This document shows, piece by piece, positions 1 through 45,990 of a DNA stretch of 45,990 nt. The position numbers and the translations under genes are program-made. Below the pieces are notes generated by a model. That model had not been told where the DNA came from. It was given only the letters and a program-made list of their open reading frames with translations, and did no database searches. Numbering within the stretch: position 1 is the first letter of the stretch; every line of letters starts with the position of its first letter. The stretch lies in assembly GCA_031398365.1 (NCBI GenBank), contig JANNND010000325.1:1-45990 (forward strand), in the 5' to 3' direction. Source of the stretch: Blastocatellia bacterium. Lineage in GTDB: Bacteria > Acidobacteriota > Blastocatellia > RBC074.

Positions 1-124
1 TTTGCGCTTCCTGCAAGGCGCGGTCAGTTGGTTCCTGGGCAAGCGTCAGGCGCAGGAAGGGCGCGGCGAGGAATAAAGCCAGGACCAGCAATACGCTGCT
101 GAGTGAAGTGACTCGCACGCCCAT
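1..124 (-). CDS. 5' end of an exported-protein gene that runs off the window (partial)
   Basis: Absent from the ORF track because there is no stop in the window. An ATG at 124-122 (reverse complement) opens a frame that stays open to base 1: MGVRVTSLSSVLLVLALFLAAPFLRLTLAQEPTDRALQEAQ. It is signal-peptide-like (basic n-region, hydrophobic core, LA-QE). No clear Shine-Dalgarno (SD). Confidence 0.35.
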   Translation of the reverse strand, partial: MGVRVTSLSSVLLVLALFLAAPFLRLTLAQEPTDRALQEAQ

Positions 125-171
125 AAATGTTACGGATGGAAACGGTATTGACTGACCGATTCATTTTGCGC

Positions 172-747
172 CTAACGCGCCGTCTTCTTTTCAGGATTTC
201 CTTGCAATGAGTCCAGCCAATCCACCAACGTCTTCGCACTCGGCGCTAAATTCTCGTAGCTCCAATCACCTTGCACGCGCAACGGTATATCCTTGTAACG
301 ATTGGTCACCTCATCAAACACATAGCACCGACAAACGTTCGACCCCATATCAGCGCCGCTTTGTTTGCGTTTGGACAGCTTCCCCTGGCTGGCCGCAGCA
401 AGCAGCTTGAGGTTGGCTTGCCATTCCTGCGGCTCAATTTTTCGGATGAGTTTTTTGCCGTGACCGTATTTGTCTGCCAGCTCTTCAGCGCTCGGCGCAT
501 CGCCTTGTTTCGGCGCCCAGGGTTTATCTTTGGGCTGATAGCTGTAGCTGTACAGATTGCCTTCAGCATCCACGTAAATGCCCTGATGTTGATAGCCCCA
601 GGCAAAATTCGTGTAGCTTCGTTCGCAATAAACTTTGTTTGTATTCAGCGTCGGCGAGGTGTTCTGAGTTGGCGTATTGGTCACTGTGGTGCCGCCGTAG
701 TTAACGAACACGCTCAGCAAAATTAAGATCATAGATAGATAATTCAT
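172..747 (-). CDS. small secreted hypothetical protein (191 aa)
   Basis: I trimmed track ORF 172..1044 to the internal ATG at 747 (MNYLSMILILLSVFVNYGG..., a hydrophobic signal). An SD GGGAGAAGGA sits just upstream. The longer version would read through the upstream gene's terminator and 3' end. I recognise no family. Confidence 0.6.
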   Translation of the reverse strand: MNYLSMILILLSVFVNYGGTTVTNTPTQNTSPTLNTNKVYCERSYTNFAWGYQHQGIYVDAEGNLYSYSYQPKDKPWAPKQGDAPSAEELADKYGHGKKLIRKIEPQEWQANLKLLAAASQGKLSKRKQSGADMGSNVCRCYVFDEVTNRYKDIPLRVQGDWSYENLAPSAKTLVDWLDSLQGNPEKKTAR

Positions 748-787
748 TGTTCCTTCTCCCTCTATTTCTGGTCCGATGATAGGCCGA

Positions 788-826
788 AAATCAGCCTGAG
801 ACAAAAGTTTTGTCTCAGGCTGATTT
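788..826 (-). terminator. intrinsic terminator hairpin downstream of the M4 protease gene
   Basis: Perfect 19-nt arms, aaatcagcctgagacaaaa / ttttgtctcaggctgattt, around one central base. T-rich flank on the transcribed (minus) sense. It lies 25 nt after the stop at 851. Confidence 0.7.
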
Positions 827-850
827 GGTTGCCGTCCGGCGTTGCTTGGT

Positions 851-3538
851 TTACTTCTCCGTCGTAACAATTTGCGTCCAGAAGCCAAACTCACCTGCCC
901 CAAAACTCTGTGTTTGGACAAAGCTACCGTCACTGGCGAAGTGACCGATGGCACCCGACCTGTCGTTCTGGCTGTAAAAGAACAGTCCGTTCGCGGTGGG
1001 CACCAGATTTGTCCAGCCGGGGTAAAAGAACATGTGCGCCCCATAAGTCTGCTTCACGCTCAGTTGACCAATGCAGGATGAAACCAGGTAAATGCTGCGC
1101 CCAATTCTGGCGATGGCGGCAGCCCCATTGTCCGGGTTGTAGAAGAAGAAATTGCCGTCAGACACAACAATCTTTTTATATCCCGGCGTCAATCGTGCGG
1201 CGCAGCTTGTCAACGCAGTGTTGACGTATTTCCCCGCGCTATCTACCAGACCGAGCGCGTAGCTCCCGGAGGTGTTGTTGTAGAGCACAACATCCGCGCC
1301 TTGCACAACGACTTGATCGTAGCCCGCTGCCAGATGGCGCAACTTGCCGTCCGTCTGACTTAGCAATCCGTTGGGCTGCACATTGACCACCGCGACAGTG
1401 CCATCCGCACGGTTGTAAAAGAACATGCCGTACTTCGTGTCTACGATATGCGTCCAGGGCGAGAACGCGCCCGCACCAAAGCTTTGTGTTTTGAAGAGCT
1501 GACCGGAACTTGTATTGACGGCGCCTACGAAGCCGCTGCGATCAGAACTGTTGAAGAAGAAAACATGCTTATCGGTCGCTACCACGTGCGTTACATAACG
1601 AGGCAGATACCCATTGTTGACAGTCTCCAGATTGCCATCCTGATCCATCTTGGCGACGGCATATAGACCCGTGCTCGCATTATAAAAGAGCAGGTAGTTG
1701 GCTATCGGGACAATGTTCGACCACTGACTAGAAAGCGAATAGCTCTGTTGCCAGCCAAACTGACCTTCGTCCGTCACCTGCACTGCCGCTGCCGCGCCAT
1801 TCTGTGCGTTATAGAACAATAAATGTGCGCCGCTCACGCCGACTGCTTCCCATGCGGCTTCGGTCGCGCGATGTTCGCGGCTGTTCGGGCCAAACAGATC
1901 AACCGCCGCGTTCACGCTCGCCACGCGAGCATCATAGAAATTCGCCGACGGGAAAAGGTAATACACCAGCGCGCGCCAGAAAATCAGTTCGGCATTGCGA
2001 CGGCCAATGCTGTTGACAGTAATGTTGGTGACCTGATGTGTGCCGCCTTGCGCCAACAGGAAGAACGCATTGTTCATAATTCCGCTGTTCGTGTGAACAC
2101 CGCAGTCATCATTATAATCAGGCGCTTTGACATCACCGACAGGATTACACGCTCCCTGATAAAGCCGAGTGCTGTAATGAAATGACAGGTCACCCATGTT
2201 GCGCATCGCATCGCCTGCCGTTCCTGGCGTGAAGCAATCTTCACCGATTAAATAATCCGGGCTTTGGTTCGCATAAAACTCGACCGCCGTGCCGAAGATG
2301 TCAGAGAACGATTCGTTGAGCGCGCCGGATTCCTTCGCGTAAATCAAACTTGCCGTTCGGTCGGTGACGCCGTGCGTGAATTCGTGCCCCACGATGTCGA
2401 GCGAAACGAGCGGATTGAACATTGAGCCATCACCATCACCATACGTGAGGCGATTGCTGTTCCAGGAATAAAACGCGTTGTTGTAATTCGAGCCGTAATG
2501 CACGCGGCTTTCAACCGCGCCGCCATAGCCATCCATCCCGCGTCGTCCTAAAACACTAGAGAAATAATCCCACGACTTCTGAATACCGAATTGCGCATCC
2601 ACAGCGGCGGATTGATTGTTGTCTGTCGTCCCATCGCCCCAACTGTCAGTCGAACTTAAAAAGACACCTGTTGGGCTGTTCTCCGCACCATTCATATTGA
2701 AGACGCCAGAGTTGCCGCGCGCCAGATCGCGCATTTGATACGTCGCACCAAACAATCCGCTCGGCGGTACGTAAACCGAAGGAACGCCCACATAGCCCGA
2801 ATACAAACCACGCCCCGTGCCGTGCGGCATACTGTTGTAATGCCACACAATCTGCCCGTCCTGCGCGTTGACGAAATATTGATGCGCGGCGGTGGCGTCC
2901 GTGCCGTCTTCGATCTGCAATATAACTTGATAGGTCAATGTCGCCTCGGTCGCCGCTTTTTCCTGGAAGATGCGGTGCGGCAAGATGACCAAGTTAGCAG
3001 TCGGTGGTGTAATGAATTCACCGTTGAAATTGAGGGCCGCTTTGGCATTCTCAATTGCCTGCTCGGCGGTAATGGCAGGCGTCGTCTCCACGTTCTTGAC
3101 ATCGAAACTGCGCCCGCCAACCGTCGCTTCTTCATCACCTTTGACGTGCGAAAGCAATTGGCTGCCAAAGACTTCGACGCCGCGATGTTTTTGCGTGAGA
3201 CGCAGGTGCGTTTGCCCCAAATCATCCTGCTCGGCGGAGCGCAACGTCAAATCCGTCGCAACGTCTTCGAGCGCCAGTTTGTCGCGCATCGCCGTAAGCC
3301 GCGTCAGGCTGCGCCGGGTAGCGTTCCTGACCCAATCCGGGCGACGTTGATCCTGCGTTTCCAACGATTGATTTTCGGCATTTTTGTCAGCGCGCCAGTT
3401 TCTCATCATCTGACCGCGCCGGTTTGGTTGGATTCTGGTTTGTCTGTCGTTCTGCGCCTGCGCCGGAAGCGCAGGCAACAGCAGGCTGAGTAGCATGGTA
3501 AAGGTTAAGGTTAAGGCTGTGATTTTTTTGGTGTTCAT
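851..3538 (-). CDS. secreted M4 (thermolysin-family) zinc metalloprotease with a C-terminal repeat (propeller-like) domain, 895 aa
   Basis: Signal peptide MNTKKITALTLTFTMLLSLLLPALPAQA. HEFTH is at 2372-2386 (reverse complement CAC GAA TTC ACG CAC), followed by GALNESFSDIFG, matching the thermolysin HExxH...NExxSD signature. The N-terminal propeptide-like region resembles FTP/PepSY. The C-terminal 325 aa carry 7-8 repeats of (L/F)(L/F)FYN..(D/N)G. SD GGGAGAA. Confidence 0.9.
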   Translation of the reverse strand: MNTKKITALTLTFTMLLSLLLPALPAQAQNDRQTRIQPNRRGQMMRNWRADKNAENQSLETQDQRRPDWVRNATRRSLTRLTAMRDKLALEDVATDLTLRSAEQDDLGQTHLRLTQKHRGVEVFGSQLLSHVKGDEEATVGGRSFDVKNVETTPAITAEQAIENAKAALNFNGEFITPPTANLVILPHRIFQEKAATEATLTYQVILQIEDGTDATAAHQYFVNAQDGQIVWHYNSMPHGTGRGLYSGYVGVPSVYVPPSGLFGATYQMRDLARGNSGVFNMNGAENSPTGVFLSSTDSWGDGTTDNNQSAAVDAQFGIQKSWDYFSSVLGRRGMDGYGGAVESRVHYGSNYNNAFYSWNSNRLTYGDGDGSMFNPLVSLDIVGHEFTHGVTDRTASLIYAKESGALNESFSDIFGTAVEFYANQSPDYLIGEDCFTPGTAGDAMRNMGDLSFHYSTRLYQGACNPVGDVKAPDYNDDCGVHTNSGIMNNAFFLLAQGGTHQVTNITVNSIGRRNAELIFWRALVYYLFPSANFYDARVASVNAAVDLFGPNSREHRATEAAWEAVGVSGAHLLFYNAQNGAAAAVQVTDEGQFGWQQSYSLSSQWSNIVPIANYLLFYNASTGLYAVAKMDQDGNLETVNNGYLPRYVTHVVATDKHVFFFNSSDRSGFVGAVNTSSGQLFKTQSFGAGAFSPWTHIVDTKYGMFFYNRADGTVAVVNVQPNGLLSQTDGKLRHLAAGYDQVVVQGADVVLYNNTSGSYALGLVDSAGKYVNTALTSCAARLTPGYKKIVVSDGNFFFYNPDNGAAAIARIGRSIYLVSSCIGQLSVKQTYGAHMFFYPGWTNLVPTANGLFFYSQNDRSGAIGHFASDGSFVQTQSFGAGEFGFWTQIVTTEK
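854..1828 (-). repeat. coding repeats: 7-8 units of about 45 aa with a (L/F)FYNxxxG motif (putative beta-propeller blades) at the M4 protease C-terminus
   Basis: Motifs LLFYNAQNG, LLFYNASTG, VFFFNSSDRSG, MFFYNRADG, VVLYNNTSG, FFFYNPDNG, (MFFYPGW), LFFYSQNDRSG, each followed by a hydrophobic strand and a ..G..F/L segment. They span aa 571-895. Confidence 0.7.
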
Positions 3539-3627
3539 GTGTTCTCCCTCTGTTCTTAATTGAATATGTTATTGCTCTTACAACAGTGGCTTCCACTGTC
3601 ACTACGTACTGGGAGAAGGTGAGAAAG

Positions 3628-3635
3628 CATGTCGC
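3628..3635 (-). promoter_or_regulatory. copy 1 of the recurrent intergenic motif GCGACATG (minus-strand sense), 90 nt upstream of the M4 protease start
   Basis: Minus-sense context: CGAATTCTGCGACATGCTTTCTC. See findings. Confidence 0.3.
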
Positions 3636-3660
3636 AGAATTCGTAAGATAGGCAGCAAAA

Positions 3661-3711
3661 GAAAAAAGCAGGGAGCAGACCCTGGCAAAATTACCAGAGC
3701 CTGCTCCCTGC
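3661..3711 (-). terminator. rho-independent terminator of the LGFP-repeat hydrolase gene
   Basis: Minus-sense GCAGGGAGCAG-(22 nt)-CTGCTCCCTGC with perfect 11-bp arms at 3668-3678 / 3701-3711, followed by TTTTTTCTTTTG. It lies 25 nt after the stop at 3736. Confidence 0.8.
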
Positions 3712-3735
3712 CCGCGACAGCGCTTGATGGAGTAG

Positions 3736-6700
3736 TTAGCGCGTGGCGTACGCTCCTGTATTTGGATACCAGTAAATGGTTCCACCTTGAAAACGATTCA
3801 TGCGGCCACGTCCATCGGGCGTGGCAATTTCATCGGTTAGAGGATAGCCGAGGAAGCTTCGTTCCCATCCCATTCCTGCCCATTTCTCCCGAATCGCACC
3901 GTGGACTTCATACGCCCCAACACTGGATTTGTAATAAATGGAGCCACCGTTTTGAAAGTGCTGATAGTAGCCGCCATCAGGCGTTCGTCGCTCCTCATCT
4001 GCCGGATAGCCAAAGCCCGCTTCTCGCCCTAATTGATTGTATTTCTCGCCAATCTTGCCAAGCACCACAAAAAGCTGTCCTTGCGGTGTGAAATAAATTG
4101 ATCCGTATTGGAAATGACTGACGCGCCCGCCACCAGCGGCTGGTCGTTCGTCCGAAACCGGATAGCCTAAAGCGCTGCTAACACCACCGAGGCTAAGCCA
4201 TTTCGCCTTGATAGAACCATGCACTTCAAACGCGCTCTTACCCGGCAGAACATAGATTGAACCACCATTCTCGAAATCCTGTCCCCAACCACCGCCTGGC
4301 AAGGGCTTTTCGTCACCAATCGGGTAGCTAAAGCCAGGGCCACGACCTAAGGCATTCCACTTTGCTCCAATCGCACCATAGAGGGCAAAGGTCTGCGTGC
4401 GCGACTTCCAATAGATAAATCCATATTGAAACTCATTGTAGCGCCAGCCATTCCCGGCTGCCTTCTCATCACTCGTCGGATAACCGAGCGGGCTTTTCAC
4501 CCCACCCAGGCCGAGCCATTTGAGTCGAATATCGCCGTGAATTTCAAAAGCGCCAGTTCCCGGCAAGGCATAAATTGCGCCACCATTCTCAAAATCGTTA
4601 TAAAAGCCGATGCCATCAGGTGCGCTTTGTTCATCACTGATGGGATAGCCGTATCCCTGTTCTCGTCCCAACGCATTCCATTTTTCACCAATCATGCCGT
4701 AAACCGCATAGGTCTGGAGGGGCGATTTCCAATAAATGAAGCCCGCCTCAAATTCATTGTATCGTCCACCTCGGGCCGCCGCCGTTTCACTTGTCGTAGG
4801 CATGCCGAGTGGACTTTGATCTGCGCCCAGTTCTTCCCACTTATCGCGAATATCTCCATAGAGTAAATGGGGAAGCGTGGGTGGAGTCCATTGCTGAATT
4901 ACCAAATCATCAAACTTGGCGGTGGATTTGTAGTTTGTCAGTCCGAAGCGTCCGCTGGCGTAAGGGGATTTGTCCAAAACATCCATGACACGATTGCCAT
5001 CCAAAAAGACCTGAATCCGTGCGCCGTTGGCGATGACCATCAGTTGATAGGGATGGTTCGTCCATACTGGCATTTGATACTGGGAAATCACCTGATACGG
5101 TCTACGCGCAATTTTAATACGCCCTTCAGCTTGCGAAAGGATAACGTCGTAGCCCTTCGTATAATCCTCCCGTACATCTTCCACTTTGTTTGCAAGTTTG
5201 AATTCACTGCCCAGGCGGAAGCTCACACCAGCCTCTGCGCCGCTAATGACCATAACGGTTGCGCTGAAAGTAAAGTTAGCGCCGGTTTGCTTGTCATACG
5301 TCAGAGTAGCGGCGGACTGCGGCGCACTCGAAACCATGGAAGCTCCCAACATTGACCAGTTACCATCGTAAGGAGTCCAGCTATTACGCCAGTTTCCCTT
5401 GAAGCCGGAAAAGATAGTGGGGTCAAATTGCGTGACTGGATAAATTGTTGGAGCAGGGCTGTCGGACAAAGTGACCCGCTGCAAAACACGCAAGCCTTGT
5501 GTTGAATTTCCCCCTCCGATTCGCACGGGTAAAGATTGCCCTGAACTCGTGAAAGTTTCTTGCGTGAGGACGTCTATCCAAGGGGAGTCTGACGGGTCAT
5601 TGTCGAGCGTCAGAGTCACATTTTGCGAGTATTGAGAAGTGTTCACGAGCGTGATGATCTGGTTTTGCGAGCCTTGATAATAATAAGCAACAACCTCCGG
5701 GCGATTCGGCTTGGGCTGATATTGCTGCTGCCCATAAATCAACGCATCTTTATACGTCCGTCGGGTATCCAGCAGGTTTTTGATATGGCTCCGGTTAATA
5801 TCCATAAAATTATTGTTGGTTCCCCTGGGAATACACGGCGAGCACAAGGCAAGATTGTGTCCTGCCGCATACACTTGATGCAGTTCGCCAAGCGTGCGTC
5901 CATTGCTGTAATAATTCACATTCGGCATCGCATAGCGCACGGGAGAGGCAATAATCTTTTCCTGATTGGCATTCTTCAGCCAATCGAATTCAAAATCACC
6001 GCTGAAACCGCCATCCACGTGGCGTCCGATTGGCCCACTTGTCGTTTCCGAAATCACCACCGCCTCCGGGTTAATGGCACGCACGGCGGCGCGGACACGA
6101 TCTACTAACCGTAAGGCAGCTTGGCTAAAGTCGGCGGGATTATATTTGATTCCTTCTGCTCTGGTTTGAATGGCCCAGTTCGTCTGCCAGCCCCACGAGT
6201 CCAGCATAACGCCATCGGCACCATATTCGCCGACCAACCGTTGTGCAATTTTTACAACCTCATCCTGCCAGGGAACAAATGCGGCATTCATAATTTGATA
6301 CGAATCGTGCAGCTTTACGCCATTATCCACATATTCCCCATAGACCTGACGATCAAATCTATCCTTCAGATTTCCTCCGAGGTGGTCAAAGCTGCTCCAG
6401 GCCTTTCCCTTATCCTGCGCGCGGCGAATCAGCGTTCGCGGATAGGTGATGAATGGTTCAAGGTAAAGAATAACCTTACCGCCCGTTTCATAATTCTGAT
6501 CCTGGGTATTGTGAATCGCTTGGATTGCTTCGGCTAAAGCAGCGCCGCCGCCCAAGTCGGCTCTGGGGAGATATTCACCTTTGAAAAAATACTCGCGGTC
6601 AGCAGGCCCATCCCAATAATCATGGAGATACACCACATTTGACCCGAGTGCTCTGGCCTCTTGCAAAAGTTTGGGGAGTTCAGAAAAGTGATTGATTCGT

Positions 6701-7689
6701 CCCTTGAGCGGAACTGCATTGTAGTGCAAATAAATGCCGCCTGCGCCGCCGCCACCAAAGGTATAAATGCCACCGGCTTCTTTCAGCCACGCCGGAGTAT
6801 CAGGGAAGTTCCAATTCCCCTGGTGGCGCGCAAGATAATAGTCCACAGCAACGTGCCAATCCCCGCTCGCATGCACACCGATAGCAAGTTCTGGCGCTGC
6901 GACCTGCTGATTGGGTTTCAGATAAGAAATCCAAAATCCGGCCACTTCTTCAGTGGAAAGCGTGAGTTGGATTGGAGCGGTGTCCTGATCCAAATCACCA
7001 CTGACATCGGCAAAAAAGATGCCGCCTCGACCATCCTGATCATACAGGCTAGCTACCTCCATTGTGTTGGCTCCTGCTTCCGCAGGCAACCCAACGCCAA
7101 TATTGAATGGCATACCAAACTTGATGCCCGGACGCAAAGGAGAAACGGAACCGATTTCTTGTGGGATCGTCCCCATCATCCGATCAGGATTGGCTGTTCT
7201 TACTCCCTTGATTTTGGGAAGTACGGTGCGCAGGAAAAGTTTATTACTGCTCAGGTTAGTAGCACTAAAGCGCATAATCACCGCTGCACCATCAGGCGCG
7301 AGACTAAGCTCAAGGCGAAATCGCAACGGTTCGTTTATGGCTCTGGCGATAATGATTAAATTTGCATCACCCCCACTCACCTGCTCCACCTGCGTGCCAT
7401 TATTACTTTGGTAGGCAGTGCCATTATTGACCGCATACTCAAACAGCGAAGAAGGCGCTGGTAGATGATCCACGTTGCTAACCCGGTTATAAATCCGCGT
7501 GACCGTGATGCCATTGCTCAAATTAAGTTCAAGCAACATCTTTTCATTTTGGACGATTTGCCTGGAATTTCCGGCAGGCGCCGCTTGCACAGAAACGCTG
7601 GCAGCGGGTAATAACAGAATAATAATTGACAGGCCGATCCCTGCTATCCAGTAGAAAGTTGTATGCTCGAAGCTATTTGTTTTGCGCAT
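3736..7689 (-). CDS. large secreted multidomain protein (1317 aa): N-terminal unknown region, TIM-barrel glycoside-hydrolase-like region, concanavalin/LamG-like (DUF1080-type) domain, and 7 C-terminal LGFP repeats
   Basis: Signal peptide MRKTNSFEHTTFYWIAGIGLSIIILLLPAASVSVQA and SD AAGGAA. The central segment ...GADGVMLDSWGW... looks like a glycosidase barrel, but the family is not assignable by eye. The ...GRFGLTNYKSTAKFDDLVIQQW end is typical of DUF1080/LamG-like jelly rolls. The C-terminus has LGFP-type repeats. Confidence 0.8.
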   Translation of the reverse strand: MRKTNSFEHTTFYWIAGIGLSIIILLLPAASVSVQAAPAGNSRQIVQNEKMLLELNLSNGITVTRIYNRVSNVDHLPAPSSLFEYAVNNGTAYQSNNGTQVEQVSGGDANLIIIARAINEPLRFRLELSLAPDGAAVIMRFSATNLSSNKLFLRTVLPKIKGVRTANPDRMMGTIPQEIGSVSPLRPGIKFGMPFNIGVGLPAEAGANTMEVASLYDQDGRGGIFFADVSGDLDQDTAPIQLTLSTEEVAGFWISYLKPNQQVAAPELAIGVHASGDWHVAVDYYLARHQGNWNFPDTPAWLKEAGGIYTFGGGGAGGIYLHYNAVPLKGRINHFSELPKLLQEARALGSNVVYLHDYWDGPADREYFFKGEYLPRADLGGGAALAEAIQAIHNTQDQNYETGGKVILYLEPFITYPRTLIRRAQDKGKAWSSFDHLGGNLKDRFDRQVYGEYVDNGVKLHDSYQIMNAAFVPWQDEVVKIAQRLVGEYGADGVMLDSWGWQTNWAIQTRAEGIKYNPADFSQAALRLVDRVRAAVRAINPEAVVISETTSGPIGRHVDGGFSGDFEFDWLKNANQEKIIASPVRYAMPNVNYYSNGRTLGELHQVYAAGHNLALCSPCIPRGTNNNFMDINRSHIKNLLDTRRTYKDALIYGQQQYQPKPNRPEVVAYYYQGSQNQIITLVNTSQYSQNVTLTLDNDPSDSPWIDVLTQETFTSSGQSLPVRIGGGNSTQGLRVLQRVTLSDSPAPTIYPVTQFDPTIFSGFKGNWRNSWTPYDGNWSMLGASMVSSAPQSAATLTYDKQTGANFTFSATVMVISGAEAGVSFRLGSEFKLANKVEDVREDYTKGYDVILSQAEGRIKIARRPYQVISQYQMPVWTNHPYQLMVIANGARIQVFLDGNRVMDVLDKSPYASGRFGLTNYKSTAKFDDLVIQQWTPPTLPHLLYGDIRDKWEELGADQSPLGMPTTSETAAARGGRYNEFEAGFIYWKSPLQTYAVYGMIGEKWNALGREQGYGYPISDEQSAPDGIGFYNDFENGGAIYALPGTGAFEIHGDIRLKWLGLGGVKSPLGYPTSDEKAAGNGWRYNEFQYGFIYWKSRTQTFALYGAIGAKWNALGRGPGFSYPIGDEKPLPGGGWGQDFENGGSIYVLPGKSAFEVHGSIKAKWLSLGGVSSALGYPVSDERPAAGGGRVSHFQYGSIYFTPQGQLFVVLGKIGEKYNQLGREAGFGYPADEERRTPDGGYYQHFQNGGSIYYKSSVGAYEVHGAIREKWAGMGWERSFLGYPLTDEIATPDGRGRMNRFQGGTIYWYPNTGAYATR
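3739..4857 (-). repeat. 7 tandem LGFP-type repeats (53-54 aa each), coding
   Basis: Repeats start GDIRDKWEELG, GMIGEKWNALG, GDIRLKWLGLG, GAIGAKWNALG, GSIKAKWLSLG, GKIGEKYNQLG and GAIREKWAGMG. Each contains (L/F)G(Y/M)P ... F(E/Q)xG.IY ... G, matching the Pfam LGFP repeat pattern as I remember it. Confidence 0.75.
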
Positions 7690-7798
7690 TTTGATTCCTT
7701 TTGTGACTTAACATTTTGGGTCAGCATTGCTGTATCCACCTGAATCCAGCTTAAGTCTTGTACTTGCTTTCATTGCCTACTGGTCAAAATGGCAAAAG

Positions 7799-7806
7799 CA
7801 TGTCGC
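7799..7806 (-). promoter_or_regulatory. copy 2 of the GCGACATG motif, 110 nt upstream of the LGFP-hydrolase start
   Basis: Minus-sense context: GCGCAGAAATTTGTCGCCGACGCGACATGCTTTTGCC. It also contains the GTCGC-CGAC-GCGAC mini-palindrome. Confidence 0.3.
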
Positions 7807-7862
7807 GTCGGCGACAAATTTCTGCGCTTCATTCTTATTTTGGTTTATTTTTATGGATGAGT

Positions 7863-10800
7863 TTACCGACGCCCGTCAAGATTTGCCCATTCGCCGGATT
7901 GAATGAAACTGGCCCAGTAAAAGGGATGCTGGCGCAGTTTGTTTTGCAGCATTTGCAGTTGCGTTTGGCGCAACGCTTCGCCCCTGCCCTGCCCCTGTTG
8001 CAAGGCTTTGTAATAACCAATCATTAACTCGCTGGTGCTGGTATCGGACACGGGCCAGAGGCTCATCAATTGTGTTTCCGCGCCCGCCAACACCAGCGCG
8101 CGGCGCAGGCCATAGACACCATCGCCGTTTTTGATTTCTCCAACGCCGGTGTCGCACGCCGAAAGCACAACCAACTTTGTACCCCACAAATCCAGGCTAG
8201 CTGCTTCCATGGCGGTCAATATGCCATCGTCGTTTCCGCTCTTGCCTTGATTCGCGCCCGCCAGTGCGAGGCCAGAACGCAGCAGCGGGTTACTGACGTT
8301 TGCGACCCATTTGCCCAACCGCAGGTCGTCGCTGCCGCGTGTTGCAGGCGTAGCAGCTTCGTCGTCCTGCAAAAAGAAACCGTGGGTTGCGATGTGCAAA
8401 ATGCGCGGGCCACTGAGTTGACGCAGCGCGGCTTCCGTCGCTTGGGTTTTGGATAAAACAACACTGCTTGGCATTAAATCTTTAATTGCGCGCGCTTCGG
8501 CTCTGGTTTTGGCGAGGGGCGCAAACAACACTTTGGATTCATCCAGCCGCACACTTCCTTTGCGACTGGCATCATTGCCGGCAATAACGACAGGGGGATC
8601 ACCGAATTCAGGATCGGCAACAATGACAGCCTCACTATGACTCTCACGCGGTGTTTGTAACCGCACCAAATCGCGACCACTGGTTAAATAGGTAATCGAA
8701 TAGCGCTCAACCAAATATTTGGTTTGCTCATCCACCAGCGCGATGAACGGAATCAGATTCAACGCGCCATCGGGGGAAATCAACAAGTGTTTTGCTTCGC
8801 CCAGTAGCGGTCGGAGCGGCTTCATCACTTTGTCATCCACCGCGCGTGCCAGGCGTTGTACATCGGCGCGCTGTGGATTGCGCAACGATTGTCGCCAAGC
8901 CGTAATCGTGCGCTCAAGGACTGCGGCTGCGCCCAAATCCACCCACTGCGGTTTGTTGTTCGCAGTCAATAAATAGGCAGCGTAATGTGCGGCGGCAGGC
9001 TTGTGGGTCTTGGCATCAAGCGGATTGAAAAGTGCGAATTCAATGAGCGTCGCGTCTTTCGGAAGCAAGTCCTGAATCGCAGCCAAGGTGATCGGCTGTG
9101 CTTGCAACCGAAATTCGGCGCTATGGTTGCTAAGTTCGATTTCAAGTTGTTCAGCAGCTTCTTCAAGCTGTTTAAGTTGCGCGCGATTCAAACTTGTCGG
9201 CGTGCTTGCTGCCTCTCGCAACGTCAGTGTCGCCATTCTGGAGCGCAGTTCTGCCAATTGACTAAGGCTTGCCTGATCCTGCGAATTCGCACGCCGACGC
9301 AGCGCGGCAACCGTATCGGTCAGCGCGTCCAACCCACGCCCCTTGCGGCGCAATAACGTAGTGAGGGCCAACTCCAAGGCCTGTTGATTCCGAGGTGCGG
9401 CTTGCGCGTGCAAGAACAACGCATTGTTCATGTCAGCAGAAAACAGTTGCAAGTAGCTGAGCTTTTGTCGCTCGGAGCCGAACAGCAAATTGCGAGTGAG
9501 ATTGCGTTCGCTGATTTCGAGGGCCTGCGTCAATTGTGTGATGCTTTGTTGTGTCTCGCCCCGCGCCCACGAAACGCTGGCCAAACGGCTTAAGGTGCGC
9601 GCTAAGTCGGGCGCATCGGCATTGAGGGTTTTCTGTTGAATCCTGAGTGCGCGGTTGTACAGGGCTTCGGCTTCAGCAGTCTTGCCTTGATGGTTGTACA
9701 AGCCCGCCAAACCTTCCAACGCCTGGACGACATACGGATGTTCACCGCCCACCGTTTTTTCCAGCAGCGTCAACGCGCGATTGTACAGGCGTTCGGACTG
9801 TGCCGACTTGCCTTCCAATTCATACAGCTTCGCAAAACTGAAAAGGGACAGCGCAGTTTCAGGATGCTCGCCATAAATCTTTTCGCGCATCGTCAGCGCC
9901 CGCTGATGCAGCGTTTCGGACTCCGCATAATTTCCCTGCTCCCGGTAAATCCCGGCGAGCAAATTATAAGAGCGCGCCAAATCGGGATGTTCATTGCCAA
10001 AGGCTTTTTCCTTGATCGCGATGGCGCGCAGTTGCAAGGGGATAGCGTTGAGCCAATCCCCTTTGTCAGAGTACAGCGCGGCCAGATTGCTGAGCGTCGT
10101 CGCGAGAAATGGATGATCCTTACCAAGCGCCTTTTCCCGAATCGCAATCGCACGTTGATAGAGCGGTTCAGCCTTCACATAGTCGCCCATTTCGTTGTAC
10201 AGCAGGGCGAGATTGTTCAGCGTTTCGGCCACTTCGGGATGCGTATTGCCCAAGACTTTTTCTTTGATCGCCAAGGTGCGCAAATGTAGCGGTTCCGCCT
10301 TCGGATACTCGCCCATATCCCGATACAACCCCGCCAAATGGCCGAGCGATTCGGCGATTTCATAATGCTCCGCGCCGAAGTTTTTTTCTCGTATAGCCAG
10401 AGCGCGCCGATAGAGAGATTCGGCTTGCGTGTAATCACTTTTCTGCTGATAGGCTCCCGCCAAGTTGCTCAAGGCGTGCGCGATTTGCGGATCGTCTGGC
10501 CCGAGCAGCTTGGTATAGATTGCCAGCGCTCGTTGATAGAAAGGTAAGGCACGATCATATTCACCCAAATTCAAATACGTCACCGCCAGATCATTCACCG
10601 ATTCGGCAACGTCCAAATGTTCCTGGCCGAAAGCTTTTTCGCGCACAGCCAAGGCCCGCAGATAGATTGGCTCCGCCGTTTTAAATTCGCCCTTATCAAA
10701 ATAGACACCAGCTAAAAAATTCAACGCCGCGCCCACGTCCACGTGCTCAGGGCCAAGAATCTTTTCGCGGAGCGCGACAACTTTTTCGGCGAGCGGTAAG

Positions 10801-11285
10801 GCCTCATCCGCTTTGCTTTGCGTAGCCAACAATAAGGCTTCGCCCGCCATTTTGCGTGCCTCGACCAAGGGGCGATCATGGGGCAAGGCAGTGCGCAACT
10901 CGGCGAGTTTGATTTCGTATTTGCCCGGTGCAACGTCCTTTTCAAGCGAATGAACCTCGACGCGGTAATTGCCCGCGGCCTCTGTGACCCAAGCCAAAAC
11001 CTCTTCGCCTGACGATCCATTAGGGCTGTCCACTACGATCAGCTTTTTGCCATCGGGCGCGATCAGGGTGACGGCAACGTCAATGCCGCGTTGTTTGATG
11101 ATGATGTGCAGATATTGCGCAGCCAGCAGGGAAACCTGATAGCCGTGCGCTTGTCCGCCTGTTAGCTCGCGCTCCATTGGAACACCAATGGACAAAGGAC
11201 GCGTCTCGGTCGTTGTTTGGGTACTTACTAACAACGCAAACAAAATGCTTAAAATCATCTTGACCTTCTTTTCATGCTGAGCCAT
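7863..11285 (-). CDS. secreted TPR-repeat / CHAT-domain (caspase-like) protease, about 1140 aa
   Basis: N-terminus MAQHEKKVKMILSILFALLVS (signal-like), then a beta-sandwich-like domain. About a dozen TPR_10/12-type repeats follow (AL..LA.LY...G.Y..AEPLY.RALAI.EK.LG.(D/E)HP). The C-terminal CHAT domain has catalytic-type His (ILHIATHGFF) and Cys (LVVLSACDTGVG). The start is uncertain: ATG 11285 has no SD, ATG 11258 has AAGAAGG, and the track start 11342 adds a non-signal extension. Confidence 0.85.
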   Translation of the reverse strand: MAQHEKKVKMILSILFALLVSTQTTTETRPLSIGVPMERELTGGQAHGYQVSLLAAQYLHIIIKQRGIDVAVTLIAPDGKKLIVVDSPNGSSGEEVLAWVTEAAGNYRVEVHSLEKDVAPGKYEIKLAELRTALPHDRPLVEARKMAGEALLLATQSKADEALPLAEKVVALREKILGPEHVDVGAALNFLAGVYFDKGEFKTAEPIYLRALAVREKAFGQEHLDVAESVNDLAVTYLNLGEYDRALPFYQRALAIYTKLLGPDDPQIAHALSNLAGAYQQKSDYTQAESLYRRALAIREKNFGAEHYEIAESLGHLAGLYRDMGEYPKAEPLHLRTLAIKEKVLGNTHPEVAETLNNLALLYNEMGDYVKAEPLYQRAIAIREKALGKDHPFLATTLSNLAALYSDKGDWLNAIPLQLRAIAIKEKAFGNEHPDLARSYNLLAGIYREQGNYAESETLHQRALTMREKIYGEHPETALSLFSFAKLYELEGKSAQSERLYNRALTLLEKTVGGEHPYVVQALEGLAGLYNHQGKTAEAEALYNRALRIQQKTLNADAPDLARTLSRLASVSWARGETQQSITQLTQALEISERNLTRNLLFGSERQKLSYLQLFSADMNNALFLHAQAAPRNQQALELALTTLLRRKGRGLDALTDTVAALRRRANSQDQASLSQLAELRSRMATLTLREAASTPTSLNRAQLKQLEEAAEQLEIELSNHSAEFRLQAQPITLAAIQDLLPKDATLIEFALFNPLDAKTHKPAAAHYAAYLLTANNKPQWVDLGAAAVLERTITAWRQSLRNPQRADVQRLARAVDDKVMKPLRPLLGEAKHLLISPDGALNLIPFIALVDEQTKYLVERYSITYLTSGRDLVRLQTPRESHSEAVIVADPEFGDPPVVIAGNDASRKGSVRLDESKVLFAPLAKTRAEARAIKDLMPSSVVLSKTQATEAALRQLSGPRILHIATHGFFLQDDEAATPATRGSDDLRLGKWVANVSNPLLRSGLALAGANQGKSGNDDGILTAMEAASLDLWGTKLVVLSACDTGVGEIKNGDGVYGLRRALVLAGAETQLMSLWPVSDTSTSELMIGYYKALQQGQGRGEALRQTQLQMLQNKLRQHPFYWASFIQSGEWANLDGRR

Positions 11286-11451
11286 TGGGCGGGGGAGAAG
11301 GCTGTGATTGTAATGCGTGAGAGTGCCGCTTTGCCAGCGCATGCGAAAAAATTAGCCCGGTTCAGAGGCTGACTCCAAACCAGGCTGAAAGATGAATTTC
11401 ACCGCGTATGCGATTTCTCCTTACACTCTCCACTGAGAAAAGGATCAAAAC

Positions 11452-11459
11452 CATGTCGC
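11452..11459 (-). promoter_or_regulatory. copy 3 of the GCGACATG motif, upstream of the TPR-CHAT gene
   Basis: Minus-sense context: CTGAATTTTCTGCGACATGGTTTTGATCC. Confidence 0.3.
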
Positions 11460-11520
11460 AGAAAATTCAGCTCACTCCAATTTTTTTCTAGATCGGGCGG
11501 CGGGATCAATTGGCGGCGGC

Positions 11521-12441
11521 TTATTTATGCGTGACGCGCAGAAAGTATTTGGTGATTTCTTCGGCTTCCCCTGTGCTGTTGATGCCGGAAAGCGTCAGGG
11601 AATAATCGCCATTGGGAAGTTTGCTGGTGGGAATCGTGATGAATACTGCCTGACCAAAGGGTTGCAGCGCTTGTTGCGTCAACACGTCAACGCCAGCAAT
11701 AGTGCGCAGTTTGATTTGATAGCGTTGATGCTCTTTATCTTCAAGATTAACGCGCATTCGCACGTGTTTTGTACCGGATGGAATGGATAGACGATGAATC
11801 TCTCCTGAGCTTCGCAATGCGCCGCCCAGCGCAAAAGCCAGCACTGCCGGAACAGCAGGTCGCGCAGGTTGCGAAGGCTGCGACGTTGGCGTGGGCAACT
11901 CAGTCTTTGGTGTTTCGAGGGCAATTGGCAGTGGAGTAGGAGCTTCAACGCTGGGCGCTGGAACGGGTGAAGCGGGCGCGTCTTGCCTGGCGATTTGCTC
12001 AGTTGGAGTAGATACATTGCGCAGATACCACCAACCGCCCAGGGCCAGCAGAACCGCCAGCGCGGCCACGCCGCCCCAAGCCAGTTGCATCAATTGTAGC
12101 GATGCCAGGAAGTTTGACCACCAGGAAGGATTTGGTTTAAGCGGGGCTGGTTCAGGTTCTACAACAATGTTTTCATCTGCCGCCTGCACTAGATTCCGAG
12201 CGACAGCAACACGTGCTTGATGCTTCGAAGAAGCCAGATAATTGCGCTCGAATAAGGCGCGCTCTTTGTTTGGTAAATTGCCTCGTACATAGTTGTCAAT
12301 CAATTCGTTTTCCAGCGCCCAGACCTGCTCGAACTTTTCCTGCTCAGCAAAGTATTCCTGTTCCAGCGCGAATTGCTGTTCCTCTGGCAAATCACCGAGT
12401 AAATAGCGAAGCATCAAGTTTTCCTGCGCTGAATTTTTCAT
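11521..12441 (-). CDS. anti-sigma-factor-like single-pass membrane protein (306 aa)
   Basis: ATG 12441 with SD GAGGTGGG. The N-terminal helical module is LMLRYLLGDLPEEQQFALEQEYFAEQEKFEQVWALENELIDNYVRGNLPNKERALFERNYLASSKHQARVAVARNL. There is one TM segment (WGGVAALAVLLALGGWWYL), a Pro-rich linker and a C-terminal beta-rich domain. It sits directly downstream of a sigma factor gene. I saw no zinc-finger (HxxxCxxC) motif. Confidence 0.6.
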   Translation of the reverse strand: MKNSAQENLMLRYLLGDLPEEQQFALEQEYFAEQEKFEQVWALENELIDNYVRGNLPNKERALFERNYLASSKHQARVAVARNLVQAADENIVVEPEPAPLKPNPSWWSNFLASLQLMQLAWGGVAALAVLLALGGWWYLRNVSTPTEQIARQDAPASPVPAPSVEAPTPLPIALETPKTELPTPTSQPSQPARPAVPAVLAFALGGALRSSGEIHRLSIPSGTKHVRMRVNLEDKEHQRYQIKLRTIAGVDVLTQQALQPFGQAVFITIPTSKLPNGDYSLTLSGINSTGEAEEITKYFLRVTHK

Positions 12442-12507
12442 GTCCCACCTCAAAGTGATTTTTTATTTTAGGAGCCTGTCACCTACTACTGAAAAACCTC
12501 GCTATTT

Positions 12508-12515
12508 CATGTCGC
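12508..12515 (-). promoter_or_regulatory. copy 4 of the GCGACATG motif, 5 nt after the sigma gene stop and 67 nt upstream of the anti-sigma start
   Basis: Minus-sense context: TAAGTAAGCGACATGAAATAGCG. Confidence 0.3.
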
Positions 12516-12519
12516 TTAC

Positions 12520-13107
12520 TTATGGATTTTTTTGCAGGCAATGATGGATACACTGTTCCAGCTTGTCGCGCAGGCGCTGCACACGATTGCGCAGCGCATT
12601 CAGGGGGATACTCAATCGTTCGGCTAACGAAAGCCGATTGTTGATTTTGCTGCGTTTTTCGTCTTGGTAATATTGCAGGAGAACCTGCTGGCTTGCGGCG
12701 GGCAATTCACGCAGGCAATGATTGAAACACTCTTGCCGCTCGTCGGGTTCCTCAATTACGGATTCAGGAGCAGCAAGTGGCGGCAGTTCTTCAAAATCAG
12801 TGCGTTTGCTGTCAGCAGACTTAAGCGTCTCAAGGAAAACCAAACGCGCAACGCCGTGGCAATAGGTCGCGACATCTTGAATCGCATCGCCTTCATCAAT
12901 CTTGCGTGTAACGCGATTGAGGGTTTCATCGGCGCAATCTTCGGGAAAGTGGGCGCCACGCCAATCGAAGAATTTCACCAGCTTTTGGCGAATCGCTTCG
13001 TATTTTTCCCCGGCTGTTTCGGCATCAGGATCAAGACACGCCAGGAGTTTCGCAAACGCCTCGGGAGTTAGAGTCCATTTAGTTTTTGATGATAGAAAGC
13101 TATCCAC
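12520..13107 (-). CDS. ECF-type (group 4-like) RNA polymerase sigma factor, divergent (195 aa)
   Basis: GTG start. The region-2-like segment is YEAIRQKLVKFFDWRGAHFPEDCADETLNRV...ATYCHGVARLVFLE. The region-4-like HTH is LRELPAASQQVLLQYY...LSLAERLSIPLNALRNRVQRLRDKLEQC. Confidence 0.7.
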   Translation of the reverse strand: MDSFLSSKTKWTLTPEAFAKLLACLDPDAETAGEKYEAIRQKLVKFFDWRGAHFPEDCADETLNRVTRKIDEGDAIQDVATYCHGVARLVFLETLKSADSKRTDFEELPPLAAPESVIEEPDERQECFNHCLRELPAASQQVLLQYYQDEKRSKINNRLSLAERLSIPLNALRNRVQRLRDKLEQCIHHCLQKNP

Positions 13108-13164
13108 ACGGGTTTTCAGTTCAGGTAGTTTGATGACTATTGGTCACGCCAATGATTGATAAGT

Positions 13165-13797
13165 TTACCCTTCTTCAATCACACGGCGCATCTCTCTTGC
13201 CGCATCCGCAGGCGATGCAGCTTCCGTAATGGCCGCGCCAATAATAACGCCAGCTAAAGGAATTTTGCGCAGCGCAATTAGCTCCTGTAAATCAATGCCA
13301 CCGGCCAGATACACAGGCAATTGGATTTCATCAAGCTGGGCTTTCAATTGCTTGAGATTGTCGGATTGTGTGGCGCGCCGTGTTTTCATGCCGCGTCGGT
13401 TGAGACATAACGAATCCACGCCCAAGCTGTGTAACTCCCTGGCACGTTCAATTAAATTCACGACGCCAAGACTGTCTGCCATGACTTCGCCATCATATTT
13501 CTTGGCCGATTTAACAACGCGCTTGATGACTTCATCACTGGCACAACCTAGAACCGTTACTACTTTAGCACCAGCAGCAAAGGCTAATTCAGCGATTGGT
13601 TCTCCGGCATCTACGACCTTAATATCTGCTACGACCGGACAACGACACCGACGTCGCAATTCTCTGACTACGCGAATTCCTTCTCGAATTAAAAGGGGAG
13701 TTCCGGCTTCGATTAAATCCACGTGTTTGACTGTGCGGGCCGCAATGTCTAATTCATGAGTCAAGTCCGGGTGATCTAACGCCAGTTGTAATTTCAT
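13165..13797 (-). CDS. 3-hexulose-6-phosphate synthase-like protein (OMP decarboxylase / KGPDC-HPS superfamily), 210 aa
   Basis: MKLQLALD...VDLIEAGTPLL...VVADIKVVDAG...AGGI...GAAIT aligns along its full length with the HxlA/UlaD pattern as I recall it. The usual (V/I)xxH(A/R) motif is LCLNRR here. Confidence 0.65.
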   Translation of the reverse strand: MKLQLALDHPDLTHELDIAARTVKHVDLIEAGTPLLIREGIRVVRELRRRCRCPVVADIKVVDAGEPIAELAFAAGAKVVTVLGCASDEVIKRVVKSAKKYDGEVMADSLGVVNLIERARELHSLGVDSLCLNRRGMKTRRATQSDNLKQLKAQLDEIQLPVYLAGGIDLQELIALRKIPLAGVIIGAAITEAASPADAAREMRRVIEEG

Positions 13798-13856
13798 AAT
13801 TCGCCTGTACTCTGCCTAAGACCTATTGCTAGAGACATCCTAAATTCGATGCAAAG

Positions 13857-13879
13857 TTTTCCACAGAATCTGTGGAAAA
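13857..13879. promoter_or_regulatory. perfect 11-1-11 palindrome TTTTCCACAGA-A-TCTGTGGAAAA in an AT-rich 318-bp intergenic region
   Basis: Read directly from the sequence. Each half matches the DnaA-box degenerate consensus TTWTNCACA. The flanks lack a 3' U-tract in either orientation, so it is not a terminator. Confidence 0.5.
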
Positions 13880-13893
13880 AGCTGTGAATAAGT

Positions 13894-13902
13894 GGGGGGG
13901 GG
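13894..13902. repeat. G9 homopolymer tract in the hps-like upstream region
   Basis: agtGGGGGGGGGagaagg, read directly. Confidence 0.9.
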
Positions 13903-14115
13903 AGAAGGTCAAATTCTGTAAATACGCAAGTTATAGCAAATTGCACATTTCTTCGACAAATAGTCTAAAGTCTTTGAATTCAGCTATTTGAATTATATTT
14001 CCTCGTAAAACTCAACAAGAACAATGAATTAAACCATGTTCAACGATTTTAATCGCTAAGACTTTGTTTAAGTTGTGGATTTCTTTTCGTTGTAAATGAT
14101 TTTTTACGGAATCCG

Positions 14116-16752
14116 TTACCAAGGTTCACCTTCTTCCTGTATCTGTTCAAGGCGTTCCAGAAAATCCGCTTTCACTAAAACCTGGCGCGGTTTGCTGCCA
14201 TCTTCCGGGCCTACGATGCCTTCGCGGTGCATCATATCGATGATTGAAGCGGCGCGCCCATAGCCAATGCGTAACCGCCGTTGCAACACGGAAGTCGAGG
14301 CACGGCCCATTTCGATCACGATGCGGACGGCTTCTTCGTACTTCTCATCGCGCTTCATATCGCTGCCGCCCATATCATCGCCTTCAGCCTCTTTTTCGCT
14401 CATTACGATCTTGTTGTCATAAGCCGGTTTGCCTTGTGAGCGCGCGTGATCGCAAATGCGTTTGACTTCTTTTTCGTCTACATACGCACCGTGTACACGA
14501 ACCAACCGCGAAGTGCCGGGCGGCAGAAACAGCATATCGCCCTGCCCCAGTAGAGCCTCGGCGCCGTTCGTATCAATAATCGTACGTGAATCCACTTTGG
14601 ACGAAACGCGAAACGAGATGCGCGAGGGGAAATTCGCCTTGATTAATCCGGTGATGACGTCTACTGAAGGGCGCTGCGTCGCCAGCACTAAATGGATTCC
14701 GACGGCGCGCGCCATTTGAGCCAGGCGCGTAATGCTCTCTTCCACATCGCGGGCAGCGACCATCATTAAGTCGGCCAACTCATCAATAACTACGACGATG
14801 TATGGCAGCGCTTTGGGCGGTTCTGCGCCTTCAGCCACCGTGTGGTGCGGATTGATTCCGCAAACATCGTGGTTATATTGGTCAATATTGCGTACGCCAA
14901 AAGCTGCCAGATGTTTGTAGCGATTTTCCATCTCGCTCACCGCCCAGCGCAGCGAATAGCTGGCGCGTTTGGCATCGGTCACAATGGGCGTCAACAAGTG
15001 TGGAATGTCGGCATACAGCCCTAACTCCAATCGTTTGGGATCCACCAAAATCATTTTGACTTCGTCGGGCGTGGCTTTGTAAAGCAACGAAACCAGAATC
15101 GAGTTCAGCGCCACCGATTTGCCGGCTCCCGTTGCGCCCGCAATCAGTAGATGCGGCATCTTCGTCAAATCAGCAACGTAATTTGACCCGTCAATGGTCT
15201 TGCCGAGGGCGAGTGTAAGCTTGGAGGGGGAATCAACGAACTTCGAAGATTCCACAACTTCGCGCAAGCGGATGGTTTGCCGTTTGATATTTGGGACTTC
15301 AATACCGACGGTAGATTTGCCGGGAATACGATCAATGCGGATGGATTCGGCTTTCAGCCCCAAACACAAATCATCCACGAGTCCCGTGATGCGGCTGTAT
15401 TTCACGCCGGGGTCGGGTTTGAATTCAAACGTGGTGACGACCGGGCCGGGGCTGATTTGTTTGACCTGACCGGAAACATTGAATTCGCTGCATTTTTCGG
15501 CGAGTTGGATGGCGCGTTCTTTCAATTCTTCGTCGGCAATTTCTGAACGCGGCGCAGGCGGCACCAGAATATCGGTGCTGGGCAATTTATATTCGACCGC
15601 TGTTTGTTCAGTGGGTTGTACCAACGCCAAAGGCTTTGGCACAGCTTTGTCTTCCACCAATTCAGGCCGCTTGACCGAGACAGTCGAAACCATTTCCAAC
15701 ACGCTGCGCTGGCCTTGCGTCAGGTCTGGCGATTGTGCGTCGTCGTCGTCCAAATCGTCGTTCTCGACAAGATTATCAAAGCCGCTGTCTTCACGCGGCA
15801 CAGCAGGTGTTTTAGCAGGCGCGCTGCCGGGAGCTTGTGCGCTCATCGCCAAGTCATTTTCAGGATTGCCCTTTTCTCTCGACAGTACGGCAGCAACCGA
15901 AGCGCGCGCTTTGGTGAAGGCGGGCGCAAATACATCTGAGAAGGAAGATTTTTTGGCGTCTTCGAGAACAGGTGTTTGCGCTTTCACCTGTACGCCGGAT
16001 TGCGTGATTTTGATTTCGTCTTTAGCACGGGCCGCCGCTTCACGTTCCTTGCGAGCGCGGTCATCCTGGTCAGCCAATTCCTGCTGGAGCAGTTGGCGGT
16101 TCTGCCACCAAACATTGTAGCGTTCGCGCAGTGTTGCAAAAATGCCTGCCTGCTGTTCTCTTTCCGACAACTGCATCATTAGTCCGACCAGTGAAAGCGG
16201 CGTCGCCATCATCAAGCCAGTAATGAACGCGAGTAGCAAAACGATGGTCGCACCCGCTGTATGCAGAAATTTGGCCAACCCAAAGCCTTCACTATAAACC
16301 AGTAGCTGACCAATCCAACCGCCCCAATGAAACGATGATTGCTTGCTGGAATCTATCACCGACAGCAATCCCGCGAGTGCGAGCAAGACGACCAGCAGGC
16401 CCGCCGTTTTGAACCACGAAAACGGAATCCGGGCATATCGAATCAACCAATAGGCCAGAGCAAAAAACAAGATCGGCACCAACAGGGCGATATACCCAAA
16501 TGACTGATACAACGTGTTGGCGGTGTTCGCGCCAAATGGCCCAATCCAGTTGCTCACTTTTGTACTAGCCGAAACGTGTCCCCAAGACGGATCATTTCCG
16601 CGATAGCTGAAGAGCGCCAACAACAACACCAATCCGATGCCGATGCAAAACAGGCCGATGACTTCATTACGTCGTTTGCGGCGCTCAGCCAACAATTCCT
16701 TGGAGTTGCTGCTGCTGCGCGCGGTGGTCTTTTTGGGTGCTGGTTTTGCCAT
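14116..16752 (-). CDS. ftsK: DNA translocase FtsK
   Basis: N-terminal polytopic membrane domain, a long acidic/Pro-rich linker, an FtsK/SpoIIIE motor with Walker A (LLIAGATGAGKS), and a C-terminal gamma winged-helix (ASTSVLQRRLRIGYGRAASIIDMMHREGIVGP). I prefer ATG 16752 over the TTG at 16758. Confidence 0.95.
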   Translation of the reverse strand: MAKPAPKKTTARSSSNSKELLAERRKRRNEVIGLFCIGIGLVLLLALFSYRGNDPSWGHVSASTKVSNWIGPFGANTANTLYQSFGYIALLVPILFFALAYWLIRYARIPFSWFKTAGLLVVLLALAGLLSVIDSSKQSSFHWGGWIGQLLVYSEGFGLAKFLHTAGATIVLLLAFITGLMMATPLSLVGLMMQLSEREQQAGIFATLRERYNVWWQNRQLLQQELADQDDRARKEREAAARAKDEIKITQSGVQVKAQTPVLEDAKKSSFSDVFAPAFTKARASVAAVLSREKGNPENDLAMSAQAPGSAPAKTPAVPREDSGFDNLVENDDLDDDDAQSPDLTQGQRSVLEMVSTVSVKRPELVEDKAVPKPLALVQPTEQTAVEYKLPSTDILVPPAPRSEIADEELKERAIQLAEKCSEFNVSGQVKQISPGPVVTTFEFKPDPGVKYSRITGLVDDLCLGLKAESIRIDRIPGKSTVGIEVPNIKRQTIRLREVVESSKFVDSPSKLTLALGKTIDGSNYVADLTKMPHLLIAGATGAGKSVALNSILVSLLYKATPDEVKMILVDPKRLELGLYADIPHLLTPIVTDAKRASYSLRWAVSEMENRYKHLAAFGVRNIDQYNHDVCGINPHHTVAEGAEPPKALPYIVVVIDELADLMMVAARDVEESITRLAQMARAVGIHLVLATQRPSVDVITGLIKANFPSRISFRVSSKVDSRTIIDTNGAEALLGQGDMLFLPPGTSRLVRVHGAYVDEKEVKRICDHARSQGKPAYDNKIVMSEKEAEGDDMGGSDMKRDEKYEEAVRIVIEMGRASTSVLQRRLRIGYGRAASIIDMMHREGIVGPEDGSKPRQVLVKADFLERLEQIQEEGEPW

Positions 16753-16812
16753 ACTCAATCAGTAAAGTTCGTAGTAGTTAATCGAGCCTCGACTTGCAAG
16801 ACGCGACAAACT

Positions 16813-17932
16813 CTATGAACCGGCTTGCTCTCGTTTCGCGAGCAGATACTGCTTTATAAATTCATCCAGATTTCCGTTCAGGATGCCGTCTACATCGCTG
16901 GTTTCAAACTTCGTCCGAACGTCTTTTACCAAGCGATACGGTTGCATCACGTAGTTGCGAATTTGCGAACCGAACGAAATGTCCCGCTTGTTTTCTGCCA
17001 GCTTATCGGTCTCTGCCTGTTTTTTTGCCATCTCTAATTCATAGAGTTTTGATTTCAGCACGCGCATGGCCACGTCACGATTTTGGTGTTGCGAACGCTG
17101 GTTCTGACAGGTCACGACGATGTTTGTCGGCAAGTGCGTGATGCGTACCGCCGAGTCAGTCGTGTTGATGTGCTGTCCGCCTGCACCAGTCGAGCGATAG
17201 GTGTCCACACGCAAATCTTTATCGAGGATTTCAATTTCGATGTCGTCATCTATTTCAGGCGTGATGAAGACCGAAGCAAAGCTGGTTTCACGGCTGCCAC
17301 CGGCATTGAAAGGCGAAATACGCACCAGGCGATGCACGCCCGATTCGCCCGCTAATAATCCATACGCGTAATCTCCTTCGACGCGGATGGTGGCGGATTT
17401 GATTCCGGCTTCTTCGCCGTATTGCTCGTCCAATAACTCTTTTTTGAAGCCGCGATATTCGCACCAGCGCAAATACATTCGCTCCAACATCTGCGCCCAA
17501 TCCTGTGCATCGGTTCCGCCCGCGCCCGCGTTAATATTGATAATCGCGTTGCGGGCGTCATTTTCACCGCCGAGCAGCGTTTGCGTTTCGCTGTCTTCGA
17601 CTTCTTTGGCAAGAGCCATGAGAGTGTTTTTCAATTCCGCTGCTGACGATTCGTCTTCCGCCGCGAAATCAAACAGCACGGCGACATCGTCCACCATCCG
17701 CTGTTGGGTTTCGGCCCGGGCGATTTCGCGTTCCAGCCGGGCGCGTTGTTGCAGGACTTTTTGCGCGGCAGCCTGATCGTTCCAGAATTCCGGCGCAGCG
17801 GTTTGCTCCCCAAGTTTCGTTAATTCAGCGCGTTTATGATCAAGGTCAAAGAAACCTCCGCAACTCGGCGACACGTTGCGTAAGGTCGTGGTATTGGTCT
17901 CGTAATTCCTGCATGACTACAGCGTCGATCAT
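16813..17932 (-). CDS. prfB: peptide chain release factor 2, made from two frames by a programmed +1 frameshift (segment 1 17849-17932, segment 2 16813-17847)
   Basis: Frame 0 reads MIDAVVMQELRDQYHDLTQRVAELRRFL, then an in-frame TGA at 17846-17848. The +1 frame continues DLDHKRAELTKL... and carries SPF (RISPFNAGG) and GGQ (GAGGQHIN) motifs. SD AGGAG sits before ATG 17932. Confidence 0.95.
17846..17860 (-). promoter_or_regulatory. prfB +1 frameshift site (internal SD-like GGAGG, slippery CUU, UGA C)
   Basis: Minus sense: CGG AGG UUU CUU UGA C. This has the same architecture as the E. coli site AGG GGG UAU CUU UGA C. Confidence 0.9.
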
Positions 17933-18267
17933 GAAAAAAACTCCTGTAAAACTTAGATTTTGCGCGAGCAGTTTAACATGAAACCCCTTGCCTGCCGATG
18001 CCGCAAGTGCGTTGCGCAAGAAAACGACAGCCCCAACAATTTCACGCGGCGCATTTGTCGGCGCTTTTCCAAGCAGCGCCCGGTGTGTTAGCCTCACAGC
18101 TACAGCACTTCTGAAGTACCGATTCATTATCGTTACCCTCTTTGCGATAATGCGCTGAGTTTATAACGTCTGTGGGAAAGAATGGCAGGGCTGTCAGTTC
18201 GCGTCCCCAATCAACACATCTCAACGTAAGTAAATAAACTTACGTCCATTTTGGAGAGGAACAGTTT

Positions 18268-19254
18268 ATGAGTATGCAAAGGATTTTTCTTTGCATCGTC
18301 CTGGCAGTGGTAGTGTCCGGTGCGGTGCAGGCTGATACGTTATTTTTGCGCAATGGAAGTACCTTGCAGGGCAATTTTCTCCGGTTCGAAAATGACACAT
18401 TTGTCTTTCAGTTGACGGCGAGCGGAGATCGGGATCGCGGGCGCGTGTTGCGCTTTCCCACCAAAGAAGTCCTGCGACTGGTGACAGATCGTGATGCAGA
18501 TGGAACCTTGAGTAGAACGAACCCGACGATCAAGCCTAACGCTGCTGGCGCGTTTGAAATGCAACCTAACGTAGATGTTCGGTTAGCCAATGATTGGGTC
18601 AATTCCAATATTTCCGTGGTGCAGGGACAACGAATTCGTATTGAGGCAACCGGCACGGTGCGGCTGGAAGGCCTCGACAGTTCATCGCCTGCGGGCATTG
18701 GTCGCCGTGACCCGAATGCTCCACTACCGGATGAAAACGCGGGCGCGCTGGTCGCATCTATTGGCAATGATTTAAATACGCCGATTATCCTGGTTGGGCG
18801 CGGAAAAGAATTTGTCGCCGACCGCGATGGGACGCTCTATTTTACCGTTAATTACTGGGAAACGTCCAACGCCGGCGGCTCCTATCAGGTGCGCGTGCAA
18901 ACCGAACGACGCGCCGGAGGGACAGTGCGTCCTCCCGTCAATGCTTCACCCTTTTCCTGCGGTCTGCCTGCCCGCATTACAATGACGGAAGGCGGATACA
19001 ATGGCGTGTGGACTCGCCGCCTCAACAGCAATGAGTACGATGCTGTCTGGAGCCGGGGACGCCAGCAAATCACCGGCGTGCTGAGCATCACGACGCAAGG
19101 AAATCGCGTCTTCATCAAACGGCTGCAAAGCACTGATGGTCAGCTTTGTGAATATGAGGGAATGGTGAGCGCAAATGGCACAACCATCAATGGAACGTAC
19201 GGTTGTAGCGGCGTTGCCAATTTGAATTGGCAAGGAAACGCACAGTGCAATTAG
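18268..19254 (+). CDS. secreted hypothetical protein with a lectin-like (PA-IL/LecA-type?) beta-sandwich and a Cys-containing C-terminal domain (328 aa)
   Basis: SD GGAGAGG and signal peptide MSMQRIFLCIVLAVVVSGAVQA. The middle segment WVNSNISVVQGQRIRIEATGTV...GALVASIG...GTLYFTVNYWETSNAGGSYQVRV resembles PA-IL-like domains. This is a family call from memory only. Confidence 0.6.
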   Translation: MSMQRIFLCIVLAVVVSGAVQADTLFLRNGSTLQGNFLRFENDTFVFQLTASGDRDRGRVLRFPTKEVLRLVTDRDADGTLSRTNPTIKPNAAGAFEMQPNVDVRLANDWVNSNISVVQGQRIRIEATGTVRLEGLDSSSPAGIGRRDPNAPLPDENAGALVASIGNDLNTPIILVGRGKEFVADRDGTLYFTVNYWETSNAGGSYQVRVQTERRAGGTVRPPVNASPFSCGLPARITMTEGGYNGVWTRRLNSNEYDAVWSRGRQQITGVLSITTQGNRVFIKRLQSTDGQLCEYEGMVSANGTTINGTYGCSGVANLNWQGNAQCN

Positions 19255-19368
19255 CCATAATCTGATGAATAGTGAGAGGGAGGGTTAACCACTATAATAT
19301 CCTCTCTCTCCCTTTACTCGAACAAACTCCAACCTGCTATTGACCCCAATTGATATAATTTTTGCAAG

Positions 19369-19725
19369 CTACTGCAACGGTAGATAGCGCACCTGCCCCT
19401 CGTACTCGCCTTCCAGACTGCACACCGCAATGAGCAATATATCCTCTATCGCTTGACTGATTGAAAGCTCTTGCGGCGCAACAAAAATTCCGGGCATACG
19501 CAATCCTTGCTCAAGGCGCGTGTAGGCATGGTCGGTCATAGTATTTACATCGTGCGTCAACAAAATTCTCTCTTCACTTGCAGCCCATTCCAAAATCGTC
19601 GGATCATCTGCTGTACGCAAGCCTACGTCTTGCACGCGCACCATATCCAGATCAGGATTGCGGCGCAACAAGCCGCGCAGAATGTCATTGTCGAAATCGG
19701 CGTCCGTGGCAAATTTTATTGTCAC
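19369..19725 (-). CDS. DUF5615-family PIN-like putative toxin (118 aa)
   Basis: (GTG)TIKFATDADFDNDILRGLLRRNPDLDMVRVQDVGL...DDPTILEWAASEERILLTHDVN is a pattern typical of DUF5615 / Mut7-C-like proteins, which pair with DUF433. Confidence 0.65.
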   Translation of the reverse strand: MTIKFATDADFDNDILRGLLRRNPDLDMVRVQDVGLRTADDPTILEWAASEERILLTHDVNTMTDHAYTRLEQGLRMPGIFVAPQELSISQAIEDILLIAVCSLEGEYEGQVRYLPLQ

Positions 19726-19888
19726 TATTTTACTAGCCCTTATTTATTCCTATGCAGCCATAGCTTTAGATGATGTCTAGCGAAACGAAATCATCAATCA
19801 GTTTCTGTCTTATCTCATACGAATGAAGTCATGTAAAAGACATTAGCCGAAAGGGCAGAGATACAGTGTGGTGGAATGCGTAGGGGAG

Positions 19889-20218
19889 TTATTGCCGTGC
19901 AAGAAGCCGTTCACGAATGCCATTGGGATCATGGCGAGATTCGTTAATTTTTCTGCTTTCGTCTGCTTTTTCTTGCCGCGCTTTTAAGTAAGAATCAAGT
20001 TCCGCGCGATGGCGTAAGTAATAAGCAATTACCGCATAGACATCAGCCAAATCAACGACAGGGAATCGTTGCACAATTTCTTCAGCCGTTGCACCTTGAT
20101 GGAAAGCAAAGACAATGGTGTCCAACGGCAATCGAGTTCCAGCCACGCGAATGACGCCATGAGCATCAGTGGCGAGAGGAGCTTGTTCGACTGCAATTGT
20201 CAGGTTCATAGCGGTCAT
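19889..20218 (-). CDS. DUF433-domain putative antitoxin (109 aa)
   Basis: ATG 20218 is preceded by GGAGG. The segment GVIRVAGTRLPLDTIVFAFHQGATAEEIVQRFPVVDLADVYAVIAYYLRHRAELDSYL is the classic DUF433 pattern. Confidence 0.7.
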   Translation of the reverse strand: MTAMNLTIAVEQAPLATDAHGVIRVAGTRLPLDTIVFAFHQGATAEEIVQRFPVVDLADVYAVIAYYLRHRAELDSYLKARQEKADESRKINESRHDPNGIRERLLARQ

Positions 20219-20278
20219 CTTAGCCTCCAACAATGACATTTTCTATCATAAAAGATTAAGGACTGAAAATTGGCACGG

Positions 20279-21739
20279 TCACCCGCCGATCAGCCATTTC
20301 GAAATAATCAACTGCAACGCGCCACAGCCAAAAATAATCAAGACGGGATTCAGCCGCGCGCGCATCATCAACAAAAAGGCCAGCGTCGCAATGCCAAAAC
20401 TGACGGGAATGTTACGGTAGCTGAGCGACATGCTGAGCGAAGAGCGCGCCAGACTGACTCCGGCGGACGCTAACATGCCGACCACTGCCGGAGCGACGCC
20501 GGACAAAAACGATTGCACCAGATAATTCGCGCGAAAGCGATTCAGCGAAGTACCAGCGACTATCGTCATCAAAAATGAGGGCAAAAACGCCGCGATGGTG
20601 GCGGCAACTGCGCCGACGAGGCCTGCGACTTTGTAACCGATAAACGTTGCCGTAATCATCACCGGCCCCGGCGTAATTTGTCCGAACGCCATGCCGTCGG
20701 CAAACTCCTCACGCGTCAGCCAGCGATTGACATCTACGACATCGGCTTCGATTTGTGGAATCATCACGAAGCCGCCGCCAAACGTCACCGATCCAATCCG
20801 CAGAAAAACCGTGACCAATTTCCATGTCGCCAGCAATTTCAACAACAGTGCAGAAAGAAAAGGAATGGCGACCAAAAACAAGAAGGGCCAAGCCAACGAC
20901 ATCACCGTATCGCTTACGGATTTGGGCGGCGTGTTTGCTTCGTCGCCTGTCTTCTCGAATTCGCCGGGCATCGGCAACGAGACCTCGACGCGATGCTGCA
21001 CGTCGTATTCTCCATCTCCTTCGATTACTTTCGCGGCGTGTTTGCGCGCCTTTTTTTCGGCAAGTGCTTCGTGCGCTTTGGCGCGCTTTTCGCGTTTCAC
21101 TTTTTCCCGCACGCGTTCGCGCATTTGCCGTTTGAAGGATTGAATAAAGATGCCCGCCATCCCGGCTAGTAACACGATTTCGGCAATGCTGGTGCTGGTG
21201 AAAATTAACAGGAAGGCGACCGCTACCCCCATTTCCAAGTGCCATTGGCGCTGCATCGCCGTCTTGCCAATCTTGAAAACCGTGGCCGCGATCAAGCCCA
21301 CGACAGCGGCATTAAAGCCCTGAAAAACGCGTTGTGCATCGGGCAGTTGGTTGAGGTAATTATGCGCAATCGTGAGCGCAATCATCATCAAAAACGACGG
21401 GAAAATAAAGCTGGTAGCCGCCACCACTGCGCCTCGCAAGCCAGCGACTTTCAGCCCGATGTAGGAAATCGCATTGACCGCATTGGCACCGGGTAGACTT
21501 TGCGCCAGCGAAACGGCGTCCAGGAATTCTTCTTCGGAAAGCCAGCGTTTTTGCGAAACCACTAAGCGGCGAATCTGTGCAATGACTGCAATGCCGCCGC
21601 CAAAGCCAGTTGCGCCAACCCGCAGAAAGGGATTGATCAGTGTGCGCCAATCGTCTTTCGGCACCTCTTCAGTTTTTTCCGGCAATTGGCTGATGATGAA
21701 TTGACGAACCAGCTCAAAATACTGCCGCAGTCGCTCCAT
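20279..21739 (-). CDS. chrA: chromate transporter ChrA (two fused CHR domains joined by a long charged linker), 486 aa
   Basis: FGGGIAVIAQIRR...W(L)SEEEFLDAVSLAQSLPGANAVN in the first half is repeated as FGGGFVMIPQIEA...WLTREEFADGMAFGQITPGPVM in the second half. Confidence 0.85.
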   Translation of the reverse strand: MERLRQYFELVRQFIISQLPEKTEEVPKDDWRTLINPFLRVGATGFGGGIAVIAQIRRLVVSQKRWLSEEEFLDAVSLAQSLPGANAVNAISYIGLKVAGLRGAVVAATSFIFPSFLMMIALTIAHNYLNQLPDAQRVFQGFNAAVVGLIAATVFKIGKTAMQRQWHLEMGVAVAFLLIFTSTSIAEIVLLAGMAGIFIQSFKRQMRERVREKVKREKRAKAHEALAEKKARKHAAKVIEGDGEYDVQHRVEVSLPMPGEFEKTGDEANTPPKSVSDTVMSLAWPFLFLVAIPFLSALLLKLLATWKLVTVFLRIGSVTFGGGFVMIPQIEADVVDVNRWLTREEFADGMAFGQITPGPVMITATFIGYKVAGLVGAVAATIAAFLPSFLMTIVAGTSLNRFRANYLVQSFLSGVAPAVVGMLASAGVSLARSSLSMSLSYRNIPVSFGIATLAFLLMMRARLNPVLIIFGCGALQLIISKWLIGG

Positions 21740-21747
21740 AAAGTTTG

Positions 21748-21817
21748 GCCACGAATTTCACGAATTTTCACAAATTTTTATTCCAATCAATTCGTCTCCA
21801 TTCGTGAAATTCGTGGC
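21748..21817. repeat. 18-bp perfect inverted repeat built from six helically phased heptamers (CACGAAT x3 / ATTCGTG x3)
   Basis: The arms are gccacgaatttcacgaat (21748-21765) and attcgtgaaattcgtggc (21800-21817). Heptamers lie at 21750, 21759, 21769 (CACAAAT), 21790 (ATTCGTC), 21800 and 21809, spaced 9-10 nt apart. The repeat sits between the scpB stop (21823) and the chrA ATG (21739). Confidence 0.85.
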
Positions 21818-21822
21818 TCCTT

Positions 21823-22641
21823 TCAAGCCGCTAATTCTTCAAAATCTTCAATGCTCGGTAATTCATTCAAATCGCGCAGCCCAAACTGAATCAGGAACTC
21901 TCTCGATGTCCCGTACATCATGGGCCGTCCGACTGTTTCCTTGCGGCCCTTGGTCACGATCAAGCGTTTTTCGAGCAGTGTTTTGATGGCGGACGAAGAG
22001 CTGACGCCGCGAATTTCCAGCACTTCCGGCACGGTCACAGGTTGCTTGTATGCAATCACCGCCAGCGTTTCGAGTGCGGGCAGGGAAAGCCGCGCCGAGG
22101 GTTTTGATTTGAGATATTTGCGGATGAATTCGTGATGTTGCGGACGCGTCGAGATGCGCCAACCACCGGCGATTTCGCGCAACTCCAAACCGCTGCCGCG
22201 CGCCTCGTAATCGCTCAGCAATTCGACAATTGCCGCGTGAGCATCAGCGGAATTCACATCGCCCAAAATCTTGCATAGCTGGCTGAAAGGCACTGGTTCA
22301 TCGGCGACAAATAAAATCGCTTCAATCGCAGGCTTAAGTTCGGCGCGCGAAGCAGTGATTTCGATGTCATCCGTTTCAGATGGAAGATGGGGAACTTCAG
22401 TCTCAGCTTCAGCGGCAACAGCTTCGACGCTGGGATTGGCAGTCTCGGAACTGGCAGCAGCCTCTTCAAGCTCCAATTTGAGATTGGAAATTTCTGCTTC
22501 GACAACGGTCTCGTCACTCTCAAGTTGTAGATTGGAATTTTCAGCTTCGGCTTCAGCGTCTTCCGCCGCCGCCAGCTTCGCGAAAATTTCGGAATATTCG
22601 TTGCGGGAAGTTTCGTTTTCTTCGGGGTGATGATTGCTCAT
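21823..22641 (-). CDS. scpB: segregation and condensation protein B with an acidic N-terminal extension of about 100 aa
   Basis: IEAILFVADEPVPFSQLCKILG...ELREIAGGWRISTRP...LSLPALETLAVIAYKQPVTVPEVLEIRGV is the ScpB tandem winged-helix pattern. Confidence 0.85.
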   Translation of the reverse strand: MSNHHPEENETSRNEYSEIFAKLAAAEDAEAEAENSNLQLESDETVVEAEISNLKLELEEAAASSETANPSVEAVAAEAETEVPHLPSETDDIEITASRAELKPAIEAILFVADEPVPFSQLCKILGDVNSADAHAAIVELLSDYEARGSGLELREIAGGWRISTRPQHHEFIRKYLKSKPSARLSLPALETLAVIAYKQPVTVPEVLEIRGVSSSSAIKTLLEKRLIVTKGRKETVGRPMMYGTSREFLIQFGLRDLNELPSIEDFEELAA

Positions 22642-22652
22642 GGATCAAATGA

Positions 22653-23468
22653 TTATTCGCTGACTGCCAATTCTTCCAGCAGCGGCGTAGCCTGCTCGCG
22701 CGGACGGGCAAGAATCTCGCCGAAGAGTTGCGCTTGAATCAGAATGATACGTGATTCTTTGACCAGTTCCAGAAACGCCAGAAAGGTCAGAATTAATTCG
22801 CGTTTAGAGGCGGCCAACTCAAAAACTTCGCGCACATTGATTTCCGTACGCGTAGCGAGCAGCGTAAGAATTTGCTTGAGCTTTGCGCTCATGCTCATTT
22901 CTTCGCGCTGAATTTCCATCTGCGTAACGGCCTTCGCGCGGTCTAGAATTTCCTTAAAAATGCGCAGCAAATCCACCACCGTCGCAGTGACTTCGGGATT
23001 TGCTTTGTCCGTTTCCAACGCGCCGCGCGTGTAGCAGGCGCCTTCAACGTGCCCCTTTTCATACAACATATTAGCGGCGGATTTGAACTTTTGATATTCG
23101 AGGAGATGTTCGACCAATTCAGCGCGCGGGTCTTCGTTGAGGTCAGCTTCGCCTGCGGTTTTGGGATCAGGCGGCAGCAGCATTTTGGACTTGATATAAA
23201 TCAGCGTCGCCGCCATCACCAGAAAATCGCCCGCGACTTCAATATTTAGGGTTTCGAGTACTTGCACGTATTCCAGATATTGCTTCGTGATGCGCGCTAT
23301 CGGGATGTCGTAAATGTCAATTTCGTCTTTTTTGATGAGGTACAACAACAGGTCGAGCGGGCCTTCAAATACTTCCAACCTGACCTTGTAATCGTCGCGG
23401 CTTGCTTCGTCGTCGGGTTTGAATTCTTCTGGGGCAGTCGTCGGGGTTGTAGGTTTTGATTTCGCCAT
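22653..23468 (-). CDS. scpA: segregation and condensation protein A
   Basis: VRLEVFEGPLDLLLYLIKKDEIDIYDIPIARITKQYLEYV. I prefer ATG 23468, which lies 2 nt after the trpS stop. Confidence 0.9.
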   Translation of the reverse strand: MAKSKPTTPTTAPEEFKPDDEASRDDYKVRLEVFEGPLDLLLYLIKKDEIDIYDIPIARITKQYLEYVQVLETLNIEVAGDFLVMAATLIYIKSKMLLPPDPKTAGEADLNEDPRAELVEHLLEYQKFKSAANMLYEKGHVEGACYTRGALETDKANPEVTATVVDLLRIFKEILDRAKAVTQMEIQREEMSMSAKLKQILTLLATRTEINVREVFELAASKRELILTFLAFLELVKESRIILIQAQLFGEILARPREQATPLLEELAVSE

Positions 23469-23470
23469 GC

Positions 23471-24454
23471 TCACCAATCAATCTTCATTGCGCTGCGCAC
23501 TTCGGTCATAATTCGCTCGGCTTCCGCGCGCGCTTTTTTCGAGCCTTCCAGCAAAACGTCGCGCACTTCGTCCTGATGATCGCGGTAATAACTCAGGCGT
23601 TCGGTAATCGGCGCGAGACGCTCAATCAAAGCCTCGCCCAATGCCTTCTTGCGATCCACACAACCGATCCCTGCGCCGCGACAATCAGCATCGAATTGAT
23701 CGGCAACCGCCGCCGGAACAAACAAGCGGTGCATCTTGCACACGTCGCAATCTTCGGGATGACCGGGGTCGGTGCGTTTGACGCGCGAGCGATCCGTAAT
23801 CATTTTGCGCGCTTTCGCCTGAATCACATCGGGCGTGTCGGCCAACTCAATCGTGTTGTTATAACTTTTGGACATCTTGCGCCCGTCAAGCCCGGTAAGC
23901 TGCAAAACTTCCGTATGCAAGGCCTGCGGTTCGGGAAAGACATCGCCGTAGAATTGATTGAAGCGACGCGCAATTTCCCGCGTTAATTCAATGTGCGCGG
24001 CTTGATCTTTGCCGACCGGAACGTAATCGGCCTTGTACATGCAAATGTCTGCCGCCTGCAACACAGGGTAGCCGAAGAATGCGAAATTGCCGATGTCTTT
24101 GTCGGTAATATTTTCGCGCATTTCCTTGTATGTTGGCACGCGCTCCAACCAGCCGAGCGGCGTCAGGGTCGAGAAAATCAAATGCAATTCGGCGTGTTGC
24201 GGTACCAGCGATTGCGCGAAGATGACGCATTTGTTGGGATCAAGTCCCGCCGCCAACCAATCGGTCACCATCGCCAACGTGTTTTCTTTGATCTTTGATG
24301 TGTCCGCATAATCAGACGTCAACGCATGCCAATCCGCGACGAAGTAGAAGCATTGATATTGATCCTGTAATTTGACCCAGTTTTTCAGCGCGCCTTCGTA
24401 ATTGCCCAGATGCAATTTTCCGGTGGGACGCATTCCGCTCACAATTCTTTTCAT
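23471..24454 (-). CDS. trpS: tryptophan--tRNA ligase
   Basis: MKRIVSGMRPTGKLHLGNYEGAL (HIGH-type motif), KMSKS, and full-length class I TrpRS pattern. ATG 24454 avoids overlap with the upstream gene. Confidence 0.95.
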   Translation of the reverse strand: MKRIVSGMRPTGKLHLGNYEGALKNWVKLQDQYQCFYFVADWHALTSDYADTSKIKENTLAMVTDWLAAGLDPNKCVIFAQSLVPQHAELHLIFSTLTPLGWLERVPTYKEMRENITDKDIGNFAFFGYPVLQAADICMYKADYVPVGKDQAAHIELTREIARRFNQFYGDVFPEPQALHTEVLQLTGLDGRKMSKSYNNTIELADTPDVIQAKARKMITDRSRVKRTDPGHPEDCDVCKMHRLFVPAAVADQFDADCRGAGIGCVDRKKALGEALIERLAPITERLSYYRDHQDEVRDVLLEGSKKARAEAERIMTEVRSAMKIDW

Positions 24455-24461
24455 AGGTATT

Positions 24462-25100
24462 TCACAGCAACGATTCAGCGAAGCGAATGATAGGGCTGAC
24501 AATACTTCTGAAAATCCCCGTAAACATAATCGCCAACAAGATGATCAGCCCAAAGGGGCGAATTTGCTGAAAAAGCTGCGCAGCATTATAGGGTAGTAAG
24601 GTTTCCAACATCGCACCGCCATCCAACGGCGGGATCGGCAATAAATTCAAGATCATCAGCACGATATTCAGCCAAACGCCCGTATATAAAAAGGCCAAGG
24701 CACCACTGCGAAAGCTACCCATCGAGAAGACCAATGGAGAAGCCACCACCTTATAGGCCAACATAAAGATGCCCACCAATACCATATTCGTTAACGGTCC
24801 TGCCGCTGATGTCCAGAAAGAGCCCCATTTTGCATCCCGCATGCGCGAAGGTGTCACGGGTGTGCTCGCCCATCCCATCAACATTCCCCCCATCAGCAAT
24901 CCCATTAAAGGAACCACCACCATTCCAATCGGCTCGCGTTTCATATGGGGGAACGGGCTAATGGTTAATTGTCCTGCTTCTTTGCCCGTGGGATCGCCCC
25001 AACGGTTGGCCATCCAGGCGTGCGCAGCTTCGTGACAGGCAGTCGAGAAAAGAAAAACAACAAAGGTAATGACAATCATGCCAAGGTCTAAATTGCCCAC
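24462..25100 (-). CDS. site-2 protease family (M50) membrane metalloprotease
   Basis: HEAAHAW (HExxH) in TM1 and NLLPIPPLDGG in a later TM. GTG 25100 with SD AAGGAG. Confidence 0.85.
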   Translation of the reverse strand: MGNLDLGMIVITFVVFLFSTACHEAAHAWMANRWGDPTGKEAGQLTISPFPHMKREPIGMVVVPLMGLLMGGMLMGWASTPVTPSRMRDAKWGSFWTSAAGPLTNMVLVGIFMLAYKVVASPLVFSMGSFRSGALAFLYTGVWLNIVLMILNLLPIPPLDGGAMLETLLPYNAAQLFQQIRPFGLIILLAIMFTGIFRSIVSPIIRFAESLL

Positions 25101-25193
25101 GTTTTTGGCTCCTTAATTTGGATCATTTATTCTACCATTGGCACGGTAGCACGCGGCTTGAAGCACTGTCAATTCAGGCGTCTGGCGATATTT

Positions 25194-26339
25194 CTACTCA
25201 AAGACCGTTCCCATCGCTGCGCCCGCGTAGCCCGTCATTTCTAAATAACCGCGTCCGTTCACGGCGCGCCCGGCGTGTTTTCCGACAATCACAATTGCGC
25301 CTTCCCAGTAGCTCACACCCGTCGAACCATTCGTAATGAGTTCCTGATTTTCCATCGTCGCCGCGAGGTCTAATTCAATACTACGCGCCGGAATTTTGAC
25401 GCGCCATTGGATTGGGTAACTGGCCTTCGTCTGCGGCGAACGCCACATTTGCAGCGGCTCCAGGGTGAATTCATGCGCCGCGAGTTTGGTGGCCTTCCCT
25501 GCTCCGTCAATTAAGGTGCCGCTCGTATGCGAATCCAACACGCCATCATTGCGCCGAAATTGATAGAGCATCAAATCTGTGCCGTCGTCCAATTGAATCG
25601 CCAGCCAGTCCCAGCCCTTTTGTTCCTTTTCTAAAAAGCTGGTGCCGAATTCATGATCCATCCAACTGTCGCCGGTAACTTCAAAACGTTGCCCAGCCAT
25701 CGTAATCACGCCGCGCGTCGGCATGCGCGTTTGTGAGTAGTAATGCGACGCATTGCCAGGTTGTGCGCCTTTTTGACTGACGCCATCAGCACCGTGAATC
25801 GTCGGCGCTTTGCCCGGCTCTAAAGCAAGTTCAATCCCGAAGCTATCATCAAAAGCCTTCAGCAAAGTTCGTTTCGCATCATCGTGTTTCGCTTCCCAAT
25901 CTTCGTTCCAAACCCGATACACATTGGTTTCCGCCCCTGCCCAGCCGATGCCGGCGCGATTTAACTTTTCGGCATATTTGAATTGCTTGCCGTCAATATC
26001 CGTCACCGCCAAATGCGCCATAAATAAATCACGCACCGCCCACCGCGAAGGATTGGCGGGTTGTTTGTCCACGCCCACGCGAAAGAACGTGAGTTGATAA
26101 CCGAAGCGCTGCCCGTCCTTGGCCGTCAAATTTCCCGTGTAATACCACCATTCGATTTTGTGTTCAGGATGGCTGGCATGATCACGGCTGAAATCAAATT
26201 GATAGCCGGGCAACGCCTGTTTCCAATCACTCGCGGCGGACGCAAAGGACAGCCAACAAACTCCCACCACCAAACAAAATAAGACGATGTGCCGCCCTTT
26301 TGCCTTTTGCAATTTGCCTTTTGCCTTTTGATTTCTCAT
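25194..26339 (-). CDS. AttH / CrtC (carotenoid 1,2-hydratase)-like lipocalin-fold secreted protein
   Basis: Signal sequence, [15 protein letters not shown]..., WMDHEFG.... Its start overlaps the permease stop (ATGA). The context with an ABC ATPase and an FtsX-type permease mirrors the attE-H arrangement. Confidence 0.75.
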
Positions 26340-28918
26340 TCTTCCACCACTTGTTCCGTCGCGTGCATCCTTGCCGCTCGCGCCGCCGGATAGATTCCTG
26401 ACAAAGCCGTCGCGAGTAAAATCAGTACGGACGATTGCACCAAAAACAGCACGGGCAAACGAAACTGAATCGTCCAGCCGAAGCTTTGCACGTTGATGAC
26501 GTAAATCAGCACGAGCGACAACAACACGCCAACAACCAGGCCGATGCCTTGACTGACGCCGCCCATCAAAGCCGCTTCGATGACGACCATTTTGCGTACT
26601 TGTTTTTTGTCTGCGCCGATCAAACGCAGCATCGCAATCTCCTTGCGCCGTTCCAAAATGAGTGTCAGCAAGGTGCTGGCGACGCCGAGAATCGCGACGA
26701 AAATAGCAATGACTTCAAGGGCATAAGTAATCGCAAACGTGCTGTCGAAAATGCGCAGCACTTCGGTGCGAAGCGCGGCGTTCGTGTAAATCAGCACTTG
26801 GTATTGGTCGCCGAGCGCAGCCAGAATCTCATCGCGCGTTTGCTCGTGATTTGCGCCGTCCCGCAGATAAATCGTCAGGCTCGTGGGCAGTTGCTCACCC
26901 CAGTATTTAGCGAACGTGCCGCGATCCATCACGACGATGCCGCGATCACTGGAATAATCGAAATACTCGCCGACGATGCGAAAGGCGGCTTCACCTTTGG
27001 GTGTGTTGAGTTTGATTTCATCGCCGACGGCTTTGTTACGCTTGATCGCGAAGCTTTCGGAAACGACTACGGAGTCGGTGCCAATCGCACTGCGCATCGC
27101 GACTTTGGCTGCGGGAGAGCGCGGCGCTTTGAATTGCAAACCGCCGTGTACAAGCAACACCTCAAAATCGCCCGCGCCGAGTGTAATTAAGGCGTCTTCA
27201 TACAGCACATCAAAATTACGAAAGCGATCCATCGCCAATATTGACGGGTGTCTGCGAATAATGGATTCAGCTTCGGGCGAGATCGTGGCATCGGTGGAAA
27301 CATTGGTTCGTGTGGCGGGGCGCAAGTATAAATCAGCCTGCAAAGTTTGGCCTATCCAATAATCCACGGTGGCGCGAAAGCTGCCAATCATGACAGCAAT
27401 CGCCACCATCATCGAAAGGCTGATCGCCAGGGCGGCAACGGAAATTGCAATGCGCGGAATCGCTCCGGCTAAGTTTGCGGTAGCGAGTTGTCCTTCGATT
27501 TTGAAGACGCGCGCCAGCAAACGCTTCCCCACACGCGTCACGAAAAACAAAACTGCCGGTACGAAAAATGCCCCAGCCGCGATGATGGACAGCGCGGCGG
27601 CATAACCGAATAAAGGCAACGCGCCGAAAGGTTTTTGTTGCGCGAAGAACCACGCCGCAGCCAATAAAATCAGGGGTGCGAGCCAATACAGCTTGCGCAG
27701 GCGAAAGCGCGATTCCAAGCGATCATTGCCGCGCATTGCCGCTGTTGGCGCTACGCGCGAAGCTTCCAGCGCAGGCATCGCAGCCGCTAAAAGCGACAGC
27801 GGCAGTCCGATGCCGAAGGCGATGACGAAATGCTTCAGGCTCACGGCGGGCGGTTCGGCGGCAACCGCAATGTACAACGAACTCACGGTCGTGGCGGTAA
27901 GCTTGACTGCGCCAAATGAAAGCAAACGTCCCAGCGCGAGGCCGAGCGCGCAACCAATGAGGGCGAGCGCAGCAGCTTCGGCTAAAAACATGGCAAGCAC
28001 GTGTTTGCTGGTGACGCCGAGCGCGCGCAACGTACCGATTTCTTCGCGCCGCGTAATCACCGAAATCGAAACCGTGTTGTAAATCAAAAATAAGCCAACG
28101 ATCAGCGCGATGTAGGATAACGCCGTCAAATTGAAGTGAAACGCGGCGAGCATTTTTTCCACATGTCGCCCGCGCCGCGCCGGACGTTGCGCAATCAATC
28201 CTTGCGGCAGCTTTTGCTGGATCGTTTTTTCGGCCTCATCAATGTTGAGGTCTTCACGCAACCGCACATCTACGCGATCAATGCGCCCCAGACGATTGAA
28301 GGCCAACTGCGCCGCCGCGATGTCCATCAACGCGAAACTGCCATCCACCGCGCGGGCGGCGCCTTCGTTTTTCAACAGGCCACGCACGGTGAAGAGTTCA
28401 GCTTTGTCGCCAAACGTAAGTGTAAGTGTGGAATTCACCGCAAGGCCGTATTTATTAGCGAATTTCTCTGTCAGCACAATTGAACGCGAGTCGAGCAGCA
28501 AGGTCAGAAAATCGGTTGGCGTCAGGTTTTGCTGGCCTTCGGTTTGCAATTTGTAATCGCGGATTGAACGATCCCGCAAGATGTCTACGCCGAGGATGCG
28601 CAGCGTTTCGCGCTTGTTACTGGGAAATATGGCTTGAGCATCGCCTTCGATAATCGGGCTGACAACACCGTATTCCCGCAACCATCCAAGCTCACGCAAT
28701 TGCAATTCATCCAAGCCCAAACCCGCGCCCGTGATTTCAATGGAGGTTTTGCCGGAGATGGTTTCGACTGCGGCCTCAAAGCCACGCACCGAACTGTCAT
28801 TGGTGAGTTGAATCGCAATCACGACTGCAATACCCAGCGCAATGCCGAGAATCGTGGCGACAGAACGCAACCGCTCGTTCAATAAATGGCGCAGGATGAA
28901 TTGCTGAAACAATCGCAT
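26336..28918 (-). CDS. ABC transporter permease, duplicated FtsX/MacB-type (860 aa)
   Basis: Two FtsX modules, each a TM helix, a large periplasmic domain and three TM helices. Motifs EIG(T/M)LR(A/L)(L/I)G. Confidence 0.9.
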
Positions 28919-29096
28919 TGTTGATTGGGAATTGAACCATGGAACAGGGGGATTTTTGACAGGATGAACAAGTTTATTTCAGGAGTTACAAGTCTTTTTT
29001 ACTGTGCAGAATCTTGGTCAATCTTGCCCAAATCATGTCCATCCTGTCTTGATTTCCTCTGTGTCCTCTGTGGTTAAGGTTCTTCTCCATTTTTGC

Positions 29097-29807
29097 CTAC
29101 GAAACAGCAGCCAATGGGGGCGGATTCGCGGCTTGAATTTCTTCGCGTTCAATCAGGCCGTCGCGCAGGTGAATGATTTTTTGAGCCGCCGCCGCCGTGT
29201 CCAGGGAGTGGGTCGCTAATAAAATTGTGAGCTGCAATTCACGATTCAATTCGCTGAGCAGTTGCAACACGCGCGCGCCATTGTCCGAATCCAAATTGCC
29301 CGTTGGCTCATCCGCAATCAGCAGCGCGGGCGCGTGCACCACGGCGCGCGCAATCGCCGCGCGTTGCATCTCGCCGCCGGAAAGTTGCTGCGGGTAATGC
29401 TGCAAGCGATGGCTCAATCCAACGCGCGCAGCAAGGTCTTGCGCTTTAGTTACGGCTGATTTTTTTTGCGCCAGTTGCAGCGGCAAAGCGATATTTTCCA
29501 GGACGGTCAGGGTCGGCAATAGATTGAAAAACTGAAAAACAAATCCAATGCGTTCGCGCCGCAGTTTCGTTAACGCATCATCGCTCAGCGCGGATAGGGA
29601 AACGTTTTCGATGCGCAAGCTTCCGCTGGTCGGGCGATCCATTGCGCCGCACAAATGCAGCAAGGTGGATTTGCCGCCGCCCGATGGCCCCATAATCGCG
29701 ACGAAATCCCCTGCCTGCAAATCCAGGCTGATACCGCGCACAGCTTCGACGATTGCCGCTCCGCCAACATAGGATTTACACACGTTTTCAGCCGTGAGAA
29801 TGCTCAT
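29097..29807 (-). CDS. ABC transporter ATP-binding protein (MacB/LolD-like)
   Basis: Walker [10 protein letters not shown], signature LSGGEMQR, Walker [16 protein letters not shown]; the ATG lies 1 nt after the upstream stop. Confidence 0.95.
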
Positions 29808-29808
29808 G

Positions 29809-30555
29809 CTAAGCCTCCAGTTTGAACGGACTGAAGTTGGTATCGCGGTCGTAGTAGTCTTCGTTTTCGACTCGCTTCAAAAAGGCCACGATGCGATAGG
29901 TGACAGGCGTCATCACTACTTCCCATAACACTTTGAGCAGATAGTTATGAAACATCACTTCTGCGACTTGCGGCCAAGTCCAGCCTGGTAAACTCAAAAT
30001 GGCAGCAAAAGCCAGCGGATAAAAGATCAGGGAATCTATGGCTTCGCCCACAATGGTGGAACCAATGGTTCGCATCCACAAAAACCGCCCTTCCATGCCG
30101 ATTTTCATCTTGGCAAGCGTGACCGAATTGGCGAACTCGCCCGCCCAAAACGCCACGAGTGAAGCCAGAACAATGCGCCACGTGTTGCCGAAGGCTTTTT
30201 CGTAAACCTCCTGCCCATCCCAACCGGGTGCAGGCGGCATGTTCACTACGACAAAACTCATAAATGACGCAAAAATCATAGCCCCAAAGCCAGCCCAAAT
30301 CACCCGCCGCGAACGCGCATAGCCATAAACTTCAGTCAGAATGTCGCCAAAAACATAGCTGATAGGGAAAAACAAAATTCCTGCGCCAAACGTAAAGCCC
30401 CCAACAATAGTGCGTTTACTGGCACCGATTAAATTGGCGCACAGCAGGATTGCGACGAAAGCGGCCATCACGAGGTCATAATATTTGTATTGGCGCTGCG
30501 GATTATCAGAAGTACCAGTAAGGTCAGCAGTAGCTGCGAATTTATTTGCCTTCAA
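29809..30555 (-). CDS. queuosine-precursor transporter family protein (YhhQ/DUF165)
   Basis: [25 protein letters not shown]...[26 protein letters not shown]... is the YhhQ family pattern. TTG start with SD AAGGAA. Confidence 0.8.
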
Positions 30556-30886
30556 GAGTAGTTCCTTTTCTTTCGATCAGCCGAAGCTTTTGATCCCTGT
30601 TGTTTGAGTTCACTATTTATACTACCCCGATCAATTCCGGCTGACTACCTGTGACGATGGCACAGGTACTTTTTAATTGTTCCGGGATTGTCAAAGTTTT
30701 GTGGCGGAACAGCAGCCCAACAAACCTTCCAAAGTTGCGACAAGAATAAAACACAATCACATCCTAGTCTTTGCCCTGTTCATGGGAGCTTACGGCCCAG
30801 CGGCAAAACATTTTGTGTGGCAATTGCGCAAGGAGCAATTTGCCGCTGGGCGGTAGGACGTTATTAATTTACCTGGAGGAGTTCGA

Positions 30887-31390
30887 ATGAAATTGAAACT
30901 GAAAATAGCTGCCCTGATGTGTGCAGTAGCGGTATTGCTAACGGGATTGACAACGACAGCGCAGGCGCAAGACAAAGACATTGTAGACACGGCAGTGGCT
31001 GCCGGAAACTTCAAAACCTTAGCAACGGCTTTAACAGAGGCAGGGTTGATTGACACGCTGAAGAGTGGCGGACCATTTACTGTCTTTGCCCCCACAGATG
31101 AAGCGTTTGCTAAAATCCCGAAAGCCAAGCTGGAAGCTTTGCTCAAGGATAAAGCAGCGTTGACAAAAGTGTTGACCTATCACGTGGTCAAAGGCAAAGT
31201 TCCGGCCTCGCAGGTGGTCACGCTTGATGGGAAAAGCGTTGCCACAGTGGAAGGATCAACGGTCAAGGTTACAGTGAAAGGCGATAAGGTTATGGTGAAT
31301 AATGCCAACGTCGTGAAGACTGACATCATGACCAGTAACGGGGTCATTCACGTAATTGATACAGTGATTATGCCCAAGATGAAAAAATAG
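30887..31390 (+). CDS. secreted fasciclin (FAS1) domain protein
   Basis: SD GGAGGAG and a signal peptide. [35 protein letters not shown]...LTYHVV...[13 protein letters not shown]. Confidence 0.9.
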
Positions 31391-31417
31391 ACGTTTTATG
31401 GGATGAATTTTGGTTGC

Positions 31418-31451
31418 AACAAGGTGAGGAGCACTTGCTTCTCACCTTGTT
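31418..31451. terminator. shared hairpin between convergent genes
   Basis: aacaaggtgaggagc-actt-gcttctcaccttgtt: a 15-bp stem with one G-U pair. The flanking U-tracts are weak. Confidence 0.5.
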
Positions 31452-31454
31452 CAT

Positions 31455-32507
31455 TTAGAGCGATGTGAGTAAATCTGCCGCCAAATATGGATTTTCCCAA
31501 AGATCAGTGCCAGTCCATAACTGATAAAACGAAGTGTCTTTGACGAGCGCTGTTAACAGCTTTAATTGGTTTTGCGTATGGTCACGATTGAGCGGAAAAA
31601 ACATGGATTGCCCGATCAAGCGTCGGAGCGCCTCACTTTTGGGCAAAGGCTCTAAATGGCTTTGCTTCGCACCGGTGAGTTGTGGGAATAGCACTTGAGC
31701 GACTCGCGTAAAACTGCCTTCACTAAAGGGTGCTGAATTGAAAAGCGTCAAGCCATCCACACAGGCACGATCATGATAAAAGTATTGCACCTTTACGTTA
31801 TGAAGGACCTCCCATTGTTGTAACAAGGCTGCGGCCAAATGAAAATCACGCCTGAAGGCGTGCAACTCTGCCTGGCCTTGTGCGTTTGCTTGCAACACCA
31901 TTCCGTCATCAGAAAGGGGATGCCAACCGCCGATCCCAAGCGCCGTCGTTAGTGTTGTTTTTCCGGCCCGTTGACCACCGCAGATAAGTATCAGGCGCTG
32001 CGCTGGAGAAAGCACTGCTGCCGTGTGCAAGTGGTAAACACGCTGTCCTCGGAGCGCCAACATCAAGGTCATAAACACATACGTATTTACCATCAGGTGG
32101 GGCCAATCCAGCGCATCCCGGGAAATGATGCCAACAATCCTGCCGGACGCTGGCTCAACCCGAATTACAGCGTTGCCAAAGTGAAAATGGAAATGAAACT
32201 GCTCTCGTCCTCGGCTTACGGTTTTCCAAATCGTAGTAACTTCCTGTTGCCCTACGAATTCAGCTTCAACTGGGATTAATTGCTTGAGGGTGGCGGAAGC
32301 AGTCGCAAATTTCAGGCGCAATTTGATGGTTGGCGCGGATCGTAAGAAAGCTTCTGGCGCGGCTTGCGGGTAGAAGCGAAAATAGCTTTGACAAAGGCTC
32401 AGCAGGTAGGGATTAGGAGTAATAAGGACAACGTTCACTCCACAAATTTCAAAACTCCAAGTTAGCACGGTAAGATAAGTAAAGGCACCGTTAACCGCGT
32501 TCGCCAT
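31455..32507 (-). CDS. HprK-related kinase (HPr kinase C-terminal-like P-loop protein), 350 aa
   Basis: LILICGGQRAGKTTLTTALGIGGWHPLSDDGMVL parallels the HprK catalytic core GxSGxGKSExALEL..RGH.LVADD. Its size and N-terminal domain resemble the kinases found next to PqqD proteins. Confidence 0.75.
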   Translation of the reverse strand: MANAVNGAFTYLTVLTWSFEICGVNVVLITPNPYLLSLCQSYFRFYPQAAPEAFLRSAPTIKLRLKFATASATLKQLIPVEAEFVGQQEVTTIWKTVSRGREQFHFHFHFGNAVIRVEPASGRIVGIISRDALDWPHLMVNTYVFMTLMLALRGQRVYHLHTAAVLSPAQRLILICGGQRAGKTTLTTALGIGGWHPLSDDGMVLQANAQGQAELHAFRRDFHLAAALLQQWEVLHNVKVQYFYHDRACVDGLTLFNSAPFSEGSFTRVAQVLFPQLTGAKQSHLEPLPKSEALRRLIGQSMFFPLNRDHTQNQLKLLTALVKDTSFYQLWTGTDLWENPYLAADLLTSL

Positions 32508-32553
32508 TAACGATGCCTAAAGTTACGAAAGGAATATGTTGTGTAGTAAGGGA

Positions 32554-33000
32554 CTAGCTGCCCCCGCCCAAAGCACCTGCCGCTCCGGTGGAAGCGCCGC
32601 CTGCCAAGTTTAGCTCCATAACTGAGTTAGAACTTTTCACACAGGGAGGTTCATAGGCAGATAATTCATTCGGCGCAGGAAAAGAAAAGCCTGTTCGGCC
32701 AACGACTGGTTCGGTCGTTTCCGAAAGCAAGCGATCTTGCACCAATCCTGCGACAAACTGCCGGACATCCGGCTCAGCCGTTGCGAAGCTGATGGCAAAG
32801 GCGATAGCCAGTTTGTCGGTTAATTGCGCAATCGTTGTTGCGCTGCCAGAGCGTAGATGCTTCCACAGTAAAGTGGCGGCAGCGTTCAAAGAGTAGTAAT
32901 GCAGGTTTTCCAAATCCAGAATGATGGATTCCTGATGGTCAATCAGCTCCGTAAAGGAAGCCTGTTCCTTAGTCACAAATTGTTGCTTGCCGGTTATCAT
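32554..33000 (-). CDS. PqqD-family (RiPP recognition element) protein with a 55-aa C-terminal Gly/Ala/Ser-rich tail ending in Ser
   Basis: The PqqD pattern is ESIILDLENLHYYSLNAAATLLWKHL...TIAQLTDKLAIAFAISFATAEPDVRQFVAGLVQDRLL. The tail is ETTEPVVGRTGFSFPAPNELSAYEPPCVKSSNSVMELNLAGGASTGAAGALGGGS*. SD AAGGAA. Confidence 0.75.
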   Translation of the reverse strand: MITGKQQFVTKEQASFTELIDHQESIILDLENLHYYSLNAAATLLWKHLRSGSATTIAQLTDKLAIAFAISFATAEPDVRQFVAGLVQDRLLSETTEPVVGRTGFSFPAPNELSAYEPPCVKSSNSVMELNLAGGASTGAAGALGGGS

Positions 33001-33019
33001 TTGAATTCCTGATTCCTTA

Positions 33020-34009
33020 TTATTGATTTTGTCCGCGCAGTGTTACCTGACGGCTTGGCGGAGTGCGGCGTTGAGTGTCAGTCGGAGCCGAAATAAAAGC
33101 AGCAGAACCGTCAGGGCCAGGATTATTTGTCAATCGTTGCACCGCATTGGTACCCAGATTGAGCAAATAAAGCTCTGAGTCACCGCTGCGATTTGAAGTG
33201 AAAACAATGCGCGATCCGTCTGGTGAAATTGCTGCCTCGCCATCCCCTGCTTCAGTCAGGACTTGAAAGGCTCCGGTCGCTACCTCGACGAGCGCAACGC
33301 CCGTGAGTCTACTGGGAGTCGCAGTCGTTGTAAAGACTATTCTCTGGGAGTTGGCCGACCAATTAATACCCCCAATTGCCCCACCCTGTTTCGTTAATTG
33401 CCGTAGTTCTTTCGTAGTGGTATTGACCAACCAAACTTCGTTGGCACCGCTGCGATTGGACATAAAGGCAACAAACTTGCCATTTGGCGAAATAGCGGGA
33501 GACACATTGGAATTACTGTCGGCAGCCACTAATTCCTGTCGTTCACGTCCATCAAACTGCATTACCTCAATCTTGCCGTTGGAGGAAAATGCCAGCAGCG
33601 AACCATCTGCCGTTAATGAAGGGTTGGTTTCTTCGAGCGTATTGATGGTCAGCCGATTCACCGCTGCCAGCACCGGGCGCCGTGTGCGCCAAGTCGAACT
33701 GAGCTGGGCGGTAAAAAGTTCATAAGAACTTCCCTCGCGTGCAGCAAAGGCTGCAACACGAGCGCTGGAGGCCGTTGCCGGCGTAATTTTACCGCGCCCT
33801 GTATCCGTCAACTGACTGACCTGCGCGGATTTTAAATCCAGTAAGAAAAGTTCCGTCGTTCCAGTGCGATTGGAAACAAAAATCACATAATCCGAATCGC
33901 TGCTGACCCGATCTTGAGCCATCACGAACGCATTACACAACAGTCCGAGGAGCATTGTAATAACCAATGATTTGAGTGTACTGATAAAATTGCGATTAAA
34001 GAATGTCAT
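33020..34009 (-). CDS. TolB-like periplasmic beta-propeller protein (PD40 repeats)
   Basis: N-terminal signal/anchor. Repeats include ISPNGKFVAFMSNRSGANEVWLVN, ISPDGSRIVFTSNRSGDSELYLLN and FVSNRTGTTELFLLD. SD AGGAGA. Confidence 0.8.
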   Translation of the reverse strand: MTFFNRNFISTLKSLVITMLLGLLCNAFVMAQDRVSSDSDYVIFVSNRTGTTELFLLDLKSAQVSQLTDTGRGKITPATASSARVAAFAAREGSSYELFTAQLSSTWRTRRPVLAAVNRLTINTLEETNPSLTADGSLLAFSSNGKIEVMQFDGRERQELVAADSNSNVSPAISPNGKFVAFMSNRSGANEVWLVNTTTKELRQLTKQGGAIGGINWSANSQRIVFTTTATPSRLTGVALVEVATGAFQVLTEAGDGEAAISPDGSRIVFTSNRSGDSELYLLNLGTNAVQRLTNNPGPDGSAAFISAPTDTQRRTPPSRQVTLRGQNQ

Positions 34010-34043
34010 AAAAACCTGTCTCCTGTTTATGAGTTCAAGAGGA

Positions 34044-34071
34044 GGGCTGGATTCGATTCCGAATCCAGCCC
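34044..34071 (-). other. intercistronic 12-bp stem-loop (GGGCTGGATTCG-loop-CGAATCCAGCCC)
   Basis: A perfect inverted repeat between the giant gene's stop (34089) and the TolB-like start (34009). There is no U-tract on the transcribed sense, so it is probably an mRNA stability or processing hairpin. Confidence 0.55.
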
Positions 34072-34088
34072 TATTTCTCAGATGCTGA

Positions 34089-37000
34089 TTACTTTACGCG
34101 GCGAATGCGATTGTTTTTAGCATCCACAAAGATGACTTCGCCGCTGGAGCTGACCGTGATGCCAACAGTTTGAACCATGTAGTTAATTGAAACTGTTGTA
34201 TCAATATCAATTGGGTCAGTATCTATATCAATGCGAGAACTGGTTGGATTCCCGCCATCTCCGGCAAAACCTCCCATGCTTGCCGTTCCGGCAAAACTGG
34301 TAGCCGTGCCACCAGCAATCGGAAGCTTGAGAATTTGCTGGGTTCCGCTATTCATTACATAAAGATTGTCAGAGGAATCCACCGCAATGTCCCGAGGCCG
34401 ATTGATGGCAATGGAACTGCCAACTGCCGCGAAGGCGCCACTGCCAGCCGCTGTTTCACGCAGCACTTGGCTGCTAGGGCCGGAGACTGCAATTAACAAT
34501 CTTCCTGAATTATCGAAGGCCAGCCCTGTATAGTCACTGGTTGCAGACAAAGTCAGGCTGGAAATAATACCGGTGCTACGCAGGATCTTCCGCACACGTC
34601 GGTTGTTGACATACGATTCAGACAGATAAATGTCTTTGCTTGTTGGATTAACTTCTACATCGGTGGTTCCCACCAGTTTTGCACTGGTCGCAATCCCGCC
34701 ATCCCCAATGCCAGACGGATCGGTGCTACCACCAGCAATCGTCTTGATTTCCCCTGGATTTACGGTAATGGCACCATAGAATGTCACTGCCGAATTGCTT
34801 AGATTCAAGAAGCGTAGTTTGCTTGTTTTTACTCCCATTGCGGTTGGTACGGATTTCCCGAAAGAATCGACAATGTAAAGCCCTTCCGAGGTCCACTTGA
34901 GCCCCTGCAAAGTATAGAAATACGCTAGGCTTGGATCTGTACTTTCATCATTGAGAGGATCAGTGCCATTTTTATTGATGCGGATGATACCATTCGCTGG
35001 CACACTTTGACCGAGGAGCGTTATAGGTGAACTTCCCCGATTAACAAAGCGTAAGGCACTGCCCCCGGAAACATTAGCTTCGGCAATGAATGCATTATTG
35101 TTGCCATCAAGGGCTATCCCTACCGGTGAAGCTAAAATCGCACTCGTTGCCAGACCACCATCATAAGGTTCCGGCAAACCAGAGCCAATGATCGTATTTC
35201 CTGTCCCTGGAGCGATGCTCACATTGGCCAGCGTCAAGGCACCACCACTGATGTTCAGATAGCGAATACGACTGCGACCATTACCAACCTGATCCAACAC
35301 AAATAGTCCATTGCTGTCACTACCCAGATTTAAGAGCGCCAGGCGGAAGTCAAATGTCATACTACTATTGGCCCCTCCATCTCCGCAGACAGAAGAAGAA
35401 TAGTCACATACAATTGCTGAGGTACCGGCAATTGCATTTACAGGGGGTGTATTGATGGTGCCCGTAGTAGTAGAAGCCGTTGCAGCAACAGTATCCGGGT
35501 TGTCTATTCTCACGATTGTATGATCATTACTGTTCGTGATGTAAAGGCTGCCACCCAACAAGGTCAAGCCGGACGGCATTGAATTCCCTGTTGGGACTAA
35601 GACGCCAGCATCAAATGTACCCAATTGAGTAACCAGTTGCATAACCCCTGATTGCACTCGCACAACACGACCGAAGCGGCTATCACTGATGTATACCGTA
35701 TTTCCATCATTACTGACGGTAATTGCCTGCGGCCCAGCCAGTGCGACCGCCGTAGCGCTAGGTGTTGCGCCTGAGGTCGGGTAAGGAAACGCTTGCCAAC
35801 TAAAAGGTCTTGGCGCGGAGGGACCACCGGCAAAAGTGGAAATTGCACCAGCAGGCGTTATCTTCAATATCTTCGAAGAAGTTCCATCTGCAACATATAG
35901 GTCTTTTGAGACAGGATTAACTGCAATCCCTCGCAGGTCCTCGCTCAAAGTGCTGCCTAGTTCGTCATACAAGGTTCCCACATTGCCAACCTGTACGAAT
36001 TTCGTTGCGCTAGCGATTAATTTAATAGGATTGGTATCCATACCAGGGGAAACGTTAATCCAGTTCACCATCTTAACCCCTGAACCAGCATTGGTAAAAA
36101 ACAAAACATTCTTGTCGGGGCTCAAGGCCAAGCCTGTAATTCCCAAAAGATCAATGCCAGCCATTGGGGTGTCATCGGGCGTGAGAATACCGGCCTCTGT
36201 TGGGCGACCAGAGGTAAGATTTTTAATTGAATTTGCTGGAACAGTAATACCAGCGATTTTGAGCGGGGCGTTCGTAGTATTGGCGAAGCGAATAAACCAG
36301 CCGCCTGCTGCCGCTGTCGTCTCAGCAATATACACACCACGTCCCGGATCCACCGCAGTCGCAATGGACTTAATCAGCGGTGCCTGATTGGCTTGGTTAC
36401 CATCGCCGTACAAGCCACCCGCAATTGTCGTGATGGTAGGATCAGAGGTAATAACAGTCTCATTACCGGTTGTATTTGCGGTGAAGGTTGTATTGGTTTT
36501 GGTGACTGAAGTAGTGCTGCGATATTGCAACCCGAATTTTGAACTATTATTGCTTTCTGAGTTGGTAAAGCTAAAGGTGTAATTAATGTTGTCAATAATT
36601 ACCTGTGCATTACCGGAAGGACTGTCGCCGCCATTGCGGACAGAGACAAAATTGAGAATAGAGCTACCGGCTGACGTAGACGAAAAGAACAGTCCGCCGA
36701 AGTTGCCGCCACCAGGAATTTTGTCAAAAACGATTCGTTGGGAAATGCCTGTATCAGCATCGGGAGACTGGCTATATCCGGCATATCCATTGGCCGCAAT
36801 GTTTCCGAATAAGCTCCCGTCCCCTGCTTTCAAATCCATCCCCGCGTCAAGCTGGATGATAGCATTTGGATTGATAGACAACTCTGCACCGGGAGAGCCA
36901 TTGGAATTCCCGACGATTGATGGATTGCCGCTCGCGCCACGAATTTGAATCGGGATGTCGCCTTGTCCAACCAACACACCCGAGCGAGTGAAATCATTAG

Positions 37001-38630
37001 CGGACGCATCAATTTGTACAGCATTGGTTCCGTTATTTCGGATGACGTTAGCAGATGAGAAGTAATAACTTTGATCTGGAACACGCGTATTTGCGTTGCT
37101 GGCATCCAAATCACCCATTCCACCGCCAGTTGAACCAACACCAAGTGCCGCATTTGCGCTCAGCAAAACGGCAACGCCAATATTGTTTTCAATGCGGGAC
37201 CGAGTAAATCCCGTGAAGAAGTCACCATTACCTGTGGCGCGTAAACCATGACCACCGCTGCGTCGCGAGATACTATCCGTAAAGCGCAAGGTTCTGCCCG
37301 AACCACTAATATTGATTTGTGCGCCACCACTGCCGCCACCGAACTCAATTACAGAGTTCTTAAAGGTAAGTTCACTGGTCGAGGCTGAGGTTGCATCAAT
37401 TCCGCCCCAGATAGTTGCGCCAGGCGAACGCGTAATAACAATCTGCGCAGGTGAAGTTGCTGGTACACCAGGAATTCCGCCATTTGCAGTCAAGCTGGCT
37501 CCGACCTGCAAAGTCACGCCATCATCCACATAAATCACAGTGCCGGGCAAAATTGCGCCGGAGATTGTCGCATTGGCGTTGATCCGATACGGGCCGATGT
37601 CGCTGAAGGAAGGGCTGGTTCCGGTATGGGCGCCATCAGGCACACCTGTCACGGTCAATCTGCCCTCCAAAGTGCTTGATCCAAGGCCGCCTGGGGTACC
37701 GCCGGAATTTGTGACGCGCACGCTGTAAATGCCCGGGACAGTGCTAACAGGTACGGTTGCGGTCAATTGTGAAGCAGAGATAACTGATGATGCCAGCGTT
37801 GCCACAACTGCACCGCTCGAATTCAGCAGCGTCACGGTTGGGGAGCTGAAACCTTGGCCATTGATTACAATGGTTCGGTCAACATCGTTCTGAATAGCAG
37901 CAGGTTCGACGCTTTCGGTGGCCACGCCGATATCGGCTACCAGCGTGTAGCGAAAATAGAAGCTTTGCAGTGAAGTGCTGGGAAAGGAGAATGACCAGAC
38001 TCTGGTTTGCGAAGAACTCGGATCAATATCGCCGTAGTCGCGCGAGACACCAAGCTTACCGTTGAGCGCCACTTGGCCGTCATTGAAGTAAGCGCTCGCG
38101 GTACTGGCTACACCACCACGAGAGTCTAGAAAGTCTGTAAAGATCAGACGTGTATTATAGAATTTCAGTGATCCGGTATTGTTAATCCGCATTTCCCCGG
38201 AAACAGTGTTCGAAGGTGCAGGCGGTTGACAAGGAACCGTCGCGCTCGGATTTGCACAAGAGCGGACAAAGGTACGAGTATGCGATCCGTCAGGCAAAGG
38301 TGTCGTGGCATCACTGCGTCCGAAGGCCTTGAAGGTTGCGTGGAGGTTGCCACTATTGGAATTCAATAGCGTCACCTTTTGTGTTTTGGCATCAAAAGTA
38401 CCCTCAAACACGCCGACGATCTTTTGCCTATTCGCGGTTCCAGCCGCTGGCACTCGGCCTACCTCACGATTTGCCGAGGCAGTTGAAGCAGCGAGGGCGG
38501 CGCGCGTGACGGCTACTTTTCGTAGCCCCGCAGCACCAACCATCACCAATAGGGTTGAGACCAATATAATAAGTGTTGTCGAGCGAAATGAATAACGCCC
38601 CAACCTAAACAAAAGTCCGCGACTAGACAT
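34089..38630 (-). CDS. giant exported protein (1513 aa): unknown N-terminal domain, IPT/TIG domain, right-handed beta-helix-like region, and multiple NHL-type beta-propeller repeats
   Basis: SD AAGGAG and an N-terminal anchor (TTLIILVSTLLVMVGAAG). The IPT-like segment is RTIVINGQGFSSPTVTLLNSSGAVVATL...TATVP..VPGIYSVRVTNSGG. A Gly/Asn/Ser-rich beta-helix-like middle follows. NHL-like units include GIAVNPVSKDLYVADGTSSKILKI, ITVSNDGNTVYISDSRFGRVVRV, GLTLLGGSLYITNSNDHTIVRI, DIAVDSSDNLYVMNSGTQQILKL and ITVSSSGEVIFVDAKNNRIRRV. Confidence 0.85.
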   Translation of the reverse strand: MSSRGLLFRLGRYSFRSTTLIILVSTLLVMVGAAGLRKVAVTRAALAASTASANREVGRVPAAGTANRQKIVGVFEGTFDAKTQKVTLLNSNSGNLHATFKAFGRSDATTPLPDGSHTRTFVRSCANPSATVPCQPPAPSNTVSGEMRINNTGSLKFYNTRLIFTDFLDSRGGVASTASAYFNDGQVALNGKLGVSRDYGDIDPSSSQTRVWSFSFPSTSLQSFYFRYTLVADIGVATESVEPAAIQNDVDRTIVINGQGFSSPTVTLLNSSGAVVATLASSVISASQLTATVPVSTVPGIYSVRVTNSGGTPGGLGSSTLEGRLTVTGVPDGAHTGTSPSFSDIGPYRINANATISGAILPGTVIYVDDGVTLQVGASLTANGGIPGVPATSPAQIVITRSPGATIWGGIDATSASTSELTFKNSVIEFGGGSGGAQINISGSGRTLRFTDSISRRSGGHGLRATGNGDFFTGFTRSRIENNIGVAVLLSANAALGVGSTGGGMGDLDASNANTRVPDQSYYFSSANVIRNNGTNAVQIDASANDFTRSGVLVGQGDIPIQIRGASGNPSIVGNSNGSPGAELSINPNAIIQLDAGMDLKAGDGSLFGNIAANGYAGYSQSPDADTGISQRIVFDKIPGGGNFGGLFFSSTSAGSSILNFVSVRNGGDSPSGNAQVIIDNINYTFSFTNSESNNSSKFGLQYRSTTSVTKTNTTFTANTTGNETVITSDPTITTIAGGLYGDGNQANQAPLIKSIATAVDPGRGVYIAETTAAAGGWFIRFANTTNAPLKIAGITVPANSIKNLTSGRPTEAGILTPDDTPMAGIDLLGITGLALSPDKNVLFFTNAGSGVKMVNWINVSPGMDTNPIKLIASATKFVQVGNVGTLYDELGSTLSEDLRGIAVNPVSKDLYVADGTSSKILKITPAGAISTFAGGPSAPRPFSWQAFPYPTSGATPSATAVALAGPQAITVSNDGNTVYISDSRFGRVVRVQSGVMQLVTQLGTFDAGVLVPTGNSMPSGLTLLGGSLYITNSNDHTIVRIDNPDTVAATASTTTGTINTPPVNAIAGTSAIVCDYSSSVCGDGGANSSMTFDFRLALLNLGSDSNGLFVLDQVGNGRSRIRYLNISGGALTLANVSIAPGTGNTIIGSGLPEPYDGGLATSAILASPVGIALDGNNNAFIAEANVSGGSALRFVNRGSSPITLLGQSVPANGIIRINKNGTDPLNDESTDPSLAYFYTLQGLKWTSEGLYIVDSFGKSVPTAMGVKTSKLRFLNLSNSAVTFYGAITVNPGEIKTIAGGSTDPSGIGDGGIATSAKLVGTTDVEVNPTSKDIYLSESYVNNRRVRKILRSTGIISSLTLSATSDYTGLAFDNSGRLLIAVSGPSSQVLRETAAGSGAFAAVGSSIAINRPRDIAVDSSDNLYVMNSGTQQILKLPIAGGTATSFAGTASMGGFAGDGGNPTSSRIDIDTDPIDIDTTVSINYMVQTVGITVSSSGEVIFVDAKNNRIRRVK

Positions 38631-38971
38631 AGTAAAAACTCCTTTTTCCTGGTTGGGCGGGTACGTATACCCGCAGGCTATACAAGTAATATTGCTAATA
38701 GAGCGCCATGTTTATGATTCAGGAGAAATTTTCTCCACGCCGATTTCCCGCTGCATAATCAGCTCATTGTGGCGTTCGGGCCTTCGCGCTCGGGGAGCGG
38801 AAGAAACTTGAATTTATTTGCGGAAGATGCAGAGCCTAAGGACACGGGGTGAAGGATTGGCTGCACCAGATTATTTTAAGATAGCGAGAAACGATAAACG
38901 GGACCAGCGATAGTTCTTGCCAGTGAGGAACTTGTGAGGGATTAAGTTACTTATTATCGTTACCCGAAGGC

Positions 38972-39001
38972 ATTCTAGGTGAAGCTATCCGGCTACGTCA
39001 A
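38972..39001 (-). promoter_or_regulatory. candidate sigma70-type promoter for the giant-protein operon (TTGACG-18-TAGAAT)
   Basis: Minus sense: TTGACGtagccggatagcttcaccTAGAAT. It would give a leader of about 335 nt. Confidence 0.4.
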
Positions 39002-39265
39002 GCTCATTTCTTCACAGCCTCTCGCGACGTTATGCAAATCCTTCCTCCAAAATTTTAATCCATTGGTTCAATAAATATTTTCAGTTTGGCGGTGCCTGCC
39101 AACCTTACATTTACTGTGGCTTTGCAACGAACCTATGACCAAGTGATAACATTGCTTTTTCGAGAGGTAAGCATTTTTTGAAACAACCCAAACTTACTGG
39201 CTATTCATCAGAGCGTGCGACCTTCAATACGCCAAAGAGTTTCTTGATAATTGGCAGGGCGACTA

Positions 39266-39274
39266 TGATAGAAT
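39266..39274 (+). promoter_or_regulatory. candidate extended -10 promoter (TGaTAGAAT) for htrA
   Basis: atgatagaat lies about 100 nt upstream of ATG 39372. The nearest -35-like TTGATA is 19 nt away, which is suboptimal. Confidence 0.3.
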
Positions 39275-39371
39275 CGCGCCTCTTTATCACAGCGCATCAG
39301 GTTCTGACCGCCGTGCCAATAGCCTGCAACATCAATTGATAGCGATCAGAAAGTAATAGAGGAGAATCAAT

Positions 39372-40997
39372 ATGGATAGCGTTTTTAGACCCAGTCACTC
39401 CGACAAACCAAACAGTAATCGTAACTGGTTGCGTGTTGGAATTTTTAGTCTGGCTGTTTTATGCGTCGGAGCTATTGTTGGCTCAGCGCTCACCGTCAAG
39501 GGATGGTCTCCCTTTAAAGGTTCTGGCGACAATGCGCCGCTGGTACTACCCGAAAGTCAGCCACGTATCAATCAATCTTTGACATTGAATACGGGCTTTT
39601 CTGCAGTTGCTAAATCAGTAACTCCTGCGGTCGTGGTCATTCGCACCAAAAGCCGCGTTAACCCGCAACAATCTCCCTTTTTCAATCCGTTCGAAAATTT
39701 AATTCCAGAAGATGATGAAGAGGGATTTTCACAACCACGCCGTCGCGTACCACAACCTGCTCCCAATGCCCCTAAAGGCAAAGATAAGAAAGGGCAACTG
39801 GTTCCGACTGGCACAGGTTCCGGTGTTATTGTGACGCCTGATGGTTATATCTTGACCAACAACCATGTGGTTGATGGGGCTGACAAGGTTGAAGTTGAAC
39901 TTGCTGACAAACGAGTTTTGCAAGCGAAAGTGATTGGTACTGATGCGCCCAGTGATATTGCGGTGATCAAACTTGATGTAACGGGGCTGCCTACTGTTCC
40001 GCTTGGTGATTCCAGTCAAGCCGAAGTTGGTGACATTGTCCTTGCTGTCGGGAACCCACTCGGTATTGGGCAAACTGTCACGATGGGCATCATCAGTGCT
40101 AAAGGTCGCAGTACGACGAGCGGCGGAAATCGCAATTATGAAGATTTTCTGCAAACGGATGCGCCGATCAATCGCGGCAATTCCGGTGGCGCATTAGTCA
40201 ACTTGAAAGGCGAATTGGTCGGGATTCCATCGCAAATTCTTTCGCCCAGCGGTGGCAGCATCGGGATTGGCTTTGCTATTCCTACCAATATGGCGCGCAA
40301 AGTTATGGAGCAACTGGTAGCCACTGGCAAGGTCAAGCGCGGATTGCTGGGCGTCAGCATCCAGCCTGTTTCCGCCAGTCCTGACGTTGCCGAACAACTT
40401 GGTTACAAAGGTAATCAGGGCGTGATTGTCCAGTCTGTCGAACCAGGACTTTCCGCCGAAAAAGCCGGGGTCAAACCAGGTGACATTATTCTCGAATTTG
40501 AGGGCAAGAGGGTGGAGGACTCCAACCAATTGCGCAACATGGTTTCGCAAATCGCTCCCGGTACTGCCGTCAAGTTTAAAGTCTGGCGCGATGGCGCAGA
40601 GCGGGAAATGTCTGCGAGTCTGGTTGAAGCAGGTGACCTCAAAACAGTAGCCAGCAATACACCCGGAGAAGATGACAAGGGAGATTCCGGTCTTGGCGAA
40701 GGCGTCTTATCTGGTGTCAAAGTTGACAACATCACGTCTGATCTTTCGCAACGACTCAACATGACTTCTGGTTTAAAAGGAGTCATCGTGACGGGAGTTG
40801 ATGAGGATAGTCCAGCCGCAGGTACGTTGCGCCGCGGCGACGTGATTCAATCCGTGAATCGTCAACCAGTCAATAATGTTGCGGAATTTACTGCGGTCGT
40901 GAAGCGAACGGGCAATAAAAAAGTATTGTTGTATATCCAACAACAGCGCGGCGGCACGTGGCAAGGTGGTTATCTAACTGTTGCTCCGCAAGAATAA
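39372..40997 (+). CDS. htrA: HtrA/DegP/DegQ-family periplasmic serine endoprotease with two PDZ domains
   Basis: N-terminal anchor. Catalytic triad contexts TNNHVV, DIAVIKL and GNSGGALVN. Two PDZ-like segments (GV.V..V.PG.SAEKAGVKPGDIIL; GV.VTGVDEDSPAA..LRRGDVIQSVN). SD GGAGAA. Confidence 0.95.
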   Translation: MDSVFRPSHSDKPNSNRNWLRVGIFSLAVLCVGAIVGSALTVKGWSPFKGSGDNAPLVLPESQPRINQSLTLNTGFSAVAKSVTPAVVVIRTKSRVNPQQSPFFNPFENLIPEDDEEGFSQPRRRVPQPAPNAPKGKDKKGQLVPTGTGSGVIVTPDGYILTNNHVVDGADKVEVELADKRVLQAKVIGTDAPSDIAVIKLDVTGLPTVPLGDSSQAEVGDIVLAVGNPLGIGQTVTMGIISAKGRSTTSGGNRNYEDFLQTDAPINRGNSGGALVNLKGELVGIPSQILSPSGGSIGIGFAIPTNMARKVMEQLVATGKVKRGLLGVSIQPVSASPDVAEQLGYKGNQGVIVQSVEPGLSAEKAGVKPGDIILEFEGKRVEDSNQLRNMVSQIAPGTAVKFKVWRDGAEREMSASLVEAGDLKTVASNTPGEDDKGDSGLGEGVLSGVKVDNITSDLSQRLNMTSGLKGVIVTGVDEDSPAAGTLRRGDVIQSVNRQPVNNVAEFTAVVKRTGNKKVLLYIQQQRGGTWQGGYLTVAPQE

Positions 40998-41028
40998 CAA
41001 TTTGTGACATTAATGTTACGCTGCTTCC

Positions 41029-41069
41029 AAGCCGCAAGTCAGCCATCTGGCTTGCGGCTTTTTCGTTTT
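41029..41069 (+). terminator. rho-independent terminator of htrA
   Basis: AAGCCGCAAG-(12 nt)-CTTGCGGCTT followed by TTTCGTTTT. Confidence 0.85.
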
Positions 41070-41267
41070 AGTGACATTCTTTCGCTCCACAACTTTCATT
41101 CTGGCAAAGTTCCTTGAAGCAATCAAAATCTGCGTGCAACACTCGCGTGCGAAACTTGCGGCGTTGAAGCTATGAGGCCTTAAGTCATAGACAAATTTTG
41201 CACGTTTTATCTTTCACTGCCTCGTTAAGTCGTTGCAGTGTTTATTATTTTAGGAGGAGAAAAACGA

Positions 41268-41882
41268 ATGGCTAACTTATCTGGCACTGCTTATGCTGCC
41301 AAAGATTACAACTTAAGTGGTTTGACAGGCATTTCTGATGAAACACTCGAAATTCATTTCGCCTTGTACAAAGGCTACGTCACCAACACCAATTTACTAA
41401 ACGAAAAATTGTCCGAGATGATTAAAGGCGGACAGGCTGGAACGCCCGGTTATGCCGAACTCACGCGCCGGCTCGGCTTTGAATACAATGGTATGGTGCT
41501 GCACGAATATTACTTCGGCAATATGAAAAAAGATGGCGGTGGCGACCCCGCGTCCGATTCGTCTTTCAAAGCGGCGATTGAAGCAAATTTTGGTGATGTT
41601 GAGACGTGGAAAAAAGATTTCGTCAGCGTCGGCACAATGCGCGGTGTCGGTTGGGCCGTGTGTTATCAAGACCCCAATACCGGACGACTTTCCAATCACT
41701 GGATCACGCTGCACGAAGAAGGCAATATCGCGGGCTTTAACCCATTACTCGTGTTGGATGTTTGGGAACATGCATTCTTTCGCGATTACAAACCGGCTGA
41801 GCGCCCGAAGTACATTGAGGCTTTTTTCAGCAATCTGGATTGGGCGGCCTGTGACGGACGCATTGTGGCACCAAAGTCATAG
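41268..41882 (+). CDS. Fe/Mn superoxide dismutase family protein, divergent N-terminal motif (204 aa)
   Basis: SD AGGAGGAG before ATG 41268. LEIHFALYKGYV compares with canonical (I/L)xxHHxKHHxxYV; also YNGMVLHEYYF, GVGWAV and LDVWEHAFFRDY (canonical D-x-W-E-H-A-Y-Y). Confidence 0.7.
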   Translation: MANLSGTAYAAKDYNLSGLTGISDETLEIHFALYKGYVTNTNLLNEKLSEMIKGGQAGTPGYAELTRRLGFEYNGMVLHEYYFGNMKKDGGGDPASDSSFKAAIEANFGDVETWKKDFVSVGTMRGVGWAVCYQDPNTGRLSNHWITLHEEGNIAGFNPLLVLDVWEHAFFRDYKPAERPKYIEAFFSNLDWAACDGRIVAPKS

Positions 41883-41885
41883 CGC

Positions 41886-41914
41886 TTGACAGTGTGGCAT
41901 CCATTCCCCATAAT
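41886..41914 (+). promoter_or_regulatory. sigma70-type promoter TTGACA-17-CATAAT for the pheA-aroF leader
   Basis: TTGACA 41886-41891, a 17-nt spacer, then CATAAT 41909-41914. It sits immediately after the SOD-family stop codon. Confidence 0.6.
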
Positions 41915-41934
41915 GCCGCGCGTCATCATCAAAT

Positions 41935-42045
41935 ATGAACAACCCGATTCTCACAACCCAATCGCTTAATAACGTTGCCGCTTGGCGATTTTATTTTAGC
42001 TTTTACTTTAGCAACTACAGCAGGGTTGTGAGGCTCGGAACTTAA
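41935..42045 (+). CDS. candidate aromatic-amino-acid leader peptide (36 aa): MNNPILTTQSLNNVAAWRFYFSFYFSNYSRVVRLGT
   Basis: Not in the ORF track because it is shorter than 60 aa. Hand translation from ATG 41935 to TAA 42043-42045. Codons 17-28 are W R F Y F S F Y F S N Y. It lies between a good promoter and pheA. No obvious SD. Confidence 0.5.
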   Translation: MNNPILTTQSLNNVAAWRFYFSFYFSNYSRVVRLGT

Positions 42046-42075
42046 AGCAAAGTTCAAAAATCAAGAGCCTGCAAA

Positions 42076-42117
42076 AAAGGCCCTGCATTCAATTTGAATG
42101 TGGGGCCTTTCAGTTTT
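42076..42117 (+). terminator. candidate attenuator/terminator hairpin immediately before the pheA ATG
   Basis: aaaggccctgcattcaa / ttgaatgtggggccttt (42076-42092 / 42094-42110; about 15 bp including two G-U pairs), followed by cagtttt and ATG 42118. Confidence 0.5.
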
Positions 42118-42978
42118 ATGAGTCATTCTATCCCCCCAACATGTGTCGCATTTCAAGGTGAACTAGGCGCATTCAGCACGGACGCCGCCCACAAATTGCT
42201 GGGTGACCGGATTCAACTTATCCCGTGCGAAACGTTCGACTTGATGTTCGCCGCCGTCGAAGCCAGGGACGCAGATTATTGTCTGGCACCATTGGAAAAT
42301 TCGCTTTTTGGTTCGGTCTATCAAAACTATGATTTGTTACTCAAGCATGATTTTCAAATTGTGGGCGAGACGACACTGCGAATTGTTCACAGCTTGATTG
42401 TTGCCCCGGAAACAAAATTGGAACACGTGCGACTGGTCTATTCGCACCCGGTCGCGCTCGGTCAATGCCGCAATTTCCTGCACGCAAATCCAGGCATGAA
42501 ACCAATTGTGGCCTATGACACAGCAGGCAGCGTTAAGCTCATTATGGAAAGCCGCGAAGCCGGAGCAGCCGCCATCGCTAGTGCTTCCGCAGCAGAAGTT
42601 TACGGCGCAGAAGTGATCGTTGTTGGCATTGAGGACGATCCTCAAAACTTCACCCGGTTCTCGTTGCTGGCACGCGCAGAAGAAGCTGCGGCGCACCCGC
42701 CGCCCGAAATTGAAAGCGCCAAAACTTCCATCGTCTTCGCGCTCGAAAACAAAACTGGCTCACTGTATCGCGCGATGGCAGTGTTTGCACTGCGTGATTT
42801 AGACCTTACGAAAATCGAATCACGTCCCCTGATCGGACGTCCCTGGGAATACAGTTTTTACTTGGATTTTATTGGTCATACGGAGGAAAAGCGTGTGCAA
42901 AATGCGCTTGCTCATCTGGCCGAATTTGCCGCGAATGTCAAAGTTCTGGGCTGTTATAAAGCCGCTACCAATTCGTAG
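42118..42978 (+). CDS. pheA: prephenate dehydratase (PDT + ACT domains, monofunctional)
   Basis: VAFQGELGAFS..., the TKIESRP motif, and a C-terminal ACT region. I prefer ATG 42118 because the TTG at 42094 lies inside the hairpin. Confidence 0.9.
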   Translation: MSHSIPPTCVAFQGELGAFSTDAAHKLLGDRIQLIPCETFDLMFAAVEARDADYCLAPLENSLFGSVYQNYDLLLKHDFQIVGETTLRIVHSLIVAPETKLEHVRLVYSHPVALGQCRNFLHANPGMKPIVAYDTAGSVKLIMESREAGAAAIASASAAEVYGAEVIVVGIEDDPQNFTRFSLLARAEEAAAHPPPEIESAKTSIVFALENKTGSLYRAMAVFALRDLDLTKIESRPLIGRPWEYSFYLDFIGHTEEKRVQNALAHLAEFAANVKVLGCYKAATNS

Positions 42979-42979
42979 T

Positions 42980-43029
42980 ACAGACTATTTGTCTGTCGCT
43001 GCCTGAACCCTTACAGACCAATGTCTGTA
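42980..43029 (+). promoter_or_regulatory. two similar short palindromes, ACAGAC-tattt-GTCTGT and TACAGAC-caat-GTCTGTA, between pheA and aroF
   Basis: 42980-42996 and 43012-43029, read directly. Confidence 0.6.
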
Positions 43030-43053
43030 CTACATTTTAAGGAGAGAAACATC

Positions 43054-44079
43054 ATGATCGTTGCAATGATTGCAGGTGCTTCCGAAGCACAAATTGAACA
43101 TATCTGTGAGCGCATCCGCCAATTTGGTTATACGCCACACGTGATTCGCGGTGAAGAACGAACCGTAGTCGCTGCTATTGGTAAGGGCGATAAGAAAGAG
43201 CATATCGAATCGCTCAAATCTGCGGATGGCGTCGAAGATGCGTTTCCTATTTTGCAGCCCTTCAAATTGGTCAGCACTGAAGTCAAAAAAGAAAGATCAA
43301 TCATCAAGGTCGGCGACATCTCTATCGGCGATGGCGGTTTGGTCGTGATGGCTGGCCCGTGTTCGGTCGAAACCCGCGAACAGTTACTGTCCACCGCTGA
43401 ATGCGTCGCCAAAGCAGGCGCACAGATTCTGCCTGGCGGCGCGTACAAACCGCGCACCTCGCCGTATGAATTTCAGGGCTTGGCAGAAGAGGGATTGAAG
43501 TTGTTAGCCGAGGCGCGCGAAAAAACCGGCCTTAAAGTTGTCACCGAAATTTTGAATGCGGAAGATGTGGATTTGGTTGAAGAATACGCAGACATTCTGC
43601 AAGTTGGCGCGCGCAACATGCAGAACTTCGAACTGCTGAAAAAGCTCGGCAAAGTCAGTAAACCCGTGATGCTCAAACGTGGCTTGTCTGCCACGATCAA
43701 AGAATTTCTCCTGTCAGCAGAGTATATCGTTTCCAATGGCAATCCGAACGTGATGTTGTGCGAACGTGGCATCCGCACCTTTGAAACCGCCCTGCGCAAC
43801 ACCTTGGATTTAGGTGTCGTACCGTTGCTCAATGAATTGACTCACTTACCTGTTGTCATTGATCCAAGTCACGGAACCGGCAAGCGCAGCCTTGTCCCGC
43901 CTGTTGCCAGAGCTGCGGTGGCCATTGGTGCTGATGCGATTATGACTGAGGTGCATCCGTTTCCTGAACAAGCCTGGTCAGATGGCCCACAATCGCTTCG
44001 CTTCGAAGAGTTCGATCAAATGATGGCCGACATTCAACCTTACGTGAAGCTACGTCAGCGCTCCTCTGCCGCCGCATAA
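43054..44079 (+). CDS. aroF: 3-deoxy-7-phosphoheptulonate (DAHP) synthase, type I-beta, with an N-terminal ferredoxin-like/ACT-like regulatory domain
   Basis: SD AAGGAGAG before ATG 43054. The N-terminal [43 protein letters not shown] resembles the Thermotoga-type regulatory domain. [16 protein letters not shown] and DPSHGTG. Confidence 0.9.
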
Positions 44080-44090
44080 TTCAACTCAGC

Positions 44091-44129
44091 AAGTGATTCA
44101 CAGAGGACACGCACTCATGTGAATCACTT
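44091..44129 (+). other. 12-bp perfect inverted repeat after aroF (AAGTGATTCACA...TGTGAATCACTT) carrying the 12-mer CACAGAGGACAC
   Basis: Read directly. There is no U-tract, so its terminator function is uncertain. Confidence 0.5.
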
Positions 44130-44233
44130 TCATCGCTCGCTTGCTCTCGCCCAATCACAGTGGGATAATCCTGCTTACTTTAAAGCGCAATCAAACTTTT
44201 AAGCTTTTCGGATTATTTCACTGGTGTCCCGTT

Positions 44234-44482
44234 ATGCCCGCAAAGAAGAACGCAAAAATTATTTGCAACAACGAAAAAGAATTTTGGATCACGCAAAAAG
44301 AATTCTGGAAGATGGTGCGCGAGGGTGTCGTCAATCAAACAGGTGATTATCCACTCACTGGTCGCTTTCGCGGGCGCGACGATCAATTGCTCGTACTTAT
44401 CAACCACGTTGTCTTAAATAAAGCGACGCCGATTCACACAGAAGAAGTTCTGCAATCTGTCCGCTTCAAAAAACGCAAGTGA
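44234..44482 (+). CDS. small basic hypothetical protein (82 aa)
   Basis: MPAKKNAKIICNNEKEFWITQKEFWKMVREGVV...RFKKRK. No SD and no recognisable family. The longer TTG-initiated version in the track looks non-protein-like. Confidence 0.3.
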   Translation: MPAKKNAKIICNNEKEFWITQKEFWKMVREGVVNQTGDYPLTGRFRGRDDQLLVLINHVVLNKATPIHTEEVLQSVRFKKRK

Positions 44483-44701
44483 GATTCGTCCAATATAAAG
44501 TTGAATTATTTTGCATTTTCTTTGGGAACTTTTGCTAGATACCCGCGTTTGTGTACGCACGTGTGAGGACGATCTAAACATTGATTGAAAGTGGTAAAGT
44601 TTAGAGGAAGGACACCGGCAAGTTTGTCCTGATGCTAGTAGCGTAACTACTTTTTCTCAAGATCGGATCTGAAATAACGTTACATAGAGTGGCTATTCGC
44701 C

Positions 44702-44756
44702 AACGGCAGGCATTCGGAAACTGTGAGGGGTTCCGGGTACCTGCCGTTTTATGTTT
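44702..44756 (+). terminator. plus-strand terminator-like hairpin (AACGGCAGG ... CCTGCCGTT + TTTATGTTT)
   Basis: An outer 9-bp stem encloses an inner CGGAA/TTCCG stem, with a U-rich tail. Confidence 0.45.
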
Positions 44757-44825
44757 GGCATATCTGCCTTACGATTTCCGGGTAAATTTCTGTCAGGATT
44801 TTGGAAGCAGCCCTGCATTCGCCCT

Positions 44826-44977
44826 TTACATAGAGTGCGCCGGGTGCTGCCGGCTACTGGCGCCGGAGGGAACGCCGGTGATGCAAATCATTGGCGTTCC
44901 GTTCGTAGTTTCTTCATCATCCTCCTTTGACTCCTTTCGTGCCGAAACTGTTTTGAGCTTCGGCATTTCTTTTTTCT
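44826..44977 (+). ncRNA. candidate structured small RNA of about 130-150 nt (family unknown)
   Basis: A GC-rich nested set of helices: GCGCC...GGCGC, then GGAACGCC-GG-TGAT-GCAA-ATCA-TT-GGCGTTCC with a GNRA loop. A single-stranded CCUCCUUU stretch follows, then a strong terminator. No plus-strand gene lies downstream. Confidence 0.3.
44940..44977 (+). terminator. plus-strand rho-independent terminator
   Basis: TGCCGAA-(12 nt)-TTCGGCA followed by TTTCTTTTTTCT. On the minus sense the U-tract is missing. Confidence 0.7.
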
Positions 44978-44986
44978 GGAATCAGT

Positions 44987-45262
44987 TCACCCACCAGCAA
45001 TCGCCGGGACGATTGAAATTTCTGACTGCTCATTGACAGGCGTTTGTAGCTGGTTCAAGAAGCGAATATCTTCGCCGTCCACATAAACATTGATGAACCG
45101 GCGCAAATCACCATTTTCTTCACAAAGGCGCGCTTTGATGCCTGGATATTGCGTTTCGAGTTGCTGAAACACTTCGCTAATCGTCGAACATTGCACACTG
45201 ACCAGTTCGACGCCATCGGTAAATTTGCGCAGCGGAGTTGGGATAATTACTGTTTGTGCCAT
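44987..45262 (-). CDS. MoaD/ThiS-family ubiquitin-like sulfur carrier protein (CysO-like), C-terminal GG
   Basis: [17 protein letters not shown]......[15 protein letters not shown]...[12 protein letters not shown] has the same pattern as M. tuberculosis CysO (…HRFVNIYVNDEDVRF…VTILPAVAGG). Confidence 0.85.
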
Positions 45263-45280
45263 TGGGGTCTCCTCGAAAAT

Positions 45281-45990
45281 TTATGAACCGGTCGCTGCCG
45301 ACTTGTTTTTGAAAGCCTTTGCTTCAAAGGCCGCGAGTTTCGGCTCAATCGCCTCCAACTCTTCCAACGTCAACGCTTCGGTCGTCTTCAAACCGTTGCC
45401 GGTAATCGCAATGACAATTGTGTCCTTTGCGGTCAAGCGACCTTGCGCAATCAACTTCTGCGTTGTAGCAATTGTCACGCCGCCAGCGGTTTCGGCGAAA
45501 ATGCCTTCTGTTTCCGCCAGCAATTGAATCGCCTTGACGATTTCGACATCGTCTACATCTTCCGACCAGCCGCCCGAATTGGTAATCACGCCCGTCGCAA
45601 AATAACCATCGGCTGGATTGCCAATTGCCAAGGACTTCGCAATAGTATTCGGTTTGACGGGGCGAATGTCACGCGTGCCAGCTTTAACTGCGGCGGCGAT
45701 TGGATTGCAACCTGTCGCCTGCGCGCCAAAGAAACGTGTTTGTTTTTCCTCGACCAACCCAAGCTTTGCCAGTTCGCCAAAGCCCTTGTAAATCTTTGTA
45801 ATCAACGAACCGCCCGCCATCGGCACAACGACCGCGTCTGGTGTGCGCCAGCCTAAGCTCTCCGCGATTTCATAACCAAATGTCTTTGAGCCTTCGCCAT
45901 AAAATGGGCGCAGGTTCACGTTGACGAATCCGATGTTGTGGCGACCTGCGATTTCGCTGCACAGGCGGTTCACATCGTCGTAATTCCCTT
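45281..45990 (-). CDS. thrC: threonine synthase-like PLP enzyme, C-terminal about 236 aa (the 5' part lies outside the window)
   Basis: The frame is open to the window edge (…GNYDDVNRLCSEIAG…). NLRPFYGEGSKTFGYEIAESLGW..PDAVVVPMAGGSLI...AKSLAIGNPADG...VKAIQLLAETEGIFAETAGG...ITGNGLK is the ThrC-type pattern. Confidence 0.8.
   Translation of the reverse strand, partial: GNYDDVNRLCSEIAGRHNIGFVNVNLRPFYGEGSKTFGYEIAESLGWRTPDAVVVPMAGGSLITKIYKGFGELAKLGLVEEKQTRFFGAQATGCNPIAAAVKAGTRDIRPVKPNTIAKSLAIGNPADGYFATGVITNSGGWSEDVDDVEIVKAIQLLAETEGIFAETAGGVTIATTQKLIAQGRLTAKDTIVIAITGNGLKTTEALTLEELEAIEPKLAAFEAKAFKNKSAATGS

What the first reader, a model, noticed from the sequence alone, without database searches (positions are those of the whole stretch)
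31455..38630. Orphan PqqD(RRE) + HprK-like kinase pair in one operon with a TolB-like propeller and a 1513-aa NHL/beta-helix protein, with no lasso or other RiPP maturation enzymes
Four minus-strand genes are packed with gaps of 79, 19 and 46 nt. They are bounded by a 741-nt non-coding region upstream and a hairpin downstream. In order they encode a giant IPT/beta-helix/NHL exported protein, a PD40 propeller, a PqqD-family protein and an HprK-related kinase. The kinase keeps the catalytic-core signature (CGGQRAGKTTL...HPLSDDGMVL).

Established knowledge: PqqD-like domains are the leader-binding RiPP recognition elements. In paeninodin-type lasso peptide clusters an HprK-homologous kinase phosphorylates the C-terminal Ser of the precursor.

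Here I see no asparagine-synthetase-like lasso cyclase, no transglutaminase-like leader protease, no radical-SAM enzyme and no separate short precursor ORF. The RRE/kinase pair therefore seems wired to something else. Candidates are its own tail (see the next finding) or the co-transcribed envelope proteins. I do not know of a described function for this four-gene combination.
Basis: partly seen in the sequence, partly recalled or inferred. Interest (0 to 1): 0.75.

Follow-up and report, generated by a model that had tools for sequence, protein, structure and literature searches.

The report
Peptide-binding protein carrying its own substrate
A four-gene unit found only in one group of soil Acidobacteria pairs two cell-envelope propeller proteins with a kinase-like enzyme and a small peptide-recognition protein that carries its own docking motif and a serine/threonine-rich tail, which looks like a stripped-down relative of the recently described linear phosphorylated peptide pathways.

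Summary
Four minus-strand genes sit at the stated coordinates with gaps of 79, 19 and 46 nt, a 741-nt upstream spacer and a strong downstream hairpin. The PqqD assignment passes Pfam. Its domain is a lasso-B1-type RRE.

The "kinase" fails every curated cut-off. It is still a distant HprK-related P-loop protein with a PEPCK/HprK-type fold, and its His, P-loop and DD core aligns with the proven peptide kinase BsfK.

The cassette is a strict unit. Searching from the kinase gave 25 of 25 genome loci with enough upstream DNA in the same gene order. Searching from the PD40 gene gave 23 metagenome loci, and all 21 with readable DNA downstream of PD40 carry the PqqD gene next. All properly labelled loci are Acidobacteriota/Blastocatellia. 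No cyclase, B2 protease or radical-SAM gene was found among the Pfam-annotated genes within ±10 kb.

The PqqD protein is RRE + variable linker + conserved YxxPx[L/V] leader-like motif + Gly/Ser/Ala/Thr tail. Remote kinase relatives lie next to free-standing [Y/F]xxPxL precursors, radical-SAM enzymes, short PqqD proteins and B2-like proteases.

The closest known system is LPP (Popov 2026). This cassette differs from it: the precursor is fused to the RRE, there is no peptidase, NTP-transferase or exporter, and it is locked to two envelope propeller proteins. I call it a new variant of a known kind. Phosphorylation of the tail is inferred, not shown.

The parts
34089..38630 (-). Gene 1: a 1513-aa envelope protein. 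It has an N-terminal signal-anchor helix (aa 18-36, 38523-38579), a borderline IPT/TIG domain (aa 240-314, 37689-37913), a Gly/Ser/Asn-rich middle region of unverified fold, and two NHL propeller regions (about 35475-36425 and 34239-34661).
   Evidence: It is conserved as the first cassette gene in every genome locus whose contig reaches it and in the metagenome loci.
33020..34009 (-). Gene 2: a 329-aa secreted PD40 beta-propeller with a signal peptide ending in ...VMA|QD. It is not TolB.
   Evidence: Its orthologue group (at least 46% identity) is found only inside this cassette. Generic PD40 proteins (at most 33% identity) have none of the partner genes.
32554..33000 (-). Gene 3: a 148-aa PqqD-family protein made of an RRE, a linker, a leader-like motif and a tail.
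   Evidence: PF05402 at 51 bits. The AF2 model's best PDB matches are the lasso B1 proteins TbiB1 and TfuB1. The profile hits only lasso and LPP RREs in the PDB. hhalign against BsfB1 gives 96.4% probability.
32719..32961 (-). RRE (winged-helix) domain, aa 14-94, including beta3 with LHYYSLN (32884-32904).
   Evidence: Mean top-residue frequency is 0.73.
32671..32718 (-). Variable linker, about aa 95-110.
   Evidence: Mean top-residue frequency is 0.36, against 0.73 for the RRE and 0.68 for the leader-like segment. pLDDT is low here.
32605..32670 (-). Leader-like segment, aa 111-132 (NELSAYEPPCVKSSNSVMELNL). The YEPPCV motif is at 32638-32655. Y116 and P119 are invariant.
   Evidence: It is the only [YF]xxPx[LIV]...[SAG]G match in all six frames of the window. 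YxxPxL at -17 to -12 is the lasso and LPP RRE-binding motif (PMC10368454, PMC13381572).
32557..32604 (-). Core-like C-terminal tail, aa 133-148 (AGGASTGAAGALGGGS). It is uncharged and rich in Gly, Ser, Ala and Thr, with a conserved Ser/Thr cluster and, in this clade, a C-terminal Ser.
   Evidence: Composition is G 24%, S 21%, A 21%, T 14%. No locus has K/R and 2 of 29 have D/E in the last 18 aa.
31455..32507 (-). Gene 4: a 350-aa HprK-related (ScmC-like) P-loop kinase-like protein. Its motifs are His (YHLHTAAV, 32013-32036), P-loop (GGQRAGKTT, 31953-31979) and DD (LSDDG, 31902-31916).
31415..31453 (-). Hairpin just after the kinase stop codon, facing the convergent fasciclin gene. It marks the likely 3' end of the operon.
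   Evidence: dG -21.5 kcal/mol, z = -5.6, no U-tract.
38631..39001 (-). Putative promoter (TTGACG-N18-TAGAAT, 38972-39001) and a roughly 335-nt 5' leader. The leader has conserved blocks and a conserved long-range stem with arms at 38953-38966 and 38885-38898.
   Evidence: It is conserved in six clade-A loci only, and covariation is weak.

Best explanation
**What it is.** The cassette is a reduced, domesticated relative of the RRE-guided phosphopeptide pathways: phosphorylated lasso peptides and LPPs.

**Gene 3.** It encodes a lasso-B1-type RRE. About 20 variable residues tether it to what would normally be a separate precursor peptide. That part is a YxxPx[L/V] leader-like docking motif followed by an uncharged Gly/Ser/Ala/Thr core with a conserved Ser/Thr cluster.

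**Proposed mechanism (inferred).**
1. The RRE binds this motif, either in cis or on a neighbouring molecule.
2. The complex presents the tail to the HprK-related P-loop kinase of gene 4.
3. The kinase phosphorylates Ser/Thr just after the leader-like segment and/or the C-terminal Ser. This is what BsfK, LppK and PadeK do to their precursors.
4. No leader peptidase, cyclase, radical-SAM enzyme, nucleotidyltransferase or exporter belongs to the unit. The product therefore most likely stays a cytoplasmic phosphoprotein rather than becoming a secreted natural product.

**Link to the envelope proteins (speculative).** The unit is strictly co-inherited and probably co-transcribed with the membrane-anchored NHL giant and the secreted PD40 propeller. 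This suggests it serves those two proteins, for example as a phospho-switch or adaptor for their production, export or activity.

**Shown versus inferred.** Shown: domain identities, architecture, conservation and synteny. Inferred: RRE-tail binding and phosphorylation. Speculative: the link to the envelope proteins.
For: **Gene 3 is a lasso-B1-type RRE.**
- PF05402 scores 51 bits.
- The best structural matches are TbiB1 and TfuB1, with TM up to 0.86.
- The family profile hits only TbiB1, LppB (9X8Z), PbaB1 (9X90) and TfuB1 in the PDB. PDB identities are taken from PMC13381572.
- hhalign against BsfB1 gives 96.4% probability, E = 1.1e-9.

**The tail looks like a leader plus core.**
- Y116 and P119 are invariant across 41 homologues.
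- Mean top-residue frequency is 0.73 for the RRE, 0.36 for the linker, 0.68 for the leader-like segment and 0.60 for the tail.
- The register Y(-17), P(-14), [L/V](-12) matches lasso leaders (PMC10368454). The [Y/W]xxPx[L/V/I/F/A] motif is the one bound by lasso and LPP RREs (PMC13381572).
- The motif occurs once in six frames of the window.
- In the AF2 model pLDDT rises to 71 over residues 111-120, and residues 121-124 form a strand.

**Gene 4 is an HprK-related P-loop protein.**
- All 30 homologues hit HprK_rel_A.
- The model is confident (pLDDT 90.7) and has a PEPCK-type fold.
- The His, P-loop and DD core aligns with BsfK, E = 3.6e-5.
- Bridging relatives hit true HPr(Ser) kinase models.

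**Published precedents.**
- BsfB1 accelerates BsfK phosphorylation of core Ser3.
- LppK polyphosphorylates core Ser3.
- PadeK phosphorylates the C-terminal Ser of the linear precursor.

**Remote kinase relatives sit in precursor-containing clusters.**
- They lie directly downstream of free-standing [Y/F]xxPxL precursors, together with short PqqD proteins (94-95 aa), radical-SAM enzymes and Transglut_core3 proteases.
- One relative is a natural kinase::PqqD fusion.

**The four genes are one unit.**
- Every locus with enough DNA keeps the same gene order.
- Median intergenic gaps are 86, 40 and 54 nt.
- The position equivalent to Thr(-2), which leader peptidases need, is relaxed (T/N/S/V/A). That fits loss of cleavage.
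Against: - No experiment or structure shows RRE-tail binding or phosphorylation.
- The AF2 model of the PqqD protein is only moderate (pLDDT 64.7). I could not inspect contacts, so cis-docking is unproven.
- A profile of the tail does not retrieve the free-standing precursors of the remote clusters (scores below 2 bits). It matches BsfA only marginally (E about 0.02). The tail-as-precursor idea therefore rests on a short motif, its register, its conservation and its gene position.
- The kinase fails all curated family cut-offs and could have another NTP-dependent activity.
- In BsfA, alanine replacement of Y(-17), P(-14) and L(-12) did not abolish phosphorylation. The motif may not be what drives the kinase.
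- Nothing explains mechanistically why two Sec-exported proteins are locked to a cytoplasmic module.
Confidence: 0.5

Rival explanations
1. It is a true secreted RiPP pathway. The tail is phosphorylated, cut off by an unlinked protease and exported. The PD40 and NHL propellers then bind, process or sense the peptide outside the cytoplasm.
For: - LPP and lasso systems release a phosphorylated core.
- Beta-propellers commonly bind peptides.
- One remote cluster carries a PD40/Tricorn-like propeller inside the RiPP operon.
- A DegP/HtrA gene lies divergently upstream in 17 of 22 loci.
Against: - No peptidase or exporter is conserved with the cassette.
- DegP is periplasmic.
- The -2 position needed by leader peptidases is relaxed.
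- Fusing the precursor to a folded 95-aa domain is an odd design for an exported peptide.
- The propeller similarity to the remote cluster is only at repeat level (E = 2e-5).
Confidence: 0.17
2. The RRE/kinase pair acts on the co-encoded envelope proteins, for example on the conserved short cytoplasmic N-terminus of the NHL giant before or during export. The tail would be an autoinhibitory pseudo-substrate.
For: - The four genes are strictly co-inherited.
- The N-terminal cytoplasmic segment of the giant protein is conserved within clades (MAGREY.../MSSRGLL...) and contains Ser/Thr.
Against: - No Y..P.[LVI] motif occurs in the NHL, PD40 or kinase proteins.
- Both envelope proteins are Sec-type exported.
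- The tail's own conserved Ser/Thr cluster sits where the known kinases act.
Confidence: 0.12
3. The P-loop protein is not a protein kinase. It could be an ATP-dependent scaffold or chaperone, or another transferase or phosphorylase acting with the RRE protein.
For: - It fails Pfam Hpr_kinase_C and all curated NCBIfam cut-offs.
- The top structural hits are PEPCK, not HprK.
- Its ScmC-type relatives in radical-SAM clusters are uncharacterised. No papers were found.
Against: - The His, P-loop and DD motifs are invariant and align with BsfK.
- Bridging relatives hit HPr(Ser) kinase models.
Confidence: 0.12
4. It is an ordinary lasso cluster split by rearrangement, with the cyclase and B2 protease elsewhere in the genome.
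For: - The RRE is of lasso-B1 type, and the leader register is lasso-like.
- Split lasso operons exist. One is cited in the reference list of PMC13381572.
Against: - The tails lack the Asp/Glu acceptor needed for the macrolactam: 2 of 29 have any D/E in the last 18 aa.
- Annotated flanking genes within ±10 kb of about 25 genome loci (the window, L001, L003, L004 and a sample of the recurrent or large genes elsewhere) include no cyclase or B2, although the flanks themselves differ.
- The precursor is fused to the RRE.
Confidence: 0.03

Closest known systems
Linear polyphosphorylated peptides (LPP) of Bacillota (Popov et al. 2026, PMC13381572)
   Same: - Both are cyclase-less systems built on a lasso-type discrete RRE plus an HprK-like kinase.
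- Both have a YxxPx[V/L] leader motif.
- A Ser lies a few residues after the leader. LppK polyphosphorylates Ser3 in LPP.
- The window's RRE profile hits LppB (PDB 9X8Z) at E = 6.9e-5.
- The biological role of LPP is also unknown.
   Different: - Here there is no SpI-like leader peptidase, no NTP-transferase and no MsbA-like exporter.
- The precursor is fused to the C-terminus of the RRE.
- The kinase belongs to a different, ScmC-like branch.
- The host is Acidobacteriota (Blastocatellia).
- The pair is locked to an NHL giant and a PD40 propeller, rather than embedded in capsule loci.
Phosphorylated lasso peptide pathways (paeninodin PadeK; Bradymonas BsfA/BsfB1/BsfK, PMC10368454; PMC8498205)
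   Same: - B1-type RRE: hhalign to BsfB1 gives 96.4% probability.
- The HprK-homologue kinase core aligns with BsfK.
- YxxPxL sits at -17 to -12.
- The RRE helps the kinase.
- The targets are core Ser3 or the C-terminal Ser, and the window's tail ends in Ser.
   Different: - There is no macrolactam cyclase, no B2 protease and no ABC exporter.
- The core has no Asp/Glu acceptor.
- The precursor is not a separate gene.
ScmC-like kinase / radical-SAM / PqqD / Transglut_core3 clusters (Haft's 'SynChlorMet'-type cassettes; uncharacterised; loci L034-L039)
   Same: - They hold the nearest non-orthologous relatives of the kinase: 24% identity over the full length, E = 6e-27.
- The peptide with the [Y/F]xxPxL motif lies directly upstream of the kinase gene.
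- A PqqD RRE is present.
   Different: - Those clusters have one or two radical-SAM enzymes and a B2-like protease.
- They often have a sulfotransferase, NTP_transf_5 or an acetyltransferase.
- Their precursor is free-standing and their PqqD is short (94-95 aa).
- The window has none of these enzymes.
Engineered leader-enzyme fusions such as 'ConFusion' lanthipeptide synthetases (from memory, not checked here)
   Same: A recognition sequence is tethered covalently to the protein that binds it.
   Different: Those are laboratory constructs that fuse a leader to an enzyme. Here a natural gene fuses the RRE to a leader-like motif plus core.

Membership tests
PqqD / RiPP recognition element (PF05402) | Pfam score above the gathering threshold | tested here: met
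   51.1 bits against 23.4, aa 24-92.
PqqD / RiPP recognition element (PF05402) | Three-strand, three-helix winged-helix fold resembling solved RREs | tested here: met
   [quoted passage not shown] Foldseek finds TbiB1 5V1V (TM 0.86) and TfuB1 6JX3. The profile hits only lasso and LPP RREs. hhalign to BsfB1 gives 96.4%.
PqqD / RiPP recognition element (PF05402) | Binds a leader peptide | not testable with these tools
   There are only indirect signs: the invariant Y..P motif in the tail, and a pLDDT bump plus a strand at aa 121-124.
Lasso peptide biosynthetic cluster | Asn-synthetase-like macrolactam cyclase (C) | tested here: not met
   None among the 27 Pfam-scanned large ORFs of the window (six ORFs at 42094-45973 not scanned). 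None among the annotated genes of L001-L004 or the recurrent and large flanking genes of the genome loci that were scanned.
Lasso peptide biosynthetic cluster | Transglutaminase-like leader peptidase (B2) | tested here: not met
   Same searches as for the cyclase. Transglut_core3 appears only in the remote clusters L034, L035 and L037.
Lasso peptide biosynthetic cluster | Precursor with a YxxPxL leader and a core with Asp/Glu at position 7-9 | tested here: not met
   The leader-like motif is present but fused to the RRE. The core is uncharged, with D/E in 2 of 29 tails.
Linear polyphosphorylated peptides (LPP) | Discrete RRE plus HprK-like kinase, without a cyclase | tested here: met
   However, the RRE is not discrete from the precursor.
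Linear polyphosphorylated peptides (LPP) | Archaeal-type SpI-like leader peptidase (the family's defining marker) | tested here: not met
   No signal-peptidase-like gene is among the Pfam-scanned ORFs of the window or conserved in the flanks.
Linear polyphosphorylated peptides (LPP) | NTP-transferase and MsbA-like exporter | tested here: not met
   Both are absent. A LolD/MacB-type ABC pair lies downstream only in the window's own clade and is not conserved with the cassette.
Linear polyphosphorylated peptides (LPP) | Kinase-dependent (poly)phosphorylation of a core Ser | not testable with these tools
   A conserved Ser/Thr cluster lies just after the leader-like segment. No biochemical data exist.
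HPr kinase/phosphorylase superfamily | Pfam Hpr_kinase_C or a curated NCBIfam model above its cut-off | tested here: not met
   No Pfam hit. TIGR04352 scores 30.5 bits against 200, and ScmC 18.5 against 125.
HPr kinase/phosphorylase superfamily | Conserved His, Walker-A P-loop and DD motif in a PEPCK-like nucleotide-binding fold | tested here: met
   The invariant H, GxxxxGK[ST]T and DD are present. The fold matches PEPCK. The core aligns with BsfK at E = 3.6e-5. All 30 members hit HprK_rel_A, and bridging relatives hit TIGR00679.
TolB (Tol-Pal system) | Equivalog model above its cut-off, and the TolB N-terminal domain | tested here: not met
   TIGR02800 scores 121.9 bits against 343, and only propeller repeats match. 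The protein is 329 aa including its signal peptide.

The most novel reading that the evidence does not exclude
A RiPP recognition-and-tailoring module (B1-type RRE, leader, core and HprK-like kinase) has been captured and fused into a single self-recognising phosphoprotein. This protein no longer makes a natural product. Instead it works as a cytoplasmic phospho-switch dedicated to a pair of envelope beta-propeller proteins in Blastocatellia. It would be a natural leader-in-cis design and an example of RiPP machinery repurposed for cell-envelope biology.
Probability: 0.3. Interest if true: 0.8.

Novelty: new variant of a known kind. Interest (0 to 1): 0.62.

Why it matters
**For RiPP biology.** RREs are treated as markers of peptide natural-product pathways. 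If this reading is right, an RRE is naturally fused to its own recognition motif and substrate and is kept with only a kinase. That would show that RRE-guided modification can be reduced to a two-protein phospho-module and possibly re-used for regulation. It would also give a compact natural system for studying how an RRE hands a peptide to an HprK-like kinase.

**For the LPP and phosphorylated lasso field.** It extends the just-described cyclase-less phosphopeptide logic beyond Bacillota.

**For Acidobacteria.** It defines a lineage-specific, strictly co-inherited envelope cassette of unknown role in an abundant but poorly studied soil group.

**For genome mining.** It flags a class of RRE hits that probably do not mark a secreted product.

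Tried and rejected
- **Kinase profile against PDB sequences.** Only noise came back, with E at or above 0.5. I relied on fold and on hhalign with BsfK instead.
- **Tail profile against PDB sequences, and tail peptides against NCBIfam.** Nothing meaningful was found.
- **Tail HMM against all 1268 small reading frames of the remote-cluster loci.** It did not pick out their precursors. Forced scores were below 2 bits. I therefore do not claim sequence homology between the tail and those precursors, only a shared [Y/F]xxPx[L/V/I] motif and the same gene position.
- **Beta-helix protein of L035 against the NHL giant.** No similarity. The L034 propeller against PD40 shows only repeat-level similarity. 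I dropped the idea that propeller or beta-helix partners are ancestral.
- **Rfam on the whole window.** No family was found.
- **PADLOC.** No defence-system membership. There was only a weak NHL-repeat hit.
- **Metagenome scan with the divergent kinase alignment A4.** The third protein search returned only 11 remote relatives.
- **Distant hits L032 and L033.** These are P-loop-only matches. L033 is an HprK-like gene with NTP_transf_5 and is unrelated to the cassette.
- **Literature.** Several searches timed out. Later searches found no paper on 'SynChlorMet', 'HprK-related kinase', or RRE + radical SAM + HPr kinase. A keyword search found no report of a natural RRE-precursor fusion.
- **Contacts in the AF2 model.** I could not inspect them, so cis-docking stays untested.

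Full report
**1. The observation**

- NHL giant, 34089-38630, 1513 aa.
- PD40 protein, 33020-34009, 329 aa.
- PqqD protein, 32554-33000, 148 aa.
- Kinase-like protein, 31455-32507, 350 aa.

The gaps are 79, 19 and 46 nt. A 741-nt spacer separates the first gene from a divergent Do/HtrA protease gene at 39372-40997. Right after the kinase stop codon there is a strong hairpin at 31415-31453 (dG -21.5 kcal/mol, z = -5.6). It has no U-tract and faces a convergent fasciclin gene.

Pfam and NCBIfam scans of the 27 large ORFs between 172 and 41882 show ordinary chromosomal genes: FtsK, RF, TrpRS, ScpAB, a LolD/MacB-type ABC system, SOD and others. None is an Asn-synthetase-like cyclase, a transglutaminase-like protease or a radical-SAM enzyme. 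Six ORFs at the right-hand end (42094-45973) were not scanned.

**2. Domain assignments**

*PqqD.*
- It is solid: PF05402 scores 51.1 bits against a cut-off of 23.4.
- Its best PDB matches are the lasso B1 proteins TbiB1 (5V1V/5V1U, TM up to 0.86) and TfuB1 (6JX3).
- At sequence level the family profile hits only four PDB sequences: TbiB1 (E = 1.7e-5), 9X8Z_B (6.9e-5), 9X90_B and TfuB1. According to PMC13381572, 9X8Z is LppB and 9X90 is PbaB1.
- hhalign against the experimentally studied BsfB1 gives 96.4% probability, E = 1.1e-9. The BsfB1 sequence came from PMC10368454.

*The kinase.*
- It is weaker by curated standards. Pfam finds nothing, and TIGR04352 HprK_rel_A scores only 30.5 bits against 200.
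- The case is nevertheless good. All 30 aligned homologues hit HprK_rel_A (best E = 4e-13) and 15 hit HprK_rel_B.
- The AF2 model is confident (pLDDT 90.7). Its top 50 PDB neighbours are all PEP carboxykinases. From memory, that is the superfold to which the HprK C-terminal domain belongs.
- The invariant H160/H161, GxxxxGK[TS]T and DD motifs align with the same motifs of the proven precursor kinase BsfK (hhalign E = 3.6e-5).
- Intermediate relatives also hit true HPr(Ser) kinase models.

*The envelope proteins.*
- The PD40 protein has a signal peptide and propeller repeats only. It is not TolB: TIGR02800 scores 122 bits against 343.
- The giant protein has a signal-anchor helix, a borderline TIG domain (20.7 bits against 20.9) and two NHL regions. 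Its 'beta-helix' middle has no Pfam support.

**3. The cassette is a strict unit**

The kinase family is small. It has 33 clusters among 5.8 billion proteins and about 19 representatives at E < 1e-58 in an exhaustive HMM search.

- *Search from the kinase.* A scan of 185,579 species genomes found 26 orthologous loci. All are in Acidobacteriota/Blastocatellia MAGs, and three of these carry labels that look wrong. Every locus with enough upstream DNA keeps the order NHL, PD40, PqqD, kinase. That is 25 loci, with kinase identity from 74% down to 32%.
- *Search from the PD40 protein in metagenomes.* This found 23 orthologues at 46% identity or more. All 21 whose contig continues past PD40 have the PqqD gene next, and the kinase and NHL genes are present wherever the contig allows. 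The 33 generic PD40 hits (at most 33% identity) have none of the partners.
- *Flanks.* They differ between clades: fasciclin/Vut_1 in one, BacA/ProRS in another, SHMT/PMT_2 in a third. None of the annotated flanking genes is a cyclase, a B2 protease or a radical-SAM enzyme.
- *Gaps.* Median intergenic gaps are 86, 40 and 54 nt.

**4. What the PqqD protein really is**

Aligned orthologues show four segments. The figures are mean top-residue frequencies:
- A conserved RRE, 0.73.
- A variable linker of about 20 residues, 0.36.
- A conserved segment, 0.68.
- A moderately conserved tail, 0.60.

The conserved segment reads LPAYEPPQLKLSNSLTQVTL|SGSSTIATAAIGG in most loci, and ELSAYEPPCVKSSNSVMELNL|AGGASTGAAGALGGGS in the window. 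Y116 and P119 are invariant. The residue two positions after P119 is always L, V or I.

This is the YxxPxL motif that lasso leaders carry at positions -17 to -12 (PMC10368454). It is also the [Y/W]xxPx[L/V/I/F/A] motif that lasso and LPP RREs bind (PMC13381572).

In that register the tail starts with [S/A]-G and carries a conserved Ser/Thr cluster at about +3 to +6. BsfK and LppK both phosphorylate core Ser3. PadeK phosphorylates the C-terminal Ser, and the window's tail ends in Ser.

The last 16 residues are G 24%, S 21%, A 21% and T 14%. In the last 18 residues no locus has K/R, and D/E occurs in only 2 of 29. A lasso macrolactam is therefore impossible.

The motif occurs once in six frames of the window. 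The -2 position, which leader peptidases read, is relaxed (T/N/S/V/A). That fits retained RRE binding with lost cleavage.

In the AF2 model, pLDDT rises to 71 over residues 111-120 and a short strand forms at 121-124. This is compatible with docking, but I could not inspect contacts.

**5. Where it came from**

Beyond the orthologues, the exhaustive search finds about 3,700 representatives of a wider, unnamed HprK-related family. The few whose context I could fetch lie in RiPP-like clusters:
- A small ORF with one or two [Y/F]xxPxL motifs comes first. Examples are ...KKDYTKPVLTKNEPLTDITFASPP... and ...PFVPPKLNFVTPQLTKQG...
- The kinase-like gene follows. Its precomputed Pfam hits are 'ScmC' and a weak Hpr_kinase_C.
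- Then come one or two radical-SAM enzymes, a short PqqD (94-95 aa) and a Transglut_core3 protease.
- A sulfotransferase, NTP_transf_5 or an acetyltransferase is often present.

One relative is a natural kinase::PqqD fusion. This is a Rosetta-stone hint that these two proteins work together.

In the window the leader-like tail sits 46 nt upstream of the kinase gene. Free precursors occupy the same position in those clusters.

The shared feature is only the short motif. A tail profile does not retrieve those precursors, and it aligns with BsfA in the right register only marginally (E about 0.02).

**6. Mechanism**

My best reading (confidence about 0.5) has four steps:
1. The RRE binds the tethered YxxPx[L/V] segment.
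2. It presents the tail to the kinase.
3. The kinase phosphorylates the Ser/Thr cluster and/or the C-terminal Ser.
4. With no peptidase or exporter in the unit, the product stays a cytoplasmic phosphoprotein.

Its obligate linkage to a membrane-anchored NHL giant and a secreted PD40 propeller suggests a role in their production, export or function. That last step is speculation.

The rivals, set out in the Rival explanations section, are:
- A true secreted phosphopeptide that uses unlinked processing.
- Action on the envelope proteins, with the tail as a pseudo-substrate.
- A P-loop protein that is not a kinase.
- A split lasso cluster, which is essentially excluded.

**7. Comparison with what is known, and novelty**

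An RRE plus an HprK-like kinase without a cyclase is no longer unknown. Popov et al. (2026) defined linear polyphosphorylated peptides in Bacillota. [quoted passage not shown]

The Blastocatellia cassette shares the RRE, kinase and YxxP logic. It fails three LPP membership features: the peptidase, the NTP-transferase and the exporter. It also differs in fusing the precursor to the RRE and in being locked to two envelope propellers. A keyword search found no description of a natural RRE-precursor fusion or of this four-gene set.

I rate it a new variant of a known kind, with interest 0.62.

Noticed in passing
window 38631-39001 (minus strand): A sigma-70-like promoter (TTGACG-N17/18-TAGAAT) lies about 370 nt upstream of the NHL start codon. 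It is conserved across six clade-A loci. The roughly 335-nt 5' leader has conserved blocks (GGTAACGATAA, CCCTCAC, CCTCAC, TTTATCGTT, GCATCTTCC) and a conserved long-range stem (arms 38953-38966 and 38885-38898) around an inner hairpin. There is no Rfam match, covariation is weak, and it was not detected by word matching in the more distant clade.
   Followed up: partly
window 39372-40997 (+): A Do/HtrA (DegP-like) periplasmic protease gene lies divergently upstream of the cassette in 17 of 22 loci that have enough upstream DNA. The shared intergenic region has further conserved blocks on the DegP side. This could be lineage synteny or a functional link to the giant exported protein.
   Followed up: partly
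loci L034 (107-7376), L035 (2541-6659), L037 (291-4385), L039 (760-4804): These loci carry an apparently uncharacterised RiPP-like cluster type. The order is a precursor with one or two [Y/F]xxPxL motifs, a ScmC-like HprK-related protein, one or two radical-SAM enzymes, a short PqqD and a Transglut_core3 protease. A sulfotransferase, NTP_transf_5 or an acetyltransferase may follow. No lasso cyclase appears on these short contigs. No paper was found for 'SynChlorMet' or 'HprK-related kinase'.
   Followed up: partly
locus L040 641-1804 (protein P0309): A natural fusion of a ScmC-like kinase domain with a PqqD domain (387 aa), followed by an NTP_transf_5 gene.
   Followed up: no
loci L007, L013, L029: These MAG records are labelled 'uncultured Heliobacteriaceae' or 'Heliomicrobium', yet they carry the full Blastocatellia-type cassette at 38-62% kinase identity. 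The taxonomic labels of these assemblies look wrong.
   Followed up: no
window 19369-19725 and 19889-20239 (minus strand): An adjacent DUF5615 and DUF433 gene pair sits between housekeeping genes. This arrangement is commonly annotated as a toxin-antitoxin pair.
   Followed up: no
window 3736-7689 and 7863-11342 (minus strand): Two more giant proteins are present. One is a 1317-aa protein with seven LGFP repeats and a 3-keto-disaccharide-hydrolase-like domain. The other is a 1159-aa TPR-CHAT protein. Next to them are a sigma-70 region-4-like gene and a 310-aa ORF without Pfam hits.
   Followed up: no
locus L033 9680-11685 (Acidobacteria bacterium Mor1): A distant HprK-like gene (weak PF07475 hit) is directly followed by an NTP_transf_5 nucleotidyltransferase. 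No recognisable PqqD, precursor or cyclase was among the neighbours I scanned.
   Followed up: partly

Follow-up and report, generated by a model that had tools for sequence, protein, structure and literature searches.

The window analysed here is a 45,990-nt stretch of DNA from a Blastocatellia bacterium (contig JANNND010000325.1), and it raises the question of whether a short open reading frame crowded with aromatic codons, located directly upstream of pheA, regulates the genes that follow it. The organism is known from metagenomes only, and the runs with matching DNA are freshwater-sediment metagenomes. An earlier note, made from the sequence alone, had proposed that this ORF and the hairpins competing around it constitute a ribosome-mediated attenuator. 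To address this proposal we examined the window together with 80 pheA loci, nearly all from Blastocatellia MAGs and two from genomes labelled Thermoanaerobaculia; these were grouped into a near, a mid and a far clade, with the window's own subclade lying within the near side. The proposal is supported by a conserved Phe-rich ORF, a terminator and a co-varying antiterminator. We consider it likely that the element is a ribosome-mediated transcription attenuator of the pheA-DAHP synthase operon, which would sense charged tRNA-Phe and, in this clade, probably tRNA-Tyr too. All features described below are on the forward strand.

The first gene of the operon, pheA (42118-42978), encodes a monofunctional prephenate dehydratase consisting of a PDT and a C-terminal ACT region (NF008865, 233.7 bits against a cut-off of 219; PF00800, E = 1.8e-58). 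The second (43054-44079) encodes a DAHP synthase with an N-terminal ferredoxin-like regulatory domain (NF006421, 482.9 bits; matches to PF18152 and PF00793); its start is most likely at 43054, with the SD AAGGAG at 43039-44. The operon had previously been designated pheA-aroF, which holds as far as a prephenate dehydratase and a DAHP synthase are concerned, but the latter is of type I-beta and not of the E. coli AroF type. A DAHP synthase gene follows pheA in nearly all of the loci.

Upstream of these genes, reading of the sequence confirmed the promoter TTGACA-17-CATAAT reported previously at 41886-41914. This sigma-70-type promoter consists of TTGACA (41886-91), a 17-nt spacer and CATAAT (41909-14), directly followed by the GC-rich discriminator GCCGCGCGT (41915-23), and the predicted transcription start is at about 41921. 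Agreeing with the consensus at 11 of 12 positions, it is the top promoter-like match of the 46-kb window, where all others reach 10 at most. The promoter is invariant in the near clade, and the pattern TTGACn-16..18-nATAAT occurs in 65 of 71 loci.

The promoter-proximal leader ORF (41935-42045) comprises 36 codons, from the ATG at 41935 to the TAA at 42043-45, is preceded by a 5' UTR of about 14 nt and would encode the peptide MNNPILTTQSLNNVAAWRFYFSFYFSNYSRVVRLGT. Within 12 codons it holds four Phe, three Tyr and one Trp. The regulatory codon run F19-Y-F-S-F-Y-F25 (41989-42009) is made of two TTTTAYTTTAGC units, with the Phe TTT codons at 41989, 41995, 42001 and 42007; W17 (41983) and Y28 (42016) flank the run, and a repeated unit, TTTTATTTTAGC/TTTTACTTTAGC, spans 41989-42012. 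The ORF boundaries, residues 17-28 and the duplication had all been read correctly in the earlier note. Under the codon usage of the window itself, a given stretch of 10 codons would contain at least seven aromatic ones with a probability of 2.5e-6; the window does have a short ORF with codons for its operon's own amino acid product. The previous description of the leader as rich in Phe, Tyr and Trp needs to be narrowed, since Phe is the conserved signal, whereas Tyr codons are confined to the nearer clades and there is a single Trp codon. It is also true, as had been cautioned, that no SD precedes the leader ATG in the window; the near and mid clades likewise have none at this place, and some far-clade leaders carry a GGAG SD. 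Just before the Phe codons the hairpin scan picked up a small terminator-like hairpin, GTTGCC-GCTT-GGCGAT (41974-89), whose 3' end is the first base of Phe19 and which is followed by UUUAUUUU. An invariant GGCGAT 3' arm and differing 5' arms form this hairpin in most near-clade loci; L009 and L010 are predicted to fold otherwise. It might be regarded as a candidate RNA polymerase pause hairpin.

The leader RNA has a folding z-score of -6.65 relative to dinucleotide shuffles, and the segments expected of an attenuator can be traced in it. Segment 1, CTCACAACCC (41950-59), falls on codons 6-9 ('LTT') and is the 5' strand of the anti-antiterminator helix 1:2, a 10-bp pairing with 42023-32 that belongs to the minimum-free-energy fold of the leader. 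Segment 2 (42020-36) has several possible partners: 42023-32 pairs with segment 1, 42020-27 pairs with segment 3 (42079-86) to give helix 2:3, the outer helix of the antiterminator, and 42031-36 is the 5' strand of an inner helix. Helices 1:2 and 2:3 had been described before; the inner helix (42031-36 with 42065-70, 3' strand GAGCCT) and an apical helix (42038-43 with 42050-55) are additions to that picture, the upper part of the structure spanning 42038-42070. Folding of 42013-42091 yields this extended antiterminator at -26.0 kcal/mol. In the fold, the leader stop codon (42043-45), which is 11 nt 3' of segment 2, sits in the apical loop. The mid-clade analogue is a GTTCGTT:AACGAAC helix, also with the stop codon in its loop. 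Near-clade RNAalifold consensus backs the inner helix, in which one pair varies between UA and GC, and includes helix 1:2, where the sole changes are C>U substitutions (one of them non-synonymous) that keep G-U pairs.

Segment 3 is at the same time part of the 5' arm of a terminator-like hairpin (segments 3:4, 42076-42117), with the 5' arm at 42076-91, the loop at 42092-94 and the 3' arm at 42095-42110. The hairpin, previously estimated at about 15 bp, has 16 pairs and a folding energy of -24.4 kcal/mol; its tail is CAGTTTTATG, and the U-tract TTTCAGTTTT (42108-17) is interrupted. Besides the hairpin at 42076-42110, the 46 kb contain only three others that combine at least 14 pairs with a T-rich tail, and all three are located at gene ends. 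The interruption had been raised as a caveat and is real, but gene-end terminators of the window share the trait: the one at 41029-60 bears an equally interrupted tail, TTTCGTTTTA. At the level of structure, an intrinsic-terminator-like element is thus present between the leader ORF and pheA, as in leader-peptide attenuators.

Taken together, these elements suggest the following mechanism. Transcription would start at about 41921 from the strong sigma-70-type promoter, and ribosomes would translate the 36-codon leader before RNA polymerase has moved beyond it. When Phe-tRNA is ample, the ribosome would reach the stop codon at 42043 and cover segment 2 together with the inner-helix strand (about 42026-42054); because segment 2 would then be occupied, segment 3 could pair with segment 4, and the 16-bp hairpin with its U-tract would end transcription before pheA. 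When Phe-tRNA is scarce, the ribosome would stall on the alternating UUU codons (41989-42009) and leave segment 2 free to pair with the emerging segment 3; formation of the extended antiterminator (-26 kcal/mol) would preclude the terminator and permit read-through into pheA. In the absence of any translation of the leader, segment 1 would sequester segment 2, making termination the default. Translation of the leader, stalling, the efficiency of termination and the exclusion of segment 1 during a stall in the window's subclade are steps that we infer.

The arrangement is not a product of chance, as judged by its recurrence upstream of pheA in about 70 related genomes. A Phe-rich mini-ORF is located there in about 70 of the 80 loci, which answers the question, raised earlier, of whether relatives would have a conserved mini-ORF rich in Phe and Tyr. 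Leader lengths in the relatives range from 31 to 67 aa; the N-terminal halves are unrelated and variable in length, and the Phe run and its spacing are fixed. Across the three clades the invariant feature is Phe at alternate positions. Outside the Phe run the peptide is unconserved except for a C-terminal tail, and this tail falls on RNA segment 2. In 53 of 69 loci, 36 nt separate the last aromatic codon from the end of the stop codon. That the frame of the Phe run is open follows by construction, so that the informative points are the upstream start and the state of the other frames: 69 of 72 loci have an ATG in frame with the Phe run and 10 or more codons ahead of it, and of 69 loci just 6 and 1 keep the other two frames open over an equal span. 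Leader-like mini-ORFs enriched for Trp, His, Cys or Met were sought in all loci and in the window, and only noise was found.

The two competing RNA structures are conserved as well. A strong hairpin with a T-rich tail is found in 72 of the 78 loci having enough upstream DNA. In an alignment of 51 sequences, 95.9% of the terminator cells are paired and seven pairs are compensatory, a result equalled by none of 500 shuffles. For the antiterminator, 83.4% of cells are paired (36-65% in slid controls), and there are 21 cells with double-sided change, again equalled in 0 of 500 shuffles. Pair 53:128, for example, is AU in 33 and CG in 12 sequences, and pair 54:127 is GC in 44, AU in 4 and GU in 3. 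For segments 2 and 3 the window has GCAGGG:CCCTGC, the near clade GCGGGG:CCCCGC, the mid clade AGAGGGG:CCCCTC and the far clade GGAGCGGG:CCCGCTCC. In other words, across the alignments the putative antiterminator strand co-varies with the 5' arm of the terminator, which in turn co-varies with the 3' arm. This covariation is mostly between clades and therefore reflects few independent events; covariation in the far clade was left out of the counts because segments 2-4 are almost invariant there. RNAalifold on the near clade, from segment 2 to segment 3, recovered both the outer and the inner helix, whereas a full-length mid-clade run gave the terminator alone, because the variable middle region was misaligned. 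The alternative pairing that had been anticipated in relatives is accordingly seen on both sides, terminator and antiterminator each being conserved and co-varying. A further long-range pairing in the mid clade is a possibility, namely that of GGCUnAC, in codons of the N-terminal region, with GUnAGCC before the stop codon, although only about 72% of it is paired.

The position of segment 1 differs between clades, and this bears on how a stalled ribosome might release segment 2. The partner of segment 2 was taken from folds of the RNA made before segment 3. These folds replaced RNAduplex comparisons of long 5' regions with the segment 2 zone, which, run with shuffles, had given duplexes that sprawled and z-scores that were not informative. 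For the mid clade and many far-clade loci the partner is located between -8 and +20 relative to where the Phe run starts, and the mid-clade segment 1 and the first Phe codons overlap, which is the classical design. In the window's subclade, about 30 nt (29-38 nt among its members) separate segment 1 from the first Phe codon downstream, so that one stalled ribosome would not cover it; the idea that a stalled ribosome frees segment 2 consequently needs an extra assumption there.

Switching was simulated by minimum-free-energy folding of the nascent RNA with a 29-nt ribosome mask. For the 42 mid-clade loci the antiterminator forms in 10 with no ribosome, in 36 with the ribosome on a Phe codon and in 12 with the ribosome on the stop codon. 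The near-clade loci are inconsistent in the same simulation. In the window, a mask at the stop codon abolishes the antiterminator, in agreement with the earlier suggestion that a terminating ribosome would mask segment 2. A mask on segment 1 gives 7 of 8 antiterminator pairs. A single stalled-ribosome mask, on the other hand, keeps helix 1:2 intact, with zero antiterminator. The reasoning that a stall frees segment 2 therefore stands for the simulated mid clade and carries over to the window, where segment 1 falls outside the stalled footprint, only with such an assumption. During a stall in the window's subclade, segment 1 might be kept off segment 2 either by steric exclusion or by a queued second ribosome centred on segment 1. 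The latter possibility invites a bolder reading. Since segment 1 precedes the first Phe codon by about one ribosome length, only a collided second ribosome would cover it and release segment 2, and the window's subclade would then sense a ribosome queue. If this is the case, read-through would need both a shortage of Phe-tRNA and a high flux of translation initiation on the leader. The composite claim, that the subclade senses a queue and that the element is in addition the first leader-peptide family of Acidobacteriota, shared by Blastocatellia and Thermoanaerobaculia and responsive to both Phe and Tyr, is a scenario that we regard as rather unlikely.

Within the attenuator proposal the hairpin acts as a terminator, and the first alternative to be weighed is that it does not terminate at all. 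Control would then be purely translational: the hairpin at 42076-42110 would occlude the pheA start, and translation of the leader, or stalling on it, would open or close this region. In the window the 3' end of the hairpin lies 7 nt before the pheA ATG, with no SD there, and throughout the near clade the distance is 6-9 nt and no SD is visible; the interrupted U-tract could be read in the same way. However, the distance between hairpin and pheA varies from 2 to 88 nt over the survey, and in about 45 loci it is at least 20 nt, with a GGAG-type SD of pheA's own after the hairpin, where the start could not be masked. The hairpin also always carries a T-rich tail, and a gene-end terminator is interrupted in a like manner (see above). 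The variable distance and the separate SD that often follows indicate a terminator and not, in general, a mask of the ribosome-binding site. An exclusively translational switch thus appears improbable to us. The earlier caveat that the hairpin covers the pheA ribosome-binding region retains its force for the window's subclade, where the two are adjacent, but not for the loci with distant hairpins, and the related suggestion of translational rather than transcriptional control is mostly opposed by those distances, the separate SDs and the T-rich tails. Given the 7-nt spacing and the missing SD, occlusion of the start region may nonetheless add a translational layer to the attenuator in the window's subclade.

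Alternatively, the terminator/antiterminator pair might be operated by a riboswitch, a T-box-like element or a TRAP/PyrR-like protein target, the ORF being incidental. Such a pair is common to all attenuation classes, and leaders of the near and mid clades have no SD before their ATG. Rfam, however, reports nothing at gathering score in the whole window: no T-box or riboswitch family reaches the threshold, either at gathering score or in a search of the leader at E <=10, and Phe_leader has no match in 41850-42200 even at E <=10. The best sub-threshold match, to the trpB motif (RF04312; 27 bits, E about 0.06, gathering score 59) and the only one in the leader search, was rejected, being driven by the terminator stem while the first stem, P1, is largely non-canonical. 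This motif, described from Firmicutes and Fusobacteria without a leader ORF (PMC11109978), also combines a hairpin with an intrinsic terminator upstream of amino-acid genes; we judge it unrelated. Further, the 5' half of the leader is unconserved in sequence and length, which argues against an aptamer, whereas the in-frame ATG is kept with the other frames closed, the conserved codons encode exactly the operon's amino acid, and the stop is fixed inside the antiterminator. We therefore hold a ligand- or protein-operated switch to be very improbable.

Least probable of all, and hardly credible, is a functional hydrophobic micropeptide followed by an ordinary terminator, for instance that of the upstream SOD gene, with no sensing involved: the peptide is aromatic and hydrophobic, the SOD stop codon is 4 nt before the -35 box, SOD has no terminator of its own and one metatranscriptome contig spans the SOD-leader junction, but SOD is upstream in the near clade only while leader and hairpin accompany pheA in all clades under a conserved promoter of their own, the conserved part of the peptide outside the Phe run maps onto RNA segment 2, and a terminator between a promoter and its only downstream genes is sensible only if it is conditional.

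The contigs in question come from two metatranscriptomes and represent a relative about 94% identical. They cover the leader (from 41883 or 41910 to 42070) and neither pheA nor the DAHP synthase gene, at a depth of about 2. As leader-only contigs they offer weak in-situ support for the attenuator: the one crossing the SOD-leader junction means that they could be SOD read-through, and as Logan contigs also break for assembly reasons, contig ends are not RNA ends.

Among known systems, the ribosome-mediated attenuator proposed here most readily invites comparison with pheL-pheA of Enterobacteria and other gamma-proteobacteria (Gavini & Pulakat; PMC3082878), with which it shares a short ORF with a Phe run upstream of pheA, a terminator whose 5' arm has an alternative pairing, and a stop codon whose position lets a terminating ribosome prevent the antiterminator. 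In Rfam, no homology of sequence or structure with the window leader is apparent. The leader peptide has 36 aa in the window and 15 aa in E. coli; the Phe codons alternate (F-x-F-x) with Tyr between them instead of forming FFF runs; the operon adds a DAHP synthase, its pheA has no chorismate mutase domain, and the phylum is Acidobacteriota. Like the trpL-trp system of E. coli, the element has four segments pairing as 1:2, 2:3 and 3:4, a stop codon beside segment 2, termination as the predicted default for an untranslated leader and, in the mid clade, a segment 1 that overlaps the regulatory codons. Unlike it, segment 1 in the window's subclade is about 30 nt upstream and outside a single stalled footprint, and the extended antiterminator of the window is a hairpin of three parts whose apical loop holds the stop codon. 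Comparative genomics has also predicted leader-peptide attenuators outside proteobacteria, in Actinobacteria and Bacteroidetes (PMC1262725; Naville & Gautheret, PMC2965389), and for Phe the possible cases given outside proteobacteria are only Bacteroides and Desulfobacterium (PMC3082878). No description of a Phe leader in Acidobacteria was found in the openly accessible literature that was searched. A 2010 survey in Molecular Biology (Moscow) reportedly covered attenuation across phyla.

Leader-peptide attenuation is a textbook mechanism, nearly all documented cases of which come from Proteobacteria, Actinobacteria and a small number of other groups, and Acidobacteriota are an abundant, poorly cultured phylum of soils and sediments whose regulation is almost uncharted. 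On comparative grounds, the element described here appears to extend the textbook mechanism, ribosome-sensed attenuation of transcription, to a new phylum, as a further and well-supported example of it. Its leader ORF is absent from the annotation, the leader of a mid-clade locus (L022) used as a query returned two database matches, both labelled 'hypothetical protein', and Pfam and NCBIfam profiles gave zero matches to leader peptides from the clades. The roughly 70 sequences could serve as the seed alignment for a new RNA family, which would correct annotation where leader ORFs are missing or labelled 'hypothetical'. They would also provide a series of variants for the study of attenuator evolution, from Phe only to Phe plus Tyr and from a segment 1 located on the codons to one placed a ribosome length upstream. 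If the attenuator proposal is true, the supply of Phe regulates pheA together with DAHP synthase, the enzyme that opens the common pathway, and the element would supply a regulatory RNA for aromatic amino-acid synthesis in Acidobacteriota.

The region upstream of pheA reads as the earlier note described it, and comparative evidence supports its interpretation as a ribosome-mediated attenuator. We consider it quite probable that ribosome-mediated transcription attenuation operates ahead of the pheA-DAHP synthase operon. The leader opens at ATG 41935 and runs for 36 codons (peptide MNNPILTTQSLNNVAAWRFYFSFYFSNYSRVVRLGT) to TAA 42043-45, and its Phe/Tyr run indeed consists of two TTTTAYTTTAGC units (41989-42012). 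Under the codon usage of the window, a given 10-codon window has a chance of 2.5e-6 of holding at least seven aromatic codons, and the leader RNA fold has a z of -6.65 relative to dinucleotide shuffles. The hairpin is followed by a monofunctional prephenate dehydratase gene (pheA, 42118-42978; NF008865 above cut-off, PF00800) and next by a type I-beta DAHP synthase gene with an N-terminal ferredoxin-like domain (NF006421; PF18152 and PF00793), which most likely starts at 43054 behind an AAGGAG Shine-Dalgarno (SD) sequence. The spacer between the two genes (42979-43053) is highly variable among loci. We compared it in the window and in L002, L006, L007, L022, L027 and L061 from our set of pheA loci: the window has two copies of the palindrome ACAGAC-N3/4-GTCTGT, and relatives have either long hairpins of lineage-specific short tandem repeats or just 10-20 nt with an SD. 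The repeats resemble REP-like insertions more than conserved regulators.

The comparative set comprises 80 loci from a genome scan with PheA, almost all from Blastocatellia MAGs plus two labelled Thermoanaerobaculia; the roughly 70 with a Phe-rich mini-ORF ahead of pheA fall into a near clade (including the window's subclade), a mid clade and a far clade. By its PheA relatives the window belongs to Blastocatellia (Acidobacteriota), and the nearest of them is a MAG with 95% PheA identity. All three proposed helices, namely 1:2 (anti-antiterminator), 2:3 (antiterminator) and 3:4 (terminator-like hairpin), were found in place. The predicted terminator (42076-42110) has 16 pairs and a tail, CAGTTTTATG, running into the pheA ATG at 42118. 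The window has just four hairpins that combine at least 14 pairs with a T-rich tail; three lie at gene ends and the fourth is the attenuator hairpin. Its U-tract is interrupted, as had been cautioned, but this is not peculiar to it: the tail of a gene-end terminator, 41029-60, reads TTTCGTTTTA, and the interruption is a local style of the window's terminators. Of the 78 loci whose upstream DNA is long enough, 72 have a strong GC-rich hairpin followed by a T-rich tail. In an alignment of 51 sequences 95.9% of cells are paired, compensatory change is seen at seven pairs (65 cells), and no shuffled or slid control comes near the observed pairing. A second caution, that the hairpin covers the pheA ribosome-binding region, does not hold in general. 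The distance from hairpin to pheA start ranges from 2 to 88 nt and is at least 20 nt in about 45 loci, several of which have a GGAG-type SD in between; therefore the hairpin is not, in general, a ribosome-binding-site-masking element, and purely translational control is unlikely.

The alternative pairing 2:3 is likewise kept in relatives. In every clade, a strand about 9 nt past the last Phe codon complements the 5' arm of the terminator, and the two change together among clades: GCAGGG:CCCTGC in the window, GCGGGG:CCCCGC in the near, AGAGGGG:CCCCTC in the mid and GGAGCGGG:CCCGCTCC in the far clade. The paired share of cells across the near and mid clades is 83.4%, compared with 36-65% when the strands are slid; 21 cells carry a double-sided change, and none of 500 shuffles reaches the observed score. 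Most of these changes separate one clade from another, so few independent events underlie them. The window's antiterminator continues into an inner helix (42031-36:42065-70), one pair of which varies between UA and GC in the near clade, and beyond it into an apical helix (42038-43:42050-55), so that the leader stop codon lies in the apical loop. The predicted energy of the whole antiterminator is -26.0 kcal/mol versus -24.4 kcal/mol for the terminator.

To model the switch, we computed minimum-free-energy folds of the nascent RNA with the ribosome represented by a 29-nt mask. In the mid clade, segment 2 has a partner in the RNA preceding segment 3, at -8 to +20 of the Phe-run start (for example GGCCCTTCT, codons W-P-F-S-F), and this placement of segment 1 on the Phe run is the classical design. 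Here the antiterminator formed in 10/42 loci without a ribosome, in 36/42 when one ribosome occupied a Phe codon and in 12/42 when it occupied the stop codon. Control by a ligand- or protein-binding switch is unlikely. In the window's subclade, segment 1 (CTCACAACCC, 41950-59) is also conserved, changing only by C>U with G-U pairs kept and one change non-synonymous; it lies 30 nt upstream of Phe19, the first Phe codon of the run. The earlier note held that a ribosome at the leader stop favours the terminator, and in the window simulation it does abolish the antiterminator. The companion claim, that a ribosome stalled on the Phe/Tyr codons frees segment 2, fared less well: one stalled ribosome leaves 1:2 intact, and the antiterminator (7 of 8 pairs) forms only when segment 1 is masked. 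Freeing of segment 2 during a stall is thus something we infer for the window. A second, queued ribosome could mask segment 1, as its footprint would centre there.

A search for the mini-ORF in relatives was positive, with a Phe-rich one preceding pheA in about 70 of the 80 loci. In 69/72 loci the Phe run is preceded, at a distance of at least 10 codons, by an in-frame ATG, and the remaining two frames are open across that span in only 6/69 and 1/69. The N-terminal halves vary in length and sequence; the C-terminal parts read ...AWRFYFSFYFSN(Y/D)SGVVRLEA in the near, ...FGFSFYFYFSRSRGVGSSLA in the mid and ...FRFSFFSFST..GAGGAMV in the far clade. The invariant feature is Phe at alternate positions. 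Tyr codons are limited to the near and mid clades, though the pairing of pheA with DAHP synthase is kept throughout. In 53/69 loci the stop codon ends 36 nt after the last aromatic codon. The conserved C-terminal tail coincides with segment 2 and is therefore best explained by a constraint on the RNA; that the ORF makes a micropeptide and the hairpin is an ordinary terminator is unlikely. Leader peptides matched no Pfam or NCBIfam model, and a protein search with a mid-clade leader found just two database relatives, both 'hypothetical protein'. The two loci labelled Thermoanaerobaculia (L074, L079) have a shorter leader, MTQRAIRFFAFTS.IGAGL.GV, and the same antiterminator/terminator pair before pheA, so the family extends past Blastocatellia; no DAHP synthase gene follows pheA within the DNA available for them. 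We also observed, at window 41974-41997, a small hairpin whose invariant 3' arm, GGCGAT, extends to the first Phe codon, with UUUAUUUU following. It is found in most near-clade loci with differing 5' arms and, positioned right at the regulatory codons, resembles a weak terminator or a hairpin-dependent pause site. Speculatively, it may be a pause signal synchronising polymerase and ribosome.

The promoter proposed earlier stands (TTGACA 41886-91, 17-nt spacer, CATAAT 41909-14; 11/12 consensus match) and is the top-scoring promoter-like match in the whole 46-kb window. A TTGACn-16..18-nATAAT promoter with the GC-rich discriminator GCCGCGCGT precedes the leader in 65/71 loci. The discriminator or close variants lie directly 3' of the -10 hexamer in all three clades (window 41915-41923), which is unusual for a promoter of amino-acid biosynthesis genes and may signal an extra, stringent-response-type layer of control. 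L022 (about 205-265) and L037 lack the usual promoter and 5' UTR before the leader ATG and instead have short tandem repeats there, ATTCGACCCGATTGT x3 and AGACTAGC x4, respectively. Mid-clade loci share a small hairpin, CATAAAnnnnnnTTTATCA, between the -10 box and the leader ATG (mid-clade alignment columns about 55-70), absent from the window's clade. In the near clade only, a superoxide dismutase gene lies upstream (Fe/Mn type; window 41238-41882, stop codon 4 nt before the -35 box). It has no terminator of its own, and its transcripts would continue into the leader and stop at the attenuator hairpin.

The window's DNA is present in freshwater-sediment metagenomes. Two metatranscriptomes contain contigs of a relative about 94% identical, covering 41883-42070 and 41910-42069 at a depth of about 2, one of them spanning the dismutase-leader junction; in the same two, neither pheA nor the DAHP synthase gene was matched even when likeness was relaxed to 80%. 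All that these data establish is transcription of the leader in situ, with a hint that its RNA is more abundant than the operon mRNA; Logan contigs break in DNA runs too. The two leader contigs, although from independent metatranscriptomes, both end at 42069/42070. There the inner antiterminator helix has its 3' base, just ahead of the A-rich linker and terminator; the shared end may reflect RNA processing or trimming, or no more than a break in the assembly.

Elsewhere in the window, on the minus strand, 3736-11342 and 34089-38630 hold several large genes, including a 1317-aa protein with seven LGFP repeats, a 1159-aa TPR-CHAT protein and a 1513-aa ORF, with strong predicted terminators at 3713-3666 and 11386-11354. 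Also on the minus strand (44987-45973), a MoaD/SAMP1-like small protein (57 bits, just below the 60-bit cut-off) is encoded directly downstream of a PLP-dependent (PALP) enzyme gene that runs off the window end; the pair resembles a sulfur-carrier-dependent Cys/Thr-type biosynthetic pair.

No Rfam family reached threshold, and Phe_leader was absent even at relaxed thresholds. The sole hit of note there, the trpB motif, an element of Firmicutes and Fusobacteria, was rejected (27 bits versus 59 needed, the match being carried by the terminator stem). Beyond the gamma-proteobacteria, where pheL is known, Bacteroides and Desulfobacterium are the only possible cases (PMC3082878), and attenuators without assigned functions have been predicted in Acidobacteria (PMC2965389). 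In the non-subscription full-text literature we found no description of this element. The Acidobacteriota pheA element probably works in the same way as the pheL/trpL attenuators but is not homologous to them. It is well conserved and probably of a textbook mechanism class, and the phylum is new for it; the non-classical placement of segment 1 in the window's subclade is the one feature that could take it beyond that class.
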